Source: Candidatus Hadarchaeota archaeon | GTDB taxonomy: Archaea; CAYQAE01; CAYVLA01 | Direction of reading: 5' to 3' | Assembly (NCBI GenBank): GCA_964621445.1 | Contig: CAZUNO010000003.1 | Location: forward strand, 124,664-188,663 | DNA: 64,000 bases | Shown: one piece after another, positions 1 to 64,000 of the stretch | Numbering within the stretch: position 1 is the stretch's first letter | Layout: the number at the start of each line of letters is the position of its first letter | Notes under the pieces: model-generated | Seen by the model: the letters and a program-made list of their open reading frames with translations, nothing else | What the model was told of the DNA's origin: nothing | The model's database searches: none | Position numbers and translations under genes: made by a program

Positions 1-141
1 AGGGCCAGGTCCATGGAACTGGACCTGCGGAGATTTATCCAATCCCTTAGGCCGTCCAAAGGTGATGTAATGGCCCAGGAAACCATGAAGACCGAATTGA
101 GGCAGCCCTGGCTTTATGGATTGGTCAAGAAGCAGGACTAG
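1..141 (+). CDS. 3' end of a gene that starts upstream of the window (46 codons, ends TAG 139-141); product unknown
   Basis: Open frame from position 1 to a TAG stop; convergent with the minus-strand gene ending at 138. Too short to classify. Confidence 0.2.
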   Translation, partial: RARSMELDLRRFIQSLRPSKGDVMAQETMKTELRQPWLYGLVKKQD

Positions 142-959
142 GGAGCTCTAAAATCCCTCTTAACCTCTTCCAGGCTATCCCCGGCTATCTCGTAATCCCA
201 TCCACCTAGGCCGGCCTCTACTGCCATTGATATATGCTTGATCTTCCGGGGGTCAAAGCCCATTGCCCTGGACCCCACTATATCGGTGGCCACCACATCC
301 CTTCCGGCCAAAACCAGGCCCATGTCCACCGGGGTGCCGTCGGCTGGTCCCTCTCCCTCCATGGCCACCAGGCCATCAATAACTACCAGTGAGGGAGAGA
401 TCGCGCTATTGATGTCCAGAATGACATTTTCTATTCCCCTCATGTGATACCTGAACTTCCACTTGTTGGGCATCAGGCCGAACAGGTTCTTCATGCCCAG
501 GGTGACCAGGGTCGTCTTGTGGGTTTTCAGTTTGGCGGCGTCCACTATATGGCTCTCGGCGACTATTCTGGGTATGCTTACGGATTCGAAAGTGTTATTG
601 GTCGGGCACTCCAGCTCCACCCTTTCCTTTTCCCTCTTCAGATTCTTGAAAGGCACATCATGCCTCTCACATACCTCTAGCATGCCGGTCACCTCCGCCG
701 CCTCGTCGGCATCGGTCATGTTGGCATCGCTCTCAATTACCGCTATATCGCGATTTACCTCCCCTATCATTTCTATCAGGGTCTCGACAACCAGGGGGTC
801 GGTCGTGGCTCCCGTCTCCCAGGTTTCCGTTGCAATGAAATTTACCTTGATTAGAACCGGTTTTTCGGTTAGATGCCCCACGCCACCGGAAAGGTCCACT
901 GCACGCCGGACCGTGTCACCACATCTCTCACCCTTACTTATACCCACCTTGGGAATCAT
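138..959 (-). CDS. DUF362-family protein (uncharacterized, often linked to Fe-S proteins)
   Basis: 273-aa ORF; 'KTHKTTLVTLGMKNLFG' and 'LIKVNFIATETWETGATTDP' resemble DUF362 signatures; divergent from purL. Confidence 0.45.
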   Translation of the reverse strand: MIPKVGISKGERCGDTVRRAVDLSGGVGHLTEKPVLIKVNFIATETWETGATTDPLVVETLIEMIGEVNRDIAVIESDANMTDADEAAEVTGMLEVCERHDVPFKNLKREKERVELECPTNNTFESVSIPRIVAESHIVDAAKLKTHKTTLVTLGMKNLFGLMPNKWKFRYHMRGIENVILDINSAISPSLVVIDGLVAMEGEGPADGTPVDMGLVLAGRDVVATDIVGSRAMGFDPRKIKHISMAVEAGLGGWDYEIAGDSLEEVKRDFRAP

Positions 960-1076
960 CGGATGAAGTTAGGTTACCCGGTCTTATATTGGATTCCAGG
1001 AGGAACTTCCAGCGTCACCCAGCCGTCAACGGGGGCAGGAGAACATAATTATGCACATCCCATCACCCTGGAGATA

Positions 1077-4000
1077 ATGGGACTGCTACATCTATACCGG
1101 CAACCCGGCCTTAGCCCGTCCCAGGAGGAAAGCCTCCTGGACCAGATCAACCAAGAACTCGACCGGGATGTACCATCCCTAGAGACGGAATATTGCTACA
1201 ATATAGAGCTACAGGACCGTTTATCAGAAGATCAGCAGCAGGCCTTGAACTGGTTGCTTGCCGAGACATTCAATCCAGGTGGGCTGAGGCGAACTAGCCT
1301 CCTGGAGGATGAGGAAAATGTGATAGAGGTGGGACCGCGAATGAACTTCACGACTGCCTGGTCCACCAACGCTGTGTCCATCTGCCATGCCTGCGGGATC
1401 AAAGATATCCAGAGGATCGAGCGCTCGAGACGATATCTGCTTGAGCTTGATCCACCACTACGAAGAGAGGAGAAGGAAACGATCCTTCCACTTCTCCACG
1501 ACCGGATGACCGAATGCCACTACCCGCAACCGCTGGAGACCTTTGAGACCGGCGTTTCACCTAAACCGGTCAGGAGGGTTCCGGTTATTCAGGAGGGGAA
1601 GGAAGCGCTTCGACGGATCAACCAGGAGCTCGGGTTGGCCTTCGACGACTGGGATATCGACTACTATTACCGCCTATTCGCCAAGTACATGGGACGTAAC
1701 CCCACCGATGTGGAGTGCTTCGACGTAGCCCAATCCAACAGCGAGCACTCCCGACACTGGTTCTTCAAGGGAAGGCTGAGTATCGATGGCCAGGAAATGG
1801 ATAAATCGCTCCTCGATCTAGTCAGGCGAACCCTGAAGGAAAATCCTTCTAACAGCCTCATAGCCTACCAGGACAACTCCAGTGCCATATCGGGCTTCAA
1901 GGTAAGGACCCTTACCCCTAGGGAGCCCGGCCTTCCCAGCCCCTTTTCGGAGTGCACACCGGAATACAATCCCATATTCACGGCTGAAACCCATAACTTC
2001 CCCAGCGGGGTGGCCCCCTTCCCGGGAGCGGAGACCGGGACCGGGGGGAGAATTCGCGACGTGCACGCAACGGGAAAGGGAGCCCTGGTGGTGGCGGGGA
2101 CGGCGGCCTACTGCGTTGGAAACCTCCGGGTGCCTGGCCATCATTTGCCCTGGGAGGACCTGAACTACGATTATCCAGGGGACCTTGCCCAGCCCCTTGA
2201 AATAGAGATCGAGGCCAGCAATGGTGCATCGGACTATGGGAACAAGTTCGGGGAACCGATAATACAGGGTTATACCAGGTCCTTCGGCCTCACCCTACCA
2301 GATGGGAGTCGAAGGGAATGGATAAAACCCATCATGTTCACCGGAGGGGTAGGACAGCTTGAATCCGGACACGTGGATAAGGGGGACCCGGAGGGCGGGA
2401 TGCTGATAGTCAAGATCGGGGGACCTGCCTACCGTATAGGGATGGGTGGAGGAGCGGCATCTAGCATGATTCACGGCGAGAACGTGGCAGCGCTAGATTT
2501 CAACGCCGTTCAGAGGGGGGATGCCGAGATGGAACAAAAAGTTAACCGGGTAATCCGTGCCTGCGTCGAGCTGGGCCAGGAAAACCCCATCATCAGCATT
2601 CATGACCAGGGGGCAGGCGGGAACTGTAATGTGGTGAAGGAGATAGTTCACCCCGCCGGGGGTAGGGTCGAGATAAGGGACATACTGGTCGGCGATGACA
2701 CCCTTTCGGTTCTTGAGATATGGGGAGCGGAATACCAGGAAAACGATGCCATACTCCTTGACCCCCATCAGCTGGAGTTCTTTTCGGAGCTGTGTTCCAG
2801 GGAAAAGGTCCCATTCAGCGTTATCGGAAGGGTGACCGACGATGGAAGGATGGTGGTTCATGATAGAGTAAATCAAACCACCCCCGTCGACCTGGACCTG
2901 GAGAAGGTTCTGGGCGAGATGCCGAGAAAGGAATTCCGTCTAAGATCGCATGAGGAGGATCGGGAAGCCCTGCAACTACCCCCGGATCTGTCGGTCAGGA
3001 ATGCCCTGAGAAGGGTTCTTAGAGTGCTATCCGTGGGATCTAAACGCTTTCTGACCAACAAGGTTGATAGAAGCGTCACCGGGCTCATAGCCCAGCAGCA
3101 GTGCGCCGGTCCCTTGCACCTGACGGTCTCCGATGTGGCGGTAGTTGCCCAGAGCCATTTTGGCCACACGGGAACGGCCATCTCCATCGGGGAACAGCCG
3201 ATAAAGGGACTGATCGACCCCCCTGCCATGGCCCGTTTATCCCTGGGGGAGGCCCTGACAAATATCGTCTGGGCCCAGACCACGGGGCTCGAGGACGTTA
3301 AGTGCTCTGCCAACTGGATGTGGGCGCCCAAGCTGGAGGGGGAGGGGGCTAAGATGGTGGAGGCGGCCCGGGCCCTTAGCGACATCATGGTCAAACTTGG
3401 TGTAGCCGTGGACGGCGGAAAGGACAGTCTTTCCATGGCCGCCAACCTCCCAACCGGTGAACGGACGGAGACGGTGATATCTCCCGGATCGCTAACCATC
3501 TCCGCATACGTAACATGCAAGGATATCAGGGCGACCATAACTCCGGATATCAAGAATCCTGGTCGCAGCGTGCTGATCCTGGTCGACCTGGGGTCGGGTA
3601 ACGCCAGGCTCGGAGGGTCCGCGCTGGCCCATGCATATGGCCAGATAGGCAAGACCTCTCCTGATGTGGAAGACCCCGGTACCCTGGAAAGGGCCTTCCG
3701 GGTGACCCAGTCCCTGATCTCCCGACGGATTATCGAGGCCGGGCATGACCTTAGCGATGGTGGTCTCATTACCACATTACTGGAGATGGCCTTTTCGGGG
3801 AACTGTGGATTCACGGTCCATTTGGAGGAGGAAAGGGAGTCCTGCATCCCCAGGCTTTTTTCCGAGGAGCTCGGTCTGGTGATCGAGGTCCTGTCAAGTA
3901 ATCAGCAGGAAGTACTGAACGCGTTCCGGAATGCCGAGGTGCCCTGCAAGGTTCTGGGGACCACAGAAACAAACCGCGAGGTGAGAATCGAGTTTAACGG

Positions 4001-4994
4001 GGAGGTCGTGCTCTCCGAGAGCATGGAGGTACTCAGGGATATCTGGGAGGAAACCAGCTACCAGCTTGAGAGGCTCCAGGCCAACCCCCGATGCGCGGAT
4101 AGCGAGAGAAGGGCCACCTCCAAACAGGAGCCCCCGCCCTACAAGGTCAGCTTTGACCCCCGGAGGACGCCATCAAGGGCCTTGTCGAGCCAGCAAAAGC
4201 CACGGGTGGCAATCCTGAGGGAGGAGGGCAGCAACGGGGACAGGGAAATGGCCTCTGCTTTCCACAGCGCTGGATTCGAATCCTGGGACGTTACCATGAC
4301 CGACCTGCTTGAAGGGAGAATTAACCTGGATATCTTCCAGGGAATCGCCTTTGTGGGAGGATTCAGCTACGCCGACGTTTTGGACTCAGCCAAAGGCTGG
4401 GCGGGCCTCATCAGGTTTAATGAGGACTTATGGGGCCAGTTCACGGGATTTTACGAGAGAGAAGATACCTTCAGTCTCGGGGTCTGCAACGGCTGTCAGC
4501 TAATGGCCCTTCTGGGATGGGTCCCCTGGGCGGGAATAGAAAGTGGTAATCAACCCCGGTTCATTAGCAATGAATCGGGAAGGTTCGAGTCCAGGTTTAG
4601 CACGGTCAGGATACTCCCCAGTGAATCCATAATGCTCAGGGGCATGGAAAACTCCGTATTGGGAATATGGGTGGCCCATGGGGAGGGCCGGGCCTACTTT
4701 CCTGAACAGGGTATCGAAAAGAGGGTCCTGAAGCGGAAGCTAGCACCACTGCGATATGTGGACCGGAATGGAGAGATGACCGGGGAGTACCCCTTCAACC
4801 CCAATGGATCACCAGAAGGCATTGCCGCCTTGTGCTCCCCAGATGGCCGGCACCTGACCATGATGCCCCACCCGGAGAGAACATTCCTTAAATGGCAATG
4901 GCCCTGGATGCCCCCAGAACTCAAAAAAATGGAAGCCTCTCCATGGCTTCGTCTCTTCCAAAATGCCATGACCTGGGTTGATGATCACCGATAA
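1077..4994 (+). CDS. purL: phosphoribosylformylglycinamidine (FGAM) synthase, single-chain large type (PurL with C-terminal glutaminase domain)
   Basis: About 1300 aa; 'GVCNGCQLMALLGW' class I glutamine amidotransferase Cys motif; PurM-like repeats. Track start 873 is probably too far upstream: in-frame ATG at 1077 is preceded by a GGAG at 1071-1074, and 'MGLLHLYRQPGLS' matches the usual PurL N-terminus. Confidence 0.85.
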   Translation: MGLLHLYRQPGLSPSQEESLLDQINQELDRDVPSLETEYCYNIELQDRLSEDQQQALNWLLAETFNPGGLRRTSLLEDEENVIEVGPRMNFTTAWSTNAVSICHACGIKDIQRIERSRRYLLELDPPLRREEKETILPLLHDRMTECHYPQPLETFETGVSPKPVRRVPVIQEGKEALRRINQELGLAFDDWDIDYYYRLFAKYMGRNPTDVECFDVAQSNSEHSRHWFFKGRLSIDGQEMDKSLLDLVRRTLKENPSNSLIAYQDNSSAISGFKVRTLTPREPGLPSPFSECTPEYNPIFTAETHNFPSGVAPFPGAETGTGGRIRDVHATGKGALVVAGTAAYCVGNLRVPGHHLPWEDLNYDYPGDLAQPLEIEIEASNGASDYGNKFGEPIIQGYTRSFGLTLPDGSRREWIKPIMFTGGVGQLESGHVDKGDPEGGMLIVKIGGPAYRIGMGGGAASSMIHGENVAALDFNAVQRGDAEMEQKVNRVIRACVELGQENPIISIHDQGAGGNCNVVKEIVHPAGGRVEIRDILVGDDTLSVLEIWGAEYQENDAILLDPHQLEFFSELCSREKVPFSVIGRVTDDGRMVVHDRVNQTTPVDLDLEKVLGEMPRKEFRLRSHEEDREALQLPPDLSVRNALRRVLRVLSVGSKRFLTNKVDRSVTGLIAQQQCAGPLHLTVSDVAVVAQSHFGHTGTAISIGEQPIKGLIDPPAMARLSLGEALTNIVWAQTTGLEDVKCSANWMWAPKLEGEGAKMVEAARALSDIMVKLGVAVDGGKDSLSMAANLPTGERTETVISPGSLTISAYVTCKDIRATITPDIKNPGRSVLILVDLGSGNARLGGSALAHAYGQIGKTSPDVEDPGTLERAFRVTQSLISRRIIEAGHDLSDGGLITTLLEMAFSGNCGFTVHLEEERESCIPRLFSEELGLVIEVLSSNQQEVLNAFRNAEVPCKVLGTTETNREVRIEFNGEVVLSESMEVLRDIWEETSYQLERLQANPRCADSERRATSKQEPPPYKVSFDPRRTPSRALSSQQKPRVAILREEGSNGDREMASAFHSAGFESWDVTMTDLLEGRINLDIFQGIAFVGGFSYADVLDSAKGWAGLIRFNEDLWGQFTGFYEREDTFSLGVCNGCQLMALLGWVPWAGIESGNQPRFISNESGRFESRFSTVRILPSESIMLRGMENSVLGIWVAHGEGRAYFPEQGIEKRVLKRKLAPLRYVDRNGEMTGEYPFNPNGSPEGIAALCSPDGRHLTMMPHPERTFLKWQWPWMPPELKKMEASPWLRLFQNAMTWVDDHR

Positions 4995-5005
4995 ATTTCA
5001 TGCAC

Positions 5006-5254
5006 CTATATCCAGGAGCCCCTCGCCTTTCTTAGTCCCTCACGCCTGGACCTGAGTCTGAGGGCCCCGGCGATACGAAGCATCTCGCCACAGGAGGTAC
5101 ATGACCAGTCCGGCGTTGGTTCCGTAAACGTCCTTCCGCACCGAGGACAGGCATACCTCAGATCCTCATCCTCCCCCTCGGACGGCATATTGAAATCCAT
5201 TTGGCTACTCACCCCCCTTTGCCCTTCTTTCTGTAAAGGTAAGCAGGCATTCAA
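5006..5254 (-). CDS. small zinc-ribbon protein (two CxxC pairs)
   Basis: 82-aa ORF with 'CPRCG...CTSCG'; no family assignment possible. Confidence 0.3.
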   Translation of the reverse strand: MNACLPLQKEGQRGVSSQMDFNMPSEGEDEDLRYACPRCGRTFTEPTPDWSCTSCGEMLRIAGALRLRSRREGLRKARGSWI

Positions 5255-5415
5255 TGTCAGTGAACTCGGTTGCCTCTTTTCTCAAACAACCGGCGTATAA
5301 GACCATGTCATCTTCGCTGATATGCCATTATTTATTAATATTGCGTTTATTATTTGAAAATAATGTAAATATTACTTGAATATGGACTACTTTTTCCGGT
5401 TGCTACGTATAGATT

Positions 5416-5724
5416 TCAGCCCTTGCGGAAACCGAGGTAGGCCCCGGCCCCGAATGCCCCAAAAACCGAAAGCGAGACCACGGCCGTGGACCAGTAGGAT
5501 TCGACCTGCTGGAAGAGCAGGGCCACTATCTCGTCCGCAGAACGTCCCAGATCCCGGTTAATCTCTACAAACCCCTGTTGCTGGAGGTAGATTAGGGAAG
5601 CACAATAAATGCCCATCACTATCAGTAAGTATTTCATAAGCTTCTTGGCCACGAATCCAGTGGCGAAACCGATAATGCCCCAACCCCCAATGCTGGGGAG
5701 ATGGGAGAACATTTCGCTGGACAT
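5416..5724 (-). CDS. small membrane protein, FUN14-like
   Basis: 102 aa, two predicted TM segments, glycine-rich 'GGWGIIGFATGFVAKK' typical of FUN14-type proteins. Confidence 0.35.
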   Translation of the reverse strand: MSSEMFSHLPSIGGWGIIGFATGFVAKKLMKYLLIVMGIYCASLIYLQQQGFVEINRDLGRSADEIVALLFQQVESYWSTAVVSLSVFGAFGAGAYLGFRKG

Positions 5725-5871
5725 GATCTGTAAATTAGACTCCCATATTAATAATGTTTACTGTTAATTGCAATATTTAGACCCCAGGGGTGAATTTTTT
5801 GCATATATAATGATAAATACCCCGCGGTTTTCCGAATGTTTTCCTTTTAGAAAGGGGGATCAAATATATCT

Positions 5872-6567
5872 TTGACCCTTCTCAACATATGGGGAGACCA
5901 ATTGAAAATCGCTATCAAGATCGGGGGCTCCATTTCCATCAACGGGGAGGGTCCTCGGAAGGATTTTGTATCAAAATTTGCAGAGGTCGTCCGTGACATA
6001 TCCTTCGATACTCTATGCGTTGGAATTGGAGGGGGGAAGTTGGCCAGAAACTACCTGCAGGCAATTGAACCCTTCCTCAACGACCAGGAATCGGAATTGG
6101 TCGTCCTGGACATTCTCAGGGCAAATACCAGGTTCATGGCCTCGGTTCTTGGAGGACGGGCCGTTCTGGATGAATCCTCTCTAAACCTGCTTTCCAGAGG
6201 CCAGGACGGCATTCTGGTCATCGGAGGAATCAAGCCAGGAAGAAGCACAGATGCAAATACCGCTCTCCTGGGCGAGAAGGTCGGCGTTGACCTATTTGTA
6301 AAGATGACCAACGTGCGGGGGGTCTTCGATGCGGACCCCGCGTCCGACCCCGGCGCCCAGCTCATCAGGAGGATGACCTACGACCAGCTATACGAGCTTT
6401 CCATCGAGGGGAGCCCCGGTAGTTATGGAATACTGGACCGTCTAGCAATTGATGTACTCAAGCGGTCGGGAATACCCACCCGTATCATCGATGGTCGGCG
6501 ACCGAAGGGGCTAAAGATGGTCCTGGAAGGCAAGGACCTAGGAACCCTGGTGCTCCCCGAGGATTAG
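5872..6567 (+). CDS. pyrH: UMP kinase, archaeal type (amino-acid kinase family)
   Basis: 'LKIAIKIGGS' N-terminal kinase motif and 'VGIGGGKLARNYL'. True start is probably the in-frame TTG at about 5902. A TATA-like 'catatataatgataaat' lies upstream at about 5796-5815. Confidence 0.6.
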   Translation: MTLLNIWGDQLKIAIKIGGSISINGEGPRKDFVSKFAEVVRDISFDTLCVGIGGGKLARNYLQAIEPFLNDQESELVVLDILRANTRFMASVLGGRAVLDESSLNLLSRGQDGILVIGGIKPGRSTDANTALLGEKVGVDLFVKMTNVRGVFDADPASDPGAQLIRRMTYDQLYELSIEGSPGSYGILDRLAIDVLKRSGIPTRIIDGRRPKGLKMVLEGKDLGTLVLPED

Positions 6568-6577
6568 GGCCCCTGTC

Positions 6578-7579
6578 TTACTTCTCGGAGGCTGCCCGGT
6601 TTATGGCGACCTCCGCTATATCGGTCCCATAATCCCCTATTCTCTCCAGGCTCTCAATTACCGAATTCAGGGTTACGCTGATGTTCGGCTCTAGCTTGGA
6701 CAGCATCTGCTTGAACCGTTCGCTTCGCTCCCCCAGGTCCTTTCTGAGGTTCAGTGATTTATTGGCTAGTTCTAAATCACCATCCAAGAGCGCCCTCACG
6801 GCCCCCTCATGAATTTCTCGTGCCGATTCGTTTAGAAGCCTCAATTCCGCCTTTTCCCTTCCATCCAATTTTCCGATAAGCTTAAGGACATTCCTGGCCA
6901 TTTTCTCCCCGTGATCCGCGATATGCTCAATTCTCCTGGCAACTGACTGTAAATCAAGGCACTCTATAGGCTTAAGGCGCAGGGAGGCCGAGGTGGCAGG
7001 ATTGGATGCAGCCTTTCGCAACTGGCGTAGATTCAGGAAATGGAGGCGATCCACATCATCGTCCCGGTCAATTGCCTCTTTTGCCAGGTCGGGATTATCC
7101 GTAACCAGGGCCTCCATCGCATCCTCCTGCATCTTAGCGGCGACATTGTGGGTTCTGGCGATTCCACGCCAGACATCTACATCCCTCATGTCGATCAGGC
7201 CCTCCAACAGGTACCTGTCCCCGGACTTCTCGATTATCTCCAGGCCAACCAACTTCCTTTGAACGCCCTCAATGGCCTCCTTCTGGCCGGAGGAAAAGCC
7301 CGAGTCCGAAATTAAGGTAATGGCGTCGCAACCATTCAGGTAGCTGGAAATTATCCCTCTAGCTAGCGAGCGCTCCGGGGTTCTGCTCGAAACCTCTATA
7401 GTCCTCTTCCTAACGGGGTCCAAATCTCCAGCGTGGGGCACGATGACAATGGTCCCGTCCATTTGAGCGATCAGGCTTACCGGTACCTGCTTCTTCAAGC
7501 CTACTCGCCTGGCCCAATCCTTCGGCAGGGAAATGGCGTAGGTTGAACCGCCTATAAGTTGAACCCTTCTTTTATCCAA
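6578..7579 (-). CDS. phoU: phosphate uptake regulator PhoU-like with N-terminal AbrB/SpoVT DNA-binding domain
   Basis: N-terminal 'RVQLIGGSTYAISLPKDWARRVGL' swapped-hairpin motif plus two PhoU-like helical repeats; architecture typical of archaea. Confidence 0.65.
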   Translation of the reverse strand: MDKRRVQLIGGSTYAISLPKDWARRVGLKKQVPVSLIAQMDGTIVIVPHAGDLDPVRKRTIEVSSRTPERSLARGIISSYLNGCDAITLISDSGFSSGQKEAIEGVQRKLVGLEIIEKSGDRYLLEGLIDMRDVDVWRGIARTHNVAAKMQEDAMEALVTDNPDLAKEAIDRDDDVDRLHFLNLRQLRKAASNPATSASLRLKPIECLDLQSVARRIEHIADHGEKMARNVLKLIGKLDGREKAELRLLNESAREIHEGAVRALLDGDLELANKSLNLRKDLGERSERFKQMLSKLEPNISVTLNSVIESLERIGDYGTDIAEVAINRAASEK

Positions 7580-7607
7580 TAAAATATACTCCTATATTGA
7601 TCTATAA

Positions 7608-8582
7608 TTAATAGTGATAGTAAAAACTTTTCGTCCATCTACCCCTGCAATCACATTCAAGGGCTTTTAGCTGGGAGGGGTCCTGGCTCAATGAAAAGTC
7701 CCGAACCATCTGCTTTCCCTTGCTGCTGCACTTTCGACAGTTGTGTGGGCCCCTTCTGGTCCCGAATGCTACGGTGTCGCATATCAGGTTCTTGCTGGGA
7801 TCGAGGGCATCCCGGGCGGAGCGCAAGATTCTCAAGACCGTCCAGATCCAGGGAGGTCGATAGTTACCTCTCTTATAAAGACTCTCCACCAAGGTCCCCT
7901 TCTGGACGTTGCATGCGTTTATGGAGATTGAATCCGAATACTCCGCCGATTCTTCAACGCTTTTTACCGTGTCGTAGGCCGCGTCGAATTCGCTCAGAAA
8001 TGGCGGTTTGACTAAAAGATAGGTTTTAACCCGGGCTCCCGAGTTTCTTACCACAATGGACTTTTTTCTAAATCTCTCGAATGTGAATCCCTTCCCTATG
8101 CAGTTCTTTCTGACCCAATCACTCGAAGATTCCAGGCCCATAGCCACCTCGATCTCCAGGTCAGGGAGCCCCGAGACCAGTCCAGAAACCAGGGAGGACT
8201 CTATAAATTCGGGTCTTGATTCCACGGTGAGTTCGGAAAGCCCACTGACCCCCCTTAGCTCCTGGATCAGGTAATCCCTGGCCTCCCCCCTCACCTCTCG
8301 GGTATCAAAGAAGCTACCAGAGGTGAAAATCTTGAGTCCAAATGGCCCCTTAGATGCCGGTAAGATTGCCAGCATCTCGTCCACCTGGGCCTTTAGCTCC
8401 TCTACCTCGACCTCTCGACCGCAGGTATCCGCTATATATCCACACATCGAACAGCCGCCGGTTTCACGTGCCCATCGACAACCGCCCGTATCAAGTATGG
8501 CGTAATAGATGACCCCGGGGCCGTGAAACATCCTGTCCCGTGCGGACCAGAAGCTAGGGTTGATCTCGTCCCTGGTTCTCAC
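7608..8582 (-). CDS. radical-SAM-like Cys-rich protein, possibly archaeosine-pathway RaSEA family (tentative)
   Basis: 'GGCRWARETGGCSMCGY' Cys cluster near N-terminus plus C-terminal 'CRKCS' and 'CDCRG' clusters. Family assignment is from memory of motif spacing and unverified. Confidence 0.35.
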   Translation of the reverse strand: MRTRDEINPSFWSARDRMFHGPGVIYYAILDTGGCRWARETGGCSMCGYIADTCGREVEVEELKAQVDEMLAILPASKGPFGLKIFTSGSFFDTREVRGEARDYLIQELRGVSGLSELTVESRPEFIESSLVSGLVSGLPDLEIEVAMGLESSSDWVRKNCIGKGFTFERFRKKSIVVRNSGARVKTYLLVKPPFLSEFDAAYDTVKSVEESAEYSDSISINACNVQKGTLVESLYKRGNYRPPWIWTVLRILRSARDALDPSKNLICDTVAFGTRRGPHNCRKCSSKGKQMVRDFSLSQDPSQLKALECDCRGRWTKSFYYHY

Positions 8583-8711
8583 CTCTCTAATCCTGCTGAT
8601 GCGTTCCCTGATATTACTCGACAGGTGTTTCTCCTCTGATCCGAATGGATGCGGTCCTCCAGTTCTGAAGGTGAGAGTTAAAGGAGTTATATCTTTTCAA
8701 GTAACGTACCC

Positions 8712-10001
8712 ATGCCCAGCATTTTCCACTTCGAACTCAACCGACCTTCGAGAATGGACAAGCTTCTAGGTCAAGTTATATCCTCAGCCCAGACACCAGC
8801 TTCCCTTGAAGTATCGGGTTTCGTGGGGAAGGAATCCTTCTCCGGAACCGTGGACTGCCCTTCCATCCCCCGTGGGAGATGGGGAACAGGCGCCATCCAG
8901 CTCGGCAGCCCCCTGGAAACCGGTTTTCTGTTACATGACCAGGCCGGACCTGGTGAGGGGCATGGCGATTTACCTTCCCTGGTCGAGTCCCGTGCCATCT
9001 ACGGCCCGGAATCCCCGTTATTTGGCACCTTTATCCTCAGAAGCTCCGATGGTAATTATATAGGGAGGGATGTATTGGGAACCCGTCCCCTTTTCTCCGG
9101 CAAGGGTAAGGGAACTGCATTTGGAAGTGAACCACGGGTTCTAAAAGAACTGGGATTTGGGGACATACGGAACTTTCCCCCGGGAAAGATACTTGATAGT
9201 TCGGGCAGGAGACGTGAACTGTCCTCGCAAATACAGATACCTGACCATAGATCGGTCAATCTAAAAGGGCTAATCGATAGACTCTACTGGTTTCTCGAAT
9301 CCACGCCCTCCCCCCGAGCCATCTTTTTTTCAGGAGGGATTGACAGCCTTATCCTGGCGAAGATCTCGGAGGAAACCGGGGAAACAATCCTGATCACTGC
9401 AGGGGTGCCTGGTTGTAAGGACTTCTCCGGAGCCAGAGCAGCCTCAAAAATACTCTCCAGCGACCTACAACTGGTCAAAATCGATCCGTGTGATATTCCA
9501 AATGATGTGGATGATATGGTCCCAATTATCCATGACCAGAATAAAATGAACCTGGCAATATGCCTTCCCATTTTACATGCCGCGGGGGCCTGCTCGAATC
9601 AGGGGATCGAGCATGCCATTACCGGTCAGGGTGCCGATGAACTGTTTGGAGGATATCACAAGTATCTCTCCAAACCGAAATACGAGAGATCGATGTTCAC
9701 TGACCTGTTCAACCTGCACGAGAGGGGGATGGATGCATGCGATCTAGCTTCCCGGGCGAGGGGTGTAAGGCTGTTCCTTCCCTACCTTGACCGGGAATTC
9801 ATCAAGACCACCCTCCATTTACCTCCCGGGATGAAGATAGATAATGATAAGAGAAAGGTCGCTCTCAGAAAGATAGCTAAGAAGCTAGACATTCCCCAGG
9901 CCCTTTCTTCAACCAAAAAACGGGCCATGCAGTACGGTTCAGGGGTAAACAAGTATGTGAAAAAATATCTCAGGAGGAATGGAACTGGAAAGCGACCTTG
10001 A
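8712..10001 (+). CDS. asparagine synthase-like PP-loop amidotransferase without an evident N-terminal catalytic Cys
   Basis: PP-loop 'FFSGGIDSLILA' and AsnB-type 'TGQGADELFGGYHKY'. No Cys follows the initiator Met, so glutamine hydrolysis by this chain is doubtful. Confidence 0.55.
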   Translation: MPSIFHFELNRPSRMDKLLGQVISSAQTPASLEVSGFVGKESFSGTVDCPSIPRGRWGTGAIQLGSPLETGFLLHDQAGPGEGHGDLPSLVESRAIYGPESPLFGTFILRSSDGNYIGRDVLGTRPLFSGKGKGTAFGSEPRVLKELGFGDIRNFPPGKILDSSGRRRELSSQIQIPDHRSVNLKGLIDRLYWFLESTPSPRAIFFSGGIDSLILAKISEETGETILITAGVPGCKDFSGARAASKILSSDLQLVKIDPCDIPNDVDDMVPIIHDQNKMNLAICLPILHAAGACSNQGIEHAITGQGADELFGGYHKYLSKPKYERSMFTDLFNLHERGMDACDLASRARGVRLFLPYLDREFIKTTLHLPPGMKIDNDKRKVALRKIAKKLDIPQALSSTKKRAMQYGSGVNKYVKKYLRRNGTGKRP

Positions 10002-10551
10002 CGATTCACAAAAGAAAATCCTGGCCCTGAGCCGGGAGCACGGACTTTCAGCTATACAAAGGATACTGCTTGGGCATGATGGATCAATGACCCGGCTTCT
10101 TGAACTGGCCAGCGGCCACCAGGTCTTTTTACATACCCTGAAGCAGGTGGTTATACCCTGTCCGGCCGACATATCAAAGATCCTACAGATTTCTCCTCAA
10201 GAGAGGGTTAACGAGAGAGAGATAGTAATGAAACGAGATGCTGATGACCGCCCGCTACTTCATGCCATATCCTATACACCCCTTTCAAGACTTGAAAAGA
10301 GGTTCAGGTCCGACCTCATGAAGGCCGACATCCCCATAGGACGCCTAATGCAGAGATATAACATGGAAGCGAGGAGAGAAATCACCGAGGTCGGTCTGGA
10401 GAGGGAGAATGAACGTCTATCCCATATTTTGGACTGTGAGGGCCCCTTTCTCTGGAGGTCGTACATCATATTCAAAGACGAGATACCCCTGATAACCATT
10501 CATGAATCCTTCTCGACCGATGTCATCTCCAGTGCCCGCGAAAGCACTTAA
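9979..10551 (+). CDS. chorismate pyruvate-lyase-fold protein (UbiC/DUF98-like)
   Basis: 190 aa; 'LLGHDGSMTRLLE' resembles the 'LLEDSMTKRFE' region of E. coli UbiC. Confidence 0.4.
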   Translation: MELESDLDDSQKKILALSREHGLSAIQRILLGHDGSMTRLLELASGHQVFLHTLKQVVIPCPADISKILQISPQERVNEREIVMKRDADDRPLLHAISYTPLSRLEKRFRSDLMKADIPIGRLMQRYNMEARREITEVGLERENERLSHILDCEGPFLWRSYIIFKDEIPLITIHESFSTDVISSAREST

Positions 10552-10586
10552 ATCGGCCAGATATGGCTTGGATGTGAGGAATCTAT

Positions 10587-11270
10587 TTGGATATTGGAAG
10601 GAGAAGGGACCTCCACATGCACACCATCCTTAGCGATGGAGGTATGATCGCCTCTGAGGTCGCTCGCAGGGCCGAGAACCTCGACCACGCATTGATAGCC
10701 ATTACCGATCACGTTGACAAGTCCAATATCGATATCTGTCTCTCGGGACTACTGGACGCTTTGGCCGACATCAATTCCCTATCTGAAATATCCGTGCTGG
10801 CCGGGGTGGAAATCACCCACGTTCCACCAGCGACCATAGATGAAATCGCCAGGCAGGCCAAGTATAAAGGGGCAAATATAGTGGTCGTGCACGGCGAAAC
10901 CGTGGCCGAGCCGGTCCAGCCGGGAACCAACGCCGCGGCCGTAAACTCCCCCTATGTGGATATCCTTGCCCACCCCGGCTTGATCTCTCCCGAAGTGGCT
11001 CAAACGGCCAGGGAAAACGAGGTTTACATCGAACTGACGGCTAAGGCAGGGCACGACAAGACCAACCCGCACGTAGCCAAGGTATGCCGCGAATGCGGTG
11101 CCAAGATGGTGGTAAATACCGACCTCCATTCTCCAGATGATTTCATCTCTCAAACGGAGGCACTGGAAATTGCGCTAGCGGCGGGCCTGGACAGAAAACA
11201 AGCCATTCAAACGGTAAGGGAAAATCCCATTGAGCTATCTAGTCGTGCTGCCCTTCATTTCCGTCGATAG
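10587..11270 (+). CDS. PHP-domain metal-dependent phosphoesterase
   Basis: 'DLHMHTILSDG' and 'ITDH' His-rich PHP motifs. Confidence 0.55.
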   Translation: MDIGRRRDLHMHTILSDGGMIASEVARRAENLDHALIAITDHVDKSNIDICLSGLLDALADINSLSEISVLAGVEITHVPPATIDEIARQAKYKGANIVVVHGETVAEPVQPGTNAAAVNSPYVDILAHPGLISPEVAQTARENEVYIELTAKAGHDKTNPHVAKVCRECGAKMVVNTDLHSPDDFISQTEALEIALAAGLDRKQAIQTVRENPIELSSRAALHFRR

Positions 11271-12612
11271 ACCGTAATAACCTCTTAACGATCCTACCTT
11301 TTTTAAGATCCGCCTTTTCCGCGCTTGTCCATAGGCTACTTCGCCTATTCTCTCTATCCCCGGCATCCACATCCACCACCCTCTTCACCTCGGTGTACGG
11401 GCTCTCCCTGAACCGGGGCAATAAACGCTTCTCCCCGGCAGGGCCTTGGATAAATACCTGGTCTCCCTCCACTTCTCCTATTCTTTTCGATTTAACCCCC
11501 ACTTCTTCTAGCTTAGCAATCAACGAGGCTGAAATGGAGGGTTTACAGAAGACGAGGAGGGAATCCAATGAAACCCCAAGAACGTCAACGCCCCGGTCCT
11601 CCAGTAGCTTCTTGACCCTCGGGTCTGGCAGGGAAAGTATTTTCGACTCATTTACCCTGGCCCCGTGACCGCATTCCTTGGCTATCTCGTGGAGATCGGC
11701 TCGAATACCTCCGTTGGTTACATCGGCCATGCAGTGGATTCCATCAACTAGTTCGCTATTCAAGATGGCCCTCGCGGCCACCAAAAAATCCACGTTTATC
11801 GTTTCCTGGACCACTTCCGGTTGGCCCGAATAAATTGCCGTGGTGCATATGGTTCCTCCTCCGGCACCCTCGGTCATTATTATGTCGTCCCCCCTTCGCA
11901 CATCCCTACGTGGGAAAAGACGTTCTGCACTTCCAAAAGCACTGACCCCTCCCGTTAGCCGGGAACCTATTACCATGTCCCCGCCGATTCTAAGAGTGCT
12001 TCCCCCCAGTACTGGGCAACCGATAACTTCACAGACCGAGCTAACCCCTGCCATGAACTCGAATAGCTTGGCTACATCCCCATCATCCGCGAGATGGAGG
12101 TCTACTAACAAGCCGCCGGGGGATGCCCCCTTCACATATAAATCCCGAAATGCGGCCCGGGTCACGTGGAATCCGGCCAGGAAGGGGAAATCGCTAAGCC
12201 TTGAATGCATTCCTTCCATCTTGACCACCAGATACCGGCCCTTATCGGTATGTATCGCCCCCGCATCGTCCATGTCCTGGGGGGAGAGAACGGCCGCGCC
12301 TCCGGTGTAGGAGAGGTCGCTTAAAATCTCATGAACGAAGAAATCACCGGTTCCCCTGCAGCCCACGCCCTGCTCACCCATGGTCACCCCTGATCTAGAA
12401 TAACCAATAACGCTCTCCTCCTGGTCCCCGGCAACAAGGCTGGCCTTGACCTCGGAGACGATTGCCCGGGCAATCCCTCGGGCCCTTTCCCGGTCAGTAT
12501 CCTTAAAATCCAGTATCTCACCGGTTAACCTGGTTATGATATCCTCTTCCCCAGTCTCCTTCGCCAACAGGTTACGAGCCAACCCTTCAAGATCCGCCAT
12601 TTTCATCACCAA
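11239..12612 (-). CDS. AIR-synthase-related (PurM-like fold) protein with N-terminal extension
   Basis: 457 aa; glycine-rich PurM-superfamily segments ('EGAGGGTICTTAIY', 'DVTNGGI'); exact family unresolved. Confidence 0.45.
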   Translation of the reverse strand: MVMKMADLEGLARNLLAKETGEEDIITRLTGEILDFKDTDRERARGIARAIVSEVKASLVAGDQEESVIGYSRSGVTMGEQGVGCRGTGDFFVHEILSDLSYTGGAAVLSPQDMDDAGAIHTDKGRYLVVKMEGMHSRLSDFPFLAGFHVTRAAFRDLYVKGASPGGLLVDLHLADDGDVAKLFEFMAGVSSVCEVIGCPVLGGSTLRIGGDMVIGSRLTGGVSAFGSAERLFPRRDVRRGDDIIMTEGAGGGTICTTAIYSGQPEVVQETINVDFLVAARAILNSELVDGIHCMADVTNGGIRADLHEIAKECGHGARVNESKILSLPDPRVKKLLEDRGVDVLGVSLDSLLVFCKPSISASLIAKLEEVGVKSKRIGEVEGDQVFIQGPAGEKRLLPRFRESPYTEVKRVVDVDAGDRENRRSSLWTSAEKADLKKGRIVKRLLRSIDGNEGQHD

Positions 12613-12692
12613 GGCCCTACAGGTCCCGCGAGCATCATTCCTTTCCTCTGGAAGGTAATTTCGCTACTTCTCGAGATATTTATCAGCCTTAC

Positions 12693-13568
12693 TTGGGCCT
12701 AAACTACCGGGAGGCAGCTTTGATAGATATTAGCAATTGCCGACCTGATCCTGATTTCAACGGTAAAACCTATGAGAGAATCGCGAGAACACTAAACCTA
12801 GATACCTATGCTGATCACGAAGCCACTCAAATTCTCCATTCCCTTATGATGGGCAGGGCAGAGGAATCCAGAAATGCCTTGGACCGGCTTGAAGAACTTG
12901 TAAACTCTAGACCTGCCTTCGTATTTGGGTGTGGACCTTCCCTGGATAACCATATCGCGGGATGCATTTCCTATCTGAGATCCGCAAAGGTGGTGACAAT
13001 AGCCGCCGATGGTGCAGCATCTGCCCTCATTGACAGGGAGGTCCTGCCAGATATCGTGGTTACCGACCTGGATGGAATACCGTCCGATATTTCCCTGGCA
13101 TCAAATAGGGGAACCATAGTACTACTACATGCACATGGTGATAACCTGAACTCGGTTCGGAGATGGCTGCCAAGAATCAACAACGTTATACCTGTGACCC
13201 AGACCGAACCGACGGACCTTGTTCACAACTTCGGAGGTTTCACGGATGGAGACAAATCAGTACATGTAGCCTGCCTGTTCGGTTGCTCGGCCTTGCTGCT
13301 TGCTGGAATGGACTTTGGAAACGAGGTGGGCCGATGGTCGTCTCCACAAGGCCCTCATGATGACCTTGGAATGAAACTGAAAAAGCTGGAAATTGGTAGT
13401 GAACTAACAGCCAGATGCATATCAGAATGTGGTGCACCTGTGTATTCACTCCCACCCAGCCCATTCGACTGGGTTCCTGAAATTGAGTGCCAGAGACTTC
13501 CCAAAATTTTGGGCGCTAGGAGAACGAGAGATGAAAGACAAGATGCTAATCGAAAAAATGATGCCTGA
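12693..13568 (+). CDS. mptE: 6-hydroxymethylpterin diphosphokinase MptE-like (DUF115)
   Basis: 'FVFGCGPSLD' and 'IVVTDLDG' DUF115 motifs; first gene of a pterin cluster. Confidence 0.5.
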   Translation: MGLNYREAALIDISNCRPDPDFNGKTYERIARTLNLDTYADHEATQILHSLMMGRAEESRNALDRLEELVNSRPAFVFGCGPSLDNHIAGCISYLRSAKVVTIAADGAASALIDREVLPDIVVTDLDGIPSDISLASNRGTIVLLHAHGDNLNSVRRWLPRINNVIPVTQTEPTDLVHNFGGFTDGDKSVHVACLFGCSALLLAGMDFGNEVGRWSSPQGPHDDLGMKLKKLEIGSELTARCISECGAPVYSLPPSPFDWVPEIECQRLPKILGARRTRDERQDANRKNDA

Positions 13569-14175
13569 AGGTTCGTTACAGGAGCTAATCCTGGTCTCAA
13601 TATCACAGGCTGGGAAAACCAACCTAGCACCAATAGGCGTTTGGAGCGATGATAAAGGGCTCTTGGCAAGGATTGGCCGCGAAACCCAGAGCATGCGTAA
13701 CTTGCTCAGCCGTCCTCAAGCCCGTTTTTGTGTGACCCTGAACCCGCTATTGATAGCCAAATCGGCGTTTAATCTTGATTGCCATGAATTTATCCTGGAT
13801 GATAGCAGAGGACTCCCCCAGATATCCGGTTCCGAAGCCGATATTCTGGTGGAGATGAAGAGCCATAGGGATTTCGTGAAGAGGGACCTGCTTGGGAATT
13901 CGCCCTTTGTAGAGGTGCTCTTCGAGGTAAAGGAGGTCAAGGTAAAAGGATTGCCTCGTCCCCCATCTCGTTCTCTTTGTGCGACCATCGACTCCATCAT
14001 AGGAATAACTAGGGCTAGGCTGGCTCTTGAAAGGGAACTGGAAATATATGAACAGCTGGCTAGGCAGGTAAGAGAAAATATTTCAAAAGCAAGGAGGTTA
14101 GGAACAAACCAGGAAGAGGAGGAGGCCCTCCAGCTGTGCGAGGAAGAGCTGAAAGATATGACTAGAGAGGAGTGA
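13531..14175 (+). CDS. hypothetical protein, possibly DUF447-like split-barrel flavoprotein associated with methanopterin clusters
   Basis: Track ORF starts at 13429 inside the previous gene; in-frame ATG at 13531 ('MKDKMLIEKMM') gives a compact junction. Family assignment weak. Confidence 0.3.
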   Translation: MKDKMLIEKMMPEGSLQELILVSISQAGKTNLAPIGVWSDDKGLLARIGRETQSMRNLLSRPQARFCVTLNPLLIAKSAFNLDCHEFILDDSRGLPQISGSEADILVEMKSHRDFVKRDLLGNSPFVEVLFEVKEVKVKGLPRPPSRSLCATIDSIIGITRARLALERELEIYEQLARQVRENISKARRLGTNQEEEEALQLCEEELKDMTREE

Positions 14176-15737
14176 GCATGAACATGCTCACTGATGAGGG
14201 GGGGAAACCGCTCATAATAACCGGAAGGATCTGCTATCCAAGTATAAGTAAACTCACGCGCGAATTTGAAATCTCCATTTATGAGGTACCGATCGACGTC
14301 GCGGCCTTACTCACGGCAAATGATGTCATCGATGCCATGAAGGATATTGACCTGGAGGAGATAAGCTACGTCATGCTACCGGGTATGTTCAGAGGAGACA
14401 TAGACGCCCTCCAGGAGCGCTTTCAGATACCGTTCTTTCTAGGTCCTACTAACTTCGTTGATATACCTCTAGTAGTAAGCGAAACCTCGATCGCCGAGCT
14501 ATCAAAGACGGTCCCCGCCGATAGGCAAATAGCAGACCATAAGCGGAAAGAGGTTCTTGGCTTCTACAGAGATGCACGCCGCAGGGAAAACCAATGGCAA
14601 GGGGAACCTCTCATTATTGGTCATGATGATAATGGGGTATCCATAGGGAGAGGGTGCCCACCTGCACTGGTTGCCGAGGTCGTTGATGCACCAAGGAAGG
14701 ATGTCAAGGACATCCTAAAGGAATGCAGGCACTACCTTGAATCCGGAGCAGATATCATAGATATGGGGATGATTCCTCGGGAGGATAACTCGAAATGGAT
14801 CACATCAACAATACCCGAGATTAAGGCCGAAATCCAGGCGGCCATCAGTATAGACACAATGTCAGAGAAAGAGATCTTGGCTGCGAACGATCACCAAGCG
14901 GATCTTATTCTAAGTATCTGTGGAAGCACCATTGATTTAGTCCCCAGCATCGACCTGCCCTTTGTGCTAGTTCCCGTTGATGATCCCCAAAGCAAACCCC
15001 CTGATTCCAGCCAAGCCAGAGTAGAGAAGCTAAAATCCTACCTAAAACTCATCGGTAACCGGAATGTAATCCTTGACCCTTTACTGGCACCAATAGGAAC
15101 TGGATTCTATTCATCCATTAAATCGTATTTAAAACTGGAGGAGGAACTCCCGAAATTTCCATCATTAATGGGGATAGGAAATGTTACCGAATTAATCGAT
15201 GTTGATTCCATTGGCATCAACGCAGTGCTCGCTGCTTTGGCGCTCAAGGCAAACACGTCATTGATCTTAACAACGGAAAACAGCCAAAAATGTAGAAACT
15301 CGTTATCGGAGCTCAGCACAGCTTTAGCGATGATCTATTACTCACAACAGAAAAAAATAGTCCCAAAAAACATGGGCCTTAACCTCCTTCGCTACAAGGA
15401 AAAGAGGAAAAGGATTGATCCCACACCTCTAGCAAAACCTGAAATCAAGGCAGGAAAAGGAAAGCAAAAAACGGATATTGATAGGAATATAAAGTTCCAC
15501 ATTTTACTAAGGAACAAAAGAATTCATGTACTGAGGGAGGGAGAGGGAGATAAGATCCATCTTTCGGGGAATTCCGCCATGGACATCTGCTTTGAGCTGG
15601 ATAGGCAAGAACTATTGCCGGGACCAGCCCATTCCGTGTATTTAGGAAGGGAGCTGGCAAAGGCAGAGACCGCGCTAAAGACCGGCCGTAGCTACATCCA
15701 GGACCAGAACCTATTCACTGAGGTTGATGAGTCTTGA
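14172..15737 (+). CDS. mptH: dihydropteroate synthase-like pterin-binding protein with C-terminal extra domain (MptH-like)
   Basis: Pterin-binding TIM-barrel features ('GADIIDMG', 'ISIDT'); C-terminal 'GDKIHLSGNSAMDICFELDRQ' resembles the extension in archaeal DHPS-like proteins. Confidence 0.5.
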   Translation: MSMNMLTDEGGKPLIITGRICYPSISKLTREFEISIYEVPIDVAALLTANDVIDAMKDIDLEEISYVMLPGMFRGDIDALQERFQIPFFLGPTNFVDIPLVVSETSIAELSKTVPADRQIADHKRKEVLGFYRDARRRENQWQGEPLIIGHDDNGVSIGRGCPPALVAEVVDAPRKDVKDILKECRHYLESGADIIDMGMIPREDNSKWITSTIPEIKAEIQAAISIDTMSEKEILAANDHQADLILSICGSTIDLVPSIDLPFVLVPVDDPQSKPPDSSQARVEKLKSYLKLIGNRNVILDPLLAPIGTGFYSSIKSYLKLEEELPKFPSLMGIGNVTELIDVDSIGINAVLAALALKANTSLILTTENSQKCRNSLSELSTALAMIYYSQQKKIVPKNMGLNLLRYKEKRKRIDPTPLAKPEIKAGKGKQKTDIDRNIKFHILLRNKRIHVLREGEGDKIHLSGNSAMDICFELDRQELLPGPAHSVYLGRELAKAETALKTGRSYIQDQNLFTEVDES

Positions 15738-16729
15738 AAACTGGAGTTCGGGTTAAAACCGGTCCAAGACTCCATTTCGGCTTGTTAGACCTATCCGGTG
15801 ACATGGGCAGGGTGGACGGTGGAATCGGCATGGCCCTTCAGGAACCTTCTCTGGTCATCCAGGGTAGGAGATCGAGTTCCACGAAAAGCAACAAGTTCTC
15901 TAAACTGGTTGAGTATGCGGTTGACGCTCTAAACAAGCATTATGATAAAAATTACAGCCTCGATATCCAGGTAGATCGATCTTACCCCCAGCACGTGGGA
16001 CTGGGATCCACCACCCAGATCCTCCTCTCAATCTCATACATCTACAACTTAATTTTCGGACGAACACATAACTCGCGAGAAATGGCCAATTTGCTAGGGC
16101 GAGGTGGAACATCCGGGATTGGGGTAGCATCCTTTCGATCAGGAGGCTTCATACTTGATGCAGGTCATACCTTTGGTCATAACGGTGAAAAGAATACATT
16201 CCTGCCGTCGAGGGTTTCTAATTGTCCTCCTGCACCCGTTCTCTTTAGGCATCGCATTGCATCTGACTGGGTCGTTGATCTACTCGTACCCCTTGATTCC
16301 CCAGGCCTCTCCGGTAGACCTGAAGCCGAATTCTTTCAGAAAAAATGCCCAATTCCTCGGCCAGAAACCGATAGGATATCTAGAATAGTATTATCAATTA
16401 TCCTTCCAAGCGTTATTTCATCTGATATTAAACGCTTTTCTAAAGGCATTAACCTACTTACAACGTTGGGATTCAAGTATCTAGAGATACAAAACCAATC
16501 TGAATACGTAAGGAATCTAATTTCCGATATTAAACTGGTTACTAAAAATCAAGCAGCAGTTGGTTTAAGTTCATTTGGTCCAACCGTTTTTGTTATAAGT
16601 AAAAATAATTTAAGAATGAAATTCATTGATAAATTAAAGGATCACATATCGTATATACAATCACAACATGGAGTTACTTACTACGTAACAAGGTGTAGAA
16701 ATATTGGGGCTACTGTAAATGTATGGTAG
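15734..16729 (+). CDS. mptG: beta-ribofuranosylaminobenzene 5'-phosphate synthase-like (GHMP kinase fold)
   Basis: N-terminal 'RLHFGLLDL' and GHMP 'GLGSTT' motif. The last 350 nt are markedly AT-rich relative to the rest of the gene. Confidence 0.55.
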   Translation: MKTGVRVKTGPRLHFGLLDLSGDMGRVDGGIGMALQEPSLVIQGRRSSSTKSNKFSKLVEYAVDALNKHYDKNYSLDIQVDRSYPQHVGLGSTTQILLSISYIYNLIFGRTHNSREMANLLGRGGTSGIGVASFRSGGFILDAGHTFGHNGEKNTFLPSRVSNCPPAPVLFRHRIASDWVVDLLVPLDSPGLSGRPEAEFFQKKCPIPRPETDRISRIVLSIILPSVISSDIKRFSKGINLLTTLGFKYLEIQNQSEYVRNLISDIKLVTKNQAAVGLSSFGPTVFVISKNNLRMKFIDKLKDHISYIQSQHGVTYYVTRCRNIGATVNVW

Positions 16730-16917
16730 TTATCTTCATTGTTTGATTGTTTGACAAAGGAAACAGAACAACCTGAAAGAGGGGTACTATTGAGTTTTGT
16801 TTGATCGTTTGAATGATTATAGTTGTAGCTCCGATGGATATCTTGGAAAAGAGCATTTTCCCACCTGGTTTAGTTTTTTGTTTGTGTATGTTTGTTCAAA
16901 TGTTCAAATGGATTGGG

Positions 16918-18018
16918 TTATCCCTTTTTGAAGGCTCTGGTAATATCTTTGGAGAGAGTGTACTTGTTTTTTCTCCCGACTTTTTCCACTTGAACTGCTC
17001 CCATGTTACGTAACCTGTTTAGTTGGGTGTTTATGCTACCGTAGTTGTCAACGTCGAGTTCATCTAGCACATCCTTTATGAAGGCACCGTCGGGATAGTC
17101 AACAAGGGCCTGGATTATCTCACTTTGTTGTGGTGAGTATCTTTCTAGGATCTGTTCTCTCATTGGGCCCGTGTCCTTCTTCTTTCCTAGGTAATCAGCG
17201 ACCAGATCGGCATCTATAACATCTTTCCCTGACCTAATAGTCTGGAAGACTAATTGAGCTGCTATGGTTAGAGTATCCCTGGGTACCCCGTTTGAGTGTG
17301 CATGGATCTGTTCTATCGCCTCGTCTGTGAAGGGAAGGCCATCCTCTACTTCCTTCTCACCCCTGGCCCATGCTATTCTCCTGTAGATAAGTTCCTTTGT
17401 TTCTTCTAGGTCGAATGCCTCGAGGTAGATACGCATCTTTATTCGATCCTCGAGCGGAGGAACTTTCTTCCTGATGGTGTCTAGAGCATCTTCAGTTCCC
17501 GCGAACACTATGGACCCGCCGGCATCGTGTAGGGTTCTCACCCATCGGGCAGCTGGTTCGGATATTTCCTGGAATTCGTCGATTAAGATAACGATGTTTT
17601 CTTGTTGTAGGTGTTGTGTTATGTTTGTTGCAATTCTGTCTAGCTCTAGGGCCCTGTTTCTGGAAAAGATGGAGGATAGTCTTTCCAGGATGGAGGGTGA
17701 GTGAACGTTTTGATGTATGTGCCGGAGCATTTCGTCGTGGGTAAGGGGTTTTTCTATTAGGATTACCTTTCCGCCATTTTCCTTGCGAAGCATGTAGTGA
17801 AGCTTCTTTAGAAATGCGCTTTTACCATATCCTATGGGGGAAAGAATGGATACCATGCCCTGGTTATGTTGAAGCATGAAGGTTGCTTGGTTAAGTTCCT
17901 CTTCGTATCTGGGAACATAAACGAATTCATTGGGTAAAGGAGTATTCAGAATAAAGGGTTCTCTTCCGTGAGTCCAGCCTTGTTTGTTATAGAACTCCTC
18001 TGTTATGTTGGTGTTCAA
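16918..18018 (-). CDS. AAA+ ATPase with C-terminal winged helix (archaeal ATPase/AAA_22-like; Orc1-like not excluded)
   Basis: Walker A 'SPIGYGKSAFL', Walker B 'ILIDEFQ', C-terminal wHTH-like 'NRLRNMGAVQVEKVGRKNKYTL'; sits in a low-GC, GT-skewed island. Confidence 0.5.
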   Translation of the reverse strand: MNTNITEEFYNKQGWTHGREPFILNTPLPNEFVYVPRYEEELNQATFMLQHNQGMVSILSPIGYGKSAFLKKLHYMLRKENGGKVILIEKPLTHDEMLRHIHQNVHSPSILERLSSIFSRNRALELDRIATNITQHLQQENIVILIDEFQEISEPAARWVRTLHDAGGSIVFAGTEDALDTIRKKVPPLEDRIKMRIYLEAFDLEETKELIYRRIAWARGEKEVEDGLPFTDEAIEQIHAHSNGVPRDTLTIAAQLVFQTIRSGKDVIDADLVADYLGKKKDTGPMREQILERYSPQQSEIIQALVDYPDGAFIKDVLDELDVDNYGSINTQLNRLRNMGAVQVEKVGRKNKYTLSKDITRAFKKG

Positions 18019-18019
18019 T

Positions 18020-18563
18020 TTCTACCACTGAGGTGCGTGCCTTAAGGATCGTCTTGTGCGGGTAAACCTAAACATCACTCTAACGTTTGCTGAACATAGA
18101 TAACGTACGGCTTCCAATAATTGATAGGCAAATCTCGTTCTAATAAAGCTTTTTGTTTTATTTGTTGGCCCATGTTTTAGTTGTTGTTGCGCTCTGATCA
18201 GAAGTTGTATGAATAGTTGGGTTTGTTGTTATTGTTGGGGTGCTTTGGTAGGCAATTTTGATAGGCCTGGATATATCCAAAAGCAGATGATAATGATTTC
18301 GTTTGGTTTGTTGGTCTATTGTGTTCCTTCCGTTATGCTTGAATGTTTGGTGGGGTTTAACTCAGAGACCGTTGTTGGTCTTGTTGGAGTTAGTTATTGC
18401 TTACGTTAGGAGTTTGTATATGTTTGTTATTGATACGTTTACCTGTTAGCTGAACCGTTTATTGATGCGGTATAGTTGTTAGGCAGGTTTGAATTTGTTT
18501 GTTTTGGTGTTATTGGCGGTGGATAATGGCTGTTTAATTTGTTGATTTGTTATTAAGCGTATG
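18020..18563 (+). other. 544-bp non-coding stretch with strong G+T skew on the plus strand and a recurring 'gttattg' motif
   Basis: Only low-complexity ORFs; base composition unlike flanking coding DNA. Confidence 0.4.
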
Positions 18564-19493
18564 TTATGCTTTAGCTCGACCTATTAAATGGCGGGAAATT
18601 GCGCCAGTTACGTCAACTCCGGATGCCCTAGCGGTTGCTTCAAATGATGGAGAAGGGTTAACTTCAAGTAGCTTATGCCCTTCGGAAGTATCAAGAATGT
18701 CTACGCCGGCAATATCTAGATTAAGTACTTCTGAAGCCTTAATAGCGTCTTCAGCCATCTCAGCGGGTATATATTGTTTATCCAGCGCCTCTGCGGTGGC
18801 ACCAAGGGATATATTATGCTTGTATATGGAGCCCTGTCGCTTTATTGCAGCGATGATTTCATTACCAACAAGCAGTATTCTAATATCATATGAGGAAGGA
18901 ATGTAGGGCTGGATCATGGCGGGTTGTTTGTTCATATGAAAGAGGGAAAGGGTGTCTCCTAAACAAACATCATCCTTAGCTAACATAACACCAATCCCAC
19001 CAGCGCTTTGAAGGGCCTTGATTACACAGGGGGAATGGATAGTTGAGTTTGTTATATGTATGTTACGTATGGGGTTTGGTGATACGAAAAAGGGAACTAT
19101 TGGTAAATCATTTTTAGATAGAATGGAGAGACAAAGATGCTTCCTGGCGCTTAGATATATGGAACGCGGATGGTTAATAACGGGGACTTGTTGAGAGGCA
19201 ATCCACATGGTCTCAAAAAAGAATTGGAAACATCTAGGACCGTATTCCTCAAGCCATGAAGATATGGGCCTTTGGAAAATTAGATCAAAGGAGGAAAATG
19301 ACATGTTTTCAACTTGGCCGTAAGCTAGGTCATTTAGGTCTGGAGAAGGGCCTGAACCGGTTTGAGGATGATTGATTAGGGAGAGCCAGGTGTCATTTGG
19401 ACTGAAAACATCAAATTCGATGCCCAGGGAATTGAATTTTGGGGCAAAAAGGGATACTTCCTTTTTGTTTTTTGGAAAGTAGGCTATCCTCAT
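18564..19493 (-). CDS. RimK-family ATP-grasp alpha-L-glutamate ligase (MptN/CofF-like)
   Basis: ATP-grasp C-terminal core ('VNPSPSFE', 'DIAGVDILD'); 309 aa is typical of RimK-type ligases; AT-rich codon usage. Confidence 0.55.
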   Translation of the reverse strand: MRIAYFPKNKKEVSLFAPKFNSLGIEFDVFSPNDTWLSLINHPQTGSGPSPDLNDLAYGQVENMSFSSFDLIFQRPISSWLEEYGPRCFQFFFETMWIASQQVPVINHPRSIYLSARKHLCLSILSKNDLPIVPFFVSPNPIRNIHITNSTIHSPCVIKALQSAGGIGVMLAKDDVCLGDTLSLFHMNKQPAMIQPYIPSSYDIRILLVGNEIIAAIKRQGSIYKHNISLGATAEALDKQYIPAEMAEDAIKASEVLNLDIAGVDILDTSEGHKLLEVNPSPSFEATARASGVDVTGAISRHLIGRAKA

Positions 19494-20085
19494 TGGAATT
19501 CCCTTTGATTTTATGTTATGACTTGTAGCATAACAAGAAGGGGGGGAAAAGTTATATGTGTTGTTATGATTAGAATAATGGAGTAAGAAAGGGGTTGGCT
19601 GATAACGGCAAGGTTAGAGATTTGGGTTAATAACAATAGGGGGTAAATGGGGAAATTACAAATAAATATTAATAAGATTGATTCCAAAAGTTATTAATCA
19701 TTTTATTCAGCATTGGAATTAGAAGCCAGAAATGCGTTCATGAAGATATGAGATGACATTAATCCTGTATCTGGGACGTTGGAGATTATCATTTGCTAAA
19801 TAAAGAAATCTAAGGGCCTGGCCTGCCGGTTACGGGCATTAATTGTAAATCATAATAAGTCTCAAAAAGGGGGGTGGAAACGGAAAAAAAGAAAGAGGCA
19901 TCTCGAAAAGGGGCAAAAGGGGGGTGCTAGTGTAACTATATATGAATTAGGGCTGCAATAAGGTTTAATTAAAAAAATGGACAGCTATGGGGGCATAAGA
20001 GGAGTAATGGGAAGCAAAAAGGGGTTTGATGGGTAATAAGATGGGTGTTAGGAGGGGGTCAAGGATGCAGGATTATTTCTAATAC
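19494..20085 (+). other. 592-bp purine-rich non-coding region with G runs
   Basis: No ORF of 60 aa or more in any frame; A+G-rich on the plus strand; lies between the ATP-grasp gene start and the mfnB-like gene end. Confidence 0.4.
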
Positions 20086-20793
20086 TCAAATTAGGGTTTC
20101 TTTGAAACGATCAACCCTATGTGCCGTTATTTTACCGTTACGCCGGTCGTTAGATTGACAGGCAGCACCTCTGATACCTATAACATCTGGTGATAATGTT
20201 TTGAGTTGTTTAGAGTGATTCAGATTTAGGGAGCCGGCCAGGGCGGAGATCATATCCATTTCCTGGAGGTGGGAGATAAATGAACAGAGTTCATCATAAG
20301 CCATGAAGTCAAACAAACATCTACCATCTTTGTTTATTGTGTCGATAAGGACCCCATCAGCTCCAGATTGGGATGCCGCCTGGAGTAGGACCAGGGGGGA
20401 AATGGACCCAACAAGTTCCCAGTCGGCGTAGCCACAGGCTATTACCTTAATCGAGGGATCGATTGATTTAACGATATCAACGGAGGGGGTGAGTAGGGCT
20501 TGGGCCTCGGATTGGGTTTTTGTACCAAAGAGACCAAGCTTAACGTAATCCGGTGAAAGATATGCCGCCCCGGCGGCTGCCAAGCTGACGGTTCCGGGAA
20601 GATTTGGGAGATCACCTATAGCACAACTGGTTTCACTTGTTCCGTTTACGGCATCGATAATCCTAGAGGCCTTCTGGGGAGTTGGGGCTCCAAGAGAGCC
20701 CTCCGCGGGATTCTTTATGTCAACAATGTCGGCGCCACCCGAGATGGCTTCTGGCACCTCTTCCTCGTCTACAACGCTGACTAGTAACCTCAT
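20086..20793 (-). CDS. mfnB: (5-formylfuran-3-yl)methyl phosphate synthase MfnB-like (DUF556)
   Basis: 'MRLLVSVVDEEEV...GGADIVDIKNPAEGSLGA' and 'DVIGIRGAAC' closely match my recollection of M. jannaschii MfnB. Confidence 0.65.
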   Translation of the reverse strand: MRLLVSVVDEEEVPEAISGGADIVDIKNPAEGSLGAPTPQKASRIIDAVNGTSETSCAIGDLPNLPGTVSLAAAGAAYLSPDYVKLGLFGTKTQSEAQALLTPSVDIVKSIDPSIKVIACGYADWELVGSISPLVLLQAASQSGADGVLIDTINKDGRCLFDFMAYDELCSFISHLQEMDMISALAGSLNLNHSKQLKTLSPDVIGIRGAACQSNDRRNGKITAHRVDRFKETLI

Positions 20794-21464
20794 GATGTGA
20801 TGGTAGAGGATTCGCTATAAATATGAGTTCCATACGTTCGGCCGTTAACCAAAAGCTGATGAATTCGTTTTGGGTGGTGACCATTTACAATCCATGCCTC
20901 AAGTCCATGTTTCCTAAGAATAATCGGGAGATATTCGTCTACCAGGGATTGACGGTGACCGGAGAGGTCCTTTGCTGTGAGGGATTTGATGATCTCTTTG
21001 GATTTTTGATTCGTCAGCCCATCAACAGATTTTAATAGAAGCAATTTGGAGTTTAGGGTATTGGCTAAATAAGCGGAGATTGTATCGGAGGTCACTTCCC
21101 AGCTTTGGGGAAGATCTGATTCCTTGATAGGCGAGTAGGGAAGAAAAATGGGGATCGGTTTGCCGGGTTCCGGCTTTGGCTGCGTCGATAGGCTAAAGTA
21201 ATTCGGCCAGCTAGATTCAATACAATAAGCGTTGAGGTGCATGGCAAGGATTGCCAGCCAGTGAGAACCTCTATTCCCAATACTGTAGTTATGCCCCAGT
21301 TTTCTGATTAGATCTGCATAGGAGCCCCCACCCGCTACAGCCGCAATATCTTTTATCTTATGGACATTCCAAAGCTCGCCGACTATTTCTTCCAGTATCT
21401 CACTTGCGTCATTTATGAGACTTCCACCGATCTTCACGACCCACATTACTTGGCCATCCTCCAT
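20790..21464 (-). CDS. amino-acid-kinase-family small-molecule kinase (MfnE-like)
   Basis: 'VVKIGGSL' N-terminal kinase motif and 'AVAGGGS'; 4-bp overlap with mfnB-like suggests co-translation. Confidence 0.45.
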   Translation of the reverse strand: MEDGQVMWVVKIGGSLINDASEILEEIVGELWNVHKIKDIAAVAGGGSYADLIRKLGHNYSIGNRGSHWLAILAMHLNAYCIESSWPNYFSLSTQPKPEPGKPIPIFLPYSPIKESDLPQSWEVTSDTISAYLANTLNSKLLLLKSVDGLTNQKSKEIIKSLTAKDLSGHRQSLVDEYLPIILRKHGLEAWIVNGHHPKRIHQLLVNGRTYGTHIYSESSTITS

Positions 21465-22582
21465 GCCTCAATCGAAAGTGAAACCGCTGGAGCTGTAGTG
21501 CAAACCTCCTTTTCCAGGCCGGCAACATCCATGTTGAGTTCCTGGTTCACGAAATTTTGGAAGGGGATAGGTGTTTTTAATCCGGTCTTTAGGGCGGCTG
21601 GTTTGGCAAGACATTCAGAGCCGCTTCCCGCGATAATACAGGGAATCTCTGTCCCGAGTTTGGCTCTGTTGAGAACAAAGCCGATGGACTTCTCCACCCT
21701 TTCAATCTGTCTATTGCGAACCGAGACGGCGATTTCTCGGATCTGGTTCCCATTAAGCTCTTGAAGGTCCGAGCACACGACTCTGGCCAGTCTTCTCATG
21801 CAGGCGGTAAGGTTTGTTCCCTTGCCATCAGCTGTAGGTCCGCCGTAATCACCTGGACCTAACAGACCGAGAATTATGTTGACATCGCCCATAGTTGCAA
21901 ATTCCTCTGAAGCGCAGGGGATTTCACTACCACCCAAATTCACCGAGTCCACTACTGTGGCTACGTTGGTCCTAGTCGAACCGGTGTATACCAGTTCCCG
22001 ATTCTTGAGTCTACCTCTGTCCGTTGGGTCATTGACAGCTGGACGTCCAGATAGGATGGGGATTATATCGGTGGTGGTTGATCCCGAATCTATTAGCAAG
22101 GACTGGGAGTGAGCTCTCCCTATCAGCAAGGATGTTGGGACCCAATTTGCTGCGGCGACTTCCAATGGGCGGGATATTGCTGTTTTGCCCTTAACCACCG
22201 ATCCCGAGTTTAGGATGATTCTGGTTTCTGGCTCCTGTTCTAGGAGACTAGAAAGAACGAATTCTACTCCCTGCTTTTTTGATTGGAAGCAATCCGCGAG
22301 CTCCGCCGTCATGGTGGCCAAGGTTAGATGTGGGACAGCCTGGTAGGGCTCCAATAGCTTCTGAACTAATTTGGGGAAAGAGCGGTAGTTCTTCCAAAAT
22401 GGATGGTAGATTGATTTTAGGTCACGGATTTCGAGCCCCTCTCCCCCATTTGAGGTTACTGCAATTTTGGTGTTTGCACCGCCAATATCTAACCCGATTG
22501 CTAGCATTTGATGTGCCTCTCTGATAGCCATTTCTTTACACGGGCAAATCGTTGAGGTATCTCCATGGAGTCCTTGGCCCAA
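21446..22582 (-). CDS. hydantoinase/ASKHA-fold protein of the H4MPT-linked C1 family (MfnF-like)
   Basis: 'LAIGLDIGGANTK' ASKHA phosphate-1 motif; the real start may be the internal M near 22528. Confidence 0.45.
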   Translation of the reverse strand: MGQGLHGDTSTICPCKEMAIREAHQMLAIGLDIGGANTKIAVTSNGGEGLEIRDLKSIYHPFWKNYRSFPKLVQKLLEPYQAVPHLTLATMTAELADCFQSKKQGVEFVLSSLLEQEPETRIILNSGSVVKGKTAISRPLEVAAANWVPTSLLIGRAHSQSLLIDSGSTTTDIIPILSGRPAVNDPTDRGRLKNRELVYTGSTRTNVATVVDSVNLGGSEIPCASEEFATMGDVNIILGLLGPGDYGGPTADGKGTNLTACMRRLARVVCSDLQELNGNQIREIAVSVRNRQIERVEKSIGFVLNRAKLGTEIPCIIAGSGSECLAKPAALKTGLKTPIPFQNFVNQELNMDVAGLEKEVCTTAPAVSLSIEAWRMAK

Positions 22583-23685
22583 ACACAGGTCAATACCTTG
22601 CTTTTTCCCTTCATATAGTAGGGACCCACAGGAAATGGTGGGGAAACTATCATCTTACTTTGAAACATCTTCTGGTGGATTGATTGGTCAAATGGGACGG
22701 TCCGGATTAAGGGTAGTATGGACCATTTTGAAAAGCCCTCAGTATCAACAGCGGTTTTCTCCCCGGTGATGATCGATGCCAATCCTTTCTGGATTATCTT
22801 TTCTATACCTATACATGATGTGGTCATCCTGGGATTTATCTCCATAAAATGAGCCTTGCCCTGACTATATACAAAGTCTAGGGTCATCAGGCCCTTAAGC
22901 TTGCTCTTTGTTACCATGGAGGAGATATCATCCCAAAGCCCACGAACGGGAAGGGGGAATGGGCTGGAACCACCCAGGTATTCAAGCTCTTGAGAAGCCT
23001 GGATGGCTTGGGTGTTAATTGCAAGAGGAATTACCTCGCTTTCCATGGCCATGAAGGTCGCACTGAGGTGGCGTCCCTGCTTGAATTCCTGAATAATGGC
23101 AGAATTCCACCCGGAGCTCCTTAATTTTGCAGCTGCGCGTCTGCAATCGCTATTGCTTCTAACTATGGTTGTGCCCTCGCATCCAGCCCCGTCAGGGGGT
23201 TTTATAACCAGGGGTAAACCCATTTTGGGGATTGCCCTGGATATTTCCTTGGTAGTAGATTCAGTGGTTAAGGTTCTGGGCACGGACAGGAAATTGCATT
23301 GCTGGTCGACTAATTCAAATGAAGAGGGCTTATTCGCCAACCGGGAAACCGTTCCCGAGGGGCAGCTCAACAATTCCGTTTCCTGCTCAATGGCACGAGT
23401 GAGCTCGAGGAGTTTTCCGCCTGATTCTGGAGCAATTATGAAAGCGGCGTCGAAGCTAGATGAAGTCTCTGGGAGCTCTTCCATTGGGTTTTCCCGGGGA
23501 AATACCAGATCATAGATCGGTAAAAAACCGGCCTCTCTCTTTAAACTCTTATTAACTGCGGCGGTAACCTCGTGACCATCCTTTTTGAAGGATTCACATA
23601 ACGTCCGGAGCATGCCGAACCCCTGTGGCAGAATGCTTCTCGGCCCGCCCTTGAGTGATGTCCATTCCGACAGGAGGAGCTTCAT
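22501..23685 (-). CDS. ATP-grasp ligase (MfnD-like, tentative)
   Basis: 394 aa; ATP-grasp core ('LPLVIKPPDGAGCEGTTIV', 'MEINPR'). Confidence 0.4.
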   Translation of the reverse strand: MKLLLSEWTSLKGGPRSILPQGFGMLRTLCESFKKDGHEVTAAVNKSLKREAGFLPIYDLVFPRENPMEELPETSSSFDAAFIIAPESGGKLLELTRAIEQETELLSCPSGTVSRLANKPSSFELVDQQCNFLSVPRTLTTESTTKEISRAIPKMGLPLVIKPPDGAGCEGTTIVRSNSDCRRAAAKLRSSGWNSAIIQEFKQGRHLSATFMAMESEVIPLAINTQAIQASQELEYLGGSSPFPLPVRGLWDDISSMVTKSKLKGLMTLDFVYSQGKAHFMEINPRMTTSCIGIEKIIQKGLASIITGEKTAVDTEGFSKWSILPLIRTVPFDQSIHQKMFQSKMIVSPPFPVGPYYMKGKSKVLTCVWAKDSMEIPQRFARVKKWLSERHIKC

Positions 23686-23734
23686 GGCTACGCATTTAAT
23701 AGCGGACTTCTTTTAAATCTGGTGAGCTGGGACC

Positions 23735-24448
23735 TTGAGAATCATTCCCGTTCTGGATATTCTTGATGGAAAAGTTGTAAGGGGTGTTGCTGGTAATCGG
23801 AAGAGGTACAAGCCGGTCACCAGTTCCATAACCGATTCAGTTCATCCGGTGCAGGTTGCCCGGGATCTCCTTGACATTCACACCTTCCGGGAAATCTACA
23901 TAGCCGACCTCGACGCTATCGAGGGCAGGCCCGACAACAGGGAGCTTGTGAAAGAAGTATCTGAATTGGGCTGCCAGGTTTACCTCGACTCCGGAATTAC
24001 GGGTCCGGGGGACATTGACCCGGATTACGAAATCAACCACCTGGTAGCTGGAACCGAGACCCTGGATTCATTGGAGGTCTTGGCAGAGATCTGTCAGATG
24101 CACCCGTCTGTAGTTTCCAGCTTGGATTACAAGGGAGATGACCTGCTTTGCCGAGAGGAAAGCCTGAAACATATGAAACCCCGAGAGCTCGTCGCCAGCG
24201 TATGCGCTGCAGGCGTTTCGGAGATCATCTACCTGGACCTGGCTCGGGTTGGAACCGGTTCCGGTGTAGTATGCGAGAGAGTTGAGATGGTCATAGAAGC
24301 GTCCGAGGTACCGGTGATCGTGGGAGGCGGGATTAGGAATGCATCCGATATTCGATCCCTTGATGAGGCTGGGGCGGATGGTGTTTTGGTTGCGAGCTGC
24401 GTTCACTCAGGTGAGTTGGATGAAGGGGACCTAGAGGGTTTGACCTGA
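23735..24448 (+). CDS. HisA/HisF-family TIM-barrel protein (paralog associated with cofactor clusters)
   Basis: 'RIIPVLDILDGKVVRGV' and C-terminal 'VIVGGGIRNASDI' phosphate-binding motifs of the HisA/HisF fold. Confidence 0.55.
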   Translation: MRIIPVLDILDGKVVRGVAGNRKRYKPVTSSITDSVHPVQVARDLLDIHTFREIYIADLDAIEGRPDNRELVKEVSELGCQVYLDSGITGPGDIDPDYEINHLVAGTETLDSLEVLAEICQMHPSVVSSLDYKGDDLLCREESLKHMKPRELVASVCAAGVSEIIYLDLARVGTGSGVVCERVEMVIEASEVPVIVGGGIRNASDIRSLDEAGADGVLVASCVHSGELDEGDLEGLT

Positions 24449-25425
24449 TGATATCTAAGGCTCTTTATGAACTCATTAGGGGCCTCTCTGCTGGACCCTA
24501 CCAGGATTCTGTGGTATGAGCGGTTTCCGGAGACCCTTTCCAATATACCTTTACATTGAACCATTTCGCCACTGCGTGCCTGCCCAACGTAGGTATGGGT
24601 ATAGGACACGATTTCCGATATCTCAAATCCCGAATATTCACATTTCTCAACCTTGTATATCGCCGGGTAATCATAGGCCCTATTAGCATCTCTCACCATG
24701 CATTCAGCTCGGGCCTGTTCAATCCTCTGGTATCTTAAGTCTCCGAAGGATCCGGAGATCTCATGGGGCTTCCGGCAGGAGAGCAGGTCAAACCTTACAT
24801 CGCCCAGCTTAGCCCGATTGAATTTTCTGGTCTCGTGCCAGACGAATTCCGCGAAGGAATAATCCCCATTTGCTTCAATACCTCTTTTGGAATAGATATC
24901 CTTCCAATCGGTTCTGCCCAGTGCTGCGATTCTGTCCTCGGTAATGGCTCTCTTTACCGAGTTAACTGTCTTGGAAAGGTTATCTAGCCCGTACACGACC
25001 AGGTCAACATCCGAGCTGGTATTCTGGGCGCCGATAAGGTAGGACCCGGTAATTCCCATGTCATCCAGCGACAGATTAGATTCGGAAATGATTATTGATA
25101 CGATATCCGATACTATAGGAGCCGTCCCCCGTTCAAGCAAGTCCTTTAAGGCAGGACCGGGCATGTAATGCCTCTTGATCGAGGATCTTGGAACGATCGT
25201 AAGTTTTCGGTCAAATTCCGGCCGAAAATGGACGTAGTTAGGGGCATGTTTTTGTAGATACAGGCGTGATTCCTCGCTCGATTCAAACTTATGAATATCC
25301 CCACACTCTCTTCTGTAACGAAGCTGGGATACAACGCCGGAAATTGGATGGTTGAATAGGAGAACGGAGAAAATCAGACCATCCTTGGTTTCAATGAAGT
25401 CCCTTACCCGGTACATGCGATTCAC
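24403..25425 (-). CDS. nucleotidyltransferase-domain protein (Pol-beta superfamily), function unknown
   Basis: 'GITGSYLIGAQNTSSDVDLVVYG' fits the G[GS]...D.D nucleotidyltransferase signature. Confidence 0.3.
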   Translation of the reverse strand: MNRMYRVRDFIETKDGLIFSVLLFNHPISGVVSQLRYRRECGDIHKFESSEESRLYLQKHAPNYVHFRPEFDRKLTIVPRSSIKRHYMPGPALKDLLERGTAPIVSDIVSIIISESNLSLDDMGITGSYLIGAQNTSSDVDLVVYGLDNLSKTVNSVKRAITEDRIAALGRTDWKDIYSKRGIEANGDYSFAEFVWHETRKFNRAKLGDVRFDLLSCRKPHEISGSFGDLRYQRIEQARAECMVRDANRAYDYPAIYKVEKCEYSGFEISEIVSYTHTYVGQARSGEMVQCKGILERVSGNRSYHRILVGSSREAPNEFIKSLRYHQVKPSRSPSSNSPE

Positions 25426-25479
25426 AAATATATCGCCGATGAGTAATATCTTTAGTTGGCCTAGTATTAGGATCAGACA

Positions 25480-26160
25480 GTGATTGCTGGAATTGTGCCC
25501 TGCAAGGGACTGAAAAATGGGAAAACTAGGCTTGATCTTCCACCTGAACTTGGGAGAGAAAAGAGGGAGCTAATAATATCAATGTTTGATCGGGTTCTAA
25601 AAGCGATGGTGGAAAGCAGGCTGGAGACGGTCTATGTAGTGAGCCCTGACGAAGGCATCCTTGAGCATGGTTCCGCTTTGGGAGCGCGGACAATTCTTGA
25701 ATACAATCCCTCGGGGGCCAATTCCGCTGTTGAGCTGGCTAATAAAAAAGCGATTAAAGACGGCTTTGAGGCAACGCTCGTTGCTTTTTCGGACATTCCT
25801 CTTATCTCGAAGCGGGACCTAAACGGAATACTGGACTTGATTATTGAGTCTAACAGATGCGTGGCCGCGCTCCGTTCAAGGAGGGGGGGAACGAACCTTC
25901 TATTGCGGAAACCTCCTTCGGCAATACCATCTCGATACGGGAAAAACAGTTTTATCAAGCATCGCGATGAGACAATGCAGAATAGAATTCCCTTCTTTGA
26001 GTATGTGAGCAACCCGGCGTCCCTCGATGTAGATACGATATCCGATTTGAGGCTCTTGTTTCGGGGTGAGAGGTCGGCAGGGAATGAGTTGGAAAAAGAA
26101 GAACAATTTCGAATCTCACAAAGGATCACGGAGGCATTAGATTGGCGAAGTCGAGAATAG
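25480..26160 (+). CDS. cofC: MobA-like nucleotidyltransferase, CofC-like (2-phospho-L-lactate guanylyltransferase family)
   Basis: N-terminal 'MIAGIVPCKGLKNGKTRL' and 'AFSDIPLI' resemble CofC/MobA-type guanylyltransferases. Confidence 0.4.
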   Translation: MIAGIVPCKGLKNGKTRLDLPPELGREKRELIISMFDRVLKAMVESRLETVYVVSPDEGILEHGSALGARTILEYNPSGANSAVELANKKAIKDGFEATLVAFSDIPLISKRDLNGILDLIIESNRCVAALRSRRGGTNLLLRKPPSAIPSRYGKNSFIKHRDETMQNRIPFFEYVSNPASLDVDTISDLRLLFRGERSAGNELEKEEQFRISQRITEALDWRSRE

Positions 26161-26289
26161 TTGTCGTGGAAGGTCTTAGTTATCTGGTTCCAAGAAAGAA
26201 GTACAAGGTGGCAAGGAAGGAATGTCCTCCAGCAGTCGATACCTGGGATTATATTATGGATCACATAGAGGATTATGGTAGACTGTTGG

Positions 26290-26340
26290 ATGAGGAAGAG
26301 GAACTAGAGGAAGAAGAGGAAGAAGAGGAAGAAGAGGAAT
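26290..26340 (+). repeat. GAA/GAG trinucleotide repeat encoding a poly-Glu tail
   Basis: 'gaagaggaagaagaggaagaagaggaa' forms the 3' end of a 66-aa ORF (26142-26342). Confidence 0.5.
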
Positions 26341-26347
26341 AACCTAT

Positions 26348-26821
26348 TCAATGAAAAATTTTCACAAAGGCCATCAGGGAAAATGTCAGTACTAGCAATA
26401 GTGATAAAACGAGGCTCATCTCTCCCATGCCCAGTAGGGGGGTTAGGCATATTCCAGCAACCATGAGAGGCACGAGGCTAAAAGCCAATTTACTCGCACT
26501 GTATCTCCCCAGCCATTGCGAGACGTGTTTGAATTCGTGTTGGATAACATATGGATCATCGACGGAGAGGATTCCCCAACCGACGAAAGAGTAGCCTGAG
26601 ATCTCGATCGATTTCTGGCCAAGGAAATCCCTGTTTTTCTTTCTCTCGAGTTTATTTATCTCAATATCCCTGCTGCAAATGTAATTTCCCTGGCCTGTTC
26701 TGGGTTTCATTATCAGGGCAGTTGGTTTCCCATATATAATCGATAGAAGGCAAGCAAGGCAGAGAAAGGGGAAATATACGGCATGGGCAATTGCCCAGGA
26801 AACGGTCCTGGGAAAGGTCAT
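26348..26821 (-). CDS. putative membrane zinc metallopeptidase (HExxH motif)
   Basis: 157 aa with TM segments at both ends and 'VIQHEFKHV'. Confidence 0.3.
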   Translation of the reverse strand: MTFPRTVSWAIAHAVYFPFLCLACLLSIIYGKPTALIMKPRTGQGNYICSRDIEINKLERKKNRDFLGQKSIEISGYSFVGWGILSVDDPYVIQHEFKHVSQWLGRYSASKLAFSLVPLMVAGICLTPLLGMGEMSLVLSLLLVLTFSLMAFVKIFH

Positions 26822-26902
26822 AAGAAGCGGTTGGAATGGAAGGTGTACTAATTTGGGAGTAAATTCAAGATTTTGCTTTGCCGCGGAGTTGGTTTTGCTC
26901 AG

Positions 26903-27232
26903 TTACTTCTCTTCCTCCAGCGGTGCACCTGCATAGCTTGCTGCGGACAGCCTTTCTCCCTTTCGAATGCCGAAAAGCTTCATCGTCCGTTCATCGATGC
27001 CAATGGAGTTGGCGGGGAGGTAATCATCCTCAACGGCCTTGACCAATAGGGTTCCTCTCTTACCGATAATCTCTATGGTACCGCCGGGCATGATCTGTAG
27101 CCTCTCCAGGTCCTCTCCTCTCATCTTCACCGTGTTGATCCAATCCACCGGCTGGGCTTCGATGTTGATTACGCCTTTCTTTTCCTCCTCCTCAGACATT
27201 TCCATCTCCCGGTAAATGTGGGCGCTTCTCAT
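26903..27232 (-). CDS. hypothetical protein
   Basis: 109-aa ORF with coding-like composition; no recognisable motif. Confidence 0.3.
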   Translation of the reverse strand: MRSAHIYREMEMSEEEEKKGVINIEAQPVDWINTVKMRGEDLERLQIMPGGTIEIIGKRGTLLVKAVEDDYLPANSIGIDERTMKLFGIRKGERLSAASYAGAPLEEEK

Positions 27233-27273
27233 ATATAGATATGAGGGATTCCCTCCCCGGGTGAAGGAAAACG

Positions 27274-28461
27274 TTACTGCAATGCGGACTCGATGGTGGA
27301 GAGTGCCAGCTCCATTTGCTCCTGGCCTATAATCAGCGGGGGTACCATTCGAATTACGTTACCGGCCGTTCTATTGATCAATATCTTCTCGGAAAGACAA
27401 TGTTCGAATACTCTCTTGGCTACCCCTTCCGAGCACATTTCCATGCCCAGCATGAGCCCAAGGCCCCTTACCTCCTTGATCTTTTCCGGGTAATTCCCCT
27501 TGATCTGCTTCATGCGGTTCAGACACCAATTGCCGAGCTTACTAGCCCTTGTCGGTAGATCCTCCTCCACAAGGACCTCCAACGCAGCTTTGGCGGCGGC
27601 ACAGGCCAGGGGGTTTCCACCGAAGGTTGACGCGTGGTCTCCTGGTTTGAACTTTGCCATGACCTCGTCCCTGGCAGCCATGGCCCCGATGGGGAACCCT
27701 CCTCCCAGCCCCTTGGCCATTGAGACTATATCGGGAGTCACTCCAATGGTTTGGCAGGCAAGGAAGCTCCCCGTTCTGCCCATTCCCGTCTGAACCTCGT
27801 CGAATGCCAGGTAGAGTCCTTGATCATCACATAGCTCCCGGACCCTTGAGAGATAATCCCTTTTAACGGTTCTAACTCCTCCCTCACCCTGGATGGGCTC
27901 CAGTATCACCCCACCCACGTCCGTGCCCACCGCGGATTCAAGGCTCTGGAAGTCTCCGTAGGGAACGAATTTTACGCCGGGAACCAAGGGGCGAAAGGGT
28001 TTTCGGTACTTTTCCTGCCCAGTTACGGAGAGAGCGCCAAAAGTTCTTCCGTGAAAGGATCTATCTGCAGCGATTATTCCACTCTTTCCCGAAGCCCTTC
28101 GAATGAGCTTCAGGGCCGATTCCACGGCCTCCGCTCCGCTGTTACAAAGGAAGACCTTGCCGATAGGGCCCGGCAAGATATCGACTAGCGTTCGGCAGAG
28201 ACGGGCCTGGGGCTCGATATAGTAGAGGTTCGAACAATGCATCAGCTTACCTGCTTGCTCCCTTATCGCCTCTACAACGCGAGGATGACAGTGCCCGACA
28301 TTATTCACGGCGATGCCGGCGAGACAATCGAGATATTCATTTCCCTCGGAATCCCAGACCTTTACACCTTCGCCCTTGACTAGGCATATGTCAAGTCGGC
28401 CGTAAAGGCCTGCGTGATACTCCGAATCTAGGTGGAAGATCTCGGAGGTTAAGGAATTCAT
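27274..28461 (-). CDS. argD: class III PLP-dependent aminotransferase (acetylornithine/LysW-lysine aminotransferase type)
   Basis: Full-length class III architecture: 'VWDSEGNEYLDCLAGIAVNNVGHCHPRVV', 'LCDDQGLYLAFDEVQTGMGRTG', and PLP-lysine region 'DIVSMAKGLGGGFPIG'. Confidence 0.8.
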   Translation of the reverse strand: MNSLTSEIFHLDSEYHAGLYGRLDICLVKGEGVKVWDSEGNEYLDCLAGIAVNNVGHCHPRVVEAIREQAGKLMHCSNLYYIEPQARLCRTLVDILPGPIGKVFLCNSGAEAVESALKLIRRASGKSGIIAADRSFHGRTFGALSVTGQEKYRKPFRPLVPGVKFVPYGDFQSLESAVGTDVGGVILEPIQGEGGVRTVKRDYLSRVRELCDDQGLYLAFDEVQTGMGRTGSFLACQTIGVTPDIVSMAKGLGGGFPIGAMAARDEVMAKFKPGDHASTFGGNPLACAAAKAALEVLVEEDLPTRASKLGNWCLNRMKQIKGNYPEKIKEVRGLGLMLGMEMCSEGVAKRVFEHCLSEKILINRTAGNVIRMVPPLIIGQEQMELALSTIESALQ

Positions 28462-28492
28462 GGCTTGGAGTTGTAGCGAGTTCTCAAAAAGG

Positions 28493-29071
28493 TTACCGGG
28501 CTATCTTTATCAAAGAAATGGCCATGTCCTCATCGCAGTTCAGCTTCCGGATGAGCTGGAGGTCCTTTCCGCACGCACTGGAAAGATCCATTCCGGTTGA
28601 TCGGGGGTAGGTAATTACGGCCTGCCCCCCGGGCTTCAGAACCCTTGCAACCTCCTTCAGTCCTAGGTCGGGACGAGGCAGGTTTTGGATAACCGTTGCC
28701 CCTATCACCACGTCGAAGTAACCCGACCGGAAGGGTATTTTTTCACAGTCGCCAATTACCACCTCGCATTCCGGATGACGTTTCTTCAAAAGGGAGACCA
28801 TGCCTGTCGAGAAGTCCAATCCGAGGTATGATAGAGTCTCAGTTTTCAGGGAATCTATAAGCAGTCCGGTCCCACAGCCCCAATCGAGAAGAACATCACC
28901 CGGGGATAGGGAGAGCATGCTCAGGATGATCGGGTACTTGACCTTCTGTATTTCGGTATAACGTCTCTGGTAGTGGGATGGCGTGGCATCGTATCTTCGC
29001 CTTGTGTTGTTTTTGCGGGTATTTTTCCTGCGGTTCATTTCCACCATTTTCTCTTCTGGGATGGAGAGCAA
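28493..29071 (-). CDS. class I SAM-dependent methyltransferase
   Basis: Motif I 'VLLDWGCGTGLL' and post-I acidic residue. Confidence 0.7.
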   Translation of the reverse strand: MLSIPEEKMVEMNRRKNTRKNNTRRRYDATPSHYQRRYTEIQKVKYPIILSMLSLSPGDVLLDWGCGTGLLIDSLKTETLSYLGLDFSTGMVSLLKKRHPECEVVIGDCEKIPFRSGYFDVVIGATVIQNLPRPDLGLKEVARVLKPGGQAVITYPRSTGMDLSSACGKDLQLIRKLNCDEDMAISLIKIAR

Positions 29072-29247
29072 ACCCGGGAATCAGGGCTAGCGTCTCTAGA
29101 AAAAGAAGCAATTAATTTCTTTCCTTATTTTTAGAAAATTATCTCAGATATTCATTAATAATAGAAATACAAATGGCCTTTTCTTCCGTTTCTCGCGTTT
29201 TTGTAAACATTTATAAGGGAAATTGCGGGGTTTCGGCCTGATCGAGC

Positions 29248-30636
29248 TTGGACTCTCTAAACTTAGCCATACGTAACCTCAACCGGCGAAAATTGCGGAC
29301 CGGTTTGATGATAGCCGTGATGGCTATTGTTTGTACTAACTTCATTCAACAGGTTAACTTCACCATTGGACTTCAGGTTACGGGAGATGTCGAGGAAGCA
29401 CAGTCGGAGTGGGAAAAGAGATCCTCTCACCTGGCCTTCTTTGATGCGGAGATATATCCACAGGGCAAGCCCGATGACAAAATCCAGAAGGTGAACCCGC
29501 GGGACCTGGCGAAGATTCCAAATGGACTTTATGAAAAGGCTTTTCTGGCATCCGATGACGTGGATGGGAAGGTGGCGAGGGAAGTTGCGTTGAATTATGT
29601 CAAGGTGGAGATAACTCAGCCCGGCGAGTTCGAGACGGTACGAATTCCTTCGGGCGATCAATATATGGAGGTGCTGGGTGTTGGTTCGCCGTATATATCC
29701 ATGTTCCTCAACAACACGCCCAGGCTGGAGCTCGCGGATTGCCCCTACTGTAATGGTGACGGGTGCGAGAAGTGCGACTTCACAGGAAAGTGGGGAGAGT
29801 ACCCGCCTCCCAGAGGAGGTGGCCTGGTAATCTCCCAGTACTACATGAACAGGGAGGACATGAATCTCACCCTGTTTTATGACAGCGAACGGGAGAAATG
29901 GGTGGGAACAAATGTAACCGCTTTCTACGATCTGGAGGGGGCAGGAGTTCAGGGGGAGTACGCCCTGTATAGCCCGGGTTATATGCCTCCTGCTGATGGT
30001 GTACAGCTTCAAATCATCGGGGTTCTTAGAACGTTCGATCCATCTTTTGGTCTGGTGGCCCTTGACGATGCCTGGACCTTGAAGGGAATGGAGGATGATA
30101 GGTTCTCAAGCTTCCTGTACGTGAGGATTCCAAGCGTTCTTGATTTCGGTGAGGTAAATCAGAAGCTATCGCCTTTCTACCCGCAGTTCAATGTCTTCGT
30201 TCTTTATCCCCAGATCAAAAATGTGCAGGCGGTTATTAACATCCTGCAGTGGGAGTTGCCCACTGTGGCAGGGCTGGTGGCCCTGTTGATCTTCCTGAAT
30301 ATGATGCAGATGTCGGTGTATGAGAGGCTGAAGGAGGTAGGAACCATGAGGGCCCTGGGTGCGGAGACCACAACCGCCATAATGATCTTCGCCTTTGAAG
30401 GTATAGCAATTGGCGGGCTTGGAGGGCTAATTGGGTACGCCGCGGCCTCGATAATAAGCCTGGCTACCAAGTTCGGAGGACTGAATCCGGACCTCAACCT
30501 GGTTGCCCAGATAGGTCCGGGCAAACTCATAATGGGTCTAGCTTTTGGCCTGATGATTGCGTTTATCGGGTCGGTATTGCCCGCCTTCTTCGCAATTGCC
30601 AAATCACCGGATGACTGCCTGAGAGGGGCTAGGTAA
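29248..30636 (+). CDS. ABC-transporter permease, FtsX/MacB family, with a Cys4 cluster in the extracytoplasmic domain
   Basis: N-terminal 'AIRNLNRRKLRTGLMIAVMAI', C-terminal FtsX-type TM bundle; 'CPYCNGDGCEKCDFTGKW' inserted in the large loop. TTG start per the track. Confidence 0.55.
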   Translation: MDSLNLAIRNLNRRKLRTGLMIAVMAIVCTNFIQQVNFTIGLQVTGDVEEAQSEWEKRSSHLAFFDAEIYPQGKPDDKIQKVNPRDLAKIPNGLYEKAFLASDDVDGKVAREVALNYVKVEITQPGEFETVRIPSGDQYMEVLGVGSPYISMFLNNTPRLELADCPYCNGDGCEKCDFTGKWGEYPPPRGGGLVISQYYMNREDMNLTLFYDSEREKWVGTNVTAFYDLEGAGVQGEYALYSPGYMPPADGVQLQIIGVLRTFDPSFGLVALDDAWTLKGMEDDRFSSFLYVRIPSVLDFGEVNQKLSPFYPQFNVFVLYPQIKNVQAVINILQWELPTVAGLVALLIFLNMMQMSVYERLKEVGTMRALGAETTTAIMIFAFEGIAIGGLGGLIGYAAASIISLATKFGGLNPDLNLVAQIGPGKLIMGLAFGLMIAFIGSVLPAFFAIAKSPDDCLRGAR

Positions 30637-30666
30637 ACGGTTTTTGGGCAGGGCTCCAGCAATCTA

Positions 30667-31050
30667 GTGTAGCCTGGATTCCTCTTCGACCTTGCGTATG
30701 ATACCGGGATCAATCCTGCCCTCTTCCAAAGGTCGGTCTTTTCTCAACAGAAAGGTGGTTACTTTAGCGTTTTCACCGGCTATGATTGCATTTACTACCT
30801 CTTTACGGTAATTTTCCCCATAGTAATCGTCGAGAGCCTGAAGGTATTTTGCTGAGGCCTCGATAACTAAACCCTCGGTTTTAGCCCTCTCCTTGTATTT
30901 GATATTGGGTAGACCGCTTGGTGACCGCTTTCTTTCGTAATCAATAAGGTATGATGGCCTGGATTTCGCATGTATCCTGGTTATCAGAAAAAGGATCTCG
31001 TTATCCGCCAGTCGACCATAGACGAAGACCTTCGTAGCCTCATCTCCTTC
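30667..31050 (-). CDS. 128-codon coding-like frame with no ATG/GTG/TTG start until its last 10 codons, in frame with the PUA gene TAG stop; possible frameshifted gene or pseudogene
   Basis: Manual translation gives a non-repetitive sequence ('YGRLADNEILFLITRIHAKSRPSYLIDYERK...'). An ATG at 31017-31019 lies in the adjacent frame, and one extra base in the A5 run at 30988-30992 would join it to this frame. Confidence 0.25.
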
Positions 31051-31545
31051 CTACTCTATCTCGGAATTCCATAGTTGGTCACCGACGTGATGAATATTCT
31101 CGGCAACCTTGCCCTTCTCCTCGGGGTCGATATCGATGGAATCTACGAGCATCTCGGCGACACATATTGGCTTGTTATGCCTTTCCTCGGTCACCACGCA
31201 CAACTCACCCTGGCTTAGCTCGTGATCCCATTGAACGATGCCCGGTGCCATGACATCGGCACCGTTAATGAGATAGGGAACGGCTCCCGAGTCAACCGTC
31301 AGATAGCTGTTGTCGATATCGATGCGGAGGAATCCCTTAAGGGTTGGAAACATGCCACCTCTGGTGGTGAACACCACAGGTTCGCGGTCGGAAAGAATTA
31401 GCTCATGCTCGTCACCAGCGGCATGTTCCAGTGGTTGACGGAGAATGGAGTCTATCGCTTCCGGGGAGAGAAAGTTTGATAATTCCTGTCTTACCTTTTC
31501 GATCTCCTTTGAGGAAATGGGGTGCCGCCTTCGAATTCTCATCAA
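31051..31545 (-). CDS. PUA-domain RNA-binding protein
   Basis: 164 aa; C-terminal PUA-like region ('ELCVVTEERHNKPICVAEMLVDS'); adjacent to translation-related genes. Confidence 0.5.
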   Translation of the reverse strand: MMRIRRRHPISSKEIEKVRQELSNFLSPEAIDSILRQPLEHAAGDEHELILSDREPVVFTTRGGMFPTLKGFLRIDIDNSYLTVDSGAVPYLINGADVMAPGIVQWDHELSQGELCVVTEERHNKPICVAEMLVDSIDIDPEEKGKVAENIHHVGDQLWNSEIE

Positions 31546-31601
31546 CCTAAACCTCCGCTCGAATAGATTTAAATATCGCTTGAGGGATCAAGCGCTGGGA
31601 C

Positions 31602-31835
31602 TTGACCATGGTTCAGAAACCAATGGATATACTTGATTCATCACTGGACCAGGTAGTGCTCATAAAGCTTAGGGGTGGCAGAGAGTTCAGGGGCCTCCTC
31701 CGCGGCTATGATGTACACATGAATATAATCCTGGACGAGGCGCAGGAGCTAGACGGACCGGATGCCCTGAACTTCGAGACCGCCATAATTAGGGGCGATA
31801 ATGTTGTATTCATATCGCCGACCGATAAGAGGTGA
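31602..31835 (+). CDS. Sm-like archaeal protein (LSm/SmAP)
   Basis: Sm1/Sm2 motifs '[32 protein letters not shown]'; 77 aa. Confidence 0.85.
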
Positions 31836-31840
31836 TCAGA

Positions 31841-32008
31841 GTGACAAAGGGAACGACATCTTTTGGCAAGAGGAACAAGGTTACTCACGTTATATGTCGC
31901 AGGTGCGGCAATCATTCCTATCACGTAAGGAAGAAGAGGTGCGCTGCCTGCGGTTTTGGGCAGAGTTCAAAGAGAAGGACCTATAACTGGCATAAGTGGT
32001 CAACGTAA
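31841..32008 (+). CDS. rpl37e: 50S ribosomal protein L37e
   Basis: Not in the ORF track. GTG start 5 nt after the LSm stop gives 55 aa '[55 protein letters not shown]' with the L37e C4 zinc ribbon; LSm-L37e order is conserved in archaea. Confidence 0.85.
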
Positions 32009-32074
32009 GGGATACGGATAACCGTCCTTGAATCCGAGAACATTTTAAAGCAAATCCAACTAGTGATCTGCGGT

Positions 32075-32198
32075 GGGCCGGTAGATCAGTCGGTAGATCG
32101 TCGTCTTGGCATGGCGTTTAACGCCCCAAGCTGGCGGAGGCCGCGGGACAGGGTCTGGGTTTCCAGGCCTTGCGCGAATTCAAATCCCGCCCGGTCCA
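32075..32198 (+). tRNA. tRNA-Ala (anticodon GGC) with two predicted introns (20 nt at 32112-32131 after position 37; 31 nt at 32148-32178 in the T-arm)
   Basis: Hand fold: acceptor GGGCCGG/CCGGTCC with G3:U70, D-arm TA-GATC-AGTCGGTA-GATC, anticodon stem TCGTC/GGCGG, T-arm GCGGG-TTCAAAT-CCCGC, discriminator A; no encoded CCA. The second intron position is non-canonical. Confidence 0.45.
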
Positions 32199-32518
32199 CT
32201 TTCGGGTTAACCCATTTAACCAATTAGGAATATAAAATAGGCCTTTTTGGATTTTTTTATGGGGAATATTGCCAATTACGGGGAAATCCGTTTCGATTTA
32301 CGTGCAAAATGTCTTATTATAGACCCGATGTCACAAAAACTTTATAAGCAGGCCCGTCCTTTACAGGAATGGGTCGCCTGAGCGGTAACTCAACCCCCTA
32401 AACCCCGAAAAGAAAGAACCCCCTATTTCCCCGAATTGTGTGTTTCTTTTCTCGCTGAGGCGGCCCCTTTGGGTAAAGACCAATAAGCCTCTAGTATACA
32501 CCATATTATCGTGGTCGA

Positions 32519-34939
32519 GTGAGGGGTCCGGAAGTCGGCATATCCAGCCTTGGCGGGGAGTGCATTTCAGTCGCGCTTCTATCCCTGGCCTCGCTTACCC
32601 TGGAGATCAGCCTTACCAGGGTTTTATCATTGGTTGCCTGGTATCATTTCGCGTTTATGGTGGTTAGCATAGCCCTTTTTGGTTATGGGGCTGCTGGAGC
32701 TGTTCTTTCCGTGTTCCCTGGGCTCAGGAAGGATGGGCGGGTCCTCATTGTCTCATCCTGGATATGTTCCATCGCCGTAGTTCTCTGCCTGGTATTCCCG
32801 GTGGTATTTCATTTCGACCCCATGCTGGCAGACACCGAGCCATTCCACCTGGTAATGATAGTTTTACAGTATCTTAGCCTTGGTATTCCCTTCTTTCTCA
32901 GCGGAATATGCCTGGCTTCCGTGATATCCAGGCATTCGGAGAGGTCCAGTATAGTCTACTTCTCAGATCTAACCGGAGCCGGGTTGGGGTGCATAGCCGC
33001 TTTGCTGCTGCTTCCACTGGGGGGACCAAAAATCCCCGTCTTCTTCGCCGCGGTGGCGGCGGCCCTTGCATCCGCCATCTTTTCATATGTCCACGGTGGA
33101 AGACGTCTTATTTTCCTGGGATTGGCTACTGGATTGGCATTGCTATTGGTGGGGGGAGTGGTAGAATACGATCCGGAGATCTCCGAGTACAAGGCCATGA
33201 GCGCGGTTTTGCGGCAGCCCGGCGCTGAAAGGGAGTGGAGTTCATGGAATGAGGTGTCGCGGGTTGACGTGCTGAATAGCAGCATGATAAGGTATGCCCC
33301 CGGCATGCCCTTCGAGAAGTACTATCCGATTCCCGAACAGCTTGGCCTTACCGTGGATGGGGACAACCTGGAACCGATAACCAGGTTTAGCGGTAATCTT
33401 TCCGATCTATCGTTCATGAGGACTTTGCCCTCCTCGGTTCCTTACCAGATGTCCTCCAGATCCAGAGTCCTGGTAATCCGGTCCGGTGCCGGTTTCGATG
33501 TGCTCAAGGCCCTGGTGAATGGGGCCGAAAGAGTTTCCGGGACCGAGAGGAATCCTGGAATTGTCGAGGTGGTTGGTAAGGAGTTCGAGCGGTTCTCGGG
33601 GGATATATACTCCCGTGAGGATGTTGACCTGGCGCGGAGGGGTGTAAGGTCATATCTAGGCGAGGTTGAGGGCAATTTTGACCTGATGGAGATATCGCTT
33701 AAACAGGACCCCGTAACCTCGGCTGTGGGGATGTACAGCCTCTCCGAGAACTACCTTTTCACCACCGAATCCTTTGGTGAGATGTTTGAGCATCTATCCC
33801 CGGAGGGAGTCCTGACCGTTACCAGGTGGCTATCCCCTCCACCAAGACAGGGGGCCAGGGTGGTGAGCCTAATGGTCGATTGCCTGGAGAGGGAGGGAGT
33901 GGATAGAGTTGGAGAGCATATCGCTTGTTTCCGTACATATCTAACGATTACTGCGATGATTAAGAAGACGCCTTTCACCGTTGCTGAGATTGATGATCTC
34001 AGGAGGATTTGTGAGGAGAGATCGTTTGACCTCGTGTATGTGCCAAATATCACCAGATCGGATGTCAATCGTTTCAACCTGTTTGATCGGCCATACTACT
34101 TCAACGCGATAAGCAAGATCGTGAACGACACTGAAAGGGAGAGCTTTCTGTCGGATTATATCTTCGATCTTTCCCCTCCCACGGATGATAGTCCCTTCTT
34201 CTTCGATTTTCTAAAGCTGGGTAGACTGGGTGATATCGCCGGGGCTCTGGGCCCGGCCTGGAATCCCTTCCTGGAGGGAGGCCTCCTGATCCTGGCGGTT
34301 TCGGCGCAGTCATTGGTTGCCTCCTTCCTGTTCATAATGGGTCCTATTTGGCTATCATCCAAGTTGGGACATGAATTGGAGATGGAGTGGAGGTGGATAT
34401 CCTACTTCCTCTGTCTGGGCGGGGGCTATATGCTGGTGGAGGTGTCCTTCTTGCAGAGATTGATACTGTTCCTGGGACAGCCATCACACGCCATGGGGGT
34501 GACTCTGTTCTGCATGTTGGTCTTTTCCGGCCTGGGTAGTCTCTGGAGCGGACGTTTTAGGCCGAGTTCCAGGCTCGTAGGGCTCTGTGTTCTAGGTATC
34601 GTGTTTATGGTCCTTGCTCACGTTTTCCTTTTCAGTTTTCTAATAGGGAATTTCATGGGGCTGGGAATATGGATGAAATCTCTGGTGGCCGTGTCAATAC
34701 TAGCCCCGGTAGCCTTCCTAATGGGAATTCCCTTTCCCACGGGATTGAGGGTTCTGGGAAAGAATTCCCCGGATTCAGTTCCCCTGGCCTACGGTTCGAA
34801 TTCATGTGCCTCGGTTGTGGCCTCGGCTGGTGCCATGGTTCTGGCCGGGTGGGGTGGGTTTTCCGGTGTTTTGCTGTTGGCTATTGTACTCTATTTGATA
34901 GGTTTCCTTTCCCTAAAAGGTGTTGGGAAAAGCGGATAA
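32519..34939 (+). CDS. polytopic membrane protein with central spermidine-synthase-like (class I MTase fold) domain
   Basis: 806 aa; multiple TM helices at both ends; central 'VLVIRSGAGFDVLKAL' nucleotide-binding-like motif. Confidence 0.45.
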   Translation: MRGPEVGISSLGGECISVALLSLASLTLEISLTRVLSLVAWYHFAFMVVSIALFGYGAAGAVLSVFPGLRKDGRVLIVSSWICSIAVVLCLVFPVVFHFDPMLADTEPFHLVMIVLQYLSLGIPFFLSGICLASVISRHSERSSIVYFSDLTGAGLGCIAALLLLPLGGPKIPVFFAAVAAALASAIFSYVHGGRRLIFLGLATGLALLLVGGVVEYDPEISEYKAMSAVLRQPGAEREWSSWNEVSRVDVLNSSMIRYAPGMPFEKYYPIPEQLGLTVDGDNLEPITRFSGNLSDLSFMRTLPSSVPYQMSSRSRVLVIRSGAGFDVLKALVNGAERVSGTERNPGIVEVVGKEFERFSGDIYSREDVDLARRGVRSYLGEVEGNFDLMEISLKQDPVTSAVGMYSLSENYLFTTESFGEMFEHLSPEGVLTVTRWLSPPPRQGARVVSLMVDCLEREGVDRVGEHIACFRTYLTITAMIKKTPFTVAEIDDLRRICEERSFDLVYVPNITRSDVNRFNLFDRPYYFNAISKIVNDTERESFLSDYIFDLSPPTDDSPFFFDFLKLGRLGDIAGALGPAWNPFLEGGLLILAVSAQSLVASFLFIMGPIWLSSKLGHELEMEWRWISYFLCLGGGYMLVEVSFLQRLILFLGQPSHAMGVTLFCMLVFSGLGSLWSGRFRPSSRLVGLCVLGIVFMVLAHVFLFSFLIGNFMGLGIWMKSLVAVSILAPVAFLMGIPFPTGLRVLGKNSPDSVPLAYGSNSCASVVASAGAMVLAGWGGFSGVLLLAIVLYLIGFLSLKGVGKSG

Positions 34940-34940
34940 C

Positions 34941-35729
34941 TCACGACTCCTTTATGTGACCGGTCATGGGCACGAAACGAACGTCAATAAGGTGGTGGAC
35001 CGTCCTCTGGCCATCCTTCCTGGTGACAAGATCCAGAGTCTGGATGCCATGGGAAGGGCCCACCGGCATTATGAGCCTTCCGCCATCCTTCAGCTGTTGG
35101 AAAAGGGGTGCCGGTATGTGGCTTCCGGCACAGGTAACGATTATGGCATCGAAGGGGGCGTACTCCTCCCAACCAAAATAACCATCACCGTTCCTAACCT
35201 CGACGTTGTCGTAGCCCAGGCGATCCAGGGTCTTTGATGCTCTTTCTGCCAGCTCGGGCACTATCTCTATGCTGTAGACCTGTTCGCATATCTCGGCCAG
35301 AACAGCCGCCTGATATCCCGAGCCGGTGCCTATCTCAAGAACTTTGCACTGGTTGGGCCTCAGCTCCAGGGCCTGGGTCATGAAGGCGACTATGTAGGGC
35401 TGGGATATGGTTTGTCCATAGCCGATAGGCAATGGGGAGTCCCGATAGGCCTGGGGCTTCCTGCCGTCGGGAACGAATTCGTGCCTGGGCACGGATTTCA
35501 TGGCCTGGAGAACGTCCTGGTCCCGGATATTCCTGGTTTCTAGCTGGGTTTCAACCATTTTTAGCCTCTCATCTGCCCGGTTATCCGAATCCTGGGGCTG
35601 GGAGTAGGACGTGTTATTAGTCGGTTCCTCCCGCGGCCGGGGGGACCAGGCAAGGAATATACCTATGGCTAATATGGTAACAATGACCAGCGCAATCGCA
35701 AGTTTCCCGTTCCAGGAAAGCCTTTTCAC
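34941..35729 (-). CDS. pcm: protein-L-isoaspartate O-methyltransferase with N-terminal membrane anchor
   Basis: 'GYGQTISQPYIVAFMTQAL', 'VLEIGTGSGYQAAVLA', 'DAIIVTCAG'. Confidence 0.85.
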   Translation of the reverse strand: MKRLSWNGKLAIALVIVTILAIGIFLAWSPRPREEPTNNTSYSQPQDSDNRADERLKMVETQLETRNIRDQDVLQAMKSVPRHEFVPDGRKPQAYRDSPLPIGYGQTISQPYIVAFMTQALELRPNQCKVLEIGTGSGYQAAVLAEICEQVYSIEIVPELAERASKTLDRLGYDNVEVRNGDGYFGWEEYAPFDAIIVTCAGSHIPAPLFQQLKDGGRLIMPVGPSHGIQTLDLVTRKDGQRTVHHLIDVRFVPMTGHIKES

Positions 35730-35833
35730 GATAATAATTGAAATCAGGGCCTGAAATGATTTTTGGAGCCGAAGGTATTTTTCGAATGATGGCGATAAGA
35801 TTTAAATCCATTTTTCGGGAGGATGAAGGTACT

Positions 35834-35933
35834 GGGCCCGTGGTCTAGCTGGTTATGACATCGCCTTGACGTACTCCTTTTCAGGCGTTCAAAAAGGCGA
35901 AGTTCTTGGGTTCAAATCCCAACGGGCCCACCA
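35834..35933 (+). tRNA. tRNA-Val (anticodon GAC) with a 23-nt canonical intron (35872-35894) and encoded CCA
   Basis: Acceptor GGGCCCG/CGGGCCC, anticodon stem TCGCC/GGCGA, loop TTGACG-intron-A, T-arm TTGGG-TTCAAAT-CCCAA, discriminator A then CCA. Confidence 0.7.
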
Positions 35934-36292
35934 TTTATTGGTGATTTCTAAGTTAGGGGTTTATCTGTGCGAGATTAGATTATGGAACCAGGGCAATTTC
36001 CACTTATTTGAAGCCTTCCCGTAATTTAGGCGGTCCGAAGTAAAATAAAGGGGGGGGCGTTCATGGAGATCTCTCAGTGCTGTTCTGACTTCATTCTTTT
36101 TCAGTATCTCTCTCGATATGCTCTAGGTAGTATTCCCACAGAACCATGCGGGTCTAGGCCATGTTTCTTAGGCACTGCCCTTGCTTCTAGATCCTTAGTT
36201 AAAATCAAATGAATTCCGAGTTCAAGTGAAAGAGAGATTGGCCTCTTCTATTTGTAACCCATACCGGGCAACTAAGATAACCGCTGATTCCC

Positions 36293-37561
36293 TTAATCTC
36301 GGGAAATTTCCTCTTCTAGACGGGTTGTACTGACTTCCTTGTAAAGCCTGCGTCGGACCATCACCGACCAGACGATGAATCCGCAACCCATGGCGGTGCC
36401 GGTCACCGCTAGCCATTCAATCACGTATACCCACATTAATGCCCGGTTCTTGAGCTCGACGGCGTCCTGTTCCACGTTCTTGATCATATTATCGGCTTCT
36501 CGGTAGGCGTCAAGGGTCCTTTCGATCTCCAGGTCCAGGTAGTATGGTGTGGCCTGGGCTATTACCGTGTTGATTTGGTCTATCTTCCGCTCAATTTTAT
36601 CCGTGTTGGCCCCGAAGGAGTCACAGAATTCAAGTAGGCCCAGCAGCAGGCTTTTTCGGGTAGCTACATCCTGCATCTGGGACCTGAGGGTGTGAACCAG
36701 GTCTATATCCTGCGGCACATCTCGGTGATCCAGGTATATCATCAGGTTGCTCCCGAAGTCAATATAGTAGGTCCAGAAGGGCTTTTTTCTACAGAAGAAA
36801 TAGATCTCACCGGTATAGGCGAATACCCTGGCCTGATTCTCCACCTCCCAGGTGACCATGGCCGGGTGATCCTTGAATTTGACGCTCTCGGCATGGGCAA
36901 GTTTCCGGGCTCCGGGCTTGAGCTTGACCAGGTTGTGGTGGAAATCGTTCATGAAGTAGGCTCTTTCTCTCTTCCAGGGCAGGCTGCTGATGAACTCGTG
37001 TTCCCTGTCATCTATGCGCAGCAGTATTCCATTTTGGGGGTATTGGACCCAGGTATCGATGACGTCCCTGGTAGGTAGCAGCTCCCCTATTTCGGTCTCT
37101 CCCCAGGCTGGCCTGCCGAAGGCTCCACCAAAGGTCTCCCAGCCGCCGAACATGACCAGCCCCATGCCGCTATCCCTCACCCCTCTGGCCAGCATCCTGA
37201 TGTAGGGCTCTACCGCGAACCGGTTGGCGTTGGAGATTACTATAACATCGAACCTCGATGCCAGATCCTTGTATGTCCTGGGCATGTATAGCCTGACAAA
37301 CCTGTATATCTCCGCGCCCTGACCGGCCTGGATGGGCCCTATCGCGCCCCAATCGCGCATAGTTGCCTGCACAAAGGAGATCGAGAACAGAGGGTCTGAT
37401 CTCATCTCCCAGAAGGGACGCGAGCGAGCCGTACAGCCCACGTAGAGAACCCCGATCCGTCCATCCTCTCTGCCCGTTACGGAAGGCGGGATGAAAAGAG
37501 CCATACATGCAAGAAGGACGAATAATGCTCGGCGGGGCAAGTATTCAGCCAAACACTCCAT
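36293..37561 (-). CDS. GATase1-like (type 1 glutamine-amidotransferase-like) domain protein with signal peptide and C-terminal TM anchor; paralog A
   Basis: Shares long conserved blocks with the ORFs at 56232 and 57580 ('GVLYVGC', 'RLYMPRT', 'DFGSNLMIYLD', 'AVELKNRALMWVYVIEWLAVTGTA'). Confidence 0.5.
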   Translation of the reverse strand: MECLAEYLPRRALFVLLACMALFIPPSVTGREDGRIGVLYVGCTARSRPFWEMRSDPLFSISFVQATMRDWGAIGPIQAGQGAEIYRFVRLYMPRTYKDLASRFDVIVISNANRFAVEPYIRMLARGVRDSGMGLVMFGGWETFGGAFGRPAWGETEIGELLPTRDVIDTWVQYPQNGILLRIDDREHEFISSLPWKRERAYFMNDFHHNLVKLKPGARKLAHAESVKFKDHPAMVTWEVENQARVFAYTGEIYFFCRKKPFWTYYIDFGSNLMIYLDHRDVPQDIDLVHTLRSQMQDVATRKSLLLGLLEFCDSFGANTDKIERKIDQINTVIAQATPYYLDLEIERTLDAYREADNMIKNVEQDAVELKNRALMWVYVIEWLAVTGTAMGCGFIVWSVMVRRRLYKEVSTTRLEEEISRD

Positions 37562-37644
37562 CTCTGGTATTTAGATATCCCTGCTTACCGATAAAGTTTT
37601 GTCCCTTACTCAGGGGGCGTAGGTTGATGGTCTCCTGATGAAAA

Positions 37645-38355
37645 TCAAATATGACGGACAAGTCCTTGTATCTCCCATACAGTGTGCATTATTTCTCTAA
37701 ATGACACAGTTGACTTTCCCCTCCTCCTAGGGGAGTGGGAGACCGGTAGCTGGGTTATGCTGAATCCCTTCTTGATGGTTCGGGCCACGAGTTCCAGGTC
37801 AAATGCGAACCTATTGCTTGTAATTTCCACTTCTTCGGGAATCTTGCGGTCGAAGATCTTCATGGAACAGTCTATGTCCTTTAGACCCTCCAGGGCGAAT
37901 AGTATTCGGCATACCGTATTGTAGCCTTTCGATATACACCGGCGGTGAAATGGTTCATCATGGCGCTGTCTGTAGCCGACCACCATATCAAATTCTGGAA
38001 GCGGCTCCAGCATCCTTTGAAATTCCCCGATATCGAACTGCAGGTCGGCGTCAGTATATGCTATGTACTTAAAACGGGACGAGGAGATGCCGGTCATTAT
38101 GGCCGCTCCATATCCCTCGTTCCTGTCATGAATGGAAATCCTGACCTGAGGGAAATCCCTTGACGCCTCCCTCATCCTTTTTCCAGTACCATCGGTACTC
38201 CCGTCGTCAACCAGGATGATTTCGTATTGGGAAAGGCCAATGCTGGAAAGGGAGCGGTCGGCACTCCTCGCCGTGTCGTAGATCAGCTGCTGTTCATTAA
38301 ATGCGGGGATAACAAATGATAGCTTCACTCTGGATGCATCCAATGAAATCCCCAT
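37645..38355 (-). CDS. GT2-family glycosyltransferase, polyprenol/dolichol-phosphate sugar synthase type
   Basis: 'FVIPAFNE', 'ILVDDGSTDGT', 'YTDADLQFD' motifs. Confidence 0.8.
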   Translation of the reverse strand: MGISLDASRVKLSFVIPAFNEQQLIYDTARSADRSLSSIGLSQYEIILVDDGSTDGTGKRMREASRDFPQVRISIHDRNEGYGAAIMTGISSSRFKYIAYTDADLQFDIGEFQRMLEPLPEFDMVVGYRQRHDEPFHRRCISKGYNTVCRILFALEGLKDIDCSMKIFDRKIPEEVEITSNRFAFDLELVARTIKKGFSITQLPVSHSPRRRGKSTVSFREIMHTVWEIQGLVRHI

Positions 38356-38467
38356 TGGTTTTCCCTGGGATTTGTACTGGGTCTGAAATATGTTAATGAG
38401 GCAGCCGTCCTTGGTGGCAAGGCTTAATATGTGATACAGGATGCTGATTATTGATAGGCGGGATTGA

Positions 38468-38833
38468 ATGGTCTGGCTTTATATCTCGATGCCTGTCTTT
38501 CTGAACGGTCTTGGTCAGTTGATGCTCAAGAAGGGAGTGGATACCATGCTTTATGGGGAGATCGGATTCCCATCCCTAGAGAAGCTGATTCCGGATATAT
38601 TGAGCAGCCCTCTGGTTCTGGCCGGCCTGGCCTGTTCCGGTATCAGCATGTTGGTCTGGCTGAAGATTCTATCCATCTCCGAGGTGAGCTATGCCTATCC
38701 CATAACCGTTAGCCTGACCTACGCTCTGGTGGTGGCTGGTTCGGGCCTGGTTCTCGGTGAGGATGTGTCCATGATGAGGATGCTAGGGATAGTGGTAATC
38801 GTCACCGGAGTGTTCATCGCGGGGATGACCTAG
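38468..38833 (+). CDS. small 4-TM membrane protein (EamA/ArnE-GtrA-like, candidate lipid-linked sugar flippase subunit)
   Basis: 121 aa, hydrophobic; divergent from the GT2 gene and directly upstream of a large membrane protein. Confidence 0.45.
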   Translation: MVWLYISMPVFLNGLGQLMLKKGVDTMLYGEIGFPSLEKLIPDILSSPLVLAGLACSGISMLVWLKILSISEVSYAYPITVSLTYALVVAGSGLVLGEDVSMMRMLGIVVIVTGVFIAGMT

Positions 38834-38837
38834 GGCT

Positions 38838-40616
38838 TTGGGAAGGGGATCTGAATTGCGGTTTTCTGGACTTCAGGACAGCCTTTTAATCCTCCTGATA
38901 GTTACCGGAATTCTCCTTGCCTTTTCTTTGCAGGGCCTGGACCTGACGGATCTTGGCTGGCATCTGACAAACCAGATGTGCACGGTCAAATACTCGCCCA
39001 ATTTTGACTCCTTTGATTGGACTTTCCTGCTCTCAAACTACGCAGGGGGGATATGGCTTTCCTTGATTGGAGGGCCGTCTGTGTTATGGGCCAGGATTGG
39101 AGGCGCTCTTCTTGTCGGGGTCAATTCGGTTATCGTATATTCCATCCTCTCCAGGCATTTCGGGCGTATGGAGGTGCTTTTGACGGTACCGGTGACTGCT
39201 CTGTTCATTGCTGCTTGCTCCAGCCAGATATTGATACACTACTTCTCCTTCCCGGCCTTCCTGCTCTGCGTTGAGTTTTGGCTTTTGGACCGGGCCATGG
39301 ATGAGAGGTCAGGAACCAATAAGTTGCTAATCGGCATGGGAATGGGCGGGTTGCTAATTCCCATAATTCTTAGTTACCTTCCCATGGGCTTGCTGCTGGT
39401 ATTTCCTCTCATCGCGATCACCTACATCCGGCTCACGGATGCCTACCTTGAGCTTAGAAGGGTTTTTGTGGGAGCTTTGTTGGGGTTATCGATATCCCTG
39501 GTTTTAACCCTGGTGGTATTTCTCTCTGCAGGAATCCTAGAGGGCTTCTGGGATGCCGGTATCTCGTTGATTTCCGGTGGTAGAGCGGTCGCCGACCATG
39601 AGGCGGCTGACCTGATCCGGCTCTATGCCGCTGACCTCAGGAGGGTAATCTTGCGGACCTTTCTTTTAGGCTCCTTTCTCCTTGTTGTGTACAGGGCCAG
39701 GAAGCACGGTGGAAAAGCGCTTCAAGTAGCGGTAGGAATAGCCTTGGCCGGGTTTATTGGCGGCGTATTGTGGGCGTGGACCGAGGGATTAATCGCCATT
39801 GATCCCGGAAAGGAGCTAAGCAGAGTGGCCATGGGCTGGATATTCGTCGCCACCTGGATCGTGCTTTTCAGGGGGGATGGGCGGAAACCTAGACTGGATA
39901 TTCTGGTTCTGGCCGGGGTCCTGGCAATGATTGTGACCCCAGTGGGCTCAAATGGCGGCCTGGTCAAGGCGGTCTACGGAATGTGGTTGATTCTACCCCT
40001 ATCCCTGCTTAGAGTCAAGGATCTTCCCCCGCCCTCGTGTCCAGGACCCCTTCGATGGCTGCAAAAAAATTTCAAGCCCATCGTTATTGTTTTACTTGCT
40101 CTTTCTCTGCTGACGCTCTGGTTCACCGTTTATCGGGACCACTGGAACCGGTTGGATCTGACCACTGGTTTTTCGGAACCTTCCCTTGCGGGGATATATT
40201 CAACCCCGGAGAGAGTGGAGGCAGTGGAAGGGGTTTTGTCCTTCCTGGATAAAGAGACCCAGAAGGGGGACAGAACGCTTTTCGTAAACGTGGTCCCCCT
40301 GATATATTACCTAACGGAAACCAGGCCGGCACTAAATAACTCCTGGCTCTTTCTGGAAGAGCTGGAGAGGATAAAGACCAGACAGAGAAAGGTTAACAAG
40401 CTACCTACCATATTTGGTTACACCTCGAGTTTCCCGGACGATGAATGGCCCGACGAGAAGAAGGAGGGGGATTCAGGTAATATTTCGGAAAAGATAGAGT
40501 TCCTGGAGATTGTATATGTCAATGAACTGGGATACGAGCTAGCCTTCGAGTCCGACTCGTTCGTGATGTACTCCCGCCCCGGAGAAGATGCCAATGTTAA
40601 CCATCGAGAAACTTAA
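38838..40616 (+). CDS. large polytopic membrane protein, candidate GT-C-type glycosyltransferase
   Basis: 592 aa with many TM helices and a soluble C-terminal domain; gene context only. Confidence 0.35.
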   Translation: MGRGSELRFSGLQDSLLILLIVTGILLAFSLQGLDLTDLGWHLTNQMCTVKYSPNFDSFDWTFLLSNYAGGIWLSLIGGPSVLWARIGGALLVGVNSVIVYSILSRHFGRMEVLLTVPVTALFIAACSSQILIHYFSFPAFLLCVEFWLLDRAMDERSGTNKLLIGMGMGGLLIPIILSYLPMGLLLVFPLIAITYIRLTDAYLELRRVFVGALLGLSISLVLTLVVFLSAGILEGFWDAGISLISGGRAVADHEAADLIRLYAADLRRVILRTFLLGSFLLVVYRARKHGGKALQVAVGIALAGFIGGVLWAWTEGLIAIDPGKELSRVAMGWIFVATWIVLFRGDGRKPRLDILVLAGVLAMIVTPVGSNGGLVKAVYGMWLILPLSLLRVKDLPPPSCPGPLRWLQKNFKPIVIVLLALSLLTLWFTVYRDHWNRLDLTTGFSEPSLAGIYSTPERVEAVEGVLSFLDKETQKGDRTLFVNVVPLIYYLTETRPALNNSWLFLEELERIKTRQRKVNKLPTIFGYTSSFPDDEWPDEKKEGDSGNISEKIEFLEIVYVNELGYELAFESDSFVMYSRPGEDANVNHRET

Positions 40617-40658
40617 GAACTACTCTATTCCAACCCAAACAAGGTTAGGGTTGATCCT

Positions 40659-43581
40659 TTGAAGCTGGCCTTGCCTTGGCATTTTGGATGGGCGATGGCC
40701 GGTTTGGTCTCCTTGACCATGGTGGTCCTGGTGTCTTCGGCCCAATGTTCAGGAGGAGGTTTGCCAGAATTGGAACTATACGTTTCCAAACAGGGGGATG
40801 ACTCTTGGTCGGGCTCCCTTCCCGAGCCCAATGCGGAGGGAAATGATGGCCCCTTGGCAACCCTTGGACGGGCCCAGGCCGCGGTTCGGGAGGCCCGGGC
40901 CCAGGAGGACCGTCCGGTAAAGGTCATCATACGGGGTGGCACCTATCAGCTTACAAAGGCACTCACCTTCACCCCGGAAGATGGGGGCTCGGAAGATTCT
41001 CCGGTAACGTATGAAGCATACCCGGGGGAGGAGCCAATATTCTCAGGTGGCAGCGAGATCGGAGGTTGGGAGAAGGGAAATGGCTCCGTATGGAGGACAC
41101 GGGTACCTGAAGTTGAGAGCGGGGACTGGTATTTTCACCAGCTTTTTGTGCAAGGAAACCGCGAAACTCGGGCAAGGACGCCAAATAAGGGCTACCTCAA
41201 TATCGCCGATACCCTGAAACCACTTCTGGATCGGGATAAGGCACTTCGAGAGAGAGGATACAAGATAGGTTTTCAGTACAGGGACCAGGACATAGAACAC
41301 TGGGAGGGCATCGAGGACGTTAACATCTTTCTTTACCATTCCTGGACCTGTTCGGTACACTGGATAGATAGTCTAAACCAGGAAAACCGGACCGTACGTT
41401 TCACAAATCCTTCCTCGAAACCGGTGGGTTACTGGGACCCGGAGCAGCGCTATCACCTGGAGAACTATCTGGAGGCCCTTGACGCTCCCGGCGAGTGGTA
41501 CCTGGATCGTAAGACCGGTGTCCTGCACTACTGGCCTCCTGATGGCAGGGACCCCAACGACTTGGAGATCGTGGCTCCCCGACTCCGCCACCTGGTCAGG
41601 ATTCAGGGAGATCTATCCCAGGGTCGGACAGTGGACCACCTGGTGTTCCGCGGTCTTTCATTCCAACATGCTGACTGGGAGCTGGACAGGGAGAGACGGG
41701 CCGACGGCCAGGCAGCTACCTTCCTCTCTGCAGCGGTTGTGGCTACCGGTGCCCGTAACTGCCTCTTCGAGGATTGTGAGATCTCCCATGTGGGCGAGTA
41801 CGGTTTAATCCTGGGAGAGGGCTGCAAGCTCAACAAGGTGGTCAAGTGTGAGTTCCATGACCTGGGAGGCGGCGGGATTCGTATGGGGACTACCGGACTT
41901 CCCCAGGACCCGGAGAGGCAGACCGATCACAACACCGTCGATAACTGCTTCATCCATTCAGGGGGTCACGTGTTCAGGGCGGGAATAGGTGTTTGGATAG
42001 GCAAGAGCAGCTATAATAACGTGACCCATAATGAGATCTGCGATTTCTATTACTCTGGATGCTCGGTTGGCTGGAGCTGGGGGTATGACCCGACCTCGGC
42101 CCACCACAATATCCTGGAGTACAATCACATCCACCATCTTGGCAAGGGCGTTCTCAGCGATATGGGCGGAATATATACTCTGGGGATATCCCCCGGGACC
42201 AGGGAGAGATTCAACCTCATCCATGACATCTATTCCTATACCTATGGTGGCTGGGGGCTGTATACCGATGAGGGCAGCTCCAATATTACACTGGAGGGAA
42301 ATATCGTGTACAACACCAAGAGCGGGAGCTTCCACCAGCACTATGGTTGTTGTAATCAACTGCGTAACAATATTCTCGGTCCCGCCCTCGACTCCACCAT
42401 CCGGCGTTCCCGGCAGGAGGACCACATATCCTTTACCATGGAGAAAAACATCATCGTCAGCAGGGAGGGCAAGGTTCTGGGGGGATTCATGGGATAATCG
42501 GAAATATCGTATGGATTACAACCTGTACTGGGATGTATATGGAATTCTAGGAGAGGACATGGATTTTGGAGGCATCGGCTTCGAGGAGTGGCAGGAACCG
42601 GGAAGGGATTACCACTCCCTGGTGGCTGACCCCATGTTCGTTGATCCAGGAAACCACGACTACAGGTTGAATGAGCAATCCCCGGCCCTGACCATGGGTT
42701 TTGAGCCCATTGATGTCGAAAAGATCGGTCTTTACAGCGAGGAGAGTTGGGTTCAGGCCCCCGAGGCCGTTTCCAGGGAGCCCGTATTCGGGTTCTCTCC
42801 TCCCTTGCTCAGGGAGGGTCCCGTCTCCCACCCAGAAAACCTTTCGAAAAGTGACATGTGGATCATCAAGTACGATCCTGAAAAGGGAAGGGGTACGATT
42901 CCTCGGGACACCGAGGAATGCGCCCTGGTCTGGACCATAGACGGGGGGAGGTACCCGTCCACCACGCCTCCGGGAAGCCAGGAGGTTAACGGGAGCTGCG
43001 AGAGCCCGATGAAGAGGGGCCTGGACGGTAGGTGGTACCTTATAATACCCGAACAGAAGCTTGGGGCCATATCCCTGAGCTTCAGGGATGGAGTCAGAGG
43101 GGAGAACTGGGACGATAACCGGGGAGAGAGGTGGTGGATCACATCCAGCGATTACGTTCACAGCTTACTAGTAGAATTCGACCGGGTTATAGCCAATGGA
43201 TCCAAATACGGGGCAGACATGTCCTCGTTTGAGGGCGCGGCCTCGGAAGCCTGGGAGGACTATAGATCCGGTGAATACGGGAAGGCCATGAATCACCTGA
43301 GCGGCGAGGTTAACCGGGCCTGGATCCGGTACACGGACCGGTTGCTCGAATTCACAGCTAGTGAGCTGGAGTCAATTCGCTCCACCGGGGTAAACCTGGG
43401 CAGGGAGGAACGCCTCCTGTACCTGGCGGAGCTGATGAAGGGACAGGGAAAGTTCGGTGTTGCCGAGGGTTACTGCAAGAATGTTCTCTCGGAACTCTTG
43501 GAGATAAGGGATATGATACCTGAGGGTGCATTATTCTTGGCATTCATAACCCTACTTGTGGCCCGGAGGTTGATCAATTGA
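40659..43581 (+). CDS. secreted right-handed beta-helix protein, about 975 aa, interrupted by a frameshift at a G6 run (42479-42484); pseudogene or homopolymer error
   Basis: Track ORFs 40659-42497 and 42031-43581 overlap in different frames; removing one G joins '...EGKVLG' to 'DSWDNRKYRMDYNLYWDVYG...'. Signal peptide present; the first 150 aa of the second ORF look like off-frame translation. Confidence 0.5.
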
Positions 43582-43970
43582 GGCCTTTAGAAAGGATGGC
43601 GGTTATTGAGCCCGCCCATTATTTCCAGTTTTATCTCGGGCTTCCGGATGATGAGTTTTCGGACATACTGCTGGGGTACGTCCCCTCCCGATACTGCGGG
43701 CACTCCCAGATACTTCGTTTCGAAGGTTTTGACTCCTCCCCGCATGGTATTCACCGGTTTCTGATAATCTACCTCACTGAGGCTTTGCCCGAAGAGCTTC
43801 AATCCCTTGGTATAGTAGTGAATGTACCACACTCCTCCCCCGATGTCCATGCGCACACCCCCCAATAGGAAGTGCTTGAAAGCTACGGTATTTTCATCGA
43901 TATGGAAGGTACCGTCCTGCTGGGTTACCGTTAATCCCCACTGCCTAATACCGGATTTATAACCGCCTAT

Positions 43971-44540
43971 CTACTCCGGTATTTTGAGCTCGGGGTATTT
44001 GTGGTACAGATCGACATGGATTATAAGCCCCTCGATGGGAGGGCTCACCTTTCCCTCTATTTTTATTTCTCCTGGGTTGGTATAGGTGTTTGGCTTCGGC
44101 TCGGTTATCGAGATCTGGACCTTGCTCCGGCTCAATTCCAATTTGGCGGTTGCCTTGAGCCCATCGCCTGAGGCCGTTATCTCTATCTCTCGAGTACCTA
44201 GGTCACTGCTCCTGCGGATCTTTACCGCCGCCTGGGCCCTGAAAGGTGGGACTTTTCTTCTCGGCTTGATCTCGCTTCTGCTCAGATACACCCCTTCGCC
44301 GCAGGAGAGGGAAATGCTTGCCGCCCCGGGGATATCACCCTCCGCGATGATCTCAAACTCCTGGGTGATGTATGGTCTGTCCGGGTCCCGGCTCAGGTCG
44401 CTGAGGTCCAGATTTACCTCGCTTGGTTTCACACTCACTGATAGCTCCTGCCCGGACACTACTGATAGTGAGAGTACTAAGGCGAGGCACAGCAAGAGGT
44501 ATTGGAGTGAACCCGAGGGTGGATCTATGGGTGAGGCCAT
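43971..44540 (-). CDS. secreted hypothetical protein (signal peptide)
   Basis: 189 aa; N-terminal 'LLLCLALVLSLSVVSG' signal-like segment. Confidence 0.35.
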   Translation of the reverse strand: MASPIDPPSGSLQYLLLCLALVLSLSVVSGQELSVSVKPSEVNLDLSDLSRDPDRPYITQEFEIIAEGDIPGAASISLSCGEGVYLSRSEIKPRRKVPPFRAQAAVKIRRSSDLGTREIEITASGDGLKATAKLELSRSKVQISITEPKPNTYTNPGEIKIEGKVSPPIEGLIIHVDLYHKYPELKIPE

Positions 44541-44628
44541 GGTACATTAAGATGGGAAGATCGAATATATACACTATGTATGGTTGAGCATGGGATAATC
44601 CTATAAAGCAAGTTGATGTAGTGAGAAC

Positions 44629-45741
44629 ATGGAACTGTTTGTAGGCGATGAGTCCATCAAGAGGGCAATAAGGGAGAGCATTGCCTACGGTCAACCCGTT
44701 AGGGACATCTCTATTCTGGGTGAAGAGCTAGAGCCCGCCTCAACCGAGATTGACCCCCACTCGGGGGACAATGCCTGCATGCTAAGCGGGGGAGTTGACT
44801 CGAGCTTGGTGGCATGTATGTTGGCCGAGGTGGGCGAAGTGACCGCCTATACCCTGACCTTTGGAAAGGAAACCGATGAGGCCGTTTATGCAAAAAAGGT
44901 GGCGGAAATACTTGGAATCGAGCACGTGGAAATCAGGAATACCACCGAGGAATTCATAGGCAATTATGAGGAAATTTCTACCTTCCAACCTCATGCGAGG
45001 CCAGCATACTGGGCAGTAATGGGGGCCGTGAAGGAGGACGGGTATGATAAACTTTACTCCGGCGAGGGGGGAGACGAGCTCTTCCTGGGATACGTCACGA
45101 GATATGAGAGAATCAGGCGTTATCAGAGATGGAAAGCGGTCAGACCCTTACTGGGACTGGGGACTTTTCTTCCCGGCAAGTATGGTAGATACGCGTGGAT
45201 CATGAGCAGGAGGACATGGGCGGAGTTCATGGCAGCAAATGACACTAAGGTGAAGGACATGTATTACCCGGAGGGTTTCAAGGAACTATGGCATCAGGAC
45301 TGCATCGTGTCCAGTATGAGATGGGACTACCTGAAGCTGAGACACTATGTGGACACCATCAACCGTATGAGCAGAGAAAGCGGGGTAAAGGCGGTGTTCC
45401 CCATCATGGCCAATGAATTCTTGCCAGAGAAATGGCGAGAGTATAGATGGAAGGAGCATTGTGGAAAGAAGCCCCTAGTTAGGAGGCTGAAGGAATATAG
45501 CCCGGAGATAGCCAAGATAGCCACCCGCGAAAAACAGGGATTCCGCCCCCCAGGGATAAGGGAGAGGTGGAGAGCCGGCATGGGTCAAAGGATAATGTCC
45601 GATCTACGCGACTCGCCCATAAGGTCTCTTGCAAGTAGGGAACTAGATCTGGCTATAGAAAAAGGCCCGGATAACGACATGCAAAGACGAGCACTCACCG
45701 AGATGTATACCATAAATAGATTCCTTACCCACCGGGGTTAA
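44629..45741 (+). CDS. asparagine-synthase-domain protein (PP-loop amidotransferase lacking the N-terminal glutaminase domain)
   Basis: 'MLSGGVDSSLVA' and 'SGEGGDELFLGY'; 370 aa with no Ntn domain. Confidence 0.6.
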   Translation: MELFVGDESIKRAIRESIAYGQPVRDISILGEELEPASTEIDPHSGDNACMLSGGVDSSLVACMLAEVGEVTAYTLTFGKETDEAVYAKKVAEILGIEHVEIRNTTEEFIGNYEEISTFQPHARPAYWAVMGAVKEDGYDKLYSGEGGDELFLGYVTRYERIRRYQRWKAVRPLLGLGTFLPGKYGRYAWIMSRRTWAEFMAANDTKVKDMYYPEGFKELWHQDCIVSSMRWDYLKLRHYVDTINRMSRESGVKAVFPIMANEFLPEKWREYRWKEHCGKKPLVRRLKEYSPEIAKIATREKQGFRPPGIRERWRAGMGQRIMSDLRDSPIRSLASRELDLAIEKGPDNDMQRRALTEMYTINRFLTHRG

Positions 45742-45776
45742 GCCTTTTCCGTGTTCTCTTCTGGATTGGTAAATTC

Positions 45777-46325
45777 TCAGGCAAAGGCCTTGAACATTTC
45801 CTTGCGGGCCTTGCATATTGGACATGTGTCGGGAGCCTCGCCTTCCACGGTGAATCCGCACCCCTCGCAAACCTGGATGGGTCCTATGTCGAGGTCTTTT
45901 CCCTCCTCGACGGCCTCTTTCGCCCGTTTGTAAAGGACGAGATGGATCTTCTCCACCTTGAATGCCCACTCCATGCCCCCGGCTGCCGCGTCCTCTCCCT
46001 GGAACCTGGCGGCGTCGATATAGACCGGGTACATCTCCTCGACCTCAAAGGTCTCCCCCTCTATGGCAATATCGAGGTTCTTGGAGGTATCGCCTGGACC
46101 GAATCCTGCTCCCGAGACCACCGAATAAGAGTCCTTAAGATGGCCCAGGTTATGGAAGTGAAGTCCGGCGTGGACCTTCTCGGCGTGGCTGATTGCCTTG
46201 AACAGCCGGGCCACATTTGGTAATTCCTCTTCAGCAGCTATATCAGAGAACAGCAGGTAACGCATGTGGGCCTGGCTTTCCCCACCAAATGCACTCATGA
46301 GGTTTGTCTGGGTCATGGCCTTCAT
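45777..46325 (-). CDS. rbr: rubrerythrin
   Basis: Ferritin-like diiron region plus C-terminal rubredoxin-like 'CEGCG...CPIC'. Confidence 0.85.
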   Translation of the reverse strand: MKAMTQTNLMSAFGGESQAHMRYLLFSDIAAEEELPNVARLFKAISHAEKVHAGLHFHNLGHLKDSYSVVSGAGFGPGDTSKNLDIAIEGETFEVEEMYPVYIDAARFQGEDAAAGGMEWAFKVEKIHLVLYKRAKEAVEEGKDLDIGPIQVCEGCGFTVEGEAPDTCPICKARKEMFKAFA

Positions 46326-46874
46326 TTTGATCGCTATCCGGGCAGAGAGTGATTGCTATTAAAGTTGACAAAAGGAAACTTCCTTGTCACATTATTGACA
46401 TCCTTTTGGATTCTTACCGGCTTTCATGCGCACGCCTGGCTATGTTTGGCCTGGTAGAAATTCGAGTGAGATGCTTGTAGTGTTCTGATGTCAGATATTG
46501 GAATCCTCCAAAGTGACGGGGGCCCTGCTTTCCATAAACCAATCGATGCTGGAGAGCCTTCGGTCCCCACCTGTCGACAAGCTCGAGCGTATCATAGGTG
46601 ACACCGCCGATGCGATGTCGCGCGTTCGAGAAGGTTAAGGAAACTTCGACAGTGGCGTCATCGATATGAATCGGAAAGGATGGTTGGGACCATTTCTAAT
46701 ACCTGTCATAGGGCCTCGCGTCGGAGGTCCAGTACTTTGTTACACATCGGTGCTCTTGGAGTGCTTTCTCGAGGATCATTCTGTTAGAATCAAACCTGAT
46801 AACCGGCGGATGGCTAGAGGTCCTAGTTACCCGTCAAACATCGGGCATTGGAAACCAATTGGTGGCTTCTTGGT

Positions 46875-49800
46875 CTAAGCCTTTTCGTTAGTTCTTCCGA
46901 CTCTTATGATCGTTCTTTGGAGGGCCCAACCTGAACCCAGGAGAAGCAGCAGCACGGCGGCGGGTTCCGGCACCGGGGTCCACACTACGGGCTCGGTGGA
47001 TACTCCATCATGAGAAACGTACATTACGATCGATGATATATCGGATAGAAGGAACGAGCAGGTTTCTCCCAGTTCGATGAGTCCCCCGGGAGATAGGGTC
47101 TCAAACCCTTTGGCCTCCCGCCAGACCGTGTTGCCCGATTTGTCCCGGGCTATGAACACCCCGCTGCCGGATAATTCGGTCCGCCCGGTATTTTGAACGG
47201 TAATGGACATGCCTGAAATATTTCCGTTCCCCGTCTCAACTTCATGTTCCGTTAGCTCGCAGGATGGAAGGCCCACCTGGAGGTCCGCGGTTCTTCGATC
47301 AAACACCTGACCCTCCAAATTCTTTATTTCAGCCTCAACGTAGTAATGCCCGGGCTCGACCTGGGGGTGCCAGGTTAGGCCGCAGGATGCAGGTCCCTTA
47401 AGGTTACTGAGTGTCTGGAGAAGAAGACCTTCTACTAGATCCCCGTTTTCGATTCGTCTGATGCAGATATCGGTAACCAGGTCCAGGGCGTATCCGGAGT
47501 TCTGGATAGAGATCTCCACGTCCACGCTCTCCCCAATATCGTATTGGGCCCTGTCCGTATCCAGAGTTATTATTGAGACATCCGATTGGGTATAATCGAC
47601 CTCGAATGTGAAGGTGGACCAGACCATGGATTCCCCGGTTGAGGGGTCGTACTGGAAGGGAAACACCTGCAGGACCAGTTCGCTAGCTCCGTCCGGTTTC
47701 TCGATCTCTGTCCATCGATAGTCCGACCCAGGATACCATCCCCCTTCAGCCAAAGTGGAATCGCTGCCAATCCCGCCTCTGAAGTCATTCGTCGTCAGGG
47801 GTAGATGGAGACCGGACTGTCTAGTAAGTCCGGTTTTTTCGGTGAGCTCGACGCTCTGTACCTTTGTTCGGACCGGGCAGGAGAAGGACTGGACGTAATA
47901 TGGTATCTGGGGCCTGTCCCTTTCCATATAAGTCCAACCGCCGGGGATATCAACATGATCGAAGCCCTCAAGCTCGGTAACCGTGTATTGAGGAACGGTC
48001 ACAACCAGTTCGGGTGAGAGGGTCTCCCCGCCTTCCCTGGAATTTGAGGAAAGGGAGGGGACGGCACCGAACTTCGGGTCCCCGTATATATTGTACTCCC
48101 AGGCGAAGAGATTGCCGTATTTGTCAGTCCCGTACCTGTTCCGCTCGGTTTCGAGGAAGGCCTTGCCGATGGATTCTGTTGTGTCCCAGTTGTTGAAGAT
48201 GTGGTTACCCGCCTTGGAATCCTGTTTCATGGGGGCGAGCTGGGTTGAACCAATATACACGACTGCTCCTGAGTTCAGGAAACCTTCGGCTATATTGTAA
48301 TCATCACCTGATTCGTAGTTCCCGGTCAGGCAGGATAGGGCGATGACCGCGGGCGATGCTTGCCCGAAATCCAGGGGGAAATCGTTAGGGTTGCTCCACG
48401 AGGAGGAGCTGGTTTTAAGTCCACACTGGATATCGTCCCATTCATCCAGGTTTCCGTGACCTCTGAAGCAGATCAAATCCTGGTCAAGGATGCTTTGTTT
48501 GAAGGCGGATGCCTTCTGGTCGTGGGTGGAGTACCACTTTAAATGAAGTTCGGAGGCGGTAAGTCCCTTGCCCTTCAGTACCTTGACCAAGTTCGTGACA
48601 TCATTGACGAAGGTCCCCTGTTTGTATCCGGTTCCACTCACCAGCAGGGCGTGGGATCGATCGTAGCTAGACCCTCCCTGGCCGAGGTGGACGTATATGC
48701 TGTGATTTATGGTGGCCGTAAGCTCCTCCAGGGTGTTCCCGATTACCCTGCCAACTATGAGATCCGGTACGCCGTTACCGGTGGTGTCGGAGTAGGGATG
48801 GTCGCTCAGCGGGACATCCTTGGTATTTGGGGCGTTGTTCCATTCTATATCGAAGCCGTATTGGTGCCATGACGGTACCAGTTCGGTCTCACCGACGATG
48901 AGCAGGTAGCCATGCCCCAGTTTTGAGAAGGAGGGGCTGAGCTTCTTGTTCCAGGCCCCCTGGGAACCGATGACCTTGTCAAAAGCGGAGGCGCTGTTGG
49001 TGTCCAGGTATCCCAAAGTTCCATGTTTCAACATGGCCAGTCTTGCCATGGTGCTGAGAAGGTTCTGCGCGTCCTGCTTGTTATAGTAGTAAATTGCCCT
49101 GAAGGGGTTGGTCACAATCAGGTAATTGGAGGCCTCAAGAGCCTTATCATAGGCGGCTTGTAAGGTCTGCCCCCCTGTGGTATACTTTACCGAGCTCCAG
49201 GTTGAGCTGTGCTCGCTTCCCTTTAGTGACTCGTACCATAATTTGAGCTTGCCGATCTCTGGGGTCGGTTGATTGCTCTGTAGCATGACGGGGACGGCCT
49301 TGTAGGTGAAGGTTCGAGATTTCCCAACGTCTATATCATCCTCAACAAGGATTAGGCAGTACCACCACTTTGCCGACGGATTGTATTCGGCGAGGATGTC
49401 GGCGGTTGAGCTGTTGCTGGAGATGGGCTGGAGCAGCCTAAGGTAATCCTGGAGGATGATCCCTGTTGCGTTGCCCTTGCCGACGTTCTTCACGGTTATC
49501 TTCATGGTGAAAACGTTCTGGTTTCTGGTTAGCTCCCTTGAGGTAACCACCAGCTTTGGCTCCATCTTTGGCGTGGCAGGGAGCAGTATGTCCAAAGTAT
49601 CCAATCCCATCTTTAGGTCGACATCGTATGCCATGATCCCGATGCGGTATTCCTTTCCCTTGGGCACCGGTTTTATGTACCATTTGAACTCTATGTTTGC
49701 CGTTTTTGGGTTGGAGGGGAACCCCTCAGTCTGGATGAGATTCCCGTCGACATACACCTGGGCGGTGCTCAGCCCATTTTGATCTGAGATATCTGCCCAA

Positions 49801-52800
49801 ACCGTAAGGTATTCCTCGGAGCGAGTCCATGAGCAAATTGAAACATAGGGGGCGGTGGGATCTGGTGTGTTCTTGGCCCGGACCTTGGCGGAGTCCTCTG
49901 CTGCTTTCCCGTATCCATCGTAAGCCTTCGCGGTTATGGTGTAATTACCATCGAGGAATCTAGGGGTGTCAAAGGGCCAGCGATAGGGTGGAGAGTAGTC
50001 GGTGAAAGTCTGGACGCCGTCTACGTAGAACTCCACCTTCTCCACGCCCACGTTGTCCGTGGCCTCGGCGAGGACCGTTTTGGTTCCATTCAAGGTACCC
50101 TCGAGTGGGAGAAGTTCTATTAAGGGTTCCTCGTTATCTGGGATGGGAAGAGTTGAGAAAAGCCCTGCCTCCGAGGCGGTATTTCCATCCACATCCATGG
50201 ATATGGCCAGGAAATGGTAGGTGGTAGAGGGTTCAAGACCGGTAAGGTTTATGGAATGGATCTTGTTATTTCCCCTGTGGGATTCCGAGTAACCATAAAT
50301 CCTGGAGACGGTATCGTATCTCACGGTGCCGTTGGCCGATTCATCGGTGACCCACTCCACTATGGCCCAGTTCGTTTCACATTTCACCGAGGGACCGCTT
50401 GTGAACCTTGGTGGGGTATTTGAATCCCCGATAGGTACAAAGGTGGCCTTGAGAGAATAGTTACCATATACCGTAAAGGTGGTGTCGGGGGACTCGACGT
50501 TTTCCACGGTGTCGACATCGCCGGTCCATAAAGAGAACTCGTGGTCCTGTGAGGGAGAGGCCGACAGGGAAACGTTTTCCCCGCTATCGAAGGTTAAGTT
50601 CCCGGTGCCAGGTGAGGAAACGGTGCCGTTGGGACATGTTTCTATCTGAACCACGTGCCGGGCTTCCTTGGTTGCACAGAAACCGTAAGTTTCGCCGGGA
50701 GAAACCCTTACGCCGGCCATCGCAGCCTTGGTCTGGGTGAAGAGGTACCCCTCATACTTCTCGAGGATCCCCACCAGGATGCCTCCGGAGAAATCGATGT
50801 ATAGCTCGATCTTGTGGTCCGGGCCCCAGGATTGGGGCATGGGATGGGATGGAGTCCTGACATACCCCCATGCGTTGAAGCTTTCCCCATCGGGGGTCGT
50901 GTATCTACCTTCCACGTTGGGACCGGTTGAATATGATGCCGTGCTGGGCCAGAGTTCCAGGGTGCCTTGTACCCCGTTTACGGTAAAGTCATAGGTTCCC
51001 AGGAAATCAGAAAGAACGATGGTTCCCGGAGCCCCCGTTTCATATGAGATCTCCTGGTTCTTGAGCGCATAGAATCCGTAGGGGGTTCCATGCCACCAGG
51101 TCTTGCCGGCCATGCCGTCCAGGGTCTGGGTGAAGAGATAGGCCTCGAAGACCTGGTCGTCTCCGGCGGAGGGGGTGTCCTGGAAATCGAGCTTGAACTG
51201 GAACTGGAACTTGTGGTCTGGTCCCCAGGAAGGTGAAAGCCTGTATTTCCAGGTGTTCATCCTTCCCTGCACGTCATGGGTTTTTCCATCGGAGGCCGTG
51301 TAGTTGCCCTTGATGTTGGGAGTGCCCTCTATCGCGTCGCCATTTGCCTCCCATAGATCTAGATTTCCGAGCCATCCATCGTGGACCATGCTCCAGTTCC
51401 CGATGGCGTCCTTCCTCTGGGTTGGGGATATCCCGCCTATGCGCAGGGAGGGGTCCCCGAAAAGCTGGAACTTCTGCGCGTGGTGGTAGTAGGCCTGCGA
51501 TCTCCAAGTTGAGGTCCACAGAGGGTTGATGCCGAAATCCTCCTGTATGTACTCATAGAGCGCTCGATTCCATATATCACCCATGATGGCCGGTTTGCTG
51601 GAGTAGGTATATGCCTCGAAGAAGTGCCTATCGAGGGTTAATCCCGCCGGCTGTGAGCCCGTGTAGCAGCCTATGTAGCCTATGGCCCCCACATCTCGTT
51701 TCACAAGGAAGAACTCGGCCAGGGAATCCGAGTCGTAGTTTCTGGTTGCGTTCCTCTGGATGGCCGCGGGAACGGGGGGATCGACTGCGTTGGGGTTCTT
51801 GGGCCAGCATCGGCTGTCGTTCCATCCACAGCAGGGAGGACACTCGACGGAGGGGTCGAATTCCTTTCCATTCACGTCAAGATGCTTGCCTTGGTAGTGG
51901 AAGTGTGCGGTGCTGCATGCCGCGGCAAACACCACTGGCAGCCGGTCCGCGTTGTCTAGCTTTACCGGGAAGGAGACGTACACATCGCCGCGCTGGGTTC
52001 CGTTTCTTTCGTCTCCCACGAAATTTACGATGCCCGAGGTGTTTCCCCACCTGAAATTTCCGGTAAGTGGGGTTTCATTACCCGCGCAGAAATTCGTGGT
52101 CCAGGTGCGGGCGGGCTGGAACTTAGACCCTGAGGATAGAGACACCCAGACCTTTCCGGCTTCTTTTCTGGTGAAGGCTATGATATCGTCACTGCCATCG
52201 CCGTTGAAGTCACCGACCCCTGGCTCCTGGGACGGGTAGCAGAAGTTGCCGTGCCATAGGTCTGGAGACCCGAATTTGGTGCCGGTGGAGAGGGCAACGT
52301 GAACGTTGGCCGCTGACCGCTTGAAGGTGATGATGTCGTCCTTTCCGTCGCCGTCGAAGTCGCCTATCATGGGGATCTCGCTCCCCCAGGAGAAGCTCCC
52401 GTGCCAGAGCTTCCCTGGTAGGAAGGAGGTTCCGTTGGAGAGAGATACGTACACGTCGTTGGCGGCTGAACCCGACTTGGTGCCCTTGATGAAGGTGATG
52501 ATGTCGTCCTTCCCGTCGCCGTTGAAGTCCCCGACCTCCGGCCACTCTCCCGGGAGGCAGAAGTAGTTCTGCCATTTCTGCTGGGTTCCGAAGCTCGAGC
52601 CCGTGGAGAGGGCCACGTGGACCTCGGATACATTTCTGTGGAAGCAGGCTATGTCGTCCTTCCCGTCGCCGTTGAAGTCCCCGACTCTTGGTATCTCGCC
52701 CCCCGGACAGAGGTTCCCGTGCCAGATTTGACCGGGACCGAAGTTGGACCCGGTCGAGATTGCGACGTATACATCACCCTGGGCGGAGCCCTTACCCGAG

Positions 52801-55800
52801 TCCCTAAGGAAACAGGCGATATCATCCCTACCATCCCCGCTGAAATCACCGATAACTGGTAGCTCCTGGCCCAGACAGAAGTACTCGTGCCACTTCTCGG
52901 CCGAGCGGAAGTGGAGCTTCATTCCATCCGAGGTGTATACGTGGGCCCAGAGATCGGTGTTACCGTGACCTCCGAAGCTGACGAAACCGGCTCCCTTGTT
53001 CAGTTCATCGTTTATGCTTTCCCGGTCCGGGTTACCGTCGGATAAACCGGCGGGAAGGTCGGCAATCCTTTGGTCATAGAGCCTCACTGGAGTCATACCA
53101 GCTGAAGAGAGGTTGGAGGATACGTGTTCCATCGTCTTCCAGGCATCTGCGTAGTCATTGTATGCATTCTCCCCTTCCTTGTATCCGGGAACGACCATCA
53201 GTGCCCTTTGGAACCAGCTCGAGTCGTAAGAGGAGAACTCGTATGATATGATCTTTTCCACGTAGGTTTTGACCTCGCTGGCCGTTGATGCCGGTATCCT
53301 GCCAACCGCTATGTCCGGAATTAGGTCGGCGTCATCGAGGTTTATGGTGCTGATTGGGTCACCGGACTGCCAGGGTATCCCGTCCATCTCCCCGAACAGG
53401 AGGTCGCCGTCCCCATCCCAGTCCTCGAAGCTGCCGTCCTGTTCATAGAGGTCTGCGTAGTAGAGATCGGACGGGGCGAAGTTGTTACCCCAGTGGGTGG
53501 GGTCATGTATCTTGCAATACCTGACCGGGAACCGGTCGCAGTCTCCCACCAGCATCAGATATTTGATACCGCAGGCATCCTCGTAGGCCGCGGCTCCCAT
53601 CTTTATCCTCTCCTGGATGTCCACCCCGCTTGACGCGAAGCTTCTATTGAGGGTTTGCCAGCTCTGGATGTAGCTCTCCATATCGGTGTGGTCCTTATGT
53701 TTCTTGAGGGGGATAAGCTCCTCGACGAAGTCCTGGTCGGTCAGCATGAGTAGTTCGATATCCCGCGTGGAGAGGTTAATCTCGGTCAGGGTGGAGAAGT
53801 CTCCGGTGAAGTTTGGGGGGATGGACTTGGAGAGCGGTGGATTATCTGATCCCAGACGTACGCCCACTCTAACCTTCTGGCCCGGTTTGCTTTCCAGCTC
53901 TGGAAGGCTGAAGGCCAGCTCCCACACCCTGTGGTTGTATCTCGAGTGAATAGAAGGTCCAAAACCCGCGCCGGCCGTGGAGTGGCACGCCTGGAGTGGT
54001 GTCCATGACTCCTCGCCTAGGTAGTACTGCAGCTGCATTCCCTGGAAAACCGAGGCCCGGTAGTTGGTGTCCAGGTTGGGTGATATCTCGCCATCGCCAT
54101 CGATGTCAAAGGTGATCCACGCAAGGTCCGATGGATCTCCTTCGGTGTCCGCCGGGATATCCAAAAGCATGTACATGCAGGAGGCATCGTTCTGGACACC
54201 AAGGTAGCCCGCCCCAAGGTCTAGGAAAGCGGAGCGGTTCCACTCACCGGCATCAATCTGGCCGTCAATTACCGGTGGCAGGTACGAGAAGGGGCTTTGA
54301 ACCATAAGGGGTTCAGGGACCACCATGTTGATGTGGCAGGTGGCGGGGCCTGCGTTGGACTCGAATTGAATGGTGTGCCCGTATTGCCCTGGGGAGAGGG
54401 CGGACCGGGAAACGGTGATGTTGATTTCGGTTTCATGGCCTGCCGGTACATAACCGGTCATTGGATTAGCGCTGAGCCAGCTGGGCAGATCCGAGACCAT
54501 GTCCCAATCGAGGGCTGCGGAGCCCGGGTTCTGGATGTAGACCGACCCCTTGGTAAGACTCGTACCGAGGTTCAGGACCTGCGGCTCCAGCACAATCTGA
54601 GGATCTCCCTCCGGGACATCCATGGCTACTCCAACCTCGGACTCCCCTCCATTGGAAACCAGGTGAATGATGCAAGCATAGGTACCGGGTGACAACCCAC
54701 TCCTGTCCACCGACGCGGTAACCAATTCGTGGGTTCCCGATCCGAGTTCTCCATCCGTCTTCGAGAGCTCAAGCCACTCGGCGATTTCTCCCTCTGTCTC
54801 CCAGACAAGGGACCCGGAGCCGGCATTGCTCACGTTGAAGAAGGCCGATTGGTCCTCGAGCCCGAGATCAAGTGAAGCGGGGGAGACCTGAAGTACCGGG
54901 CCCTGGCTGAAGGAAGCGTTGATGCTTTGATTTCCCAGAATGGTGATGGTTGTGGACGCTGAGTCGGGGTTGGCCATGGTTCCTGTGCCCCCGGACCAGC
55001 CGGCGAAGTTCCAGCCGGGATCAGCAACGGCCTCCAGAGGTACCTCGAAATCCAGGGGGTATTCGAAGGTTCCCTCACCGGGATCAGCCACGTAGCCGCC
55101 CTCTCCGCTCGATATGGTGAGGAAATAAGACTGCGGTTCGGAATCCGGGACCTCCATATTTACCTCCACCTGGCCCTTTCCTCCATTGGAGATGATGAGC
55201 ATGGTGTGTTGATAGGTTCCCGGGTTAAGTCCCGCTCGATCAACCGCCGCCATGTAGGGCAAGGTCTCGCCCACCCCGGCCGCTCCGCTGGATGGGAAGC
55301 TTAGCCAGGACGGCAGGTCCTGCTCCAGCTGCCAGCTAAGTGGCCCGTTCCCTGAGTTTCCGATATTGACGTAGAGCTCGGTGGTAACCGTGCCGAAATC
55401 CAGGTTCTGTGGCTGCAAGGTGAGCACCGGCAGTCCCTGGAAGGTGCCGGTGATGGCATGGTAGCCGTTAATCGTTATGGTGGTGCTGCTCGAATCGGGG
55501 TCGGCCATGGTTCCGGTGTCCCCGTCCCAACCGGTGAATACGTATCCGGATTGGGCTGATGCCACAAGCGAAACCACCTCCCCATAGTCCCGGTTAAAGT
55601 TGCCCTCTCCCGGGGTGGTTACCGATCCTCCCGAGGTGCTGCCGATGGTTAGACCGGGAACGGTCATGGTGACCGTCACAGTGCCGTCGCCTCCGTTTGT
55701 GGTTACCGAGATGTCGTGGTTGTAGTTCGCCGGCCCCATGCTGGTCCGGGTGACCGTGGCCTTGATAGATGCCCATTCGTCCGGGGTTATGGGGTCTCCC

Positions 55801-56012
55801 GTCATCTGGGAGAGGGTTAACCACCCTGGAAGATCGGACTCGATGGACCACTCGAGGTATTGATCCCCTGTATTTTTTATATTGAACCAGAGCTCGGTGG
55901 TAGTTGATCCGAAGCTCAGGGAGGATGGGGATAGTTCCAGGGCTGGGCCTGCAAGGGCGATATGAGGGATGCCGATAAACAGTACCCCCAGAAGCAGAAA
56001 GGAGTTTCTCAA
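46875..56012 (-). CDS. giant secreted surface protein (3045 aa): N-terminal Ig-like repeats, InlB B-repeat-like module, two caspase-fold (C25/gingipain-like) domains, FG-GAP repeats, FN3-like domain, PEP-CTERM-like C-terminal anchor
   Basis: Signal peptide; repeated 'L.L.P..L.FG....EL..NI.N.G...L.W' modules; 'GYVFTGWDGD'; His/Cys dyads 'FGGHGN'+'AAACSTA' and 'FRGHGN'+'ALSCLTG'; five 'GDFNGDGKDDI' FG-GAP units; C-terminal 'VPEPAAVLLLLLGSGWALQRTIIRVGR'. Confidence 0.8.
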   Translation of the reverse strand: MRNSFLLLGVLFIGIPHIALAGPALELSPSSLSFGSTTTELWFNIKNTGDQYLEWSIESDLPGWLTLSQMTGDPITPDEWASIKATVTRTSMGPANYNHDISVTTNGGDGTVTVTMTVPGLTIGSTSGGSVTTPGEGNFNRDYGEVVSLVASAQSGYVFTGWDGDTGTMADPDSSSTTITINGYHAITGTFQGLPVLTLQPQNLDFGTVTTELYVNIGNSGNGPLSWQLEQDLPSWLSFPSSGAAGVGETLPYMAAVDRAGLNPGTYQHTMLIISNGGKGQVEVNMEVPDSEPQSYFLTISSGEGGYVADPGEGTFEYPLDFEVPLEAVADPGWNFAGWSGGTGTMANPDSASTTITILGNQSINASFSQGPVLQVSPASLDLGLEDQSAFFNVSNAGSGSLVWETEGEIAEWLELSKTDGELGSGTHELVTASVDRSGLSPGTYACIIHLVSNGGESEVGVAMDVPEGDPQIVLEPQVLNLGTSLTKGSVYIQNPGSAALDWDMVSDLPSWLSANPMTGYVPAGHETEINITVSRSALSPGQYGHTIQFESNAGPATCHINMVVPEPLMVQSPFSYLPPVIDGQIDAGEWNRSAFLDLGAGYLGVQNDASCMYMLLDIPADTEGDPSDLAWITFDIDGDGEISPNLDTNYRASVFQGMQLQYYLGEESWTPLQACHSTAGAGFGPSIHSRYNHRVWELAFSLPELESKPGQKVRVGVRLGSDNPPLSKSIPPNFTGDFSTLTEINLSTRDIELLMLTDQDFVEELIPLKKHKDHTDMESYIQSWQTLNRSFASSGVDIQERIKMGAAAYEDACGIKYLMLVGDCDRFPVRYCKIHDPTHWGNNFAPSDLYYADLYEQDGSFEDWDGDGDLLFGEMDGIPWQSGDPISTINLDDADLIPDIAVGRIPASTASEVKTYVEKIISYEFSSYDSSWFQRALMVVPGYKEGENAYNDYADAWKTMEHVSSNLSSAGMTPVRLYDQRIADLPAGLSDGNPDRESINDELNKGAGFVSFGGHGNTDLWAHVYTSDGMKLHFRSAEKWHEYFCLGQELPVIGDFSGDGRDDIACFLRDSGKGSAQGDVYVAISTGSNFGPGQIWHGNLCPGGEIPRVGDFNGDGKDDIACFHRNVSEVHVALSTGSSFGTQQKWQNYFCLPGEWPEVGDFNGDGKDDIITFIKGTKSGSAANDVYVSLSNGTSFLPGKLWHGSFSWGSEIPMIGDFDGDGKDDIITFKRSAANVHVALSTGTKFGSPDLWHGNFCYPSQEPGVGDFNGDGSDDIIAFTRKEAGKVWVSLSSGSKFQPARTWTTNFCAGNETPLTGNFRWGNTSGIVNFVGDERNGTQRGDVYVSFPVKLDNADRLPVVFAAACSTAHFHYQGKHLDVNGKEFDPSVECPPCCGWNDSRCWPKNPNAVDPPVPAAIQRNATRNYDSDSLAEFFLVKRDVGAIGYIGCYTGSQPAGLTLDRHFFEAYTYSSKPAIMGDIWNRALYEYIQEDFGINPLWTSTWRSQAYYHHAQKFQLFGDPSLRIGGISPTQRKDAIGNWSMVHDGWLGNLDLWEANGDAIEGTPNIKGNYTASDGKTHDVQGRMNTWKYRLSPSWGPDHKFQFQFKLDFQDTPSAGDDQVFEAYLFTQTLDGMAGKTWWHGTPYGFYALKNQEISYETGAPGTIVLSDFLGTYDFTVNGVQGTLELWPSTASYSTGPNVEGRYTTPDGESFNAWGYVRTPSHPMPQSWGPDHKIELYIDFSGGILVGILEKYEGYLFTQTKAAMAGVRVSPGETYGFCATKEARHVVQIETCPNGTVSSPGTGNLTFDSGENVSLSASPSQDHEFSLWTGDVDTVENVESPDTTFTVYGNYSLKATFVPIGDSNTPPRFTSGPSVKCETNWAIVEWVTDESANGTVRYDTVSRIYGYSESHRGNNKIHSINLTGLEPSTTYHFLAISMDVDGNTASEAGLFSTLPIPDNEEPLIELLPLEGTLNGTKTVLAEATDNVGVEKVEFYVDGVQTFTDYSPPYRWPFDTPRFLDGNYTITAKAYDGYGKAAEDSAKVRAKNTPDPTAPYVSICSWTRSEEYLTVWADISDQNGLSTAQVYVDGNLIQTEGFPSNPKTANIEFKWYIKPVPKGKEYRIGIMAYDVDLKMGLDTLDILLPATPKMEPKLVVTSRELTRNQNVFTMKITVKNVGKGNATGIILQDYLRLLQPISSNSSTADILAEYNPSAKWWYCLILVEDDIDVGKSRTFTYKAVPVMLQSNQPTPEIGKLKLWYESLKGSEHSSTWSSVKYTTGGQTLQAAYDKALEASNYLIVTNPFRAIYYYNKQDAQNLLSTMARLAMLKHGTLGYLDTNSASAFDKVIGSQGAWNKKLSPSFSKLGHGYLLIVGETELVPSWHQYGFDIEWNNAPNTKDVPLSDHPYSDTTGNGVPDLIVGRVIGNTLEELTATINHSIYVHLGQGGSSYDRSHALLVSGTGYKQGTFVNDVTNLVKVLKGKGLTASELHLKWYSTHDQKASAFKQSILDQDLICFRGHGNLDEWDDIQCGLKTSSSSWSNPNDFPLDFGQASPAVIALSCLTGNYESGDDYNIAEGFLNSGAVVYIGSTQLAPMKQDSKAGNHIFNNWDTTESIGKAFLETERNRYGTDKYGNLFAWEYNIYGDPKFGAVPSLSSNSREGGETLSPELVVTVPQYTVTELEGFDHVDIPGGWTYMERDRPQIPYYVQSFSCPVRTKVQSVELTEKTGLTRQSGLHLPLTTNDFRGGIGSDSTLAEGGWYPGSDYRWTEIEKPDGASELVLQVFPFQYDPSTGESMVWSTFTFEVDYTQSDVSIITLDTDRAQYDIGESVDVEISIQNSGYALDLVTDICIRRIENGDLVEGLLLQTLSNLKGPASCGLTWHPQVEPGHYYVEAEIKNLEGQVFDRRTADLQVGLPSCELTEHEVETGNGNISGMSITVQNTGRTELSGSGVFIARDKSGNTVWREAKGFETLSPGGLIELGETCSFLLSDISSIVMYVSHDGVSTEPVVWTPVPEPAAVLLLLLGSGWALQRTIIRVGRTNEKA

Positions 56013-56231
56013 GGTAGGGATGTGGGGGGAGTTTATGATATATTTGTATTGTGTATGAGATCATTCGGCATGCTAGCGATGTTAATACCGGCTGTATGAG
56101 TGATCTGGTCCGGAGATGGCGGTGAGGAAAATCCATCGATCCAATTTCGAATCCCGTTCGACCATCCAGAATAATCATTATCGCGTGAGGAAACCTTTTT
56201 CCATTCCCAATCTAACTCCATATAGAGATTT

Positions 56232-57461
56232 GTGACCATGGCTGGTCAGAGACCATTGGGGTTGGGCTCGATAATTTTATTGGTTTTTGCCCTTTTTGTT
56301 CCACAATCGGCCTCATCTCTCCCTGATGGTAGGCTAGGCGTTCTATACGTGGGGTGTTTTGCTCGCTCCGCGCCCTTCGAGCAAATGAAGAACGATCCTT
56401 TTTTCTCCATGAGCTATGTGCCGGCCACATTTAGGGACTGGGTTGCGGTTGCCGGGCTCACCATAGATGATACCAAGAGAATGATTAGGCTTTATATGCC
56501 GCGGACCCTGGAAAGGCTGACCAGCCGGTTTGACGTGGTGGCACTGGCTAACGCTAATAGGATGGGTTTGGGAACCAGGAACGTGGAGATGATTGCCAAG
56601 GGAGTGCGGGAGGAGGGGGTCGGGTTTTTCATGTCCGGCAGCTTTGAGAGTTTTGGGGCTAACGCGGGATATCCTGCTTGGGGCGATAGTGCCATCGGGG
56701 AGATACTGCCAACTGAGGATGTCGTGGACACCTGGCCCCAATGCGGCCGTCTTGTCCTCGACGCACCGGATCACGAACTTCTCAGTAGTGTACCTTGGGA
56801 CGACCCTGCACTCAAGCATCCCGATAAATGGGATCATAACCTGGTCACCGTAAAGCCTGGGGCGAACCAGATTGCACATCTTTTGTGGAAGCCGGGGGTT
56901 GACCACCCCCTGATGGTTACCTGGGAGGTAGAGGGCGGGGCAACGGTTTTCGCGCTGACCAGCGAGATTTCGCGTCTCACCTGGACTGGGGATGCCTGGG
57001 AGTACGATTACGATTTCGGTAGCAATCTCATGATCTACCTGGACGGCCGACCTGTGCCCCAGGAAACGGAGATCGTTCACCGGGCCAGGTCCAAGATACT
57101 GGAGATAGCGGATAGGAGGAAGTTGGTTATCGACCTTCTCCAGTTCAGCGAGTCCTTCGGGGCCAATACACATGAGGTAATGAACAGTCTTGGCGAGGTG
57201 GACGAGGTCATTTCCCAGGCCTCCGAGCAGTACATCGATCTCCAGTACCAGGAGATGCTGGAAACAAACGAAATAGTGGTCTCCATGCTCCAGGATTTAC
57301 AGCAGGAGGCGGTTGAACTAAAGAACCATGCCCTGATGTGGGTCTATTTAATCGAGTGGCTGGCAGTTACGGGGACCGCTCTGGTCTGCGGTTTCGTGCT
57401 TTGGACGGTTATGGTCCGGCGCAAGCTTTACAGGCAGGTTAAAGTGACCAGAGGTAGGTAA
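56232..57461 (+). CDS. GATase1-like domain protein with signal peptide and C-terminal TM anchor; paralog B
   Basis: See paralog A; divergent from the giant gene. Confidence 0.5.
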   Translation: MTMAGQRPLGLGSIILLVFALFVPQSASSLPDGRLGVLYVGCFARSAPFEQMKNDPFFSMSYVPATFRDWVAVAGLTIDDTKRMIRLYMPRTLERLTSRFDVVALANANRMGLGTRNVEMIAKGVREEGVGFFMSGSFESFGANAGYPAWGDSAIGEILPTEDVVDTWPQCGRLVLDAPDHELLSSVPWDDPALKHPDKWDHNLVTVKPGANQIAHLLWKPGVDHPLMVTWEVEGGATVFALTSEISRLTWTGDAWEYDYDFGSNLMIYLDGRPVPQETEIVHRARSKILEIADRRKLVIDLLQFSESFGANTHEVMNSLGEVDEVISQASEQYIDLQYQEMLETNEIVVSMLQDLQQEAVELKNHALMWVYLIEWLAVTGTALVCGFVLWTVMVRRKLYRQVKVTRGR

Positions 57462-57579
57462 GCGGTTTAATCCCCCGATATTTTCTCTAAATGATCCAGG
57501 GCGATAATTTCCAGTTAAGGACGCTCTACCGGAGTTTGAGAAGAAATAATAACCCTGTTCGGCATCGAGGCCTTGGTCC

Positions 57580-58815
57580 ATGATCCACGAAAATAAGGCG
57601 CTTTTGATCGCTGGACTCGCCTTTTTCCTATTCCTTATGGTTTCCATGCCCACGGAGGCCCTGCCTAGCGGGAAAATTGGGGTTCTCTATATTGGCGATC
57701 TCGCTCGCTCACCACCTTTCAACATGATGACCTCTGACCCTCTGTTTTCCATGTCCTTCGTTCCCGCATCTCTTCGTGATGACTGGGCTGCCGAGGCGGG
57801 GCTTACAATCGATGATGTCCATAGGAGGATACGGCTCTATATGCCACGGACCACGGAAGCACTCGCCGATCGGGCCGATATCGTGGTGCTGTCCAATGGA
57901 AATCGTTTGGCGGTGGGCTCCAAGAACGCCGACCTGATCGCAAGAGGGGTCCGGGAAGAGGGGGTCGGCCTCTTAATGGCCGGTGGATGGGAGAGTTTCG
58001 GTGGCAGTGGGAGTTGGTCCCCGCCGTGGGGGGAGACGTCCATAGGAGAGATACTCCCAACCGAGGATTTGGCGGGCACATGGATACAGGATGGGCGCCT
58101 GGTTATCGATAGACCTGACCATGAGCTCATTGACAGTTTGCCCTGGGATTCCCCGTTGTTAAAGAATCCCGTTCTTTGGCACCATAACCTGGTCCAGGTC
58201 AAGCCGGGTGCCAATCTGCTCGCCCACGCTCTTTGTGCGGGGGGAGAGGAGCACCCCCTGATGGTTACCTGGGAGATCGAGGCGACCAGGGTATTCGCCC
58301 TTACCAGCGAGATACACACCCTTTCTTGGTATGGAAAGCCCTGGAAGTACGACTATGATTTCGGGAGCAACCTGATGATATACCTGGATGGTAGGCCTGT
58401 GCCCCAGGAGATCGAACTGGTTCACCGGGCCAGGTCCAAGATACTGGAGATGGATCGGAGGAAATCGCTTCTGATGGGCCTTCTGGATTTCTGTGACTCC
58501 TTCGGCGCCAATACGAAAGCGGTCATGTCCAAGATCGATCAGGCCGATGATGTGCTATCACAGGCAAATGAGGAATATCTACAGCTACGATTCCAGGAGA
58601 TGCTGGAAACCTACGAGGTAGCGGAGGACATGATCGAGGAGGTTGAGGAGGACGCGGTGGAACTAAAAAACCGGGCCCTTCTCTGGGTTTACGTTATCGA
58701 GTGGCTGGCGGTAACCGGAACCGCCCTGGTCTGCGGTTTCGTGCTCTGGACGGTTATGATCCAGCGACGATATTTCAGAGAGGTCCGCAGCACCCGTCAC
58801 AGGTCAGGAAGATGA
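57580..58815 (+). CDS. GATase1-like domain protein with signal peptide and C-terminal TM anchor; paralog C
   Basis: Tandem to paralog B with the same conserved blocks and C-terminal TM helix. Confidence 0.5.
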   Translation: MIHENKALLIAGLAFFLFLMVSMPTEALPSGKIGVLYIGDLARSPPFNMMTSDPLFSMSFVPASLRDDWAAEAGLTIDDVHRRIRLYMPRTTEALADRADIVVLSNGNRLAVGSKNADLIARGVREEGVGLLMAGGWESFGGSGSWSPPWGETSIGEILPTEDLAGTWIQDGRLVIDRPDHELIDSLPWDSPLLKNPVLWHHNLVQVKPGANLLAHALCAGGEEHPLMVTWEIEATRVFALTSEIHTLSWYGKPWKYDYDFGSNLMIYLDGRPVPQEIELVHRARSKILEMDRRKSLLMGLLDFCDSFGANTKAVMSKIDQADDVLSQANEEYLQLRFQEMLETYEVAEDMIEEVEEDAVELKNRALLWVYVIEWLAVTGTALVCGFVLWTVMIQRRYFREVRSTRHRSGR

Positions 58816-58945
58816 AGACCCCTGGAGTTCACCCGGGCTCGAAGGTCGAGACAGGCGGAGTTTTCAGGTTGGTGCTAAGGCGAATACCCTCTCCTCAGGA
58901 TAGGAAAAAGAAACAATATATAGTATGTGTACACATAATACACAT

Positions 58946-59185
58946 ATGGGTTCCAAGAATATCTCCATTCGAAAGGATGTATACGAGAAGCTAAAAATCG
59001 AGAAGAGGCCGGACGAGAGCTTCACCGAAGTGATTGATAGGCTACTGAAATCCGAAAAACCGCCGCTCACAAAATTTTCCGGGACCATATCCGAAAAAAC
59101 AGCAGTAGGGATGGAACGCACGTTGGAGATACTATCGGAGATGGAGAAGAGGGAGATAGCCAAGCTTCACGGGGAGTCAAAATGA
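58946..59185 (+). CDS. vapB: type II antitoxin (VapB-like)
   Basis: About 80 aa, 'MGSKNISIRKDVYEKLK'; 4-bp overlap (ATGA) with the downstream PIN gene. Track start 58925; ATG at 58946 preferred. Confidence 0.6.
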   Translation: MGSKNISIRKDVYEKLKIEKRPDESFTEVIDRLLKSEKPPLTKFSGTISEKTAVGMERTLEILSEMEKREIAKLHGESK

Positions 59186-59574
59186 TCCTCGATACAACAT
59201 TCGCCATAGACCTGCTGAGGGGAAATAAGAGCGCGGAGAAGAAGGCCCGGGAGATGGAGGACAGAGACGAGGCAGTTGTCATACCGACACCCGTGGTGCT
59301 TGAACTCTTCGCTGGTGCGGCTCGTTCGGATGCCCCCATGAGTGAGAGACGGAAAGTCGAGGAATTCGCCAGTAGCTATGGTCATGCTATCCTGGGATAC
59401 AATGAAGCTAGGCTGGCTGGAGAGATCCTGGGAAACCTGATGCTGAAAGGCCAAAGGATCGGGTTGATCGACACCATGATTGCCAGTATCGCGATCACTC
59501 ACGGAGAAACCGTCTTGACGAGAAGCCCTGAGCACTTCGATAGAATCGAGGGGGTCAGGGTAGAGGGTTACTGA
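59182..59574 (+). CDS. vapC: PIN-domain toxin VapC
   Basis: 'MILDTTFAIDLLRG' N-terminal PIN motif, 'IDTMIAS' C-terminal acidic motif. Confidence 0.8.
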   Translation: MILDTTFAIDLLRGNKSAEKKAREMEDRDEAVVIPTPVVLELFAGAARSDAPMSERRKVEEFASSYGHAILGYNEARLAGEILGNLMLKGQRIGLIDTMIASIAITHGETVLTRSPEHFDRIEGVRVEGY

Positions 59575-59868
59575 GAGATTGGCGCAGGGCAGGACATTCG
59601 TTCTGTCCGTGGAGTCGGTGGTGTCTTTTCTCTATCGATGCTTGAACTTGGTATCTCCGCCTGGTGTATAGTTTGGGTTTGACCATCAGGGTCCATAACG
59701 CTACGGCGTAAGCTCTACCGGAAAGTTGAATCCACGACTTTGAGATAGGTATTGTTGGTTTAAGACATACCTGGATTTCCGATTGGACCTCATCGTGATT
59801 TTAAAAAGAATCAACTATTGTGGGCAATATTAAAATAATGGGTAATTGATATATTGTGGGTAGATTCT

Positions 59869-60108
59869 ATGACGGTTGCGGCGAGATTGGATGACAGGGG
59901 AAGGATTACAGTACCGGCTTCGGTAAGAAAGAAATTGGGATTCAATAGGGGAGATCTTCTCGAGATTAGAGTGGAGGACTCAAGAATTATACTCTCGCCC
60001 TTTAAAAATGAAGAAGGAAAAAAGCTCGACGAATTAATCGGTGATTTAAAATTTGACAGGTCTTCTAGGAGGGAGGCTGAATCTTGGCTAGAGGACCAGA
60101 ATATTTAG
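59869..60108 (+). CDS. AbrB/SpoVT-family antitoxin
   Basis: 'RLDDRGRITVPASVRKKLGFNRGDLLEI' swapped-hairpin motif; overlaps the next PIN gene. Confidence 0.55.
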   Translation: MTVAARLDDRGRITVPASVRKKLGFNRGDLLEIRVEDSRIILSPFKNEEGKKLDELIGDLKFDRSSRREAESWLEDQNI

Positions 60109-60527
60109 TTGAGACCGATTTCATTTTCGGGCTTAGACAGGGTGATAGATTGCATGATCATGTTTCTGCTGCCCTGGAAAGAAACCTTGAGGGTGAAATC
60201 AGCCTCTGTATTTCCGCTGTGGCTCCAATTGAGACAAATGCGGTAATGGCATCTCGGGGTGTCAGCGAGCATCGGATTAGCGCTGCCTTTTTGCTCATTA
60301 ACAAGGTATTGGAAAAGAACGGGATTGAGAGTTACACCAAGATTAAGATTCCTGATATGGAATTTGCCTCGAATCTTAGACAAAAGTTGAACAGACTTAC
60401 CTTCTTTGACTCCCTGCATGCCGCAATCTCAAAGAGAATGGATATTCCAATTCTATCTAGCGACCCAATATATGATTCGCTGGACCTGATATGGGTTGAT
60501 CTCCAGGATTTTAGTGAGCTCTTCTGA
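60084..60527 (+). CDS. PIN-domain protein (VapC-like toxin)
   Basis: 'LVETDFIFGL' and 'FFDSLHAA' PIN motifs. Confidence 0.6.
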   Translation: MARGPEYLVETDFIFGLRQGDRLHDHVSAALERNLEGEISLCISAVAPIETNAVMASRGVSEHRISAAFLLINKVLEKNGIESYTKIKIPDMEFASNLRQKLNRLTFFDSLHAAISKRMDIPILSSDPIYDSLDLIWVDLQDFSELF

Positions 60528-60834
60528 ATGTTTCTTGTCAGTATCAATTTATCCCTTAATCACGGAAAGAAAATATCAAGCGTGAAGGATTTTGATACAT
60601 AGGGAAGATACCTGAGGGAATTGAGGGTGCTTCCGGTCGAGAGGAGCGGGATCGTTTTGTGGGGTCTGGCAATGGCAATTATCTTGGGGGCTTTTATCGG
60701 GATAGCCATCTTTGAGTACTATTCCAGCAAAAACTAGTCATTCAGAATGGCAATTAGCACAACCCCTAGCAGAAAGTAATCAGTGAACGTGCGTTTATGA
60801 ATTATGAATGGAATAATCGATAGAGGAATCCTGG

Positions 60835-61719
60835 TTATTGGTTTTTCTTCTCATCCCTGTTATTTACCGATTTGAATGAGCTGGGGGAGCCTTTTCTTCT
60901 AGCCTCCATCATGGTATTTGCTGTTACATCAGGATGGCGATAGTGATAATCCTCCTCCGCCACTCCACCCCTTATGGCCTTATGGGGGCAGAAATTGTAG
61001 CATGCCAGGCAGTTTTCGCAGTGATCCAGCCATACAGGCCGACTCTCAACCATCTTTATATTATCCACCGGGCAGACCTCGGCGCAGATGCCGCACTCCG
61101 TGCATTCATCACCTACCGAGTAGCTATTTCCAATCATGCGTATCATTTCATCAAGGGCGGACTCCCTTGGTGCGCCAGTGAGCTGTGAGAGGCTTCTTCT
61201 AGTGAGGAGCTGGACTAATAGGTTGAGTGGTTCGAGCAGGGCGCTGAAGAGCCAGGACCAGAAGAACTTGCCCCTTCTTCCTGCCTTGGCGTTTTCGGCG
61301 ATGGCATCCAGCTTCTGTTCGGACCTGGCCAGGGTCTTTTCCTGGTTTTCCCAGAACTTCCGAAAGGAGTTCTGGGGCATGTGTATACCATATGAGCCCT
61401 TTAGCTCGCCGCCCCTGAACTCGATTATTCTTCGCAGAGCTCTAAGGGAGTCTCCCGCTGCTCCCCCGTAGTTGGAGACGGCGAAGATGTACTTTCCCTC
61501 TATTCCCTCAAGCTTCCCTGCAAACTCCTTGACTATGACCGGCAATGTTCCGTAATATACCGGGAATACAATTCCAATGATATTGGCGCTGGGCTTCACC
61601 TGTTTCTCGTTCATCAGGTTCCCTATTGGAGTGATTTTGCCTTGGAGTCTTTGCGCGAGGCCTCGGGCAAGGACAAGGGAGTTCCCGGTCCCCGAAAAGT
61701 AAAAGATCTCTGAACTCAT
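60835..61719 (-). CDS. flavodoxin-like domain fused to a 2x[4Fe-4S] ferredoxin domain
   Basis: N-terminal 'IFYFSGTGNS' FMN-binding loop; 'CTECGICAEVCP' and 'CENCLACYNFCP' clusters. Confidence 0.7.
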   Translation of the reverse strand: MSSEIFYFSGTGNSLVLARGLAQRLQGKITPIGNLMNEKQVKPSANIIGIVFPVYYGTLPVIVKEFAGKLEGIEGKYIFAVSNYGGAAGDSLRALRRIIEFRGGELKGSYGIHMPQNSFRKFWENQEKTLARSEQKLDAIAENAKAGRRGKFFWSWLFSALLEPLNLLVQLLTRRSLSQLTGAPRESALDEMIRMIGNSYSVGDECTECGICAEVCPVDNIKMVESRPVWLDHCENCLACYNFCPHKAIRGGVAEEDYHYRHPDVTANTMMEARRKGSPSSFKSVNNRDEKKNQ

Positions 61720-61977
61720 TTTATGTCTGCTAGATTTCGGGATATAAATCGTTAATCTCTCTTAATCTGGTATTGGATTTTGATAGGGCTCAAACCCATT
61801 CCACTTCTTGTCCCTAGGGCGCTTACAGCTATTGTTTTCCTGCATTTTCGTTCCTGGTTGGCCTCTTTGTTGGCTTTACCAAAACTTTTTCATCCCTCAG
61901 CTTGCCTCAAAGTCGGAAAATTACAAACGCTGAAGAAGATATTAATGGGAATAACCCATAATCCCTCGTGTGGGAAT

Positions 61978-62208
61978 ATGGGTATAAAGGTTGAAATTGA
62001 TAAACGGGGCAGGCTACTCCTACCTGCGGAGATAAGAAACAGGATCGGCAGCAGGCGGTTCCTCCTGAAGGAGGTGGAGGGGAAGTTGGACCTGGAACCT
62101 TTACCTCGTCCAGAAGAGGTGAAAGGAAAACATAGGGGACTTTTGGAAAAGGATATTCAGGAATTAGAGGAGGACCAGGAGAAATTTGTGAACCGGGGAT
62201 CTCGTTGA
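61978..62208 (+). CDS. AbrB/SpoVT-family antitoxin (VapB-like)
   Basis: 'MGIKVEIDKRGRLLLPAEIRNRIG'; track ORF starts at 61780 but ATG at 61978 matches the domain N-terminus; 4-bp overlap with the PIN gene. Confidence 0.5.
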   Translation: MGIKVEIDKRGRLLLPAEIRNRIGSRRFLLKEVEGKLDLEPLPRPEEVKGKHRGLLEKDIQELEEDQEKFVNRGSR

Positions 62209-62644
62209 TGGAAATACCTGAGCAATTATTGATAGAAGCAGATCTATTCATTTCCTATCTAGGGGGGATATGGTTGAGCAGAATTTTTCGAGAGTCGTTG
62301 AGAGCGCCGAAAACCGGGAAACGGAACTATTATCCTCATCGGAAGTCTACGATGATGTTATATCCGCTCTCAGGAGCCAAGAAATAGGGCTAGAAAAGGT
62401 GATGTGTTTCGTCTCAGATATGAGGGCTATACCGCACAGACCGATACCTGTTACCGCTGAAATTGCTAGAGTAGCACTTGATCTCTACGGAAGATATGGT
62501 GGATCTAGAAAGCTGCATTATTTCGATTCTTTTCACGTGGCAACGTCGAGGCAGACCTCTCTAAACTTGCTTACAAGTGATCGATACATTCAGGATCACT
62601 CCAATGATCTAGGCATCAAGACTGTGGATATTAGGAAAGTATGA
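62205..62644 (+). CDS. PIN-domain toxin (VapC-like) interrupted by a frameshift at a G6 run (62262-62267); pseudogene or homopolymer error
   Basis: PIN N-terminus 'LLIEADLFISYLGG' is in one frame and C-terminus 'HYFDSFHVATS' in another; one extra G joins them into a 146-aa PIN protein. Confidence 0.5.
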
Positions 62645-63343
62645 CTTCCAAGCCGATTACTTTGTCCTTGTTTCTGAATCTGCCACCACAATTATTTAGG
62701 TTCCGTATTAGTGACCTGATTTCTTGGACTTTTTGAGAGATCGTCGTGGTCAATCAGGAATGGCGTCTGCAAGAGGTTTCCAGATATCCCGGGATCAAAA
62801 TGCAATTAAGGCTCGGGAATGGGATATGTCAGGGCTGCTTTTTAAGTTTCCCTACCGTCAACCTGGGCATATCGCGCGCGAAATTCTATGCGAGCGCTAA
62901 ACGGTAGAAACCGGTCACATAGAGGTTTATACGTCTAAAAATGCCTACACAACCCTTCTAGAAAAAAGCAAACTTTTCTGAAAACCTCGAAGACGGCTCG
63001 ATAAGCCCAAAAAGACGGCATTTCTACCCTAAAACCGGGATAAGTTTCCCTTATCGCCCGGCTGAAGCAGCCCAATATCCATAGCATGGCCCTTTTTGAC
63101 CAAATGAAGCCTGCAAACAAAAAATCGCGCTCAAAAAACACCGCAACAACCACTAAACCCAAAAACAAGGCCAGAGAGGAGCGACTCCCGAGCCTTAATT
63201 CTAATATAAAGGGAAACTGACCATGCTTGAAAGAGAACCTGACCAGAGATTGCTATGGTTCCTCTTAACGCGCGTTGGAAAAAATGAGATGCCCGTCCGG
63301 AAACCCAGACGGGCTAGTCGAATTTCTCGTTAATGCTGGGAAC

Positions 63344-64000
63344 TTACTCCTCCATTTCCTGCTGTTGGAAGTAGAGCCACAACCCGGCGGCGCCGACCAC
63401 GATTACCAGTACTATCAGGCCTAGCAGCAGGAGCCACGGGAATCCCTTCCCCTCGACTTCCAGTCCGTAGGACCAGCTATGGCTGATCCCGTCACCGGAA
63501 GCGGTGATGGTCAGCTCGTGGGTGCCCTCCGGCACGTCGTCTCCCAGCTCGATGGTCAGGTTGGAGCTGAACTCGGGAACTCCTGACTCCGGATCGAAAG
63601 TGGCAGTCGCCCCTTCGGGAAGACCATCTATGGAGAGGGTGACCTCTCCGCCGAATCCCTCGATTGGCCTCACATTGACGGTGATGGTGAGGGTCTCGCC
63701 CTGCTCGGCGGAACCGCCTTCGGTGGTGGAACCGGTCTCGGGGTCCACGGCGTCCATCTCGAAGTCCTGTTCCGGAGCGGCTGTAACCGTCAGTTCGTAG
63801 GTGGTGGTGTGGGTCTTGCCTCCGCCGGTCCCGGTTATTGTTATCTCGTGGGTGCCCGCGGTGGTGTCCTCCCCGACATTAAGGGTCAGGGTGGAATCTA
63901 GATCCGGGGTCCCGGTGGACGGATCGAAGTCGGCACTGACGCCGCTGGGGAGTCCGGTGGTGGTTAGGGTTACTGTGTCGTCGAAGTCGTTCGTTGCGGT
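63344..64000 (-). CDS. 3' portion of a repeat-domain surface protein with C-terminal TM anchor; N-terminus lies beyond the window
   Basis: Frame stays open upstream of the track start (63757) to the window edge; two Ig-like repeat units of about 95 aa ('GTHEITITGTGGG...', 'GTHELTITASGDG...'); C-terminal 'GFPWLLLLGLIVLVIVVGAAGLWLYF'. Confidence 0.45.
   Translation of the reverse strand, partial: TATNDFDDTVTLTTTGLPSGVSADFDPSTGTPDLDSTLTLNVGEDTTAGTHEITITGTGGGKTHTTTYELTVTAAPEQDFEMDAVDPETGSTTEGGSAEQGETLTITVNVRPIEGFGGEVTLSIDGLPEGATATFDPESGVPEFSSNLTIELGDDVPEGTHELTITASGDGISHSWSYGLEVEGKGFPWLLLLGLIVLVIVVGAAGLWLYFQQQEMEE

Follow-up and report, generated by a model that had tools for sequence, protein, structure and literature searches.

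A predicted RaSEA gene and a divergent asparagine-synthetase-like gene with an apparently inactive glutaminase domain in one uncultured archaeal clade

A window of 64,000 nucleotides, i.e., the whole stretch of archaeal DNA that was analysed, contains two divergent open reading frames separated by at most 129 bp. They probably represent two genes of separate function with a common intergenic region in a single archaeal lineage: an ordinary RaSEA and an asparagine-synthetase-like (AsnB-like) gene that heads an operon. RaSEA, in complex with ArcS, would turn preQ0-lysine at tRNA position 15 into archaeosine, and the cognate ArcS and tgtA are presumably encoded distantly in the genome, outside the 64 kb window. 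The AsnB-like protein would use ATP to adenylate a carboxylate and form an amide. The locus thereby contributes a further RaSEA and a further asparagine-synthetase homologue, the latter with a glutaminase domain that is probably dead. The features are as follows:

7608..8582 (-), RaSEA, predicted radical-SAM protein of archaeosine biosynthesis, 324 aa when read from GTG, the first canonical start
7647..7739 (-), C-terminal CxxC...CxC quartet C282/C285/C310/C312, from translation and invariant alignment columns
8442..8480 (-), radical-SAM [4Fe-4S] motif Cx8Cx2C, CRWARETGGCSMC, C35/C44/C47, from translation and alignment
8583..8696 (-), sequence in frame with RaSEA and 5' of its GTG
8687..8693 (+), TATA-like box TTATATC, about 19-25 nt 5' of the AsnB-like ATG
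8712..9296 (+), N-terminal domain of the AsnB-like protein, residues 1-195, vestigial Ntn (class-II) glutaminase fold, from alignment and AF2 model
9297..10001 (+), C-terminal PP-loop synthetase domain of the AsnB-like protein, PF00733, E=1.6e-28
9979..10551 (+), chorismate pyruvate-lyase-family (Rv2949c-like/DUF98) gene, PF01947, E=7.8e-28
10587..11270 (+), phosphoesterase of the PHP family, third same-strand gene, NF004981, 274 bits (cut-off 117)

The RaSEA gene and the intergenic region

The preliminary description had proposed a divergent pair of ORFs at 7608-8582(-) and 8712-10001(+), the first encoding a RaSEA-type protein of 324 aa with a non-canonical cysteine cluster, and all of this was confirmed. 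Judged from its sequence, the product of the minus-strand gene is a genuine RaSEA, which forms the radical-SAM part of archaeosine synthase. The NCBIfam equivalog TIGR01210 matches the protein with 337 bits (cut-off 212.15, E=1e-100), residues 12-318 being aligned with profile positions 2-301 of 313, and homologues named RaSEA in Methanosarcinaceae and in Asgard archaea share 39-43% identity with it. The cysteines C35, C44 and C47, spaced C-x8-C-x2-C in a GC...GGCxMCG pattern, are invariant in 19 RaSEA sequences including the named RaSEAs, and the same alignment shows C282, C285, C310 and C312 to be invariant as well; this C-terminal quartet presumably constitutes a second metal or Fe-S site. 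In its end-to-end model match, its Cx8Cx2C motif and its four C-terminal cysteines the protein thus resembles the RaSEA of the Thermococcus kodakarensis ArcS-RaSEA complex, and with every invariant residue present it is an unremarkable member of its family. An account of RaSEA biochemistry and of the complex with ArcS is given in PMC11298593; the protein analysed here is predicted to have this activity and to form such a complex.

It differs from its homologues at the N-terminus, where the helix present in those proteins is missing from the translation that begins at the first canonical start. The codons of the in-frame stretch at 8583..8696(-) include no ATG, GTG or TTG, and this stretch encodes ...LSSNIRERISRIRE, which is similar to the N-terminal helix of the homologues (ELRxRIxEIR in the RaSEA alignment). 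A tblastn match obtained with an outgroup RaSEA reaches position 8603, beyond the GTG. Either the N-terminus would be shortened here or a non-canonical start codon may be used.

The TATA-like element between the two genes may act as promoter of the AsnB-like gene. It reads AAGGAGTTATATCTTTTC in the window and AAGGAATTATATCTTTTC in the orthologous locus L002, while ATATATG is found in L003, L088 and L091. The alignment of the intergenic regions of orthologous loci is poor beyond this element and no regulator site can be defined in it.

The AsnB-like protein

The gene at 8712-10001(+) is an ORF of 429 aa with an ATG start, and its motifs and profile matches place it in the archaeal asparagine-synthetase-like family as a diverged member. 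Its single Pfam family match is PF00733 (Asn_synthase), the PP-loop SGGIDS (residues 207-212, 9330-9347) and GQGADELFGGY (residues 305-315) are intact, and a sequence search of the PDB retrieved E. coli AsnB (1ct9, E=3.5e-10). The AF2 model is confident (pLDDT 87.6) apart from a low-confidence segment at residues 82-102, and its best PDB fold matches are AsnB, beta-lactam synthetase and carbapenam synthetase, with a full-length Foldseek alignment to 1ct9 (E=2e-20, TM 0.75). With E. coli AsnB and human ASNS it has in common the two-domain layout of an Ntn-type N-domain and a PP-loop synthetase domain as well as the SGGxDS and G-x-G-x-DE-x-FGGY motifs.

The gene had initially been described as encoding an AsnB/QueC-like PP-loop enzyme lacking the catalytic cysteine. 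The PP-loop, the missing cysteine and the AsnB relationship, the latter by PF00733 and the AsnB-type fold, were borne out, while the QueC relationship was not: the QueC model PF06508 gave no match at E<=10, a limit at which HMMER filters may hide very weak matches, and no QueC structure ranks among the 50 best PDB fold matches. The AsnB-like protein has membership in the PP-loop ATPase superfamily in common with QueC and GAT-QueC, and with GAT-QueC also the general layout, in which a class-II amidotransferase domain is joined to a PP-loop domain; its best family match is Asn_synthase.

The N-terminal domain is predicted, from alignment and model, to be a catalytically dead scaffold that keeps its fold. 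In class-II amidotransferases Cys2 is the N-terminal nucleophile; here the N-terminus reads MPSIF, so that MCG has become MPS, and none of the 16 clade members begins with Met-Cys. The glutaminase domain has lost about 60 residues. The HNGEIYN block is gone together with the helices after it, RDxLGxRPL is still present, and GATase_7 leaves a residual score of 12.7 bits (cut-off 25). Within the clade the identity amounts to 28% in the N-domain and to 49% in the C-domain.

Besides these losses in the glutaminase domain, the protein is set apart from AsnB by scores far under every AsnB equivalog cut-off (TIGR01536, 109.5 versus 267 bits; NF006949, 84 versus 499). In the HMMER alignment to 1ct9, moreover, SGEGSDE is replaced by TGQGADE, which puts Gln306 in place of the Glu, and TTIR is replaced by NLAI; the Glu and the TTIR stretch are what we take to be catalytic and aspartate-binding positions of AsnB.

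Two groups of proteins resemble it more specifically. Beta-lactam synthetase (1jgt) and carbapenam synthetase (1q15) show the same fold (Foldseek E about 1e-17 to 1e-18, TM 0.68-0.75) and the same logic of a retained glutaminase-dead N-domain combined with an adenylating C-domain, which is active in those enzymes and predicted here; at 15-17% identity this is an architectural resemblance and not membership, and their hosts are bacterial producers of secondary metabolites, unlike the host of this archaeal protein. The closest relatives outside the clade, with 27-35% identity, are the archaeal AsnB-like/DUF7411 proteins of Thermococcus, Methanobacteria, Bathyarchaeia and Asgard archaea, which have GQGADELFGGY, PMNLAI and AxQYGSG in common with the clade proteins. 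They keep the MCG... N-terminus and GATase_6/7, whereas the clade has lost both and shows a different, clade-specific gene context. Literature searches for MJ0815 and for DUF7411 returned nothing. A second Asn_synthase ORF in the window, at 44629-45741, was considered as a recent paralogue and rejected (26% identity over 125 aa).

As the PP-loop synthetase domain is intact, the AsnB-like protein should be able to adenylate a carboxylate and to form an amide; as the glutaminase domain appears dead, the nitrogen donor would be free ammonia or an amine, or else amide formation might be intramolecular, as it is in beta-lactam and carbapenam synthetases.

Downstream genes and the possible role of the AsnB-like protein

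The AsnB-like gene is physically coupled to overlapping downstream genes and not to RaSEA. The AsnB-like ORF runs 23 nt into the Rv2949c-like gene, which makes co-transcription of the two probable, and their order is kept in every clade locus covering it, with an overlap or a gap of no more than about 30 nt. The PHP phosphoesterase gene is likewise in collinear order wherever a clade locus extends that far, and together the three genes probably constitute a co-transcribed unit headed by the AsnB-like gene. This unit lies at the margin of a methanopterin/methanofuran/F420 biosynthesis cluster, as MptE, a DHPS-like gene, beta-RFAP synthase, MfnB/E/F-like genes and CofC are all encoded within the window. 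The one relative with a name at about 53% identity is a chorismate-lyase-family protein of a 'Halobacteriota archaeon'.

A role in small-molecule or cofactor-related amidation, and not in RNA modification, is the most likely one for the AsnB-like protein. Its link to cofactors is drawn from the neighbourhood, because the linkage between AsnB-like and Rv2949c-like genes is in turn a feature of this clade: in L099, L100, L101 and L102, related Rv2949c-like genes are without an AsnB-like neighbour. In L101 the Rv2949c-like homologue overlaps the gene of beta-RFAP synthase. Chorismate lyase, 4-hydroxybenzoate and beta-RFAP synthase may be connected, as suggested by this adjacency in L101 and, reportedly, by White (2011, Biochemistry); a literature search on a 4-hydroxybenzoate route to methanopterin gave nothing useful. 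The clade would thus represent a small, fast-evolving group of AsnB-like proteins, whose gene, located beside methanopterin/methanofuran genes, is apparently coupled in translation to one of the chorismate-lyase family, and its enzymes could catalyse an amidation in cofactor or aromatic metabolism that has so far gone unrecognised.

Alternatively, the AsnB-like protein might be the housekeeping asparagine synthetase of this lineage, ammonia-dependent after having lost the use of glutamine and fortuitously positioned. The nearest relatives outside the clade, the 27-35% identical proteins with intact GATase domains, are annotated as asparagine synthase, the PP-loop and GQGADELFGGY are conserved, and a Methanomicrobiales homologue adjoins gatC, which suggests a context of Asn/Gln metabolism. 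We consider this unlikely: the protein misses the AsnB cut-offs by far, deviates from AsnB at Gln306 and NLAI, presumably functional positions, overlaps a chorismate-lyase-family gene and is the fastest-evolving protein of its block, with 41-47% identity compared with 44-83% for most other genes.

Conservation of the pair

Both ORFs are real and not chance ORFs, given their strong family matches and orthologues with 36-66% identity on other contigs. It had been proposed that the two genes might form a variant nucleoside-modification module. The divergent pair does recur in other genomes, yet only inside one small uncultured archaeal clade. There a block of about 16 genes and about 20 kb, from PurL to beta-RFAP synthase, is collinear, and all clade loci with enough flank read DUF362-PurL-FUN14-AAkinase-(PhoU)-RaSEA on one side of the shared intergenic region and AsnBl-Rv2949c-PHP-AIRS-MptE-DUF447-DHPSlike-MptG-AAA22 on the other. 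As the whole block is collinear, the pair is not better conserved than the genes around it, and in so narrow a clade its persistence therefore carries no specific signal; it was seen only within the collinear block and never as an operon-like module outlasting an altered gene order. The pair is kept in five of five distinguishable clade lineages, even in one that has lost the PhoU gene beside RaSEA, so that a functional tie might still exist as far as synteny alone is concerned. The locus is an example of how block synteny in a narrow lineage can mimic a conserved functional pair.

Outside the clade the pairing was not found. As a negative control, 80 distant AsnB-like loci were collected by a contig profile search with the clade alignment and the general patterns ADELFGGY and KxAIQYGSG, and among the matches listed, which included no clade members, none of the 80 loci had a RaSEA within 10 kb. 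The immediate neighbours of AsnB-like genes elsewhere are lineage-specific, such as adenylosuccinate lyase, PHP and GatC, and the wider archaeal family showed neither a universal partner nor an adjacent tRNA-modification gene. RaSEA itself is found in a tgtA-arcS-RaSEA operon in L087, in a tgtA-RaSEA operon in L100 and unlinked to arcS in L086, and an AsnB-like gene is near RaSEA in none of these three loci. Unlike in L087, arcS is not adjacent to RaSEA in the window, and queries with the L087 proteins, covering the 64 kb window and the clade loci, retrieved neither arcS nor tgtA there. Since the RaSEA of L086 is likewise unlinked to arcS, its absence near the clade RaSEA genes is uninformative.

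These observations bear on the proposed module, in which the glutaminase-dead AsnB-like enzyme would work with RaSEA and might replace or supplement ArcS by attaching an amine, at the expense of ATP, to a carboxylate or nitrile 7-deazaguanine intermediate that RaSEA would then process. The short shared intergenic region, the retention of the pair in all clade lineages and the missing arcS and tgtA in the covered loci are consistent with such a module, and crenarchaeal GAT-QueC is reported to provide a precedent (Phillips et al. 2012), in that a class-II GAT and PP-loop architecture can serve archaeosine synthesis. With conservation of the pair indistinguishable from that of the whole 20 kb block, no RaSEA near the 80 AsnB-like loci outside the clade, two of the three outside RaSEA loci pairing with tgtA (one of them also with arcS) and none with an AsnB-like gene, no QueC signature in the AsnB-like protein, an entirely unremarkable RaSEA and an AsnB-like gene coupled downstream, we regard it as very unlikely. 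A related idea, plausible if complete clade genomes lack arcS, is that the AsnB-like protein was recruited within the clade as a new partner of RaSEA, opening an ArcS-independent or ArcS-supplementing route to archaeosine or to a new 7-deazaguanine derivative at position 15; we hold this to be highly improbable. The reading as two functionally separate genes is thus preferred.

That selection on the AsnB-like gene is relaxed and the gene is turning into a pseudogene, so that its pairing would be without any function, was rejected as scarcely credible: the low N-domain identity, the low-confidence model segment and the rank as most diverged protein of the block fit such a decay, but the ORF is maintained at full length throughout the clade clusters (391-437 aa), the clade alignment contains 51 invariant columns including all PP-loop and ATP-site motifs, the model is confident and the stop of the gene still overlaps the start of the downstream one.

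The divergent gene pair and the RaSEA protein

Features of the gene pair and of the genes downstream
7608-8582 (-): RaSEA, 324 aa, GTG start at 8582 (ORF listing and TIGR01210)
8583-8699 (-): in-frame stretch upstream of the RaSEA GTG, including a stop at 8697-8699 (translation and alignment)
8712-10001 (+): AsnB-like protein, 429 aa (ORF listing and PF00733)
9979-10551 (+): chorismate pyruvate-lyase-family gene (Rv2949c-like/DUF98; PF01947)
directly after the Rv2949c-like gene (+): PHP phosphoesterase (NF004981, 274 bits)

The ORF listing shows divergent ORFs of 324 aa (7608-8582, minus strand) and 429 aa (8712-10001, plus strand), and the coordinates agree exactly with the preliminary description. 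That description likened the Cys-rich 324-aa protein, with its non-canonical N-terminal Cys cluster, to RaSEA-type enzymes, which is borne out: by sequence criteria the protein is RaSEA, as it matches nearly the entire RaSEA equivalog of NCBIfam (TIGR01210, an archaeosine biosynthesis radical SAM model) with 337 bits where 212 is the cut-off, and its translation contains CRWARETGGCSMC, i.e., C35-x8-C44-x2-C47, as well as a C-terminal CxxC...CxC. These seven Cys are invariant in a 19-sequence alignment, and Pfam returned no match for the protein. The database search yielded >2,000 RaSEA homologues, of which a private clade is nearest (52-66% identity), followed by named RaSEAs from Methanosarcinaceae, Methanoperedens, Thor-, Hod- and Freyarchaeota (39-43%). 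RaSEA is found in complex with ArcS, which attaches lysine to preQ0 at tRNA position 15, RaSEA then converting preQ0-Lys to archaeosine; the arcS and RaSEA pair occurs in 196 euryarchaeal species (PMC11298593).

Upstream of the GTG the same frame encodes ...NIRERISRIRE, a helix that looks conserved because homologues in the alignment begin in a similar way, and a codon check found no ATG, GTG or TTG between this GTG and the upstream stop. The sequence suggests either that a non-canonical start is used or that the N-terminus was shortened, perhaps recently; P0122, the closest relative, is shortened too.

The AsnB-like protein

The 429-aa protein had been described as an AsnB/QueC-like PP-loop amidotransferase without the catalytic Cys. 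The PP-loop (SGGIDS, residues 207-212), the likeness to AsnB and the missing nucleophile hold, as the N-terminus reads MPSIF and lacks Cys2. Asn_synthase (PF00733, E=1.6e-28, residues 201 onward) is the sole Pfam match at the standard threshold; at E<=10 only DUF7411 (15.5 bits) and a GATase_7 remnant (12.7 bits, residues 115-145) are added. The QueC-like part falls, and an identity as QueC or GAT-QueC is not supported, since no QueC match appeared at E<=10. NCBIfam AsnB models scored far under their cut-offs (109.5 vs 267).

Homologues from the database search fall into two tiers: 15 clusters of 391-437 aa with 36-47% identity, carrying PF00733, joined in some by DUF7411, and lacking any GATase domain, and a large archaeal family with approximately 27-35% identity, GATase_6/7 and often DUF7411, found in Thermococcus, Pyrococcus, Methanobacteria, Bathyarchaeia and Asgard archaea. 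In a joint alignment of this family with the proteins of the small archaeal clade that shares the gene pair (the window clade), the MCG start of the second tier is replaced by MPS, MPC or MTT, and the HNGEIYN block and subsequent helices are missing, while RDxLGxRPL and the whole synthetase domain with FSGGIDS, GQGADELFGGY, RK..LR and KxAxQYGSG are retained. Identity within the window clade is 28% in the N-domain and 49% in the C-domain. The protein thus belongs to the AsnB superfamily but not to AsnB proper, because nucleophile, GATase domain and equivalog score all fail.

A confident AlphaFold2 model (pLDDT 87.6, pTM 0.88, poor only at residues 82-102) matched E. coli AsnB (1ct9) over its full length in a Foldseek search of the PDB (E=2e-20, TM 0.75), followed by beta-lactam synthetase, human ASNS, carbapenam synthetase and TsnB9. 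In the HMMER alignment the protein has Gln where 1ct9 has the Glu of SGEGSDE, and NLAI in place of the TTIR stretch; both changes are common to the whole archaeal family. It is doubtful that aspartate is the substrate, because these positions, which we take to be the catalytic and aspartate-binding positions of AsnB, are replaced. We consider it unlikely that the protein is an ammonia-dependent asparagine synthetase and nothing more. Beta-lactam and carbapenam synthetases are known AsnB homologues that keep an inactive N-domain, and the AsnB-like protein resembles this class in architecture; it would thus work like them, as an ATP-dependent carboxylate-adenylating amide former unable to use glutamine. 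Both proteins of the pair belong to known kinds, and the AsnB-like clade is small and fast-evolving.

Conservation of the gene pair

Contexts within the window clade were collected by exact-protein look-up and a clade-specific metagenome scan, followed by tblastn. Gene order and orientation are identical over approximately 20 kb in every clade locus with enough flank: DUF362, PurL (large), FUN14, amino-acid-kinase-like, PhoU/AbrB, RaSEA (-), AsnB-like (+), Rv2949c-like, PHP, AIR-synthase-like (-), MptE, DUF447, DHPS-like, beta-RFAP synthase, AAA_22 ATPase and RimK-like. Approximately five lineages are distinguishable (the window; L002/L089; L003/L090/L095; L091/L092; L088/L094/L096), one of which lacks PhoU in an otherwise unaltered block. 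The pair is thus conserved, yet not more than the PurL-FUN14 adjacency.

Outside the clade, 80 distant AsnB-like loci were listed, one genome per species (approximately 54 archaeal, the others bacterial), and none had a window-type RaSEA, Rv2949c-like or PHP homologue within 10 kb (tblastn E<=1e-5). Neighbours in the wider archaeal family are lineage-restricted (L006-L072): adenylosuccinate lyase occurs at five loci of Bathyarchaeia and at one of Methanoculleus, five Halobacteria have PHP+PHP_C upstream, and three Methanomicrobiales have gatC downstream; no tRNA-modification gene is among the immediate neighbours. In Methanomicrobia the match is limited to the synthetase domain. Among outgroup RaSEA loci, L087 carries a tgtA-arcS-RaSEA operon (RaSEA 47% identity), L100 (GCA_025464275.1) a tgtA-RaSEA operon without an AsnB-like gene, and L086 neither tgtA/arcS nor an AsnB-like gene. 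A functional pair would be expected to persist where its surroundings differ; at the loci compared, RaSEA and the AsnB-like gene occur together only in the collinear clade and therefore do not show such persistence.

The expectation that the pairing is conserved in other genomes hence holds for the clade lineages but not for the loci compared outside them. The proposed variant nucleoside-modification module is not supported, and we rate a true RaSEA/AsnB-like module as very improbable. We consider it likely instead that a canonical RaSEA, which would act with an ArcS encoded elsewhere in the genome, has as its neighbour an AsnB-family amide ligase, glutaminase-dead and unrelated to RaSEA, which would head its own three-gene unit, their adjacency being inherited as block synteny. 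A search for arcS and tgtA in the window and in the clade loci, with flanks of at most 10 kb, found neither gene.

At L100 (8001-11736), the tgtA-RaSEA operon and a 50%-identical Rv2949c-like gene are divergent with one gene (endonuclease III) between them, so that a second lineage also has RaSEA close to an Rv2949c-like gene.

Downstream genes and further features of the window

The AsnB-like stop at 10001 lies 23 nt into the Rv2949c-like gene, and overlap or near-abutment is maintained across the clade. A TATA-like TTATATC approximately 19-25 nt upstream of the AsnB-like ATG recurs in orthologous intergenic regions. That the AsnB-like gene is decaying is the least credible reading. The block runs on into a dense cofactor-biosynthesis cluster (12693-26160), which is laid out much like the 'archaeal-like' C1-cofactor islands known from methylotrophs.

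Genes of the cluster 12693-26160, with the groups in order
Methanopterin: MptE, DUF447, DHPS-like TIGR00284, beta-RFAP synthase, RimK/MptN-like
Methanofuran: MfnB, MfnE, MfnF-like/TIGR03123, ATP-grasp distantly MfnD-like
Then: HisA/HisF relative (TIGR00734); CofC for F420

A chorismate lyase would supply 4-hydroxybenzoate, which methanogen beta-RFAP synthase can reportedly use (White, in 2011), a use not found in our literature search. A role of the chorismate-lyase family in supplying the aryl precursor of methanopterin is suggested because at L101 (8001-9454) the Rv2949c-like homologue overlaps a beta-RFAP-synthase (GHMP) gene, and because many such homologues bear the JGI label 'beta-RFAP synthase'. 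The nearest named protein, a chorismate-lyase-family member, comes from a MAG labelled 'Halobacteriota archaeon'. A part of the AsnB-like enzyme in cofactor synthesis is a guess from its neighbourhood, because its linkage to the Rv2949c-like gene is clade-specific and missing in L099-L102.

Within the block, an AIR-synthase-superfamily protein (PF00586/PF02769; 11239-12612, minus strand), convergent with the PHP gene, stays under every NCBIfam cut-off (best ThiL, 69 bits) and shows 59-62% identity throughout. GC content is 0.40-0.43 at 16000-20000 vs approximately 0.52 elsewhere in the window; an AAA_22/STAND-like ATPase with a winged-helix domain at its C-terminus is encoded there (16918-18018) and, at 83% identity to L002, is conserved better than any other protein of the block.

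The source is archaeal, as shown by RaSEA, an arCOG04150 PUA protein, an intron-containing tRNA and the H4MPT, MFR and F420 biosynthesis genes. The tRNA is as follows:
35834-35930 (+): tRNA (Rfam 55.8 bits; not called by ARAGORN)
Judged by eye, this is a tRNA-Val(GAC) in which an intron of approximately 26 nt follows position 37, and it carries A14-G15, G15 being the archaeosine site.

A second Asn_synthase ORF (44629-45741, plus strand, 370 aa; PF00733 E=4e-33, weak DUF7411) has no N-terminal glutaminase domain whatever, shares only 26% identity with the AsnB-like protein across 125 aa and lies near beta-helix/GH141-like and glycosyltransferase genes. A 3045-aa ORF (46875-56012, minus strand) with Peptidase_C25, BACON, FG-GAP, Big_7 and InlB-B-repeat-like domains presumably encodes a giant surface protease or adhesin. 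It is flanked, one on each side, by ORFs of approximately 410-420 aa (36293-37561, minus strand, and 57580-58815, plus strand) with weak GATase1_like (PF07090) matches near the family cut-off.

Follow-up and report, generated by a model that had tools for sequence, protein, structure and literature searches.

The window analysed here, a stretch of 64,000 nucleotides, contains a plus-strand operon of methanopterin (MPT) genes and, convergent to it, a minus-strand operon of methanofuran (MF) genes, together with several flanking genes. The host of this stretch is an uncultured archaeon; its archaeal nature is evident from RaSEA, an arCOG04150 PUA protein, an archaeal-type pyrH and an intron-containing tRNA in the window. 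A scan for sigma-70 promoters and intrinsic terminators gave results at chance level, as expected in an archaeon. The nearest public relatives, labelled Hadarchaeota or Thermococci, have about 50% protein identity and the same gene order. The following genes were identified:

8712-10001, plus strand: AsnB-like PP-loop ATPase (PF00733, 101 bits)
9979-10551, plus strand: DUF98/Rv2949c-like chorismate pyruvate-lyase homolog (PF01947, 98 bits; PDB 2nwi, 93 bits)
10587-11270, plus strand: PHP-family phosphatase (NF004981, 274 bits)
11239-12612, minus strand: AIR-synthase-like (AIRS-like) ATP-dependent enzyme of the PurM superfamily (AIRS, PF00586; AIRS_C, PF02769)
12693-13568, plus strand: MptE-type 6-hydroxymethyl-7,8-dihydropterin diphosphokinase (PF01973, 96 bits, cut-off 34.6; PDB 8sd5, 127 bits)
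13531-14175 (longest ORF from 13429), plus strand: DUF447 protein, MTH_863 homolog (PF04289; PDB 2ptf, 45 bits)
14172-15737, plus strand: MptH-type DHPS-like enzyme, MJ0301 family (TIGR00284; DUF6513, Pterin_bind and DUF4346)
15734-16729, plus strand: MptG, beta-ribofuranosylaminobenzene 5'-phosphate (beta-RFAP) synthase (TIGR00144, 255 bits, cut-off 113.5)
16918-18018, minus strand: P-loop ATPase (AAA_22/ATPase_2) with C-terminal winged helix (profile match)
18564-19493, minus strand: RimK-family alpha-L-glutamate ligase (PF08443, 100 bits; TIGR00768, 126 bits; MptN model, 103 bits)
20086-20793, minus strand: MfnB, 4-HFC-P (furan ring) synthase (PF04476, 246 bits; MJ1099 structure 4rc1, 197 bits)
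20790-21464, minus strand: MfnE-like kinase with amino-acid-kinase fold (best NCBIfam match NF040622, MfnE; PDB 7qrh, 96 bits)
21446-22582, minus strand: MfnF-like coupling enzyme, Hydantoinase_A family (TIGR03123, 271 bits, cut-off 244)
22501-23685, minus strand: MfnD-like ATP-grasp protein, tyramine-glutamate ligase family (ATP-grasp_3 and preATP-grasp_3)
23735-24448, plus strand: HisA/HisF paralog, MJ0703/bacterial Orf17 family (TIGR00734, 152 bits)
24403-25416 (also delimited as 24403-25425), minus strand: Pol-beta-type nucleotidyltransferase with C-terminal OB fold (motif and AF2 model)
25480-26160, plus strand: CofC-type guanylyltransferase of F420 biosynthesis (TIGR03552, 118 bits, cut-off 105; PF01983, 87 bits)

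The family assignments, the retention of catalytic residues, the arrangement in operons and the synteny are direct observations. Overlaps of 4 bp between stop and start codons (14172-14175, 15734-15737 and 20790-20793) indicate operons, and four independent contigs repeat the entire gene order of the island, with proteins about 45-60% identical, so that the gene set is beyond what chance would produce. It is very probable that the region constitutes a conserved cofactor-biosynthesis island with an MPT operon, an MF operon and flanking genes. The functional island probably begins near 10 kb with the chorismate-lyase-like and AIRS-like genes, and it is larger than the span marked in the original prediction (12693-25425).

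The methanopterin and methanofuran operons

Methanopterin-type genes had been predicted on the plus strand at 12.7-16.7 kb, and profile matches place the MptE-type gene, the DHPS-like mptH and the 'RLHFG' beta-RFAP synthase there. The MptE-type protein combines the PF01973 domain with likeness to a characterised archaeal HPPK of solved structure (8sd5, '6-hydroxymethyl-7,8-dihydropterin pyrophosphokinase'), and the true start of its gene may lie downstream of 12693. The MptH-type protein matches TIGR00284 end to end (model positions 4-497 of 497) with 256.6 bits at a cut-off of 256.65 and has all three Pfam domains; no relative was found among solved structures. MptG contains the sequence GPRLHFGLLDL and scores above the TIGR00144 cut-off, and reaches 284 bits with the stricter model NF040726 (cut-off 328). 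It retains D19 and R26 (HFGLLD19LSGDMGR26), for which mutagenesis has established roles in activity and pABA binding of RFAP synthase (PMC6787355). The DUF447 gene adjoins mptG in Asgard operons also, and a literature search found no assigned role for DUF447 in methanopterin synthesis.

By analogy with the enzymes of M. jannaschii and Methylorubrum, MptG would couple PRPP to a 4-substituted benzoate in the first step, MptE would form the pterin diphosphate in the second and MptH would link this product to beta-RFA-P in the third. The operon of MptE, DUF447, MptH and MptG would in this way provide the core of a methanopterin-type pterin. Neither MptA (GCHY-1-type cyclohydrolase), MptB (phosphodiesterase) and MptD (DHNA-type aldolase) nor a dihydromethanopterin/flavoprotein reductase (DmrX/AfpA) was found in the 64-kb window, and tblastn searches of the window with Asgard MptA, DmrX and DUF1464 gave no hits; the MptA, MptB, MptD and DmrX/AfpA genes may be located elsewhere in the genome.

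The minus-strand genes predicted at 18.5-23.7 kb, a RimK-type ligase and homologs of MfnB, MfnE, MfnF and MfnD, are likewise in place. MfnB belongs to the 4-HFC-P synthase family, aligns end to end with MJ1099 (4rc1, residues 1-232) and retains all four of D25, K27, K85 and D151, which are catalytic in MJ1099; its NCBIfam equivalog score is 236 (cut-off 304). The MfnE, MfnF and MfnD models are the top specific match for each of the other genes, all of which adjoin mfnB in one operon: the MfnE-like kinase scores 117 bits over the full length of NF040622 (cut-off 300), the MfnF-like protein 195 bits with NF040623 as second match (cut-off 520) and the MfnD-like protein 72 bits with NF040722 as best NCBIfam match (cut-off 400). 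Scores below the NCBIfam equivalog cut-offs, which are trained on methanogens, were obtained for the MfnB, MfnE, MfnF, MfnD, MptN, NF040726 (MptG) and HisAF models, which suggests divergent orthologs whose exact substrate specificity is not fixed by the family assignment.

The HisA/HisF paralog is present as predicted. Its bacterial counterpart, Orf17, is indispensable for methylofuran but not needed for dH4MPT (PMC8141765). For the named genes, HMM and structure-sequence searches returned the expected Mpt or Mfn family as best match. The original assignment of the two gene sets to MPT and MF was borne out, with the refinement that the HisA/HisF paralog would, by analogy with Orf17, belong to the furan branch, as probably does the RimK-type ligase. 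The operon of MfnD, MfnF, MfnE, MfnB and the RimK-type ligase would, with the adjoining HisA/HisF paralog, produce the core of methanofuran and probably the glutamyl tail as well. In agreement with the prediction, profile searches of the 64-kb window detected no MfnA-type PLP tyrosine decarboxylase and no MfnC-type class I/II aminotransferase; the sole aminotransferase in the window is an ArgD-type class III enzyme (27274-28461; TIGR00707, 476 bits). In the two long gaps next to the RimK gene, Rfam detects no RNA family, and alignment of these gaps from three genomes reveals only a short TATA/BRE-like block.

Flanking genes and candidate enzymes for methanopterin steps

In many archaea the AIRS-like gene is part of the core of the methanopterin cluster; here it is transcribed divergently from the MPT operon. 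The gene adjoins mptG in six genome loci, in the cultured Promethearchaeum syntrophicum and in 23 of the 28 metagenome loci that have good flanking sequence, across archaeal phyla, and the protein has 47-53% identity to Asgard proteins. All named matches among the best 120 are archaeal except one, a 6.7-kb MAG contig labelled Candidatus Deferrimicrobium. The AIRS N- and C-terminal domains, a PurM-like fold and a DDAG-type ATP motif, invariant in the family as DDAGA, place the protein in the PurM superfamily. Its AF2 model is roughly equally distant from HypE, SelD, ThiL and PurM (Foldseek E-values 1e-21 to 1e-14, 17-20% identity), and by score it falls in none of these four named families. No assigned role for the family in methanopterin synthesis was found in the literature search.

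Among the best 120 MptG homologs, about 20 carry the DUF98 domain as a fusion with beta-RFAP synthase, and the domain adjoins or is fused to mptG in 16 methanogen loci. The DUF98 protein is a putative supplier of 4-hydroxybenzoate for the arylamine part of methanopterin, and this gene and the AIRS-like gene would most likely feed the arylamine branch.

The nucleotidyltransferase with C-terminal OB fold is a new domain architecture. Its motif GxTGS...SDIDLVVY shows no variation across 39 sequences, and this G[GS] ... DxD pattern on a nucleotidyltransferase core fold assigns it to the Pol-beta superfamily. The AF2 model (pLDDT 94) matches PDB structures in single domains only. The gene follows mptH or mptA in eight loci and is linked to the methanopterin operon in Asgard archaea. 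Homologs occur in methylotrophic Gammaproteobacteria, but the contexts seen in Methylococcus and Nitrosococcus halophilus are outside H4MPT islands, so that the evidence from bacteria is limited to phyletic occurrence. The gene is inside the span of the original prediction, which left it undescribed, and encodes a nucleotidyltransferase, not an ATP-grasp enzyme.

As far as the literature search reached, the MPT steps without an assigned gene are arylamine formation from 4-hydroxybenzoate, ribitol formation and side-chain assembly. The AIRS-like enzyme could carry out the ATP-dependent activation of the phenol of beta-RFH-P and its coupling to aspartate, with 4-hydroxybenzoate from the DUF98 protein as substrate. 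The product, beta-RFSA-P, would then be cleaved by PurB, which would complete the 'phenol to aniline' step. This chemistry would parallel PurL, with O-phosphorylation followed by attack of nitrogen. Alternatively, the enzyme may act in the archaea-specific phospho-hydroxyglutarate tail. The nucleotidyltransferase would perform a late side-chain step that methylotrophic Gammaproteobacteria have as well. That the island identifies the enzymes for gene-less steps in either of these ways is a tentative proposal.

The remaining flanking genes are less clearly connected. The AsnB-like protein keeps SGGIDS but starts with MPSIF, without an N-terminal Cys nucleophile; its gene is translationally coupled to the DUF98 gene and adjoins the cluster in the close clade alone, and a link to the pathway is uncertain. 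The PHP phosphatase is a possible candidate for a dephosphorylation step; its gene is syntenic within the clade and near DUF98-mptG in one locus, a weak link to the pathway. The AAA_22 protein with winged helix, possibly a regulator, lies between both operons in all relatives and is the most conserved gene product of the island (71-83% identity). A replication origin formed by this gene and the AT-rich gaps was considered and rejected, as there is no Cdc6/Orc signature, PDB relative or ORB-like repeat. CofC passes its equivalog cut-off and was never near mptG or the AIRS-like gene outside the clade; a methanopterin-specific paralog was accordingly rejected, and we treat the gene, whose position beside the nucleotidyltransferase is kept within the clade (two contigs), as part of F420 synthesis.

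Genes for H4MPT and MF have been described before from Hadarchaeota-like archaea and from many other archaea that are not methanogens (PMC5020050, PMC10811742), and the region thus adds little as a cofactor island. What makes it useful is its compactness and unusual completeness as a map, in which known Mpt/Mfn genes are beside a few uncharacterised, strongly conserved enzymes. The AIRS-like protein and the nucleotidyltransferase are linked to mptG and mptH across archaeal phyla, including a cultured Asgard archaeon. These two are good candidates for missing methanopterin steps, and they make the gene-less steps directly open to expression and assay.

Cofactor use and alternative interpretations

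We infer that the cell runs C1 reactions dependent on H4MPT and MF. None of the enzymes for such reactions (fae, fwd/fmd, ftr, mch, mtd, mer, mtr, mcr) was found in the 64-kb window, and in archaea a methanopterin-type pterin can also stand in for folate in general. The pterin could be only such a 'modified folate', as in non-methanogenic archaea, for serine, glycine and purine metabolism, and the locus would then be no sign of a C1 pathway of the Wood-Ljungdahl or methanogenesis type. Consistent with this, RFAP-synthase homologs are present in Sulfolobus species, which are non-methanogens (PMC6787355), and the H4MPT methyl branch in Hadarchaeota is reportedly limited to one family (PMC10811742). 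However, the full set of MfnB, MfnE, MfnF and MfnD is present, and a CofC gene for F420 is adjacent. To our knowledge, the only known role of methanofuran is to carry the formyl group for formyl-MF dehydrogenase and Ftr/Fhc, which also argues against a mere folate substitute, and we regard the folate-substitute reading as improbable. The RimK-type ligase raises a separate question, because it could be MptN, which forms tetrahydrosarcinapterin from H4MPT and glutamate, instead of a ligase for the furan cofactor. The NCBIfam MptN model is its second-best match, near full length, and the gene lies between the two operons. On the other hand, the match of 103 bits falls well short of the MptN cut-off (350), the generic RimK model scores higher (126 bits), the gene runs in the same direction as the Mfn operon, and bacterial MyfB, 33% identical to MptN, lengthens the glutamate chain of methylofuran (PMC8141765). 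An MptN function appears rather unlikely, and by analogy with MyfB the ligase, whose position is kept in three of the related contigs, probably belongs to the furan branch, where it may be a MyfB-like glutamyl ligase.

It is quite possible that the AsnB-like protein, the PHP phosphatase, the AAA_22 protein, CofC and the nucleotidyltransferase are neighbours through collinearity only and unrelated to both cofactors. In the clade, collinearity also takes in genes that are clearly unrelated (in one contig those for a PUA protein, an FtsX-like protein and a methyltransferase), and within-clade synteny alone is therefore no proof of function for the peripheral genes. The AsnB-like, AAA_22 and CofC genes were not found beside mptG outside the clade, whereas the linkage of the AIRS-like, DUF98, DUF447 and nucleotidyltransferase genes holds across phyla.

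Comparison with known systems

The M. jannaschii Mpt and Mfn enzymes are of the same protein families and domain architectures as those of the island, among them MptG (MJ1427), whose active-site residues are kept in the island protein, and MfnB (MJ1099). The others are MptE (MJ1634), MptH (MJ0301), MfnD (MJ0815), MfnE (MJ0458) and MfnF (MJ0840). The genes are presumably dispersed in M. jannaschii, whereas here they form one island. The island genes also differ in being mostly below the equivalog cut-offs, and MfnA, MfnC, MptA, MptB and MptD are absent from the island.

Methylotrophic bacteria have 'archaeal-like' islands for H4MPT and methylofuran, such as orf19-orf20-afpA-orf21-orf22, mch-orf5-orf7-fae-orf17 and orf9-mtdB (PMC3615186, PMC8141765). 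Similar to the island described here, they place pterin-branch beside furan-branch genes, for example in orf19-orf20-afpA-orf21-orf22 (PMC3615186). The furan sets are the same: Orf22 corresponds to MfnB, Orf21 to MfnE, Orf9 to MfnF, Orf17 to the HisA/HisF paralog and Orf5/MyfB to the RimK-type ligase (PMC8141765). For further glutamylation of methanofuran, the archaeal enzymes were stated to be unidentified (PMC8141765). In contrast to the archaeal island, which has no C1 enzymes, the bacterial islands carry fae, mch, mtd and fhc; DUF98 and the AIRS-like gene are present in addition in the archaeal island. In bacteria, pabB is reportedly associated with the H4MPT pathway.

The MPT operons of Asgard archaea (Baldrarchaeum, Heimdallarchaeota, Jordarchaeales and Promethearchaeum syntrophicum) are without Mfn genes, and adjacency to Mfn genes is confined to the clade of this island. 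The Asgard operons additionally encode DUF1464, a DmrX/AfpA-like flavoprotein (some with Fer4 domains, some without), either MptA or MptD, and another paralog of the nucleotidyltransferase. These operons share with the island the clustering of the AIRS-like, DUF447, MptG, MptH and nucleotidyltransferase-OB genes.

Pterin and furan gene blocks

The ORF map and HMM scans confirm every gene that the original prediction had named: the DUF115 MptE-like, DHPS-like and beta-RFAP synthase genes on the plus strand and the RimK-like, MfnB-like, kinase, hydantoinase-like and ATP-grasp genes on the minus strand. The side-by-side position of the methanopterin (MPT) and furan (Mfn) sets is real, and the outline of that reading was correct.

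Genes of the two blocks, with family and structure matches
12693-13568, +, MptE-like; PF01973, 96 bits; solved archaeal 6-hydroxymethyl-dihydropterin pyrophosphokinase 8sd5, 127 bits
13429/13531-14175, +, DUF447; MTH_863 structure 2ptf, 45 bits
14172-15737, +, DHPS-like protein; TIGR00284 end to end, 256.6 bits (cut-off 256.65)
15734-16729, +, beta-RFAP synthase; TIGR00144, 255 bits (cut-off 113.5)
18564-19493, -, RimK family ligase; PF08443, 100 bits; TIGR00768, 126 bits
20086-20793, -, MfnB; PF04476, 246 bits
20790-21464, -, amino-acid-kinase fold; MfnE the best specific match
21446-22582, -, Hydantoinase_A; TIGR03123, 271 bits (cut-off 244); MfnF the second match
22501-23685, -, ATP-grasp_3; MfnD the best specific match
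23735-24448, +, HisA/HisF relative; TIGR00734, 152 bits

Four-base overlaps between the stop codon of one gene and the start codon of the next occur at 14172-14175 and 15734-15737 in the MPT genes and at 20790-20793 in the Mfn genes, and the genes therefore form two operons. The DHPS-like protein is composed of DUF6513, Pterin_bind and DUF4346 domains in the HMM scans. The beta-RFAP synthase reads GPRLHFGLLD19LSGDMGR26VDGG and keeps D19 and R26; in the Methanothermobacter enzyme, replacing either residue abolishes or lowers activity (PMC6787355). MfnB aligns with the MJ1099 structure (197 bits over residues 1-232) and has D25, K27, K85 and D151. TIGR03123 carries the title 'probable H4MPT-linked C1 transfer pathway protein'. 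Because the majority of family scores fall under the NCBIfam equivalog cut-offs, the island proteins are, judged by sequence, divergent orthologs and not near copies of methanogen enzymes.

These genes had been taken to imply H4MPT-dependent C1 metabolism. This is only plausible for the host, because C1 enzymes and the remaining Mpt and Mfn genes are absent from the 64-kb window: it holds none of fae, fwd/fmd, ftr, mch, mtd, mer, mtr and mcr, no MptA, MptB, MptD or reductase and, as originally noted, neither the MfnA decarboxylase nor the MfnC aminotransferase. In favour of C1 metabolism, we know of no other role for methanofuran. A CofC gene within the island counts in the same direction, as do known Hadarchaeota with the H4MPT methyl branch (PMC10811742).

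The sole aminotransferase in the window is an ArgD-type class III enzyme (27274-28461, minus strand), which could be thought of as a stand-in for MfnC, yet passes the ArgD family cut-off. Two small ORFs lie downstream of it (within 26348-27232, minus strand), one of 157 amino acids, membrane-like and 67% identical in the related locus L002, the other of 109 amino acids with weak double-psi-barrel matches (Molydop_binding/CDC48_N). All three positions are syntenic in the relative L087.

Host, gene order and surrounding sequence

The window DNA is archaeal: its genes include those for RaSEA, the archaeosine enzyme, for a UMP kinase of archaeal type and for the arCOG04150 PUA protein, and it holds a 97-nt tRNA (35834-35930, plus strand; 55.8 bits) found by Rfam and missed by ARAGORN, which suggests an archaeal tRNA with an intron. 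Two of its proteins match NCBI proteins encoded on one contig of 202,305 bp (P0121 and P0244) at 100% identity. Among the best MptG (beta-RFAP synthase) matches listed, the closest is 93% identical on a 1.3-kb Logan contig and the next are 43-54% identical. In the genome collection, homologs lie on contigs titled 'uncultured Thermococci archaeon' (51%) and 'Candidatus Hadarchaeota archaeon' (48% and 45%).

The gene order of the whole island is kept in four independent contigs of relatives this distant (L001/L003, L002, L005 and L087), thus it is no chance juxtaposition. Collinearity in L087 extends to unrelated genes for a PUA protein, an FtsX-like permease and a methyltransferase, and synteny within the clade alone is therefore weak evidence on peripheral genes.

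In every relative, as in the window (16918-18018, minus strand), a P-loop ATPase (AAA_22/ATPase_2) carrying an ArsR-like winged helix separates the two operons. Its identity to the relatives' proteins is 71-83%, compared with about 45-60% for the flanking cofactor genes, and no solved relative was found. Non-coding gaps of about 550-600 bp (18018-18564 and 19493-20086) flank the RimK-type gene. They have low GC (0.39-0.41) and strong strand skew (GC skew up to +0.39), the minus strand being rich in A and C in one gap and in C and T in the other. L002, L005 and L087 retain gaps of comparable length, and sequence conservation is limited to a short TTAATAAC...TATTA block; the gaps gave no Rfam matches and no clear repeats. 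Cumulative GC skew over positions 1-30000 has its minimum near 12-13 kb and then rises, largely independent of gene orientation, and no origin-like features were found near the minimum.

Elsewhere in the window there is a single-chain large PurL (FGAM synthase; 873-4994, plus strand; TIGR01735, 1733 bits) in an archaeal context; archaea more usually have split PurL/PurQ/PurS. A 3045-aa protein (46875-56012, minus strand) combines peptidase C25 (gingipain-like), BACON, FG-GAP, InlB-B-repeat and Ig domains and probably acts outside the cell as a giant protease. Three PIN-domain ORFs close together within 59182-62644 (59182-59574, 60084-60527 and 62270-62644) probably belong to toxin-antitoxin modules.

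AIRS-like and nucleotidyltransferase-OB genes

Further genes of the island
8712-10001, AsnB-like; PP-loop SGGIDS kept, without the Cys nucleophile
9979-10551, DUF98, an Rv2949c-like chorismate pyruvate-lyase homolog
11239-12612, -, AIRS-like (AIR-synthase-like)
24403-25425, -, nucleotidyltransferase-OB

The AIRS-like gene diverges from the MPT operon and belongs to the PurM superfamily, with no match to a specific family. Its model is roughly equidistant from HypE, SelD, ThiL and PurM. Many of its residues are invariant, among them DDAGA and an N-terminal loop, GVGCRGxGDFxVH. With 47-53% identity to Asgard proteins it ranks among the better-conserved island genes across phyla. mptG is its neighbour in loci of Baldr-, Heimdall-, Hod-, Wukong- and Promethearchaeota and of Bathyarchaeia. 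The complete genome of the cultured Promethearchaeum syntrophicum has MptH, flavoprotein, DUF1464, DUF447, DHNA aldolase and MptG in order; MptG and the AIRS-like gene are divergently oriented. In a reciprocal test on 80 metagenome loci picked solely for the AIRS-like gene, mptG was present in 43 and at least one MPT-linked gene in 54; among the 28 loci with at least 3 kb on each side these numbers were 23 and 26. The distance to mptG was at most 300 bp in 19 of the 43 loci.

In the PurM superfamily ATP phosphorylates an oxygen, which a nitrogen nucleophile then displaces. Because of this chemistry, the AIRS-like enzyme is a plausible candidate for converting beta-RFH-P into beta-RFSA-P with the use of ATP and aspartate. 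M. jannaschii is the species in which the phenol-to-aniline route was demonstrated. Argininosuccinate synthetase performs analogous chemistry, and the AsnB-like protein could do likewise; its gene is translationally coupled to DUF98, and its link to the cluster is confined to the clade. About 20 of the 120 best MptG homologs (Methanofollis, Methanomicrobiaceae and others) are fusions of beta-RFAP synthase with the DUF98 domain, and in 16 methanogen loci the two are adjacent or fused. According to White 2011, cited in PMC3261824 and PMC8141765, 4-hydroxybenzoate and not pABA enters the pathway, and a PurB step follows from beta-RFSA-P to beta-RFA-P. The Rosetta-stone link between DUF98 and MptG fits this entry route.

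Among the best 120 AIRS-like matches, the named ones are archaeal except one, a 6.7-kb MAG contig labelled Candidatus Deferrimicrobium, and bacteria have been reported with pabB associated to the pathway (PMC3615186). The pattern is consistent with an archaea-specific step such as the proposed formation of beta-RFSA-P, and equally with a role in the archaea-specific phospho-hydroxyglutarate tail.

The nucleotidyltransferase-OB gene lies inside the span of the original prediction yet was not described there. Pfam gives only a marginal NTP_transf_2 match and a PDB search found no full-length relative. GxTGS...SDIDLVVY, the Pol-beta nucleotidyltransferase signature, is invariant in an alignment of 39 homologs. 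A homolog follows MptH in eight genome loci of Asgard and related lineages (L006, L008, L021, L022, L031, L032, L035 and L061). The Baldrarchaeum operon (L006), for instance, encodes DUF447, MptG, DUF1464, flavoprotein with Fer4, MptH, GCHY-1 cyclohydrolase (MptA), the nucleotidyltransferase and a second nucleotidyltransferase paralog. The named bacterial homologs among the best 120 matches are all from methylotrophs, methanotrophs or Nitrosococcus halophilus, the last cited as having a full H4MPT/MF gene set (PMC5020050). In the Methylococcus and N. halophilus loci examined, the gene is not within an H4MPT island.

Homologs outside MPT operons are paired with a short ORF upstream, and the end of this ORF overlaps the start of the homolog.

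Nucleotidyltransferase-OB homologs with an upstream ORF
L083 7517-9663, Methylococcus; 164-aa Flavin_Reduct protein, with a HAD phosphatase following
L169 8438-9981, N. halophilus; 187-aa uncharacterised ORF
L085 9603-10990, an archaeon; 132-aa AF_0155-family protein

Asgard MPT operons (L006 7118-17413; L008, Heimdallarchaeota, 8019-16006; L170, P. syntrophicum, 3416-10368) also hold DUF1464, DUF166, a flavoprotein, in some cases with Fer4 domains, and a pair of nucleotidyltransferase-OB paralogs. The DUF, flavoprotein and paralog genes are further unassigned pathway candidates, absent from the window.

Comparison with bacterial cofactor genes

The minus-strand block and the HisA/HisF gene are the same set as the bacterial methylofuran genes, where Orf22 corresponds to MfnB, Orf21 to MfnE and Orf9 to MfnF (Hemmann et al. 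2021, PMC8141765). The bacterial HisA/HisF homolog Orf17 (26% to MJ_0703) is essential for methylofuran, and methenyl-dH4MPT production persisted in its mutant; Orf5/MyfB is a RimK/MptN-like ligase that lengthens the glutamate chain (PMC8141765). Because of the shared set, we place the HisA/HisF paralog, by analogy, in the furan branch. The RimK-like ligase predicted for the cofactor set is present, and its scores decide neither for a furan ligase nor for MptN (MptN model 103 bits against a cut-off of 350, generic RimK model 126); on the bacterial analogy a furan-cofactor glutamyl ligase is somewhat more likely than MptN.

The value added lies in two uncharacterised enzyme families, linked across phyla by comparative evidence to the synthesis of methanopterin, and in a gene that may encode an archaeal glutamyl ligase for methanofuran. 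Bacteria with adjoining pterin and furan genes are already known, as in orf19-orf20-afpA-orf21-orf22 of Methylosinus (PMC3615186), and the island is a further example of this arrangement.

Follow-up and report, generated by a model that had tools for sequence, protein, structure and literature searches.

A conserved AT-rich locus of Hadarchaeota, with a clade-specific AAA+-winged-helix ATPase and three spaced DNA elements, as a candidate replication origin

To our knowledge, every archaeal origin yet described depends on Orc1/Cdc6 (or WhiP) bound at ORB-type boxes. In oriC regions with orc1/cdc6 and ORB, such as Pyrococcus abyssi oriC, Sulfolobus oriC1 and Aeropyrum ori1, an AT-rich intergenic region carries several elements of ~24 bp, some direct and some inverted, and immediately adjoins the gene of an AAA+ protein that ends in a winged helix; the G/C and T/A strand asymmetry switches at the site. 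Orc1/Cdc6, TnsC and MuB are all ATP-dependent DNA-binding proteins. The Hadarchaeota form a deep-branching phylum of archaea with hardly any cultured members, and no literature description of their replication was found. The Hadarchaeota locus described here has the layout of archaeal oriC in each of these respects. It differs in that its ATPase is not of the Orc1/Cdc6 family, its element, which combines tandem TTTGA half-sites 8 bp apart with GGATA, has no relation to ORB or mini-ORB, its site is only ~190-220 bp long and lies between convergent 3' ends, and a clear unwinding element is lacking in high-GC relatives. The locus may be a chromosomal replication origin with a non-canonical initiator, a reading that is put forward tentatively.

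The window, which is the whole 64-kb stretch of DNA that was analysed, contains two cofactor operons that end at the locus. The mptG gene is the final gene of the H4MPT operon (MptE, DUF447, DHPS-like, MptG), and mfnB is the final gene of the methanofuran operon mfnD-F-E-B and forms the right border of the low-GC zone. The genes and spacers are as follows.

15734..16729, plus strand: mptG-like beta-RFAP synthase gene (NCBIfam BetaRFA-P_synth, residues 6-327 of 331, E 1.8e-84)
16730..16917, no strand: IG1, the convergent spacer between the stop codons of mptG and the AAA gene (188 bp, GC 0.35)
16918..18018, minus strand: gene for an AAA+ ATPase (AAA_22/ExeA-like core with lid) with a C-terminal winged helix-turn-helix (wHTH), 366 aa, TTG start
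18019..18563, no strand: IG2, an ORF-free spacer (545 bp; plus strand C.125, T.415, GC skew +0.35)
18564..19493, minus strand: gene for a RimK-family ATP-grasp ligase (Pfam RimK, E 1.9e-28, 99.8 bits, cut-off 21)
19494..20085, no strand: IG3, an ORF-free spacer (592 bp; plus strand C.095, GC skew +0.49)
20086..20793, minus strand: mfnB, 4-HFC-P synthase (Pfam 4HFCP_synth, E 4e-73; also matched in NCBIfam)

Between positions 16380 and 20350 the GC content is 0.405, compared with 0.523 in the left flank and 0.521 in the right, and this is the lowest-GC 4-kb window in the 64 kb (mean 0.513, sd 0.036). The plus strand of the zone is composed of A.267, C.161, G.244 and T.327, which gives a GC skew of +0.205 and an AT skew of -0.101. 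The 24 most GC-skewed 500-bp windows are all situated within 18001-19851 (mean of the 64 kb 0.046, sd 0.115), and the global GC minimum is at 16371-16970 (GC 0.323). The dip has no sharp bounds; GC3 is 0.38-0.54 throughout the cofactor region (~12.7-26 kb) and ~0.6-0.7 in the rest of the window. A sequence-only reading of this DNA had described an AT-rich, G+T-skewed island from about 16380, containing the ATPase gene, the RimK-like gene and two stretches without ORFs, with a composition break inside the beta-RFAP synthase ORF. All of this was confirmed by quantitative analysis. The part of mptG before 16380 has a GC content of 0.489 (GC3 0.47, GC1+2 0.50), whereas the part from 16380 onwards has 0.309 (GC3 0.23, GC1+2 0.35), and the fraction of the residues FYMINK in the product rises from 0.23 to 0.36.

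Two explanations had been offered for this island: an acquisition or recombination event with its junction in mptG, or an origin-like region beside an Orc1-like ATPase. The first is refuted by synteny and by separate homology searches with the two parts of mptG. The arrangement of mptG, followed on the opposite strand by the AAA+-wHTH gene, a spacer of ~0.6 kb, the RimK-like gene, a second spacer of ~0.6 kb and mfnB, occurs at the same place in eight Hadarchaeota lineages (the window, L002/L015, L003, L004/L005, L006/L007, L008, L009 and L016), in assemblies from JGI, ENA, NCBI and Logan that are independent of each other. Both long spacers belong to the conserved gene order in all eight, across which the enzymes are only 27-63 % identical; four-fold sites are saturated between distant lineages (0.26-0.43 identity). 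For the N-terminal 215 and the C-terminal 116 residues of the mptG product, the nearest relatives coincide: both parts are 93 % identical to P0001 and 54 % to P0002, and the relatives that follow come from one shared clade. The beta-RFAP synthase model covers the whole length of the protein. In every relative, it is again the C-terminal third of mptG that has the lower GC. No integrase, transposase or tRNA gene was found at the locus, nor were flanking direct repeats found around it. The region is thus an ancestral, vertically inherited Hadarchaeota locus and not foreign DNA. Its composition taken by itself, 40.5 % against 52 % GC with an abrupt drop near 16380, would fit a recently acquired island, a junction in mptG or a chimeric assembly, but the probability of any of these is negligible: besides the shared gene order and the shared relatives of the two mptG parts, an independent contig, L001, spans the break with the same GC drop, and the ATPase has no relative closer than 29 % identity in phage, viral and plasmid collections and no match among defence systems. 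The left slope of the GC valley is made up of the C-terminal third of mptG (16380-16729), and if the locus is an origin, the break most likely marks the valley's margin rather than a recombination junction. An abrupt change of composition within a gene can be the border of a conserved functional AT valley, and is not necessarily a recombination scar.

The ATPase matches Pfam AAA_22 with 42.1 bits (cut-off 27) and NCBIfam TIGR03015 over residues 20-277. Its Walker A (GYGKS), Walker B (ILIDEF) and GxPR sensor-2 (GVPRD) motifs are invariant in the alignment (A3), and the last of these is of a type that we take to be that of ExeA/TniB and not the GDAR of Orc1/Cdc6. The order of the domains, AAA+ base, lid and C-terminal winged helix, is that of Orc1/Cdc6-type proteins (~370-420 aa), and the fold is predicted to be similar to those of Orc1/Cdc6, TnsC and MuB. 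Orc1/Cdc6 models (Cdc6_C PF09079, TIGR02928) do not match the ATPase at E<=0.01 in Pfam or NCBIfam, and a sequence-profile search of the PDB gave no Orc/Cdc6 chain at E<=1. The wider family aligns with haloarchaeal Orc1/Cdc6 in hhalign at a probability of 54 % (E 1e-4, 15 % identity), and Pfam ORC-CDC6-like is matched weakly by 5 of 20 wider-family members, but not by the ATPase of the window. Membership of the Orc1/Cdc6 family was rejected, since no sequence model matched; the "Orc1-like" label holds for predicted fold and domain order and fails for the sequence family. No Orc1/Cdc6 gene was found elsewhere within the 64 kb.

The ATPase is limited to the Hadarchaeota clade. It is represented by 16 clusters among 5.8e9, after which identity falls to 26 %, and an exhaustive search placed it in one 50 %-identity cluster with the next match at E 1e-32. 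Identity across the lineages is 72-84 %, and 99-100 % of the amino acids are identical where four-fold sites are 57-71 % identical (~35 % synonymous divergence). Purifying selection on the ATPase is comparable in strength to that acting on core informational proteins. Uncharacterised archaeal "AAA family ATPases" of ~350-370 aa (AAA_22/ATPase_2 plus wHTH), known from Aenigmarchaeota, other euryarchaeal MAGs and haloarchaeal plasmids, share full-length homology (E 1e-32 to 1e-16) and the same domain order with it, and hhalign aligns a haloarchaeal plasmid member with a probability of 97.7 %. The Hadarchaeota proteins, however, make up one tight, isolated subfamily, with identities of no more than ~30 % to the remaining members. 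Those of the remainder that were examined lie in other gene neighbourhoods, and a fused wHTH is absent from the haloarchaeal proteins. The ExeA/GspA-TniB-TnsC-MuB ATPases (Pfam AAA_22) differ likewise, because the ATPase of the locus has no transposase or secretion genes nearby, is encoded at the same chromosomal place throughout a clade of phylum level, has a wHTH fused to its C-terminus and evolves under very strong purifying selection. The presence of such a clade-restricted ATPase inside an H4MPT/methanofuran gene cluster is new even if the locus is not an origin.

The spacer between the two convergent genes is 5-23 GC points below the locus average in all eight lineages and overlaps the global GC minimum. 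It holds three elements of ~24 bp.

16740..16763, plus strand: M1, TGTTTGATTGTTTGACAAAGGAAA
16798..16821, plus strand: M2, TGTTTGATCGTTTGAATGATTATA, a direct copy, 58 nt start-to-start after M1
16887..16910, minus strand: M3, CATTTGAACATTTGAACAAACATA, an inverted copy, 9 nt from the AAA stop codon

The 24 copies from the eight lineages give the consensus TGTTTGAnyGTTTGAAnnnGGATA. The spacing of M1 and M2 is rigid (58-60 nt in all eight), and the inverted M3 is always 4-15 nt from the AAA stop. With at most one mismatch, GTTTGANNRTTTGA occurs three times in the 64 kb (0.54 expected), each time in IG1; exact TTTGANNNTTTGA was found among the fetched loci in the IG1 equivalents only, and no copy of the element was found after any other gene in the 64 kb or the fetched loci. 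The elements have no resemblance to known ORB or mini-ORB boxes. Repeats in both orientations within one intergenic region, as at archaeal oriC, are thus present in M1(+), M2(+) and M3(-), and a triplet with such rigid spacing is new whether or not replication starts here. The sequence-only reading had pointed to the ORF-free stretches, where a search for ORB-like repeats found none; no matches beyond chance were found in or near the locus. The origin-like alternative is partly supported, but in another place and manner than had been suggested, as the elements and the change of skew are located at 16730-16917 and the ATPase resembles Orc1/Cdc6 in predicted fold and domain order only.

Each of the convergent genes has a sense-oriented element just past its stop codon. 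In a reading at the RNA level, M1 and M2 would lie in the 3' UTR of mptG and M3 in that of the ATPase gene, as sites for an RNA-binding protein or as processing signals, and the G-poor spacers would be unstructured UTRs selected at the RNA level. All three copies have the sense orientation for the transcript that would hold them, and the sense strands of IG2 and IG3 are poor in G, with predicted folding no more stable than that of shuffled sequence. A role of this kind is nevertheless quite improbable. RNAalifold gave a term of +0.97 with no covariation support for the elements, which indicates that their conservation is one of sequence and not of base pairing; no structure or Rfam family was found, and neither the rigid 58-bp spacing nor a change of neutral-site asymmetry over tens of kilobases is explained.

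This change of asymmetry is seen at four-fold sites, where the strand effect is ~0 to -0.14 on the left of IG1 and +0.15 to +0.21 on the right (5-6 lineages). On the right, the skew is +0.004 in plus-strand genes and -0.293 in minus-strand genes (Fisher p 2e-18), and the effect persists beyond 23.7 kb (p 3e-14) over 25 unrelated genes past the cofactor operons. An AT effect of -0.109 (p 3e-7) shows that T>A accompanies G>C; the plus strand on this side is G- and T-rich at neutral sites for at least 47 kb, and four relatives have right-hand effects of +0.18 to +0.21. The left-hand effect (-0.03 to -0.14) is negative in all six loci and significant in L003, L006 and L008. In the lineage of the window it is ~0 (a non-significant -0.02 to -0.05) and is no mirror image of the right-hand effect. 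A change point placed at the boundary before 16918 fits the four-fold GC skew best (log-likelihood gain 13.8); since only plus-strand genes are present at 12.7-16.7 kb, it is resolved only to ~12.7-16.9 kb. Intergenic skews agree with the change. The asymmetry therefore switches with the polarity of an origin, on the basis of a left arm that is short (10-16 kb) and weak in three lineages. The leading strand is G- and T-rich in bacteria and archaea where skew has located origins, for example in Pyrococcus.

That polarity bears on a further explanation, in which IG1 is a replication terminus or fork trap, with M1 and M2 facing M3 as putative polar barriers bound by a winged-helix protein. In the RTP/Ter fork trap of Bacillus subtilis, too, a winged-helix gene adjoins oppositely oriented composite sites where asymmetry changes, and at the locus two sites point one way and one the other, beside a wHTH gene. 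Gene orientation also fits forks that meet at IG1, as the plus strand carries 9 of 12 genes on the left and the minus strand 20 of 31 on the right, so that most of them point toward the spacer. A terminus is improbable all the same. Its polarity would be wrong if the leading strand is G- and T-rich, because the plus strand is so on the right of IG1 and not on the left. RTP is a small wHTH dimer with no ATPase, neither RTP nor Tus is an AAA+ protein, and the predicted fold of the ATPase groups with initiators and with DNA-loading or target-selection ATPases.

It is unlikely, though less so, that the locus is a locus-specific DNA-binding or regulatory module that takes no part in replication. 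Bound to M1-M3, the AAA+-wHTH protein or a different factor would control termination, read-through or collision of the H4MPT unit against the methanofuran/RimK/ATPase units; the long spacers would be UTRs and promoters, and the asymmetry step would reflect operon-specific codon preference, with C-ending codons in the better-expressed genes of the dominant orientation. The fixed position of the ATPase gene within a conserved cofactor cluster, the sense-oriented element after each convergent stop codon, and the conserved BRE/TATA-like boxes in IG2 and IG3 all agree with such a module, as do the coding-strand C excess, which in both converging strings of genes increases toward the 3' ends, and the left-hand asymmetry, not significant in three of six loci. 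Codon preference, however, does not explain the difference between plus- and minus-strand genes among the 25 unrelated genes, the excess of T over A or the skew of intergenic DNA. An operon regulator would not usually keep the near-complete amino-acid identity that the ATPase shows at ~35 % synonymous divergence, the element, being absent after other genes, is not a general terminator, and we know of no regulatory layout with 3'-end operator sites at a rigid 58-bp spacing.

If the locus is an origin, a sequence-specific DNA-binding protein would assemble on M1-M3, and the obvious candidate is the adjacent ATPase, given its domain order and the predicted fold that it shares with Orc1/Cdc6, TnsC and MuB. 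Low in GC, the 3' end of mptG and IG1 together would form an easily melted valley. Forks would depart both ways, the plus strand becoming the G- and T-rich, leading-type strand to the right, with the asymmetry absent or reversed to the left. The coincidence of the GC minimum of the window with the asymmetry change point argues for this. Against it, an unwinding element is not obvious in the higher-GC relatives L002, L003, L006, L008 and L009, in which the M2-M3 spacer has 44-55 % GC. As genes on both sides mostly face IG1, transcription would run head-on to the forks. A more specific version, a compact origin between convergent genes at which an AAA+ protein of the ExeA/TnsC-like type, specific to the lineage and fused to a winged helix, replaces Orc1/Cdc6 and recognises three boxes of the above consensus, is doubtful. 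Were it true, it would represent a third kind of cellular AAA+ replication initiator and origin-box system in archaea; even the general form, an origin-like site with unrelated boxes and a non-Orc1 AAA+-wHTH protein, would widen the known range of cellular initiators.

A further point against an origin at IG1 is that the skew peaks 1-3 kb to the right of this spacer, over IG2, the RimK-like gene and IG3; under the more specific version, this strongly G/C-skewed 2-kb zone would be a mutational footprint of origin firing. In the general origin reading, the RimK-like gene and the two spacers would be conserved passengers comprising promoters, terminators and long G-poor untranslated regions. IG2 is A/C-rich and G-poor on the coding strand of the AAA and RimK-like genes (T/G-rich on the plus strand of the window); its relatives are 545-687 nt long with skews of +0.35 to +0.59, and no conserved ORF or Rfam match was found in it (fold z-score -0.8). 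IG3 is C/T-rich and G-poor on the RimK/mfnB coding strand, with skews of +0.22 to +0.49 in relatives and a fold z-score of -0.4; it contains a TATA-like box for the RimK-like gene and, past the end of mfnB, several oligo-T tracts. Three short motifs are conserved in these spacers.

18139..18148, minus strand: CTTTATTAGA after the A-rich tract AAACAAAAAG in IG2, invariant in 6 of 6 loci tested
19669-19674, minus strand: TATTAA in IG3, in invariant alignment columns
19861-19868, minus strand: TTTTTGAG in IG3, common to 5 of 6 loci

The first of these is 121-130 nt upstream of the AAA start codon (115-140 nt across all six loci) and, by comparison with the archaeal BRE/TATA consensus, CTTTATTAGA and the A-rich AAACAAAAAG would be the BRE/TATA promoter of the AAA gene. 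The coding strand of the RimK-like gene is C-rich and G-poor, with a four-fold GC skew of -0.75 (-0.37 to -0.77 in relatives). Its product scores 126 bits against NCBIfam rimK_fam (cut-off 143), 103 against MptN_Meth (350) and 65 against CofF (300); the top named model is MptN, H4MPT:alpha-L-glutamate ligase, well under its cut-off, and the gene probably belongs to the cofactor theme of the locus and is not cargo.

The island at 16380-20350 has a GC content of 40.5 %, compared with 52.3 % to its left and 52.1 % to its right; no other 4-kb stretch of the 64 kb is lower in GC. Its plus strand is poor in C (0.161) and rich in T (0.327), with a GC skew of +0.205 and an AT skew of -0.10, which confirms the AT-rich, G+T-skewed composition described by the sequence-only reading. 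The 600-bp GC minimum of the entire window lies at 16371-16970 (GC 0.323), and of all 500-bp windows of the sequence, the 24 with the strongest GC skew fall within 18001-19851. GC3 is lowered over about 12.7-26 kb, so that the GC dip is wider than the island. The gene content is also as first described, comprising an AAA+/wHTH ATPase gene, a RimK-like gene and two ORF-free stretches. The features of the locus are as follows.

15734-16729, plus strand: mptG, the last gene of the left-hand H4MPT operon (MptE-like, DUF447, DHPS-like, MptG)
16730-16917: IG1, the spacer between the convergent mptG and ATPase genes
16918-18018, minus strand: AAA_22 ATPase with a C-terminal winged helix, 366 aa, TTG start
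18019-18563: IG2, an ORF-free spacer of 545 bp between the ATPase and RimK genes
18564-19493, minus strand: RimK-family ligase
19494-20085: IG3, an ORF-free spacer of 592 bp between the RimK gene and mfnB
right of IG3, minus strand: methanofuran operon mfnB-E-F-D

The locus is flanked by a large, conserved cofactor gene cluster (5872-16729 and 20086-26160), and the same is true of the related contigs L002, L004, L006 and L008. One side of the cluster comprises AA_kinase, PhoU/MazE-like, Asn_synthase-like, Rv2949c-like, PHP, AIRS-like, MptE, DUF447, DHPS-like and MptG genes; the other comprises MfnB/E/F/D, HisA-like, an unknown gene and CofC.

A composition break does occur inside mptG, where GC falls from 0.489 to 0.309, GC3 from 0.47 to 0.23 and GC1+2 from 0.50 to 0.35, and the amino-acid content shifts likewise. 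The idea that this break marks a recombination or acquisition junction did not hold. Compared separately, the first 215 and the last 116 residues of the product have identical nearest relatives (93 % for both, 54 % for both, then the same clade). The beta-RFAP synthase model covers the protein end to end, the C-terminal domain is the less conserved portion of the family, and the C-terminal third is lower in GC in every relative. The locus order, MptE, DUF447, DHPS-like and MptG facing AAA_22, a gap, RimK, a gap, MfnB, MfnE, MfnF and MfnD on the other strand, recurs in eight distinct lineages, on contigs taken from independent JGI, ENA, NCBI and Logan assemblies. The split-homology result and the shared order in independent assemblies rule out acquisition, a recombination scar or a chimera, and leave an acquired island or chimeric assembly with next to no probability. 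The lineage is Hadarchaeota in two GTDB records; one is labelled 'uncultured Thermococci'. A genome-contig search with the single mptG protein gave no match, and the metagenome search contributed duplicates only.

Distantly related lineages share 27-63 % identity in their metabolic proteins, and their four-fold sites agree no better than at random, which indicates that the gene arrangement is old. The spacers range from 545 to 687 nt (IG2) and from 445 to 664 nt (IG3). The GC content of the spacers and RimK is 53-61 % in L006, L008 and L009, so that low GC is not recurrent there. The G>C skew of the mptG-sense strand does recur in the relatives (IG2, +0.35 to +0.59; RimK, +0.06 to +0.40; IG3, +0.22 to +0.49).

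Alignment of IG1 across the lineages reveals three copies of an element of about 24 bp, with the consensus TGTTTGAnyGTTTGAAnnnGGATA derived from 24 copies. In the window they are:

16740-16763, plus strand: M1, IG1 element copy
16798-16821, plus strand: M2, IG1 element copy
16887-16910, minus strand: M3, IG1 element copy, inverted

M1 and M2 are separated by 58-60 nt, start to start, in all eight lineages, and M3 is inverted in every lineage, its distance to the ATPase stop codon being 4-15 nt. Searching the 64 kb for the core pattern, with up to one mismatch allowed, gives three matches against an expectation of 0.54, and all three are in IG1. In all fetched loci the exact core is restricted to the IG1 equivalents, which rules out a general terminator. 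In the RNAalifold prediction M2 is paired with the complement of M3, with an unfavourable covariation term (+0.97); the conserved feature of the elements is their sequence, as expected for protein-binding DNA. That the copies are RNA elements of the 3'-UTR is very improbable.

The gene beside the triplet encodes an ATPase whose predicted fold and domain order are as in Orc1/Cdc6, TnsC and MuB. The protein is confined to the clade, forming 16 clusters among 5.8 billion with 63-100 % identity, beyond which identity drops to 26 %. An exhaustive HMMER search places the whole clade in one 50 %-identity cluster, and the next match (E 1e-32) belongs to a wider family of archaeal AAA_22/ATPase_2-plus-wHTH proteins of about 350-370 aa. 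The ATPase is 74-84 % identical between lineages, whereas its neighbour proteins are 27-63 % identical; in comparisons among L006, L008 and L009 its amino-acid identity is 99-100 %, against only 57-71 % at four-fold sites. Sequence models of Orc1/Cdc6 did not match the ATPase, and hhalign against canonical haloarchaeal Orc1/Cdc6 gave a probability of only 54 %. Its N-terminal motif and GVPRD sensor-2 motif are, from a reading of the sequence, presumably of the ExeA/TniB type. No relatives were found in phage and viral collections, a PADLOC defence-system search gave no match, and relatives on haloarchaeal plasmids are at most 29 % identical. A weak test (Pfam on 30 ORFs and tblastn with haloarchaeal Orc1) found no canonical Orc1/Cdc6 in the window or fetched loci.

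An AAA-family homologue without the wHTH (hhalign probability 97.7 %) is found on haloarchaeal plasmids (L018 19953-20882 and 21901-23190; L017 25127-25342 and 25581-26510). In Natrinema zhouii its position is some 1 kb upstream of an annotated orc1/cdc6 gene, and on a 29.8-kb plasmid of N. thermotolerans, which has no annotated Orc1/Cdc6 or Rep, it is preceded by a separate small wHTH gene. These contexts hint that the AAA family functions in replication or maintenance.

Strand asymmetry was measured as GC skew at four-fold degenerate sites, with plus- and minus-strand genes taken apart on each side of IG1, which splits coding-strand from strand effects.

Table. GC skew at four-fold degenerate sites on the two sides of IG1.
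Right, window: plus genes +0.004; minus genes -0.293; strand effect +0.15; Fisher p 2e-18
Right beyond 23.7 kb, window: plus genes +0.004 (n=11); minus genes -0.264 (n=14); strand effect about +0.13; p 3e-14
Right, L002, L004, L006, L008: plus genes -0.01 to +0.17; minus genes -0.22 to -0.38; effect +0.18 to +0.21; p 3.8e-6 to 0.0028
Left, window: plus genes -0.130; minus genes -0.036; strand effect -0.05; p 0.15, not significant
Left, L002, L004: plus genes -0.05, -0.10; minus genes +0.01, -0.03; effect -0.03, -0.04; p 0.31, not significant
Left, L003, L006, L008: plus genes -0.20 to -0.26; minus genes +0.02 to +0.03; effect -0.11 to -0.14; p <= 0.0035

The right-hand pattern is accompanied by a T>A effect of -0.109 (p 3e-7), and on the left all six loci give a negative effect, which is significant in three. 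A change-point fit to the 43 window genes places the best boundary directly before 16918 (left effect -0.02, right +0.15), with a log-likelihood gain of 13.8 over the single-effect model. Boundaries at 12.7-16.9 kb fit almost equally, because that interval has plus-strand genes only. Intergenic skews are concordant, at about -0.05 left of IG1 and with mostly positive values right of it. A G/T-rich leading strand is the rule in bacteria and in archaea where skew has located oriC. If it applies here, a plus strand that is G/T-rich on the right, with opposite or no asymmetry on the left, has the polarity of an origin.

The AT valley, the element triplet, the ATPase gene and the asymmetry switch coincide within about 1.3 kb throughout the clade, which makes an origin the most economical reading. 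It is proposed tentatively, at somewhat less than even chances, that chromosomal replication starts at the locus, with a non-canonical ATPase as the origin-binding protein. The ATPase would bind M1-M3, the DNA would be unwound at this locus, and MCM would be loaded there. The earlier suggestion of an origin-like region beside an Orc1-like ATPase is partly supported in modified form, through the IG1 triplet and the skew switch; the ORF-free stretches hold no ORB-like repeats, and the ATPase resembles Orc1/Cdc6 in predicted fold and domain order only. A search for ORB/mini-ORB sequences (TCCANNGGAAAC, <=2 mismatches) gave 93 matches against 76.5 expected, none of them within IG2 or IG3.

Several points stand against an origin: the protein and boxes are non-canonical, a clear unwinding element is not seen in the high-GC relatives, the left arm is short with weak asymmetry in three lineages, and the majority of genes are oriented toward IG1. 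This gene orientation favours a terminus or fork trap of the RTP/Ter type, but the skew polarity is contrary to it, and such a function is improbable. A DNA-binding or regulatory module unrelated to replication, situated at the convergent 3' ends, is a serious alternative, if on the unlikely side. In the searchable literature, no description was found of the ATPase subfamily, the element triplet or Hadarchaeota origins, and nothing relevant on Hadarchaeota replication genes.

IG2 and IG3 are barely alignable between distant lineages, conservation being essentially limited to short blocks, and in L006, L008 and L009 IG2 changes at about the synonymous rate with almost no indels. Spacer length and G depletion on the strand encoding the AAA and RimK genes are maintained despite this divergence. 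Neither spacer contains a conserved ORF, the open stretches varying in frame and length among lineages. Rfam gave no structured-RNA match at gathering or E<=1 thresholds, and the fold z-scores are -0.8 (IG2) and -0.4 (IG3). G-quadruplex motifs are absent from the G-rich strand of the region in five of six loci. In the island and three relatives, the repeat search found low-complexity TGTT-type direct repeats only and no convincing long inverted repeats. Within IG2, CTTTATTAGA is invariant (18139-18148, minus strand), with an A-rich tract upstream, 115-140 nt before the ATPase start; from this we infer the BRE/TATA promoter of the ATPase gene. IG2 further contains a small number of CA-rich blocks whose order is conserved: ATAACACC, AACTCCAACA and AACAAACA. 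In IG3 several oligo-T tracts follow mfnB, with TTTTTGAG common to five of six loci, and a TATA-like box precedes RimK by about 175 nt.

The RimK gene has the most C-rich and G-poor synonymous sites among all genes examined. The skew peak lies 1-3 kb right of the switch point, and the left side is without an equal mirror. The peak may be due to selection for G-poor, unstructured transcripts or to locally amplified cytosine loss from the plus strand beside an origin. The sole other intergenic region of the window with comparable skew is a second convergent spacer of 187 bp (26161-26347; plus-strand G>C skew +0.47, A>T).

Base autocorrelation at lags 3 and 9, seen in IG2 only of the two spacers, is weak but consistent in all seven lineages (mean z about 2.1; 18019-18563 and equivalents), and may stem from an (AAC)n-like composition or from a very ancient remnant of coding sequence. 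In one lineage, L004, IG2 (12462-12934) carries GCGGTGTTTAATTTGTT in four direct copies; in the window one related copy, AACAAATTAAACAGCC, is present on the minus strand directly after the RimK stop codon.

Elsewhere in the window, large ORFs (324-806 aa) without a Pfam match at E<=1e-4 occur at 32519-34939, 38838-40616, 56232-57461, 7608-8582 and 24403-25425, and a giant ORF of 3045 aa (46875-56012, minus strand) entered the codon statistics. A tRNA gene at 35834-35930 (plus strand; Rfam, 55.8 bits), missed by ARAGORN, probably contains an intron, since it spans 97 nt. The ORF at 873-4994 (plus strand) encodes a fused 'large' FGAM synthase of 1373 aa (FGAR-AT_N, linker, AIRS_C, PurM_N-like, GATase_5), a form characteristic of bacteria and eukaryotes, PurL, PurQ and PurS usually being separate proteins in archaea.
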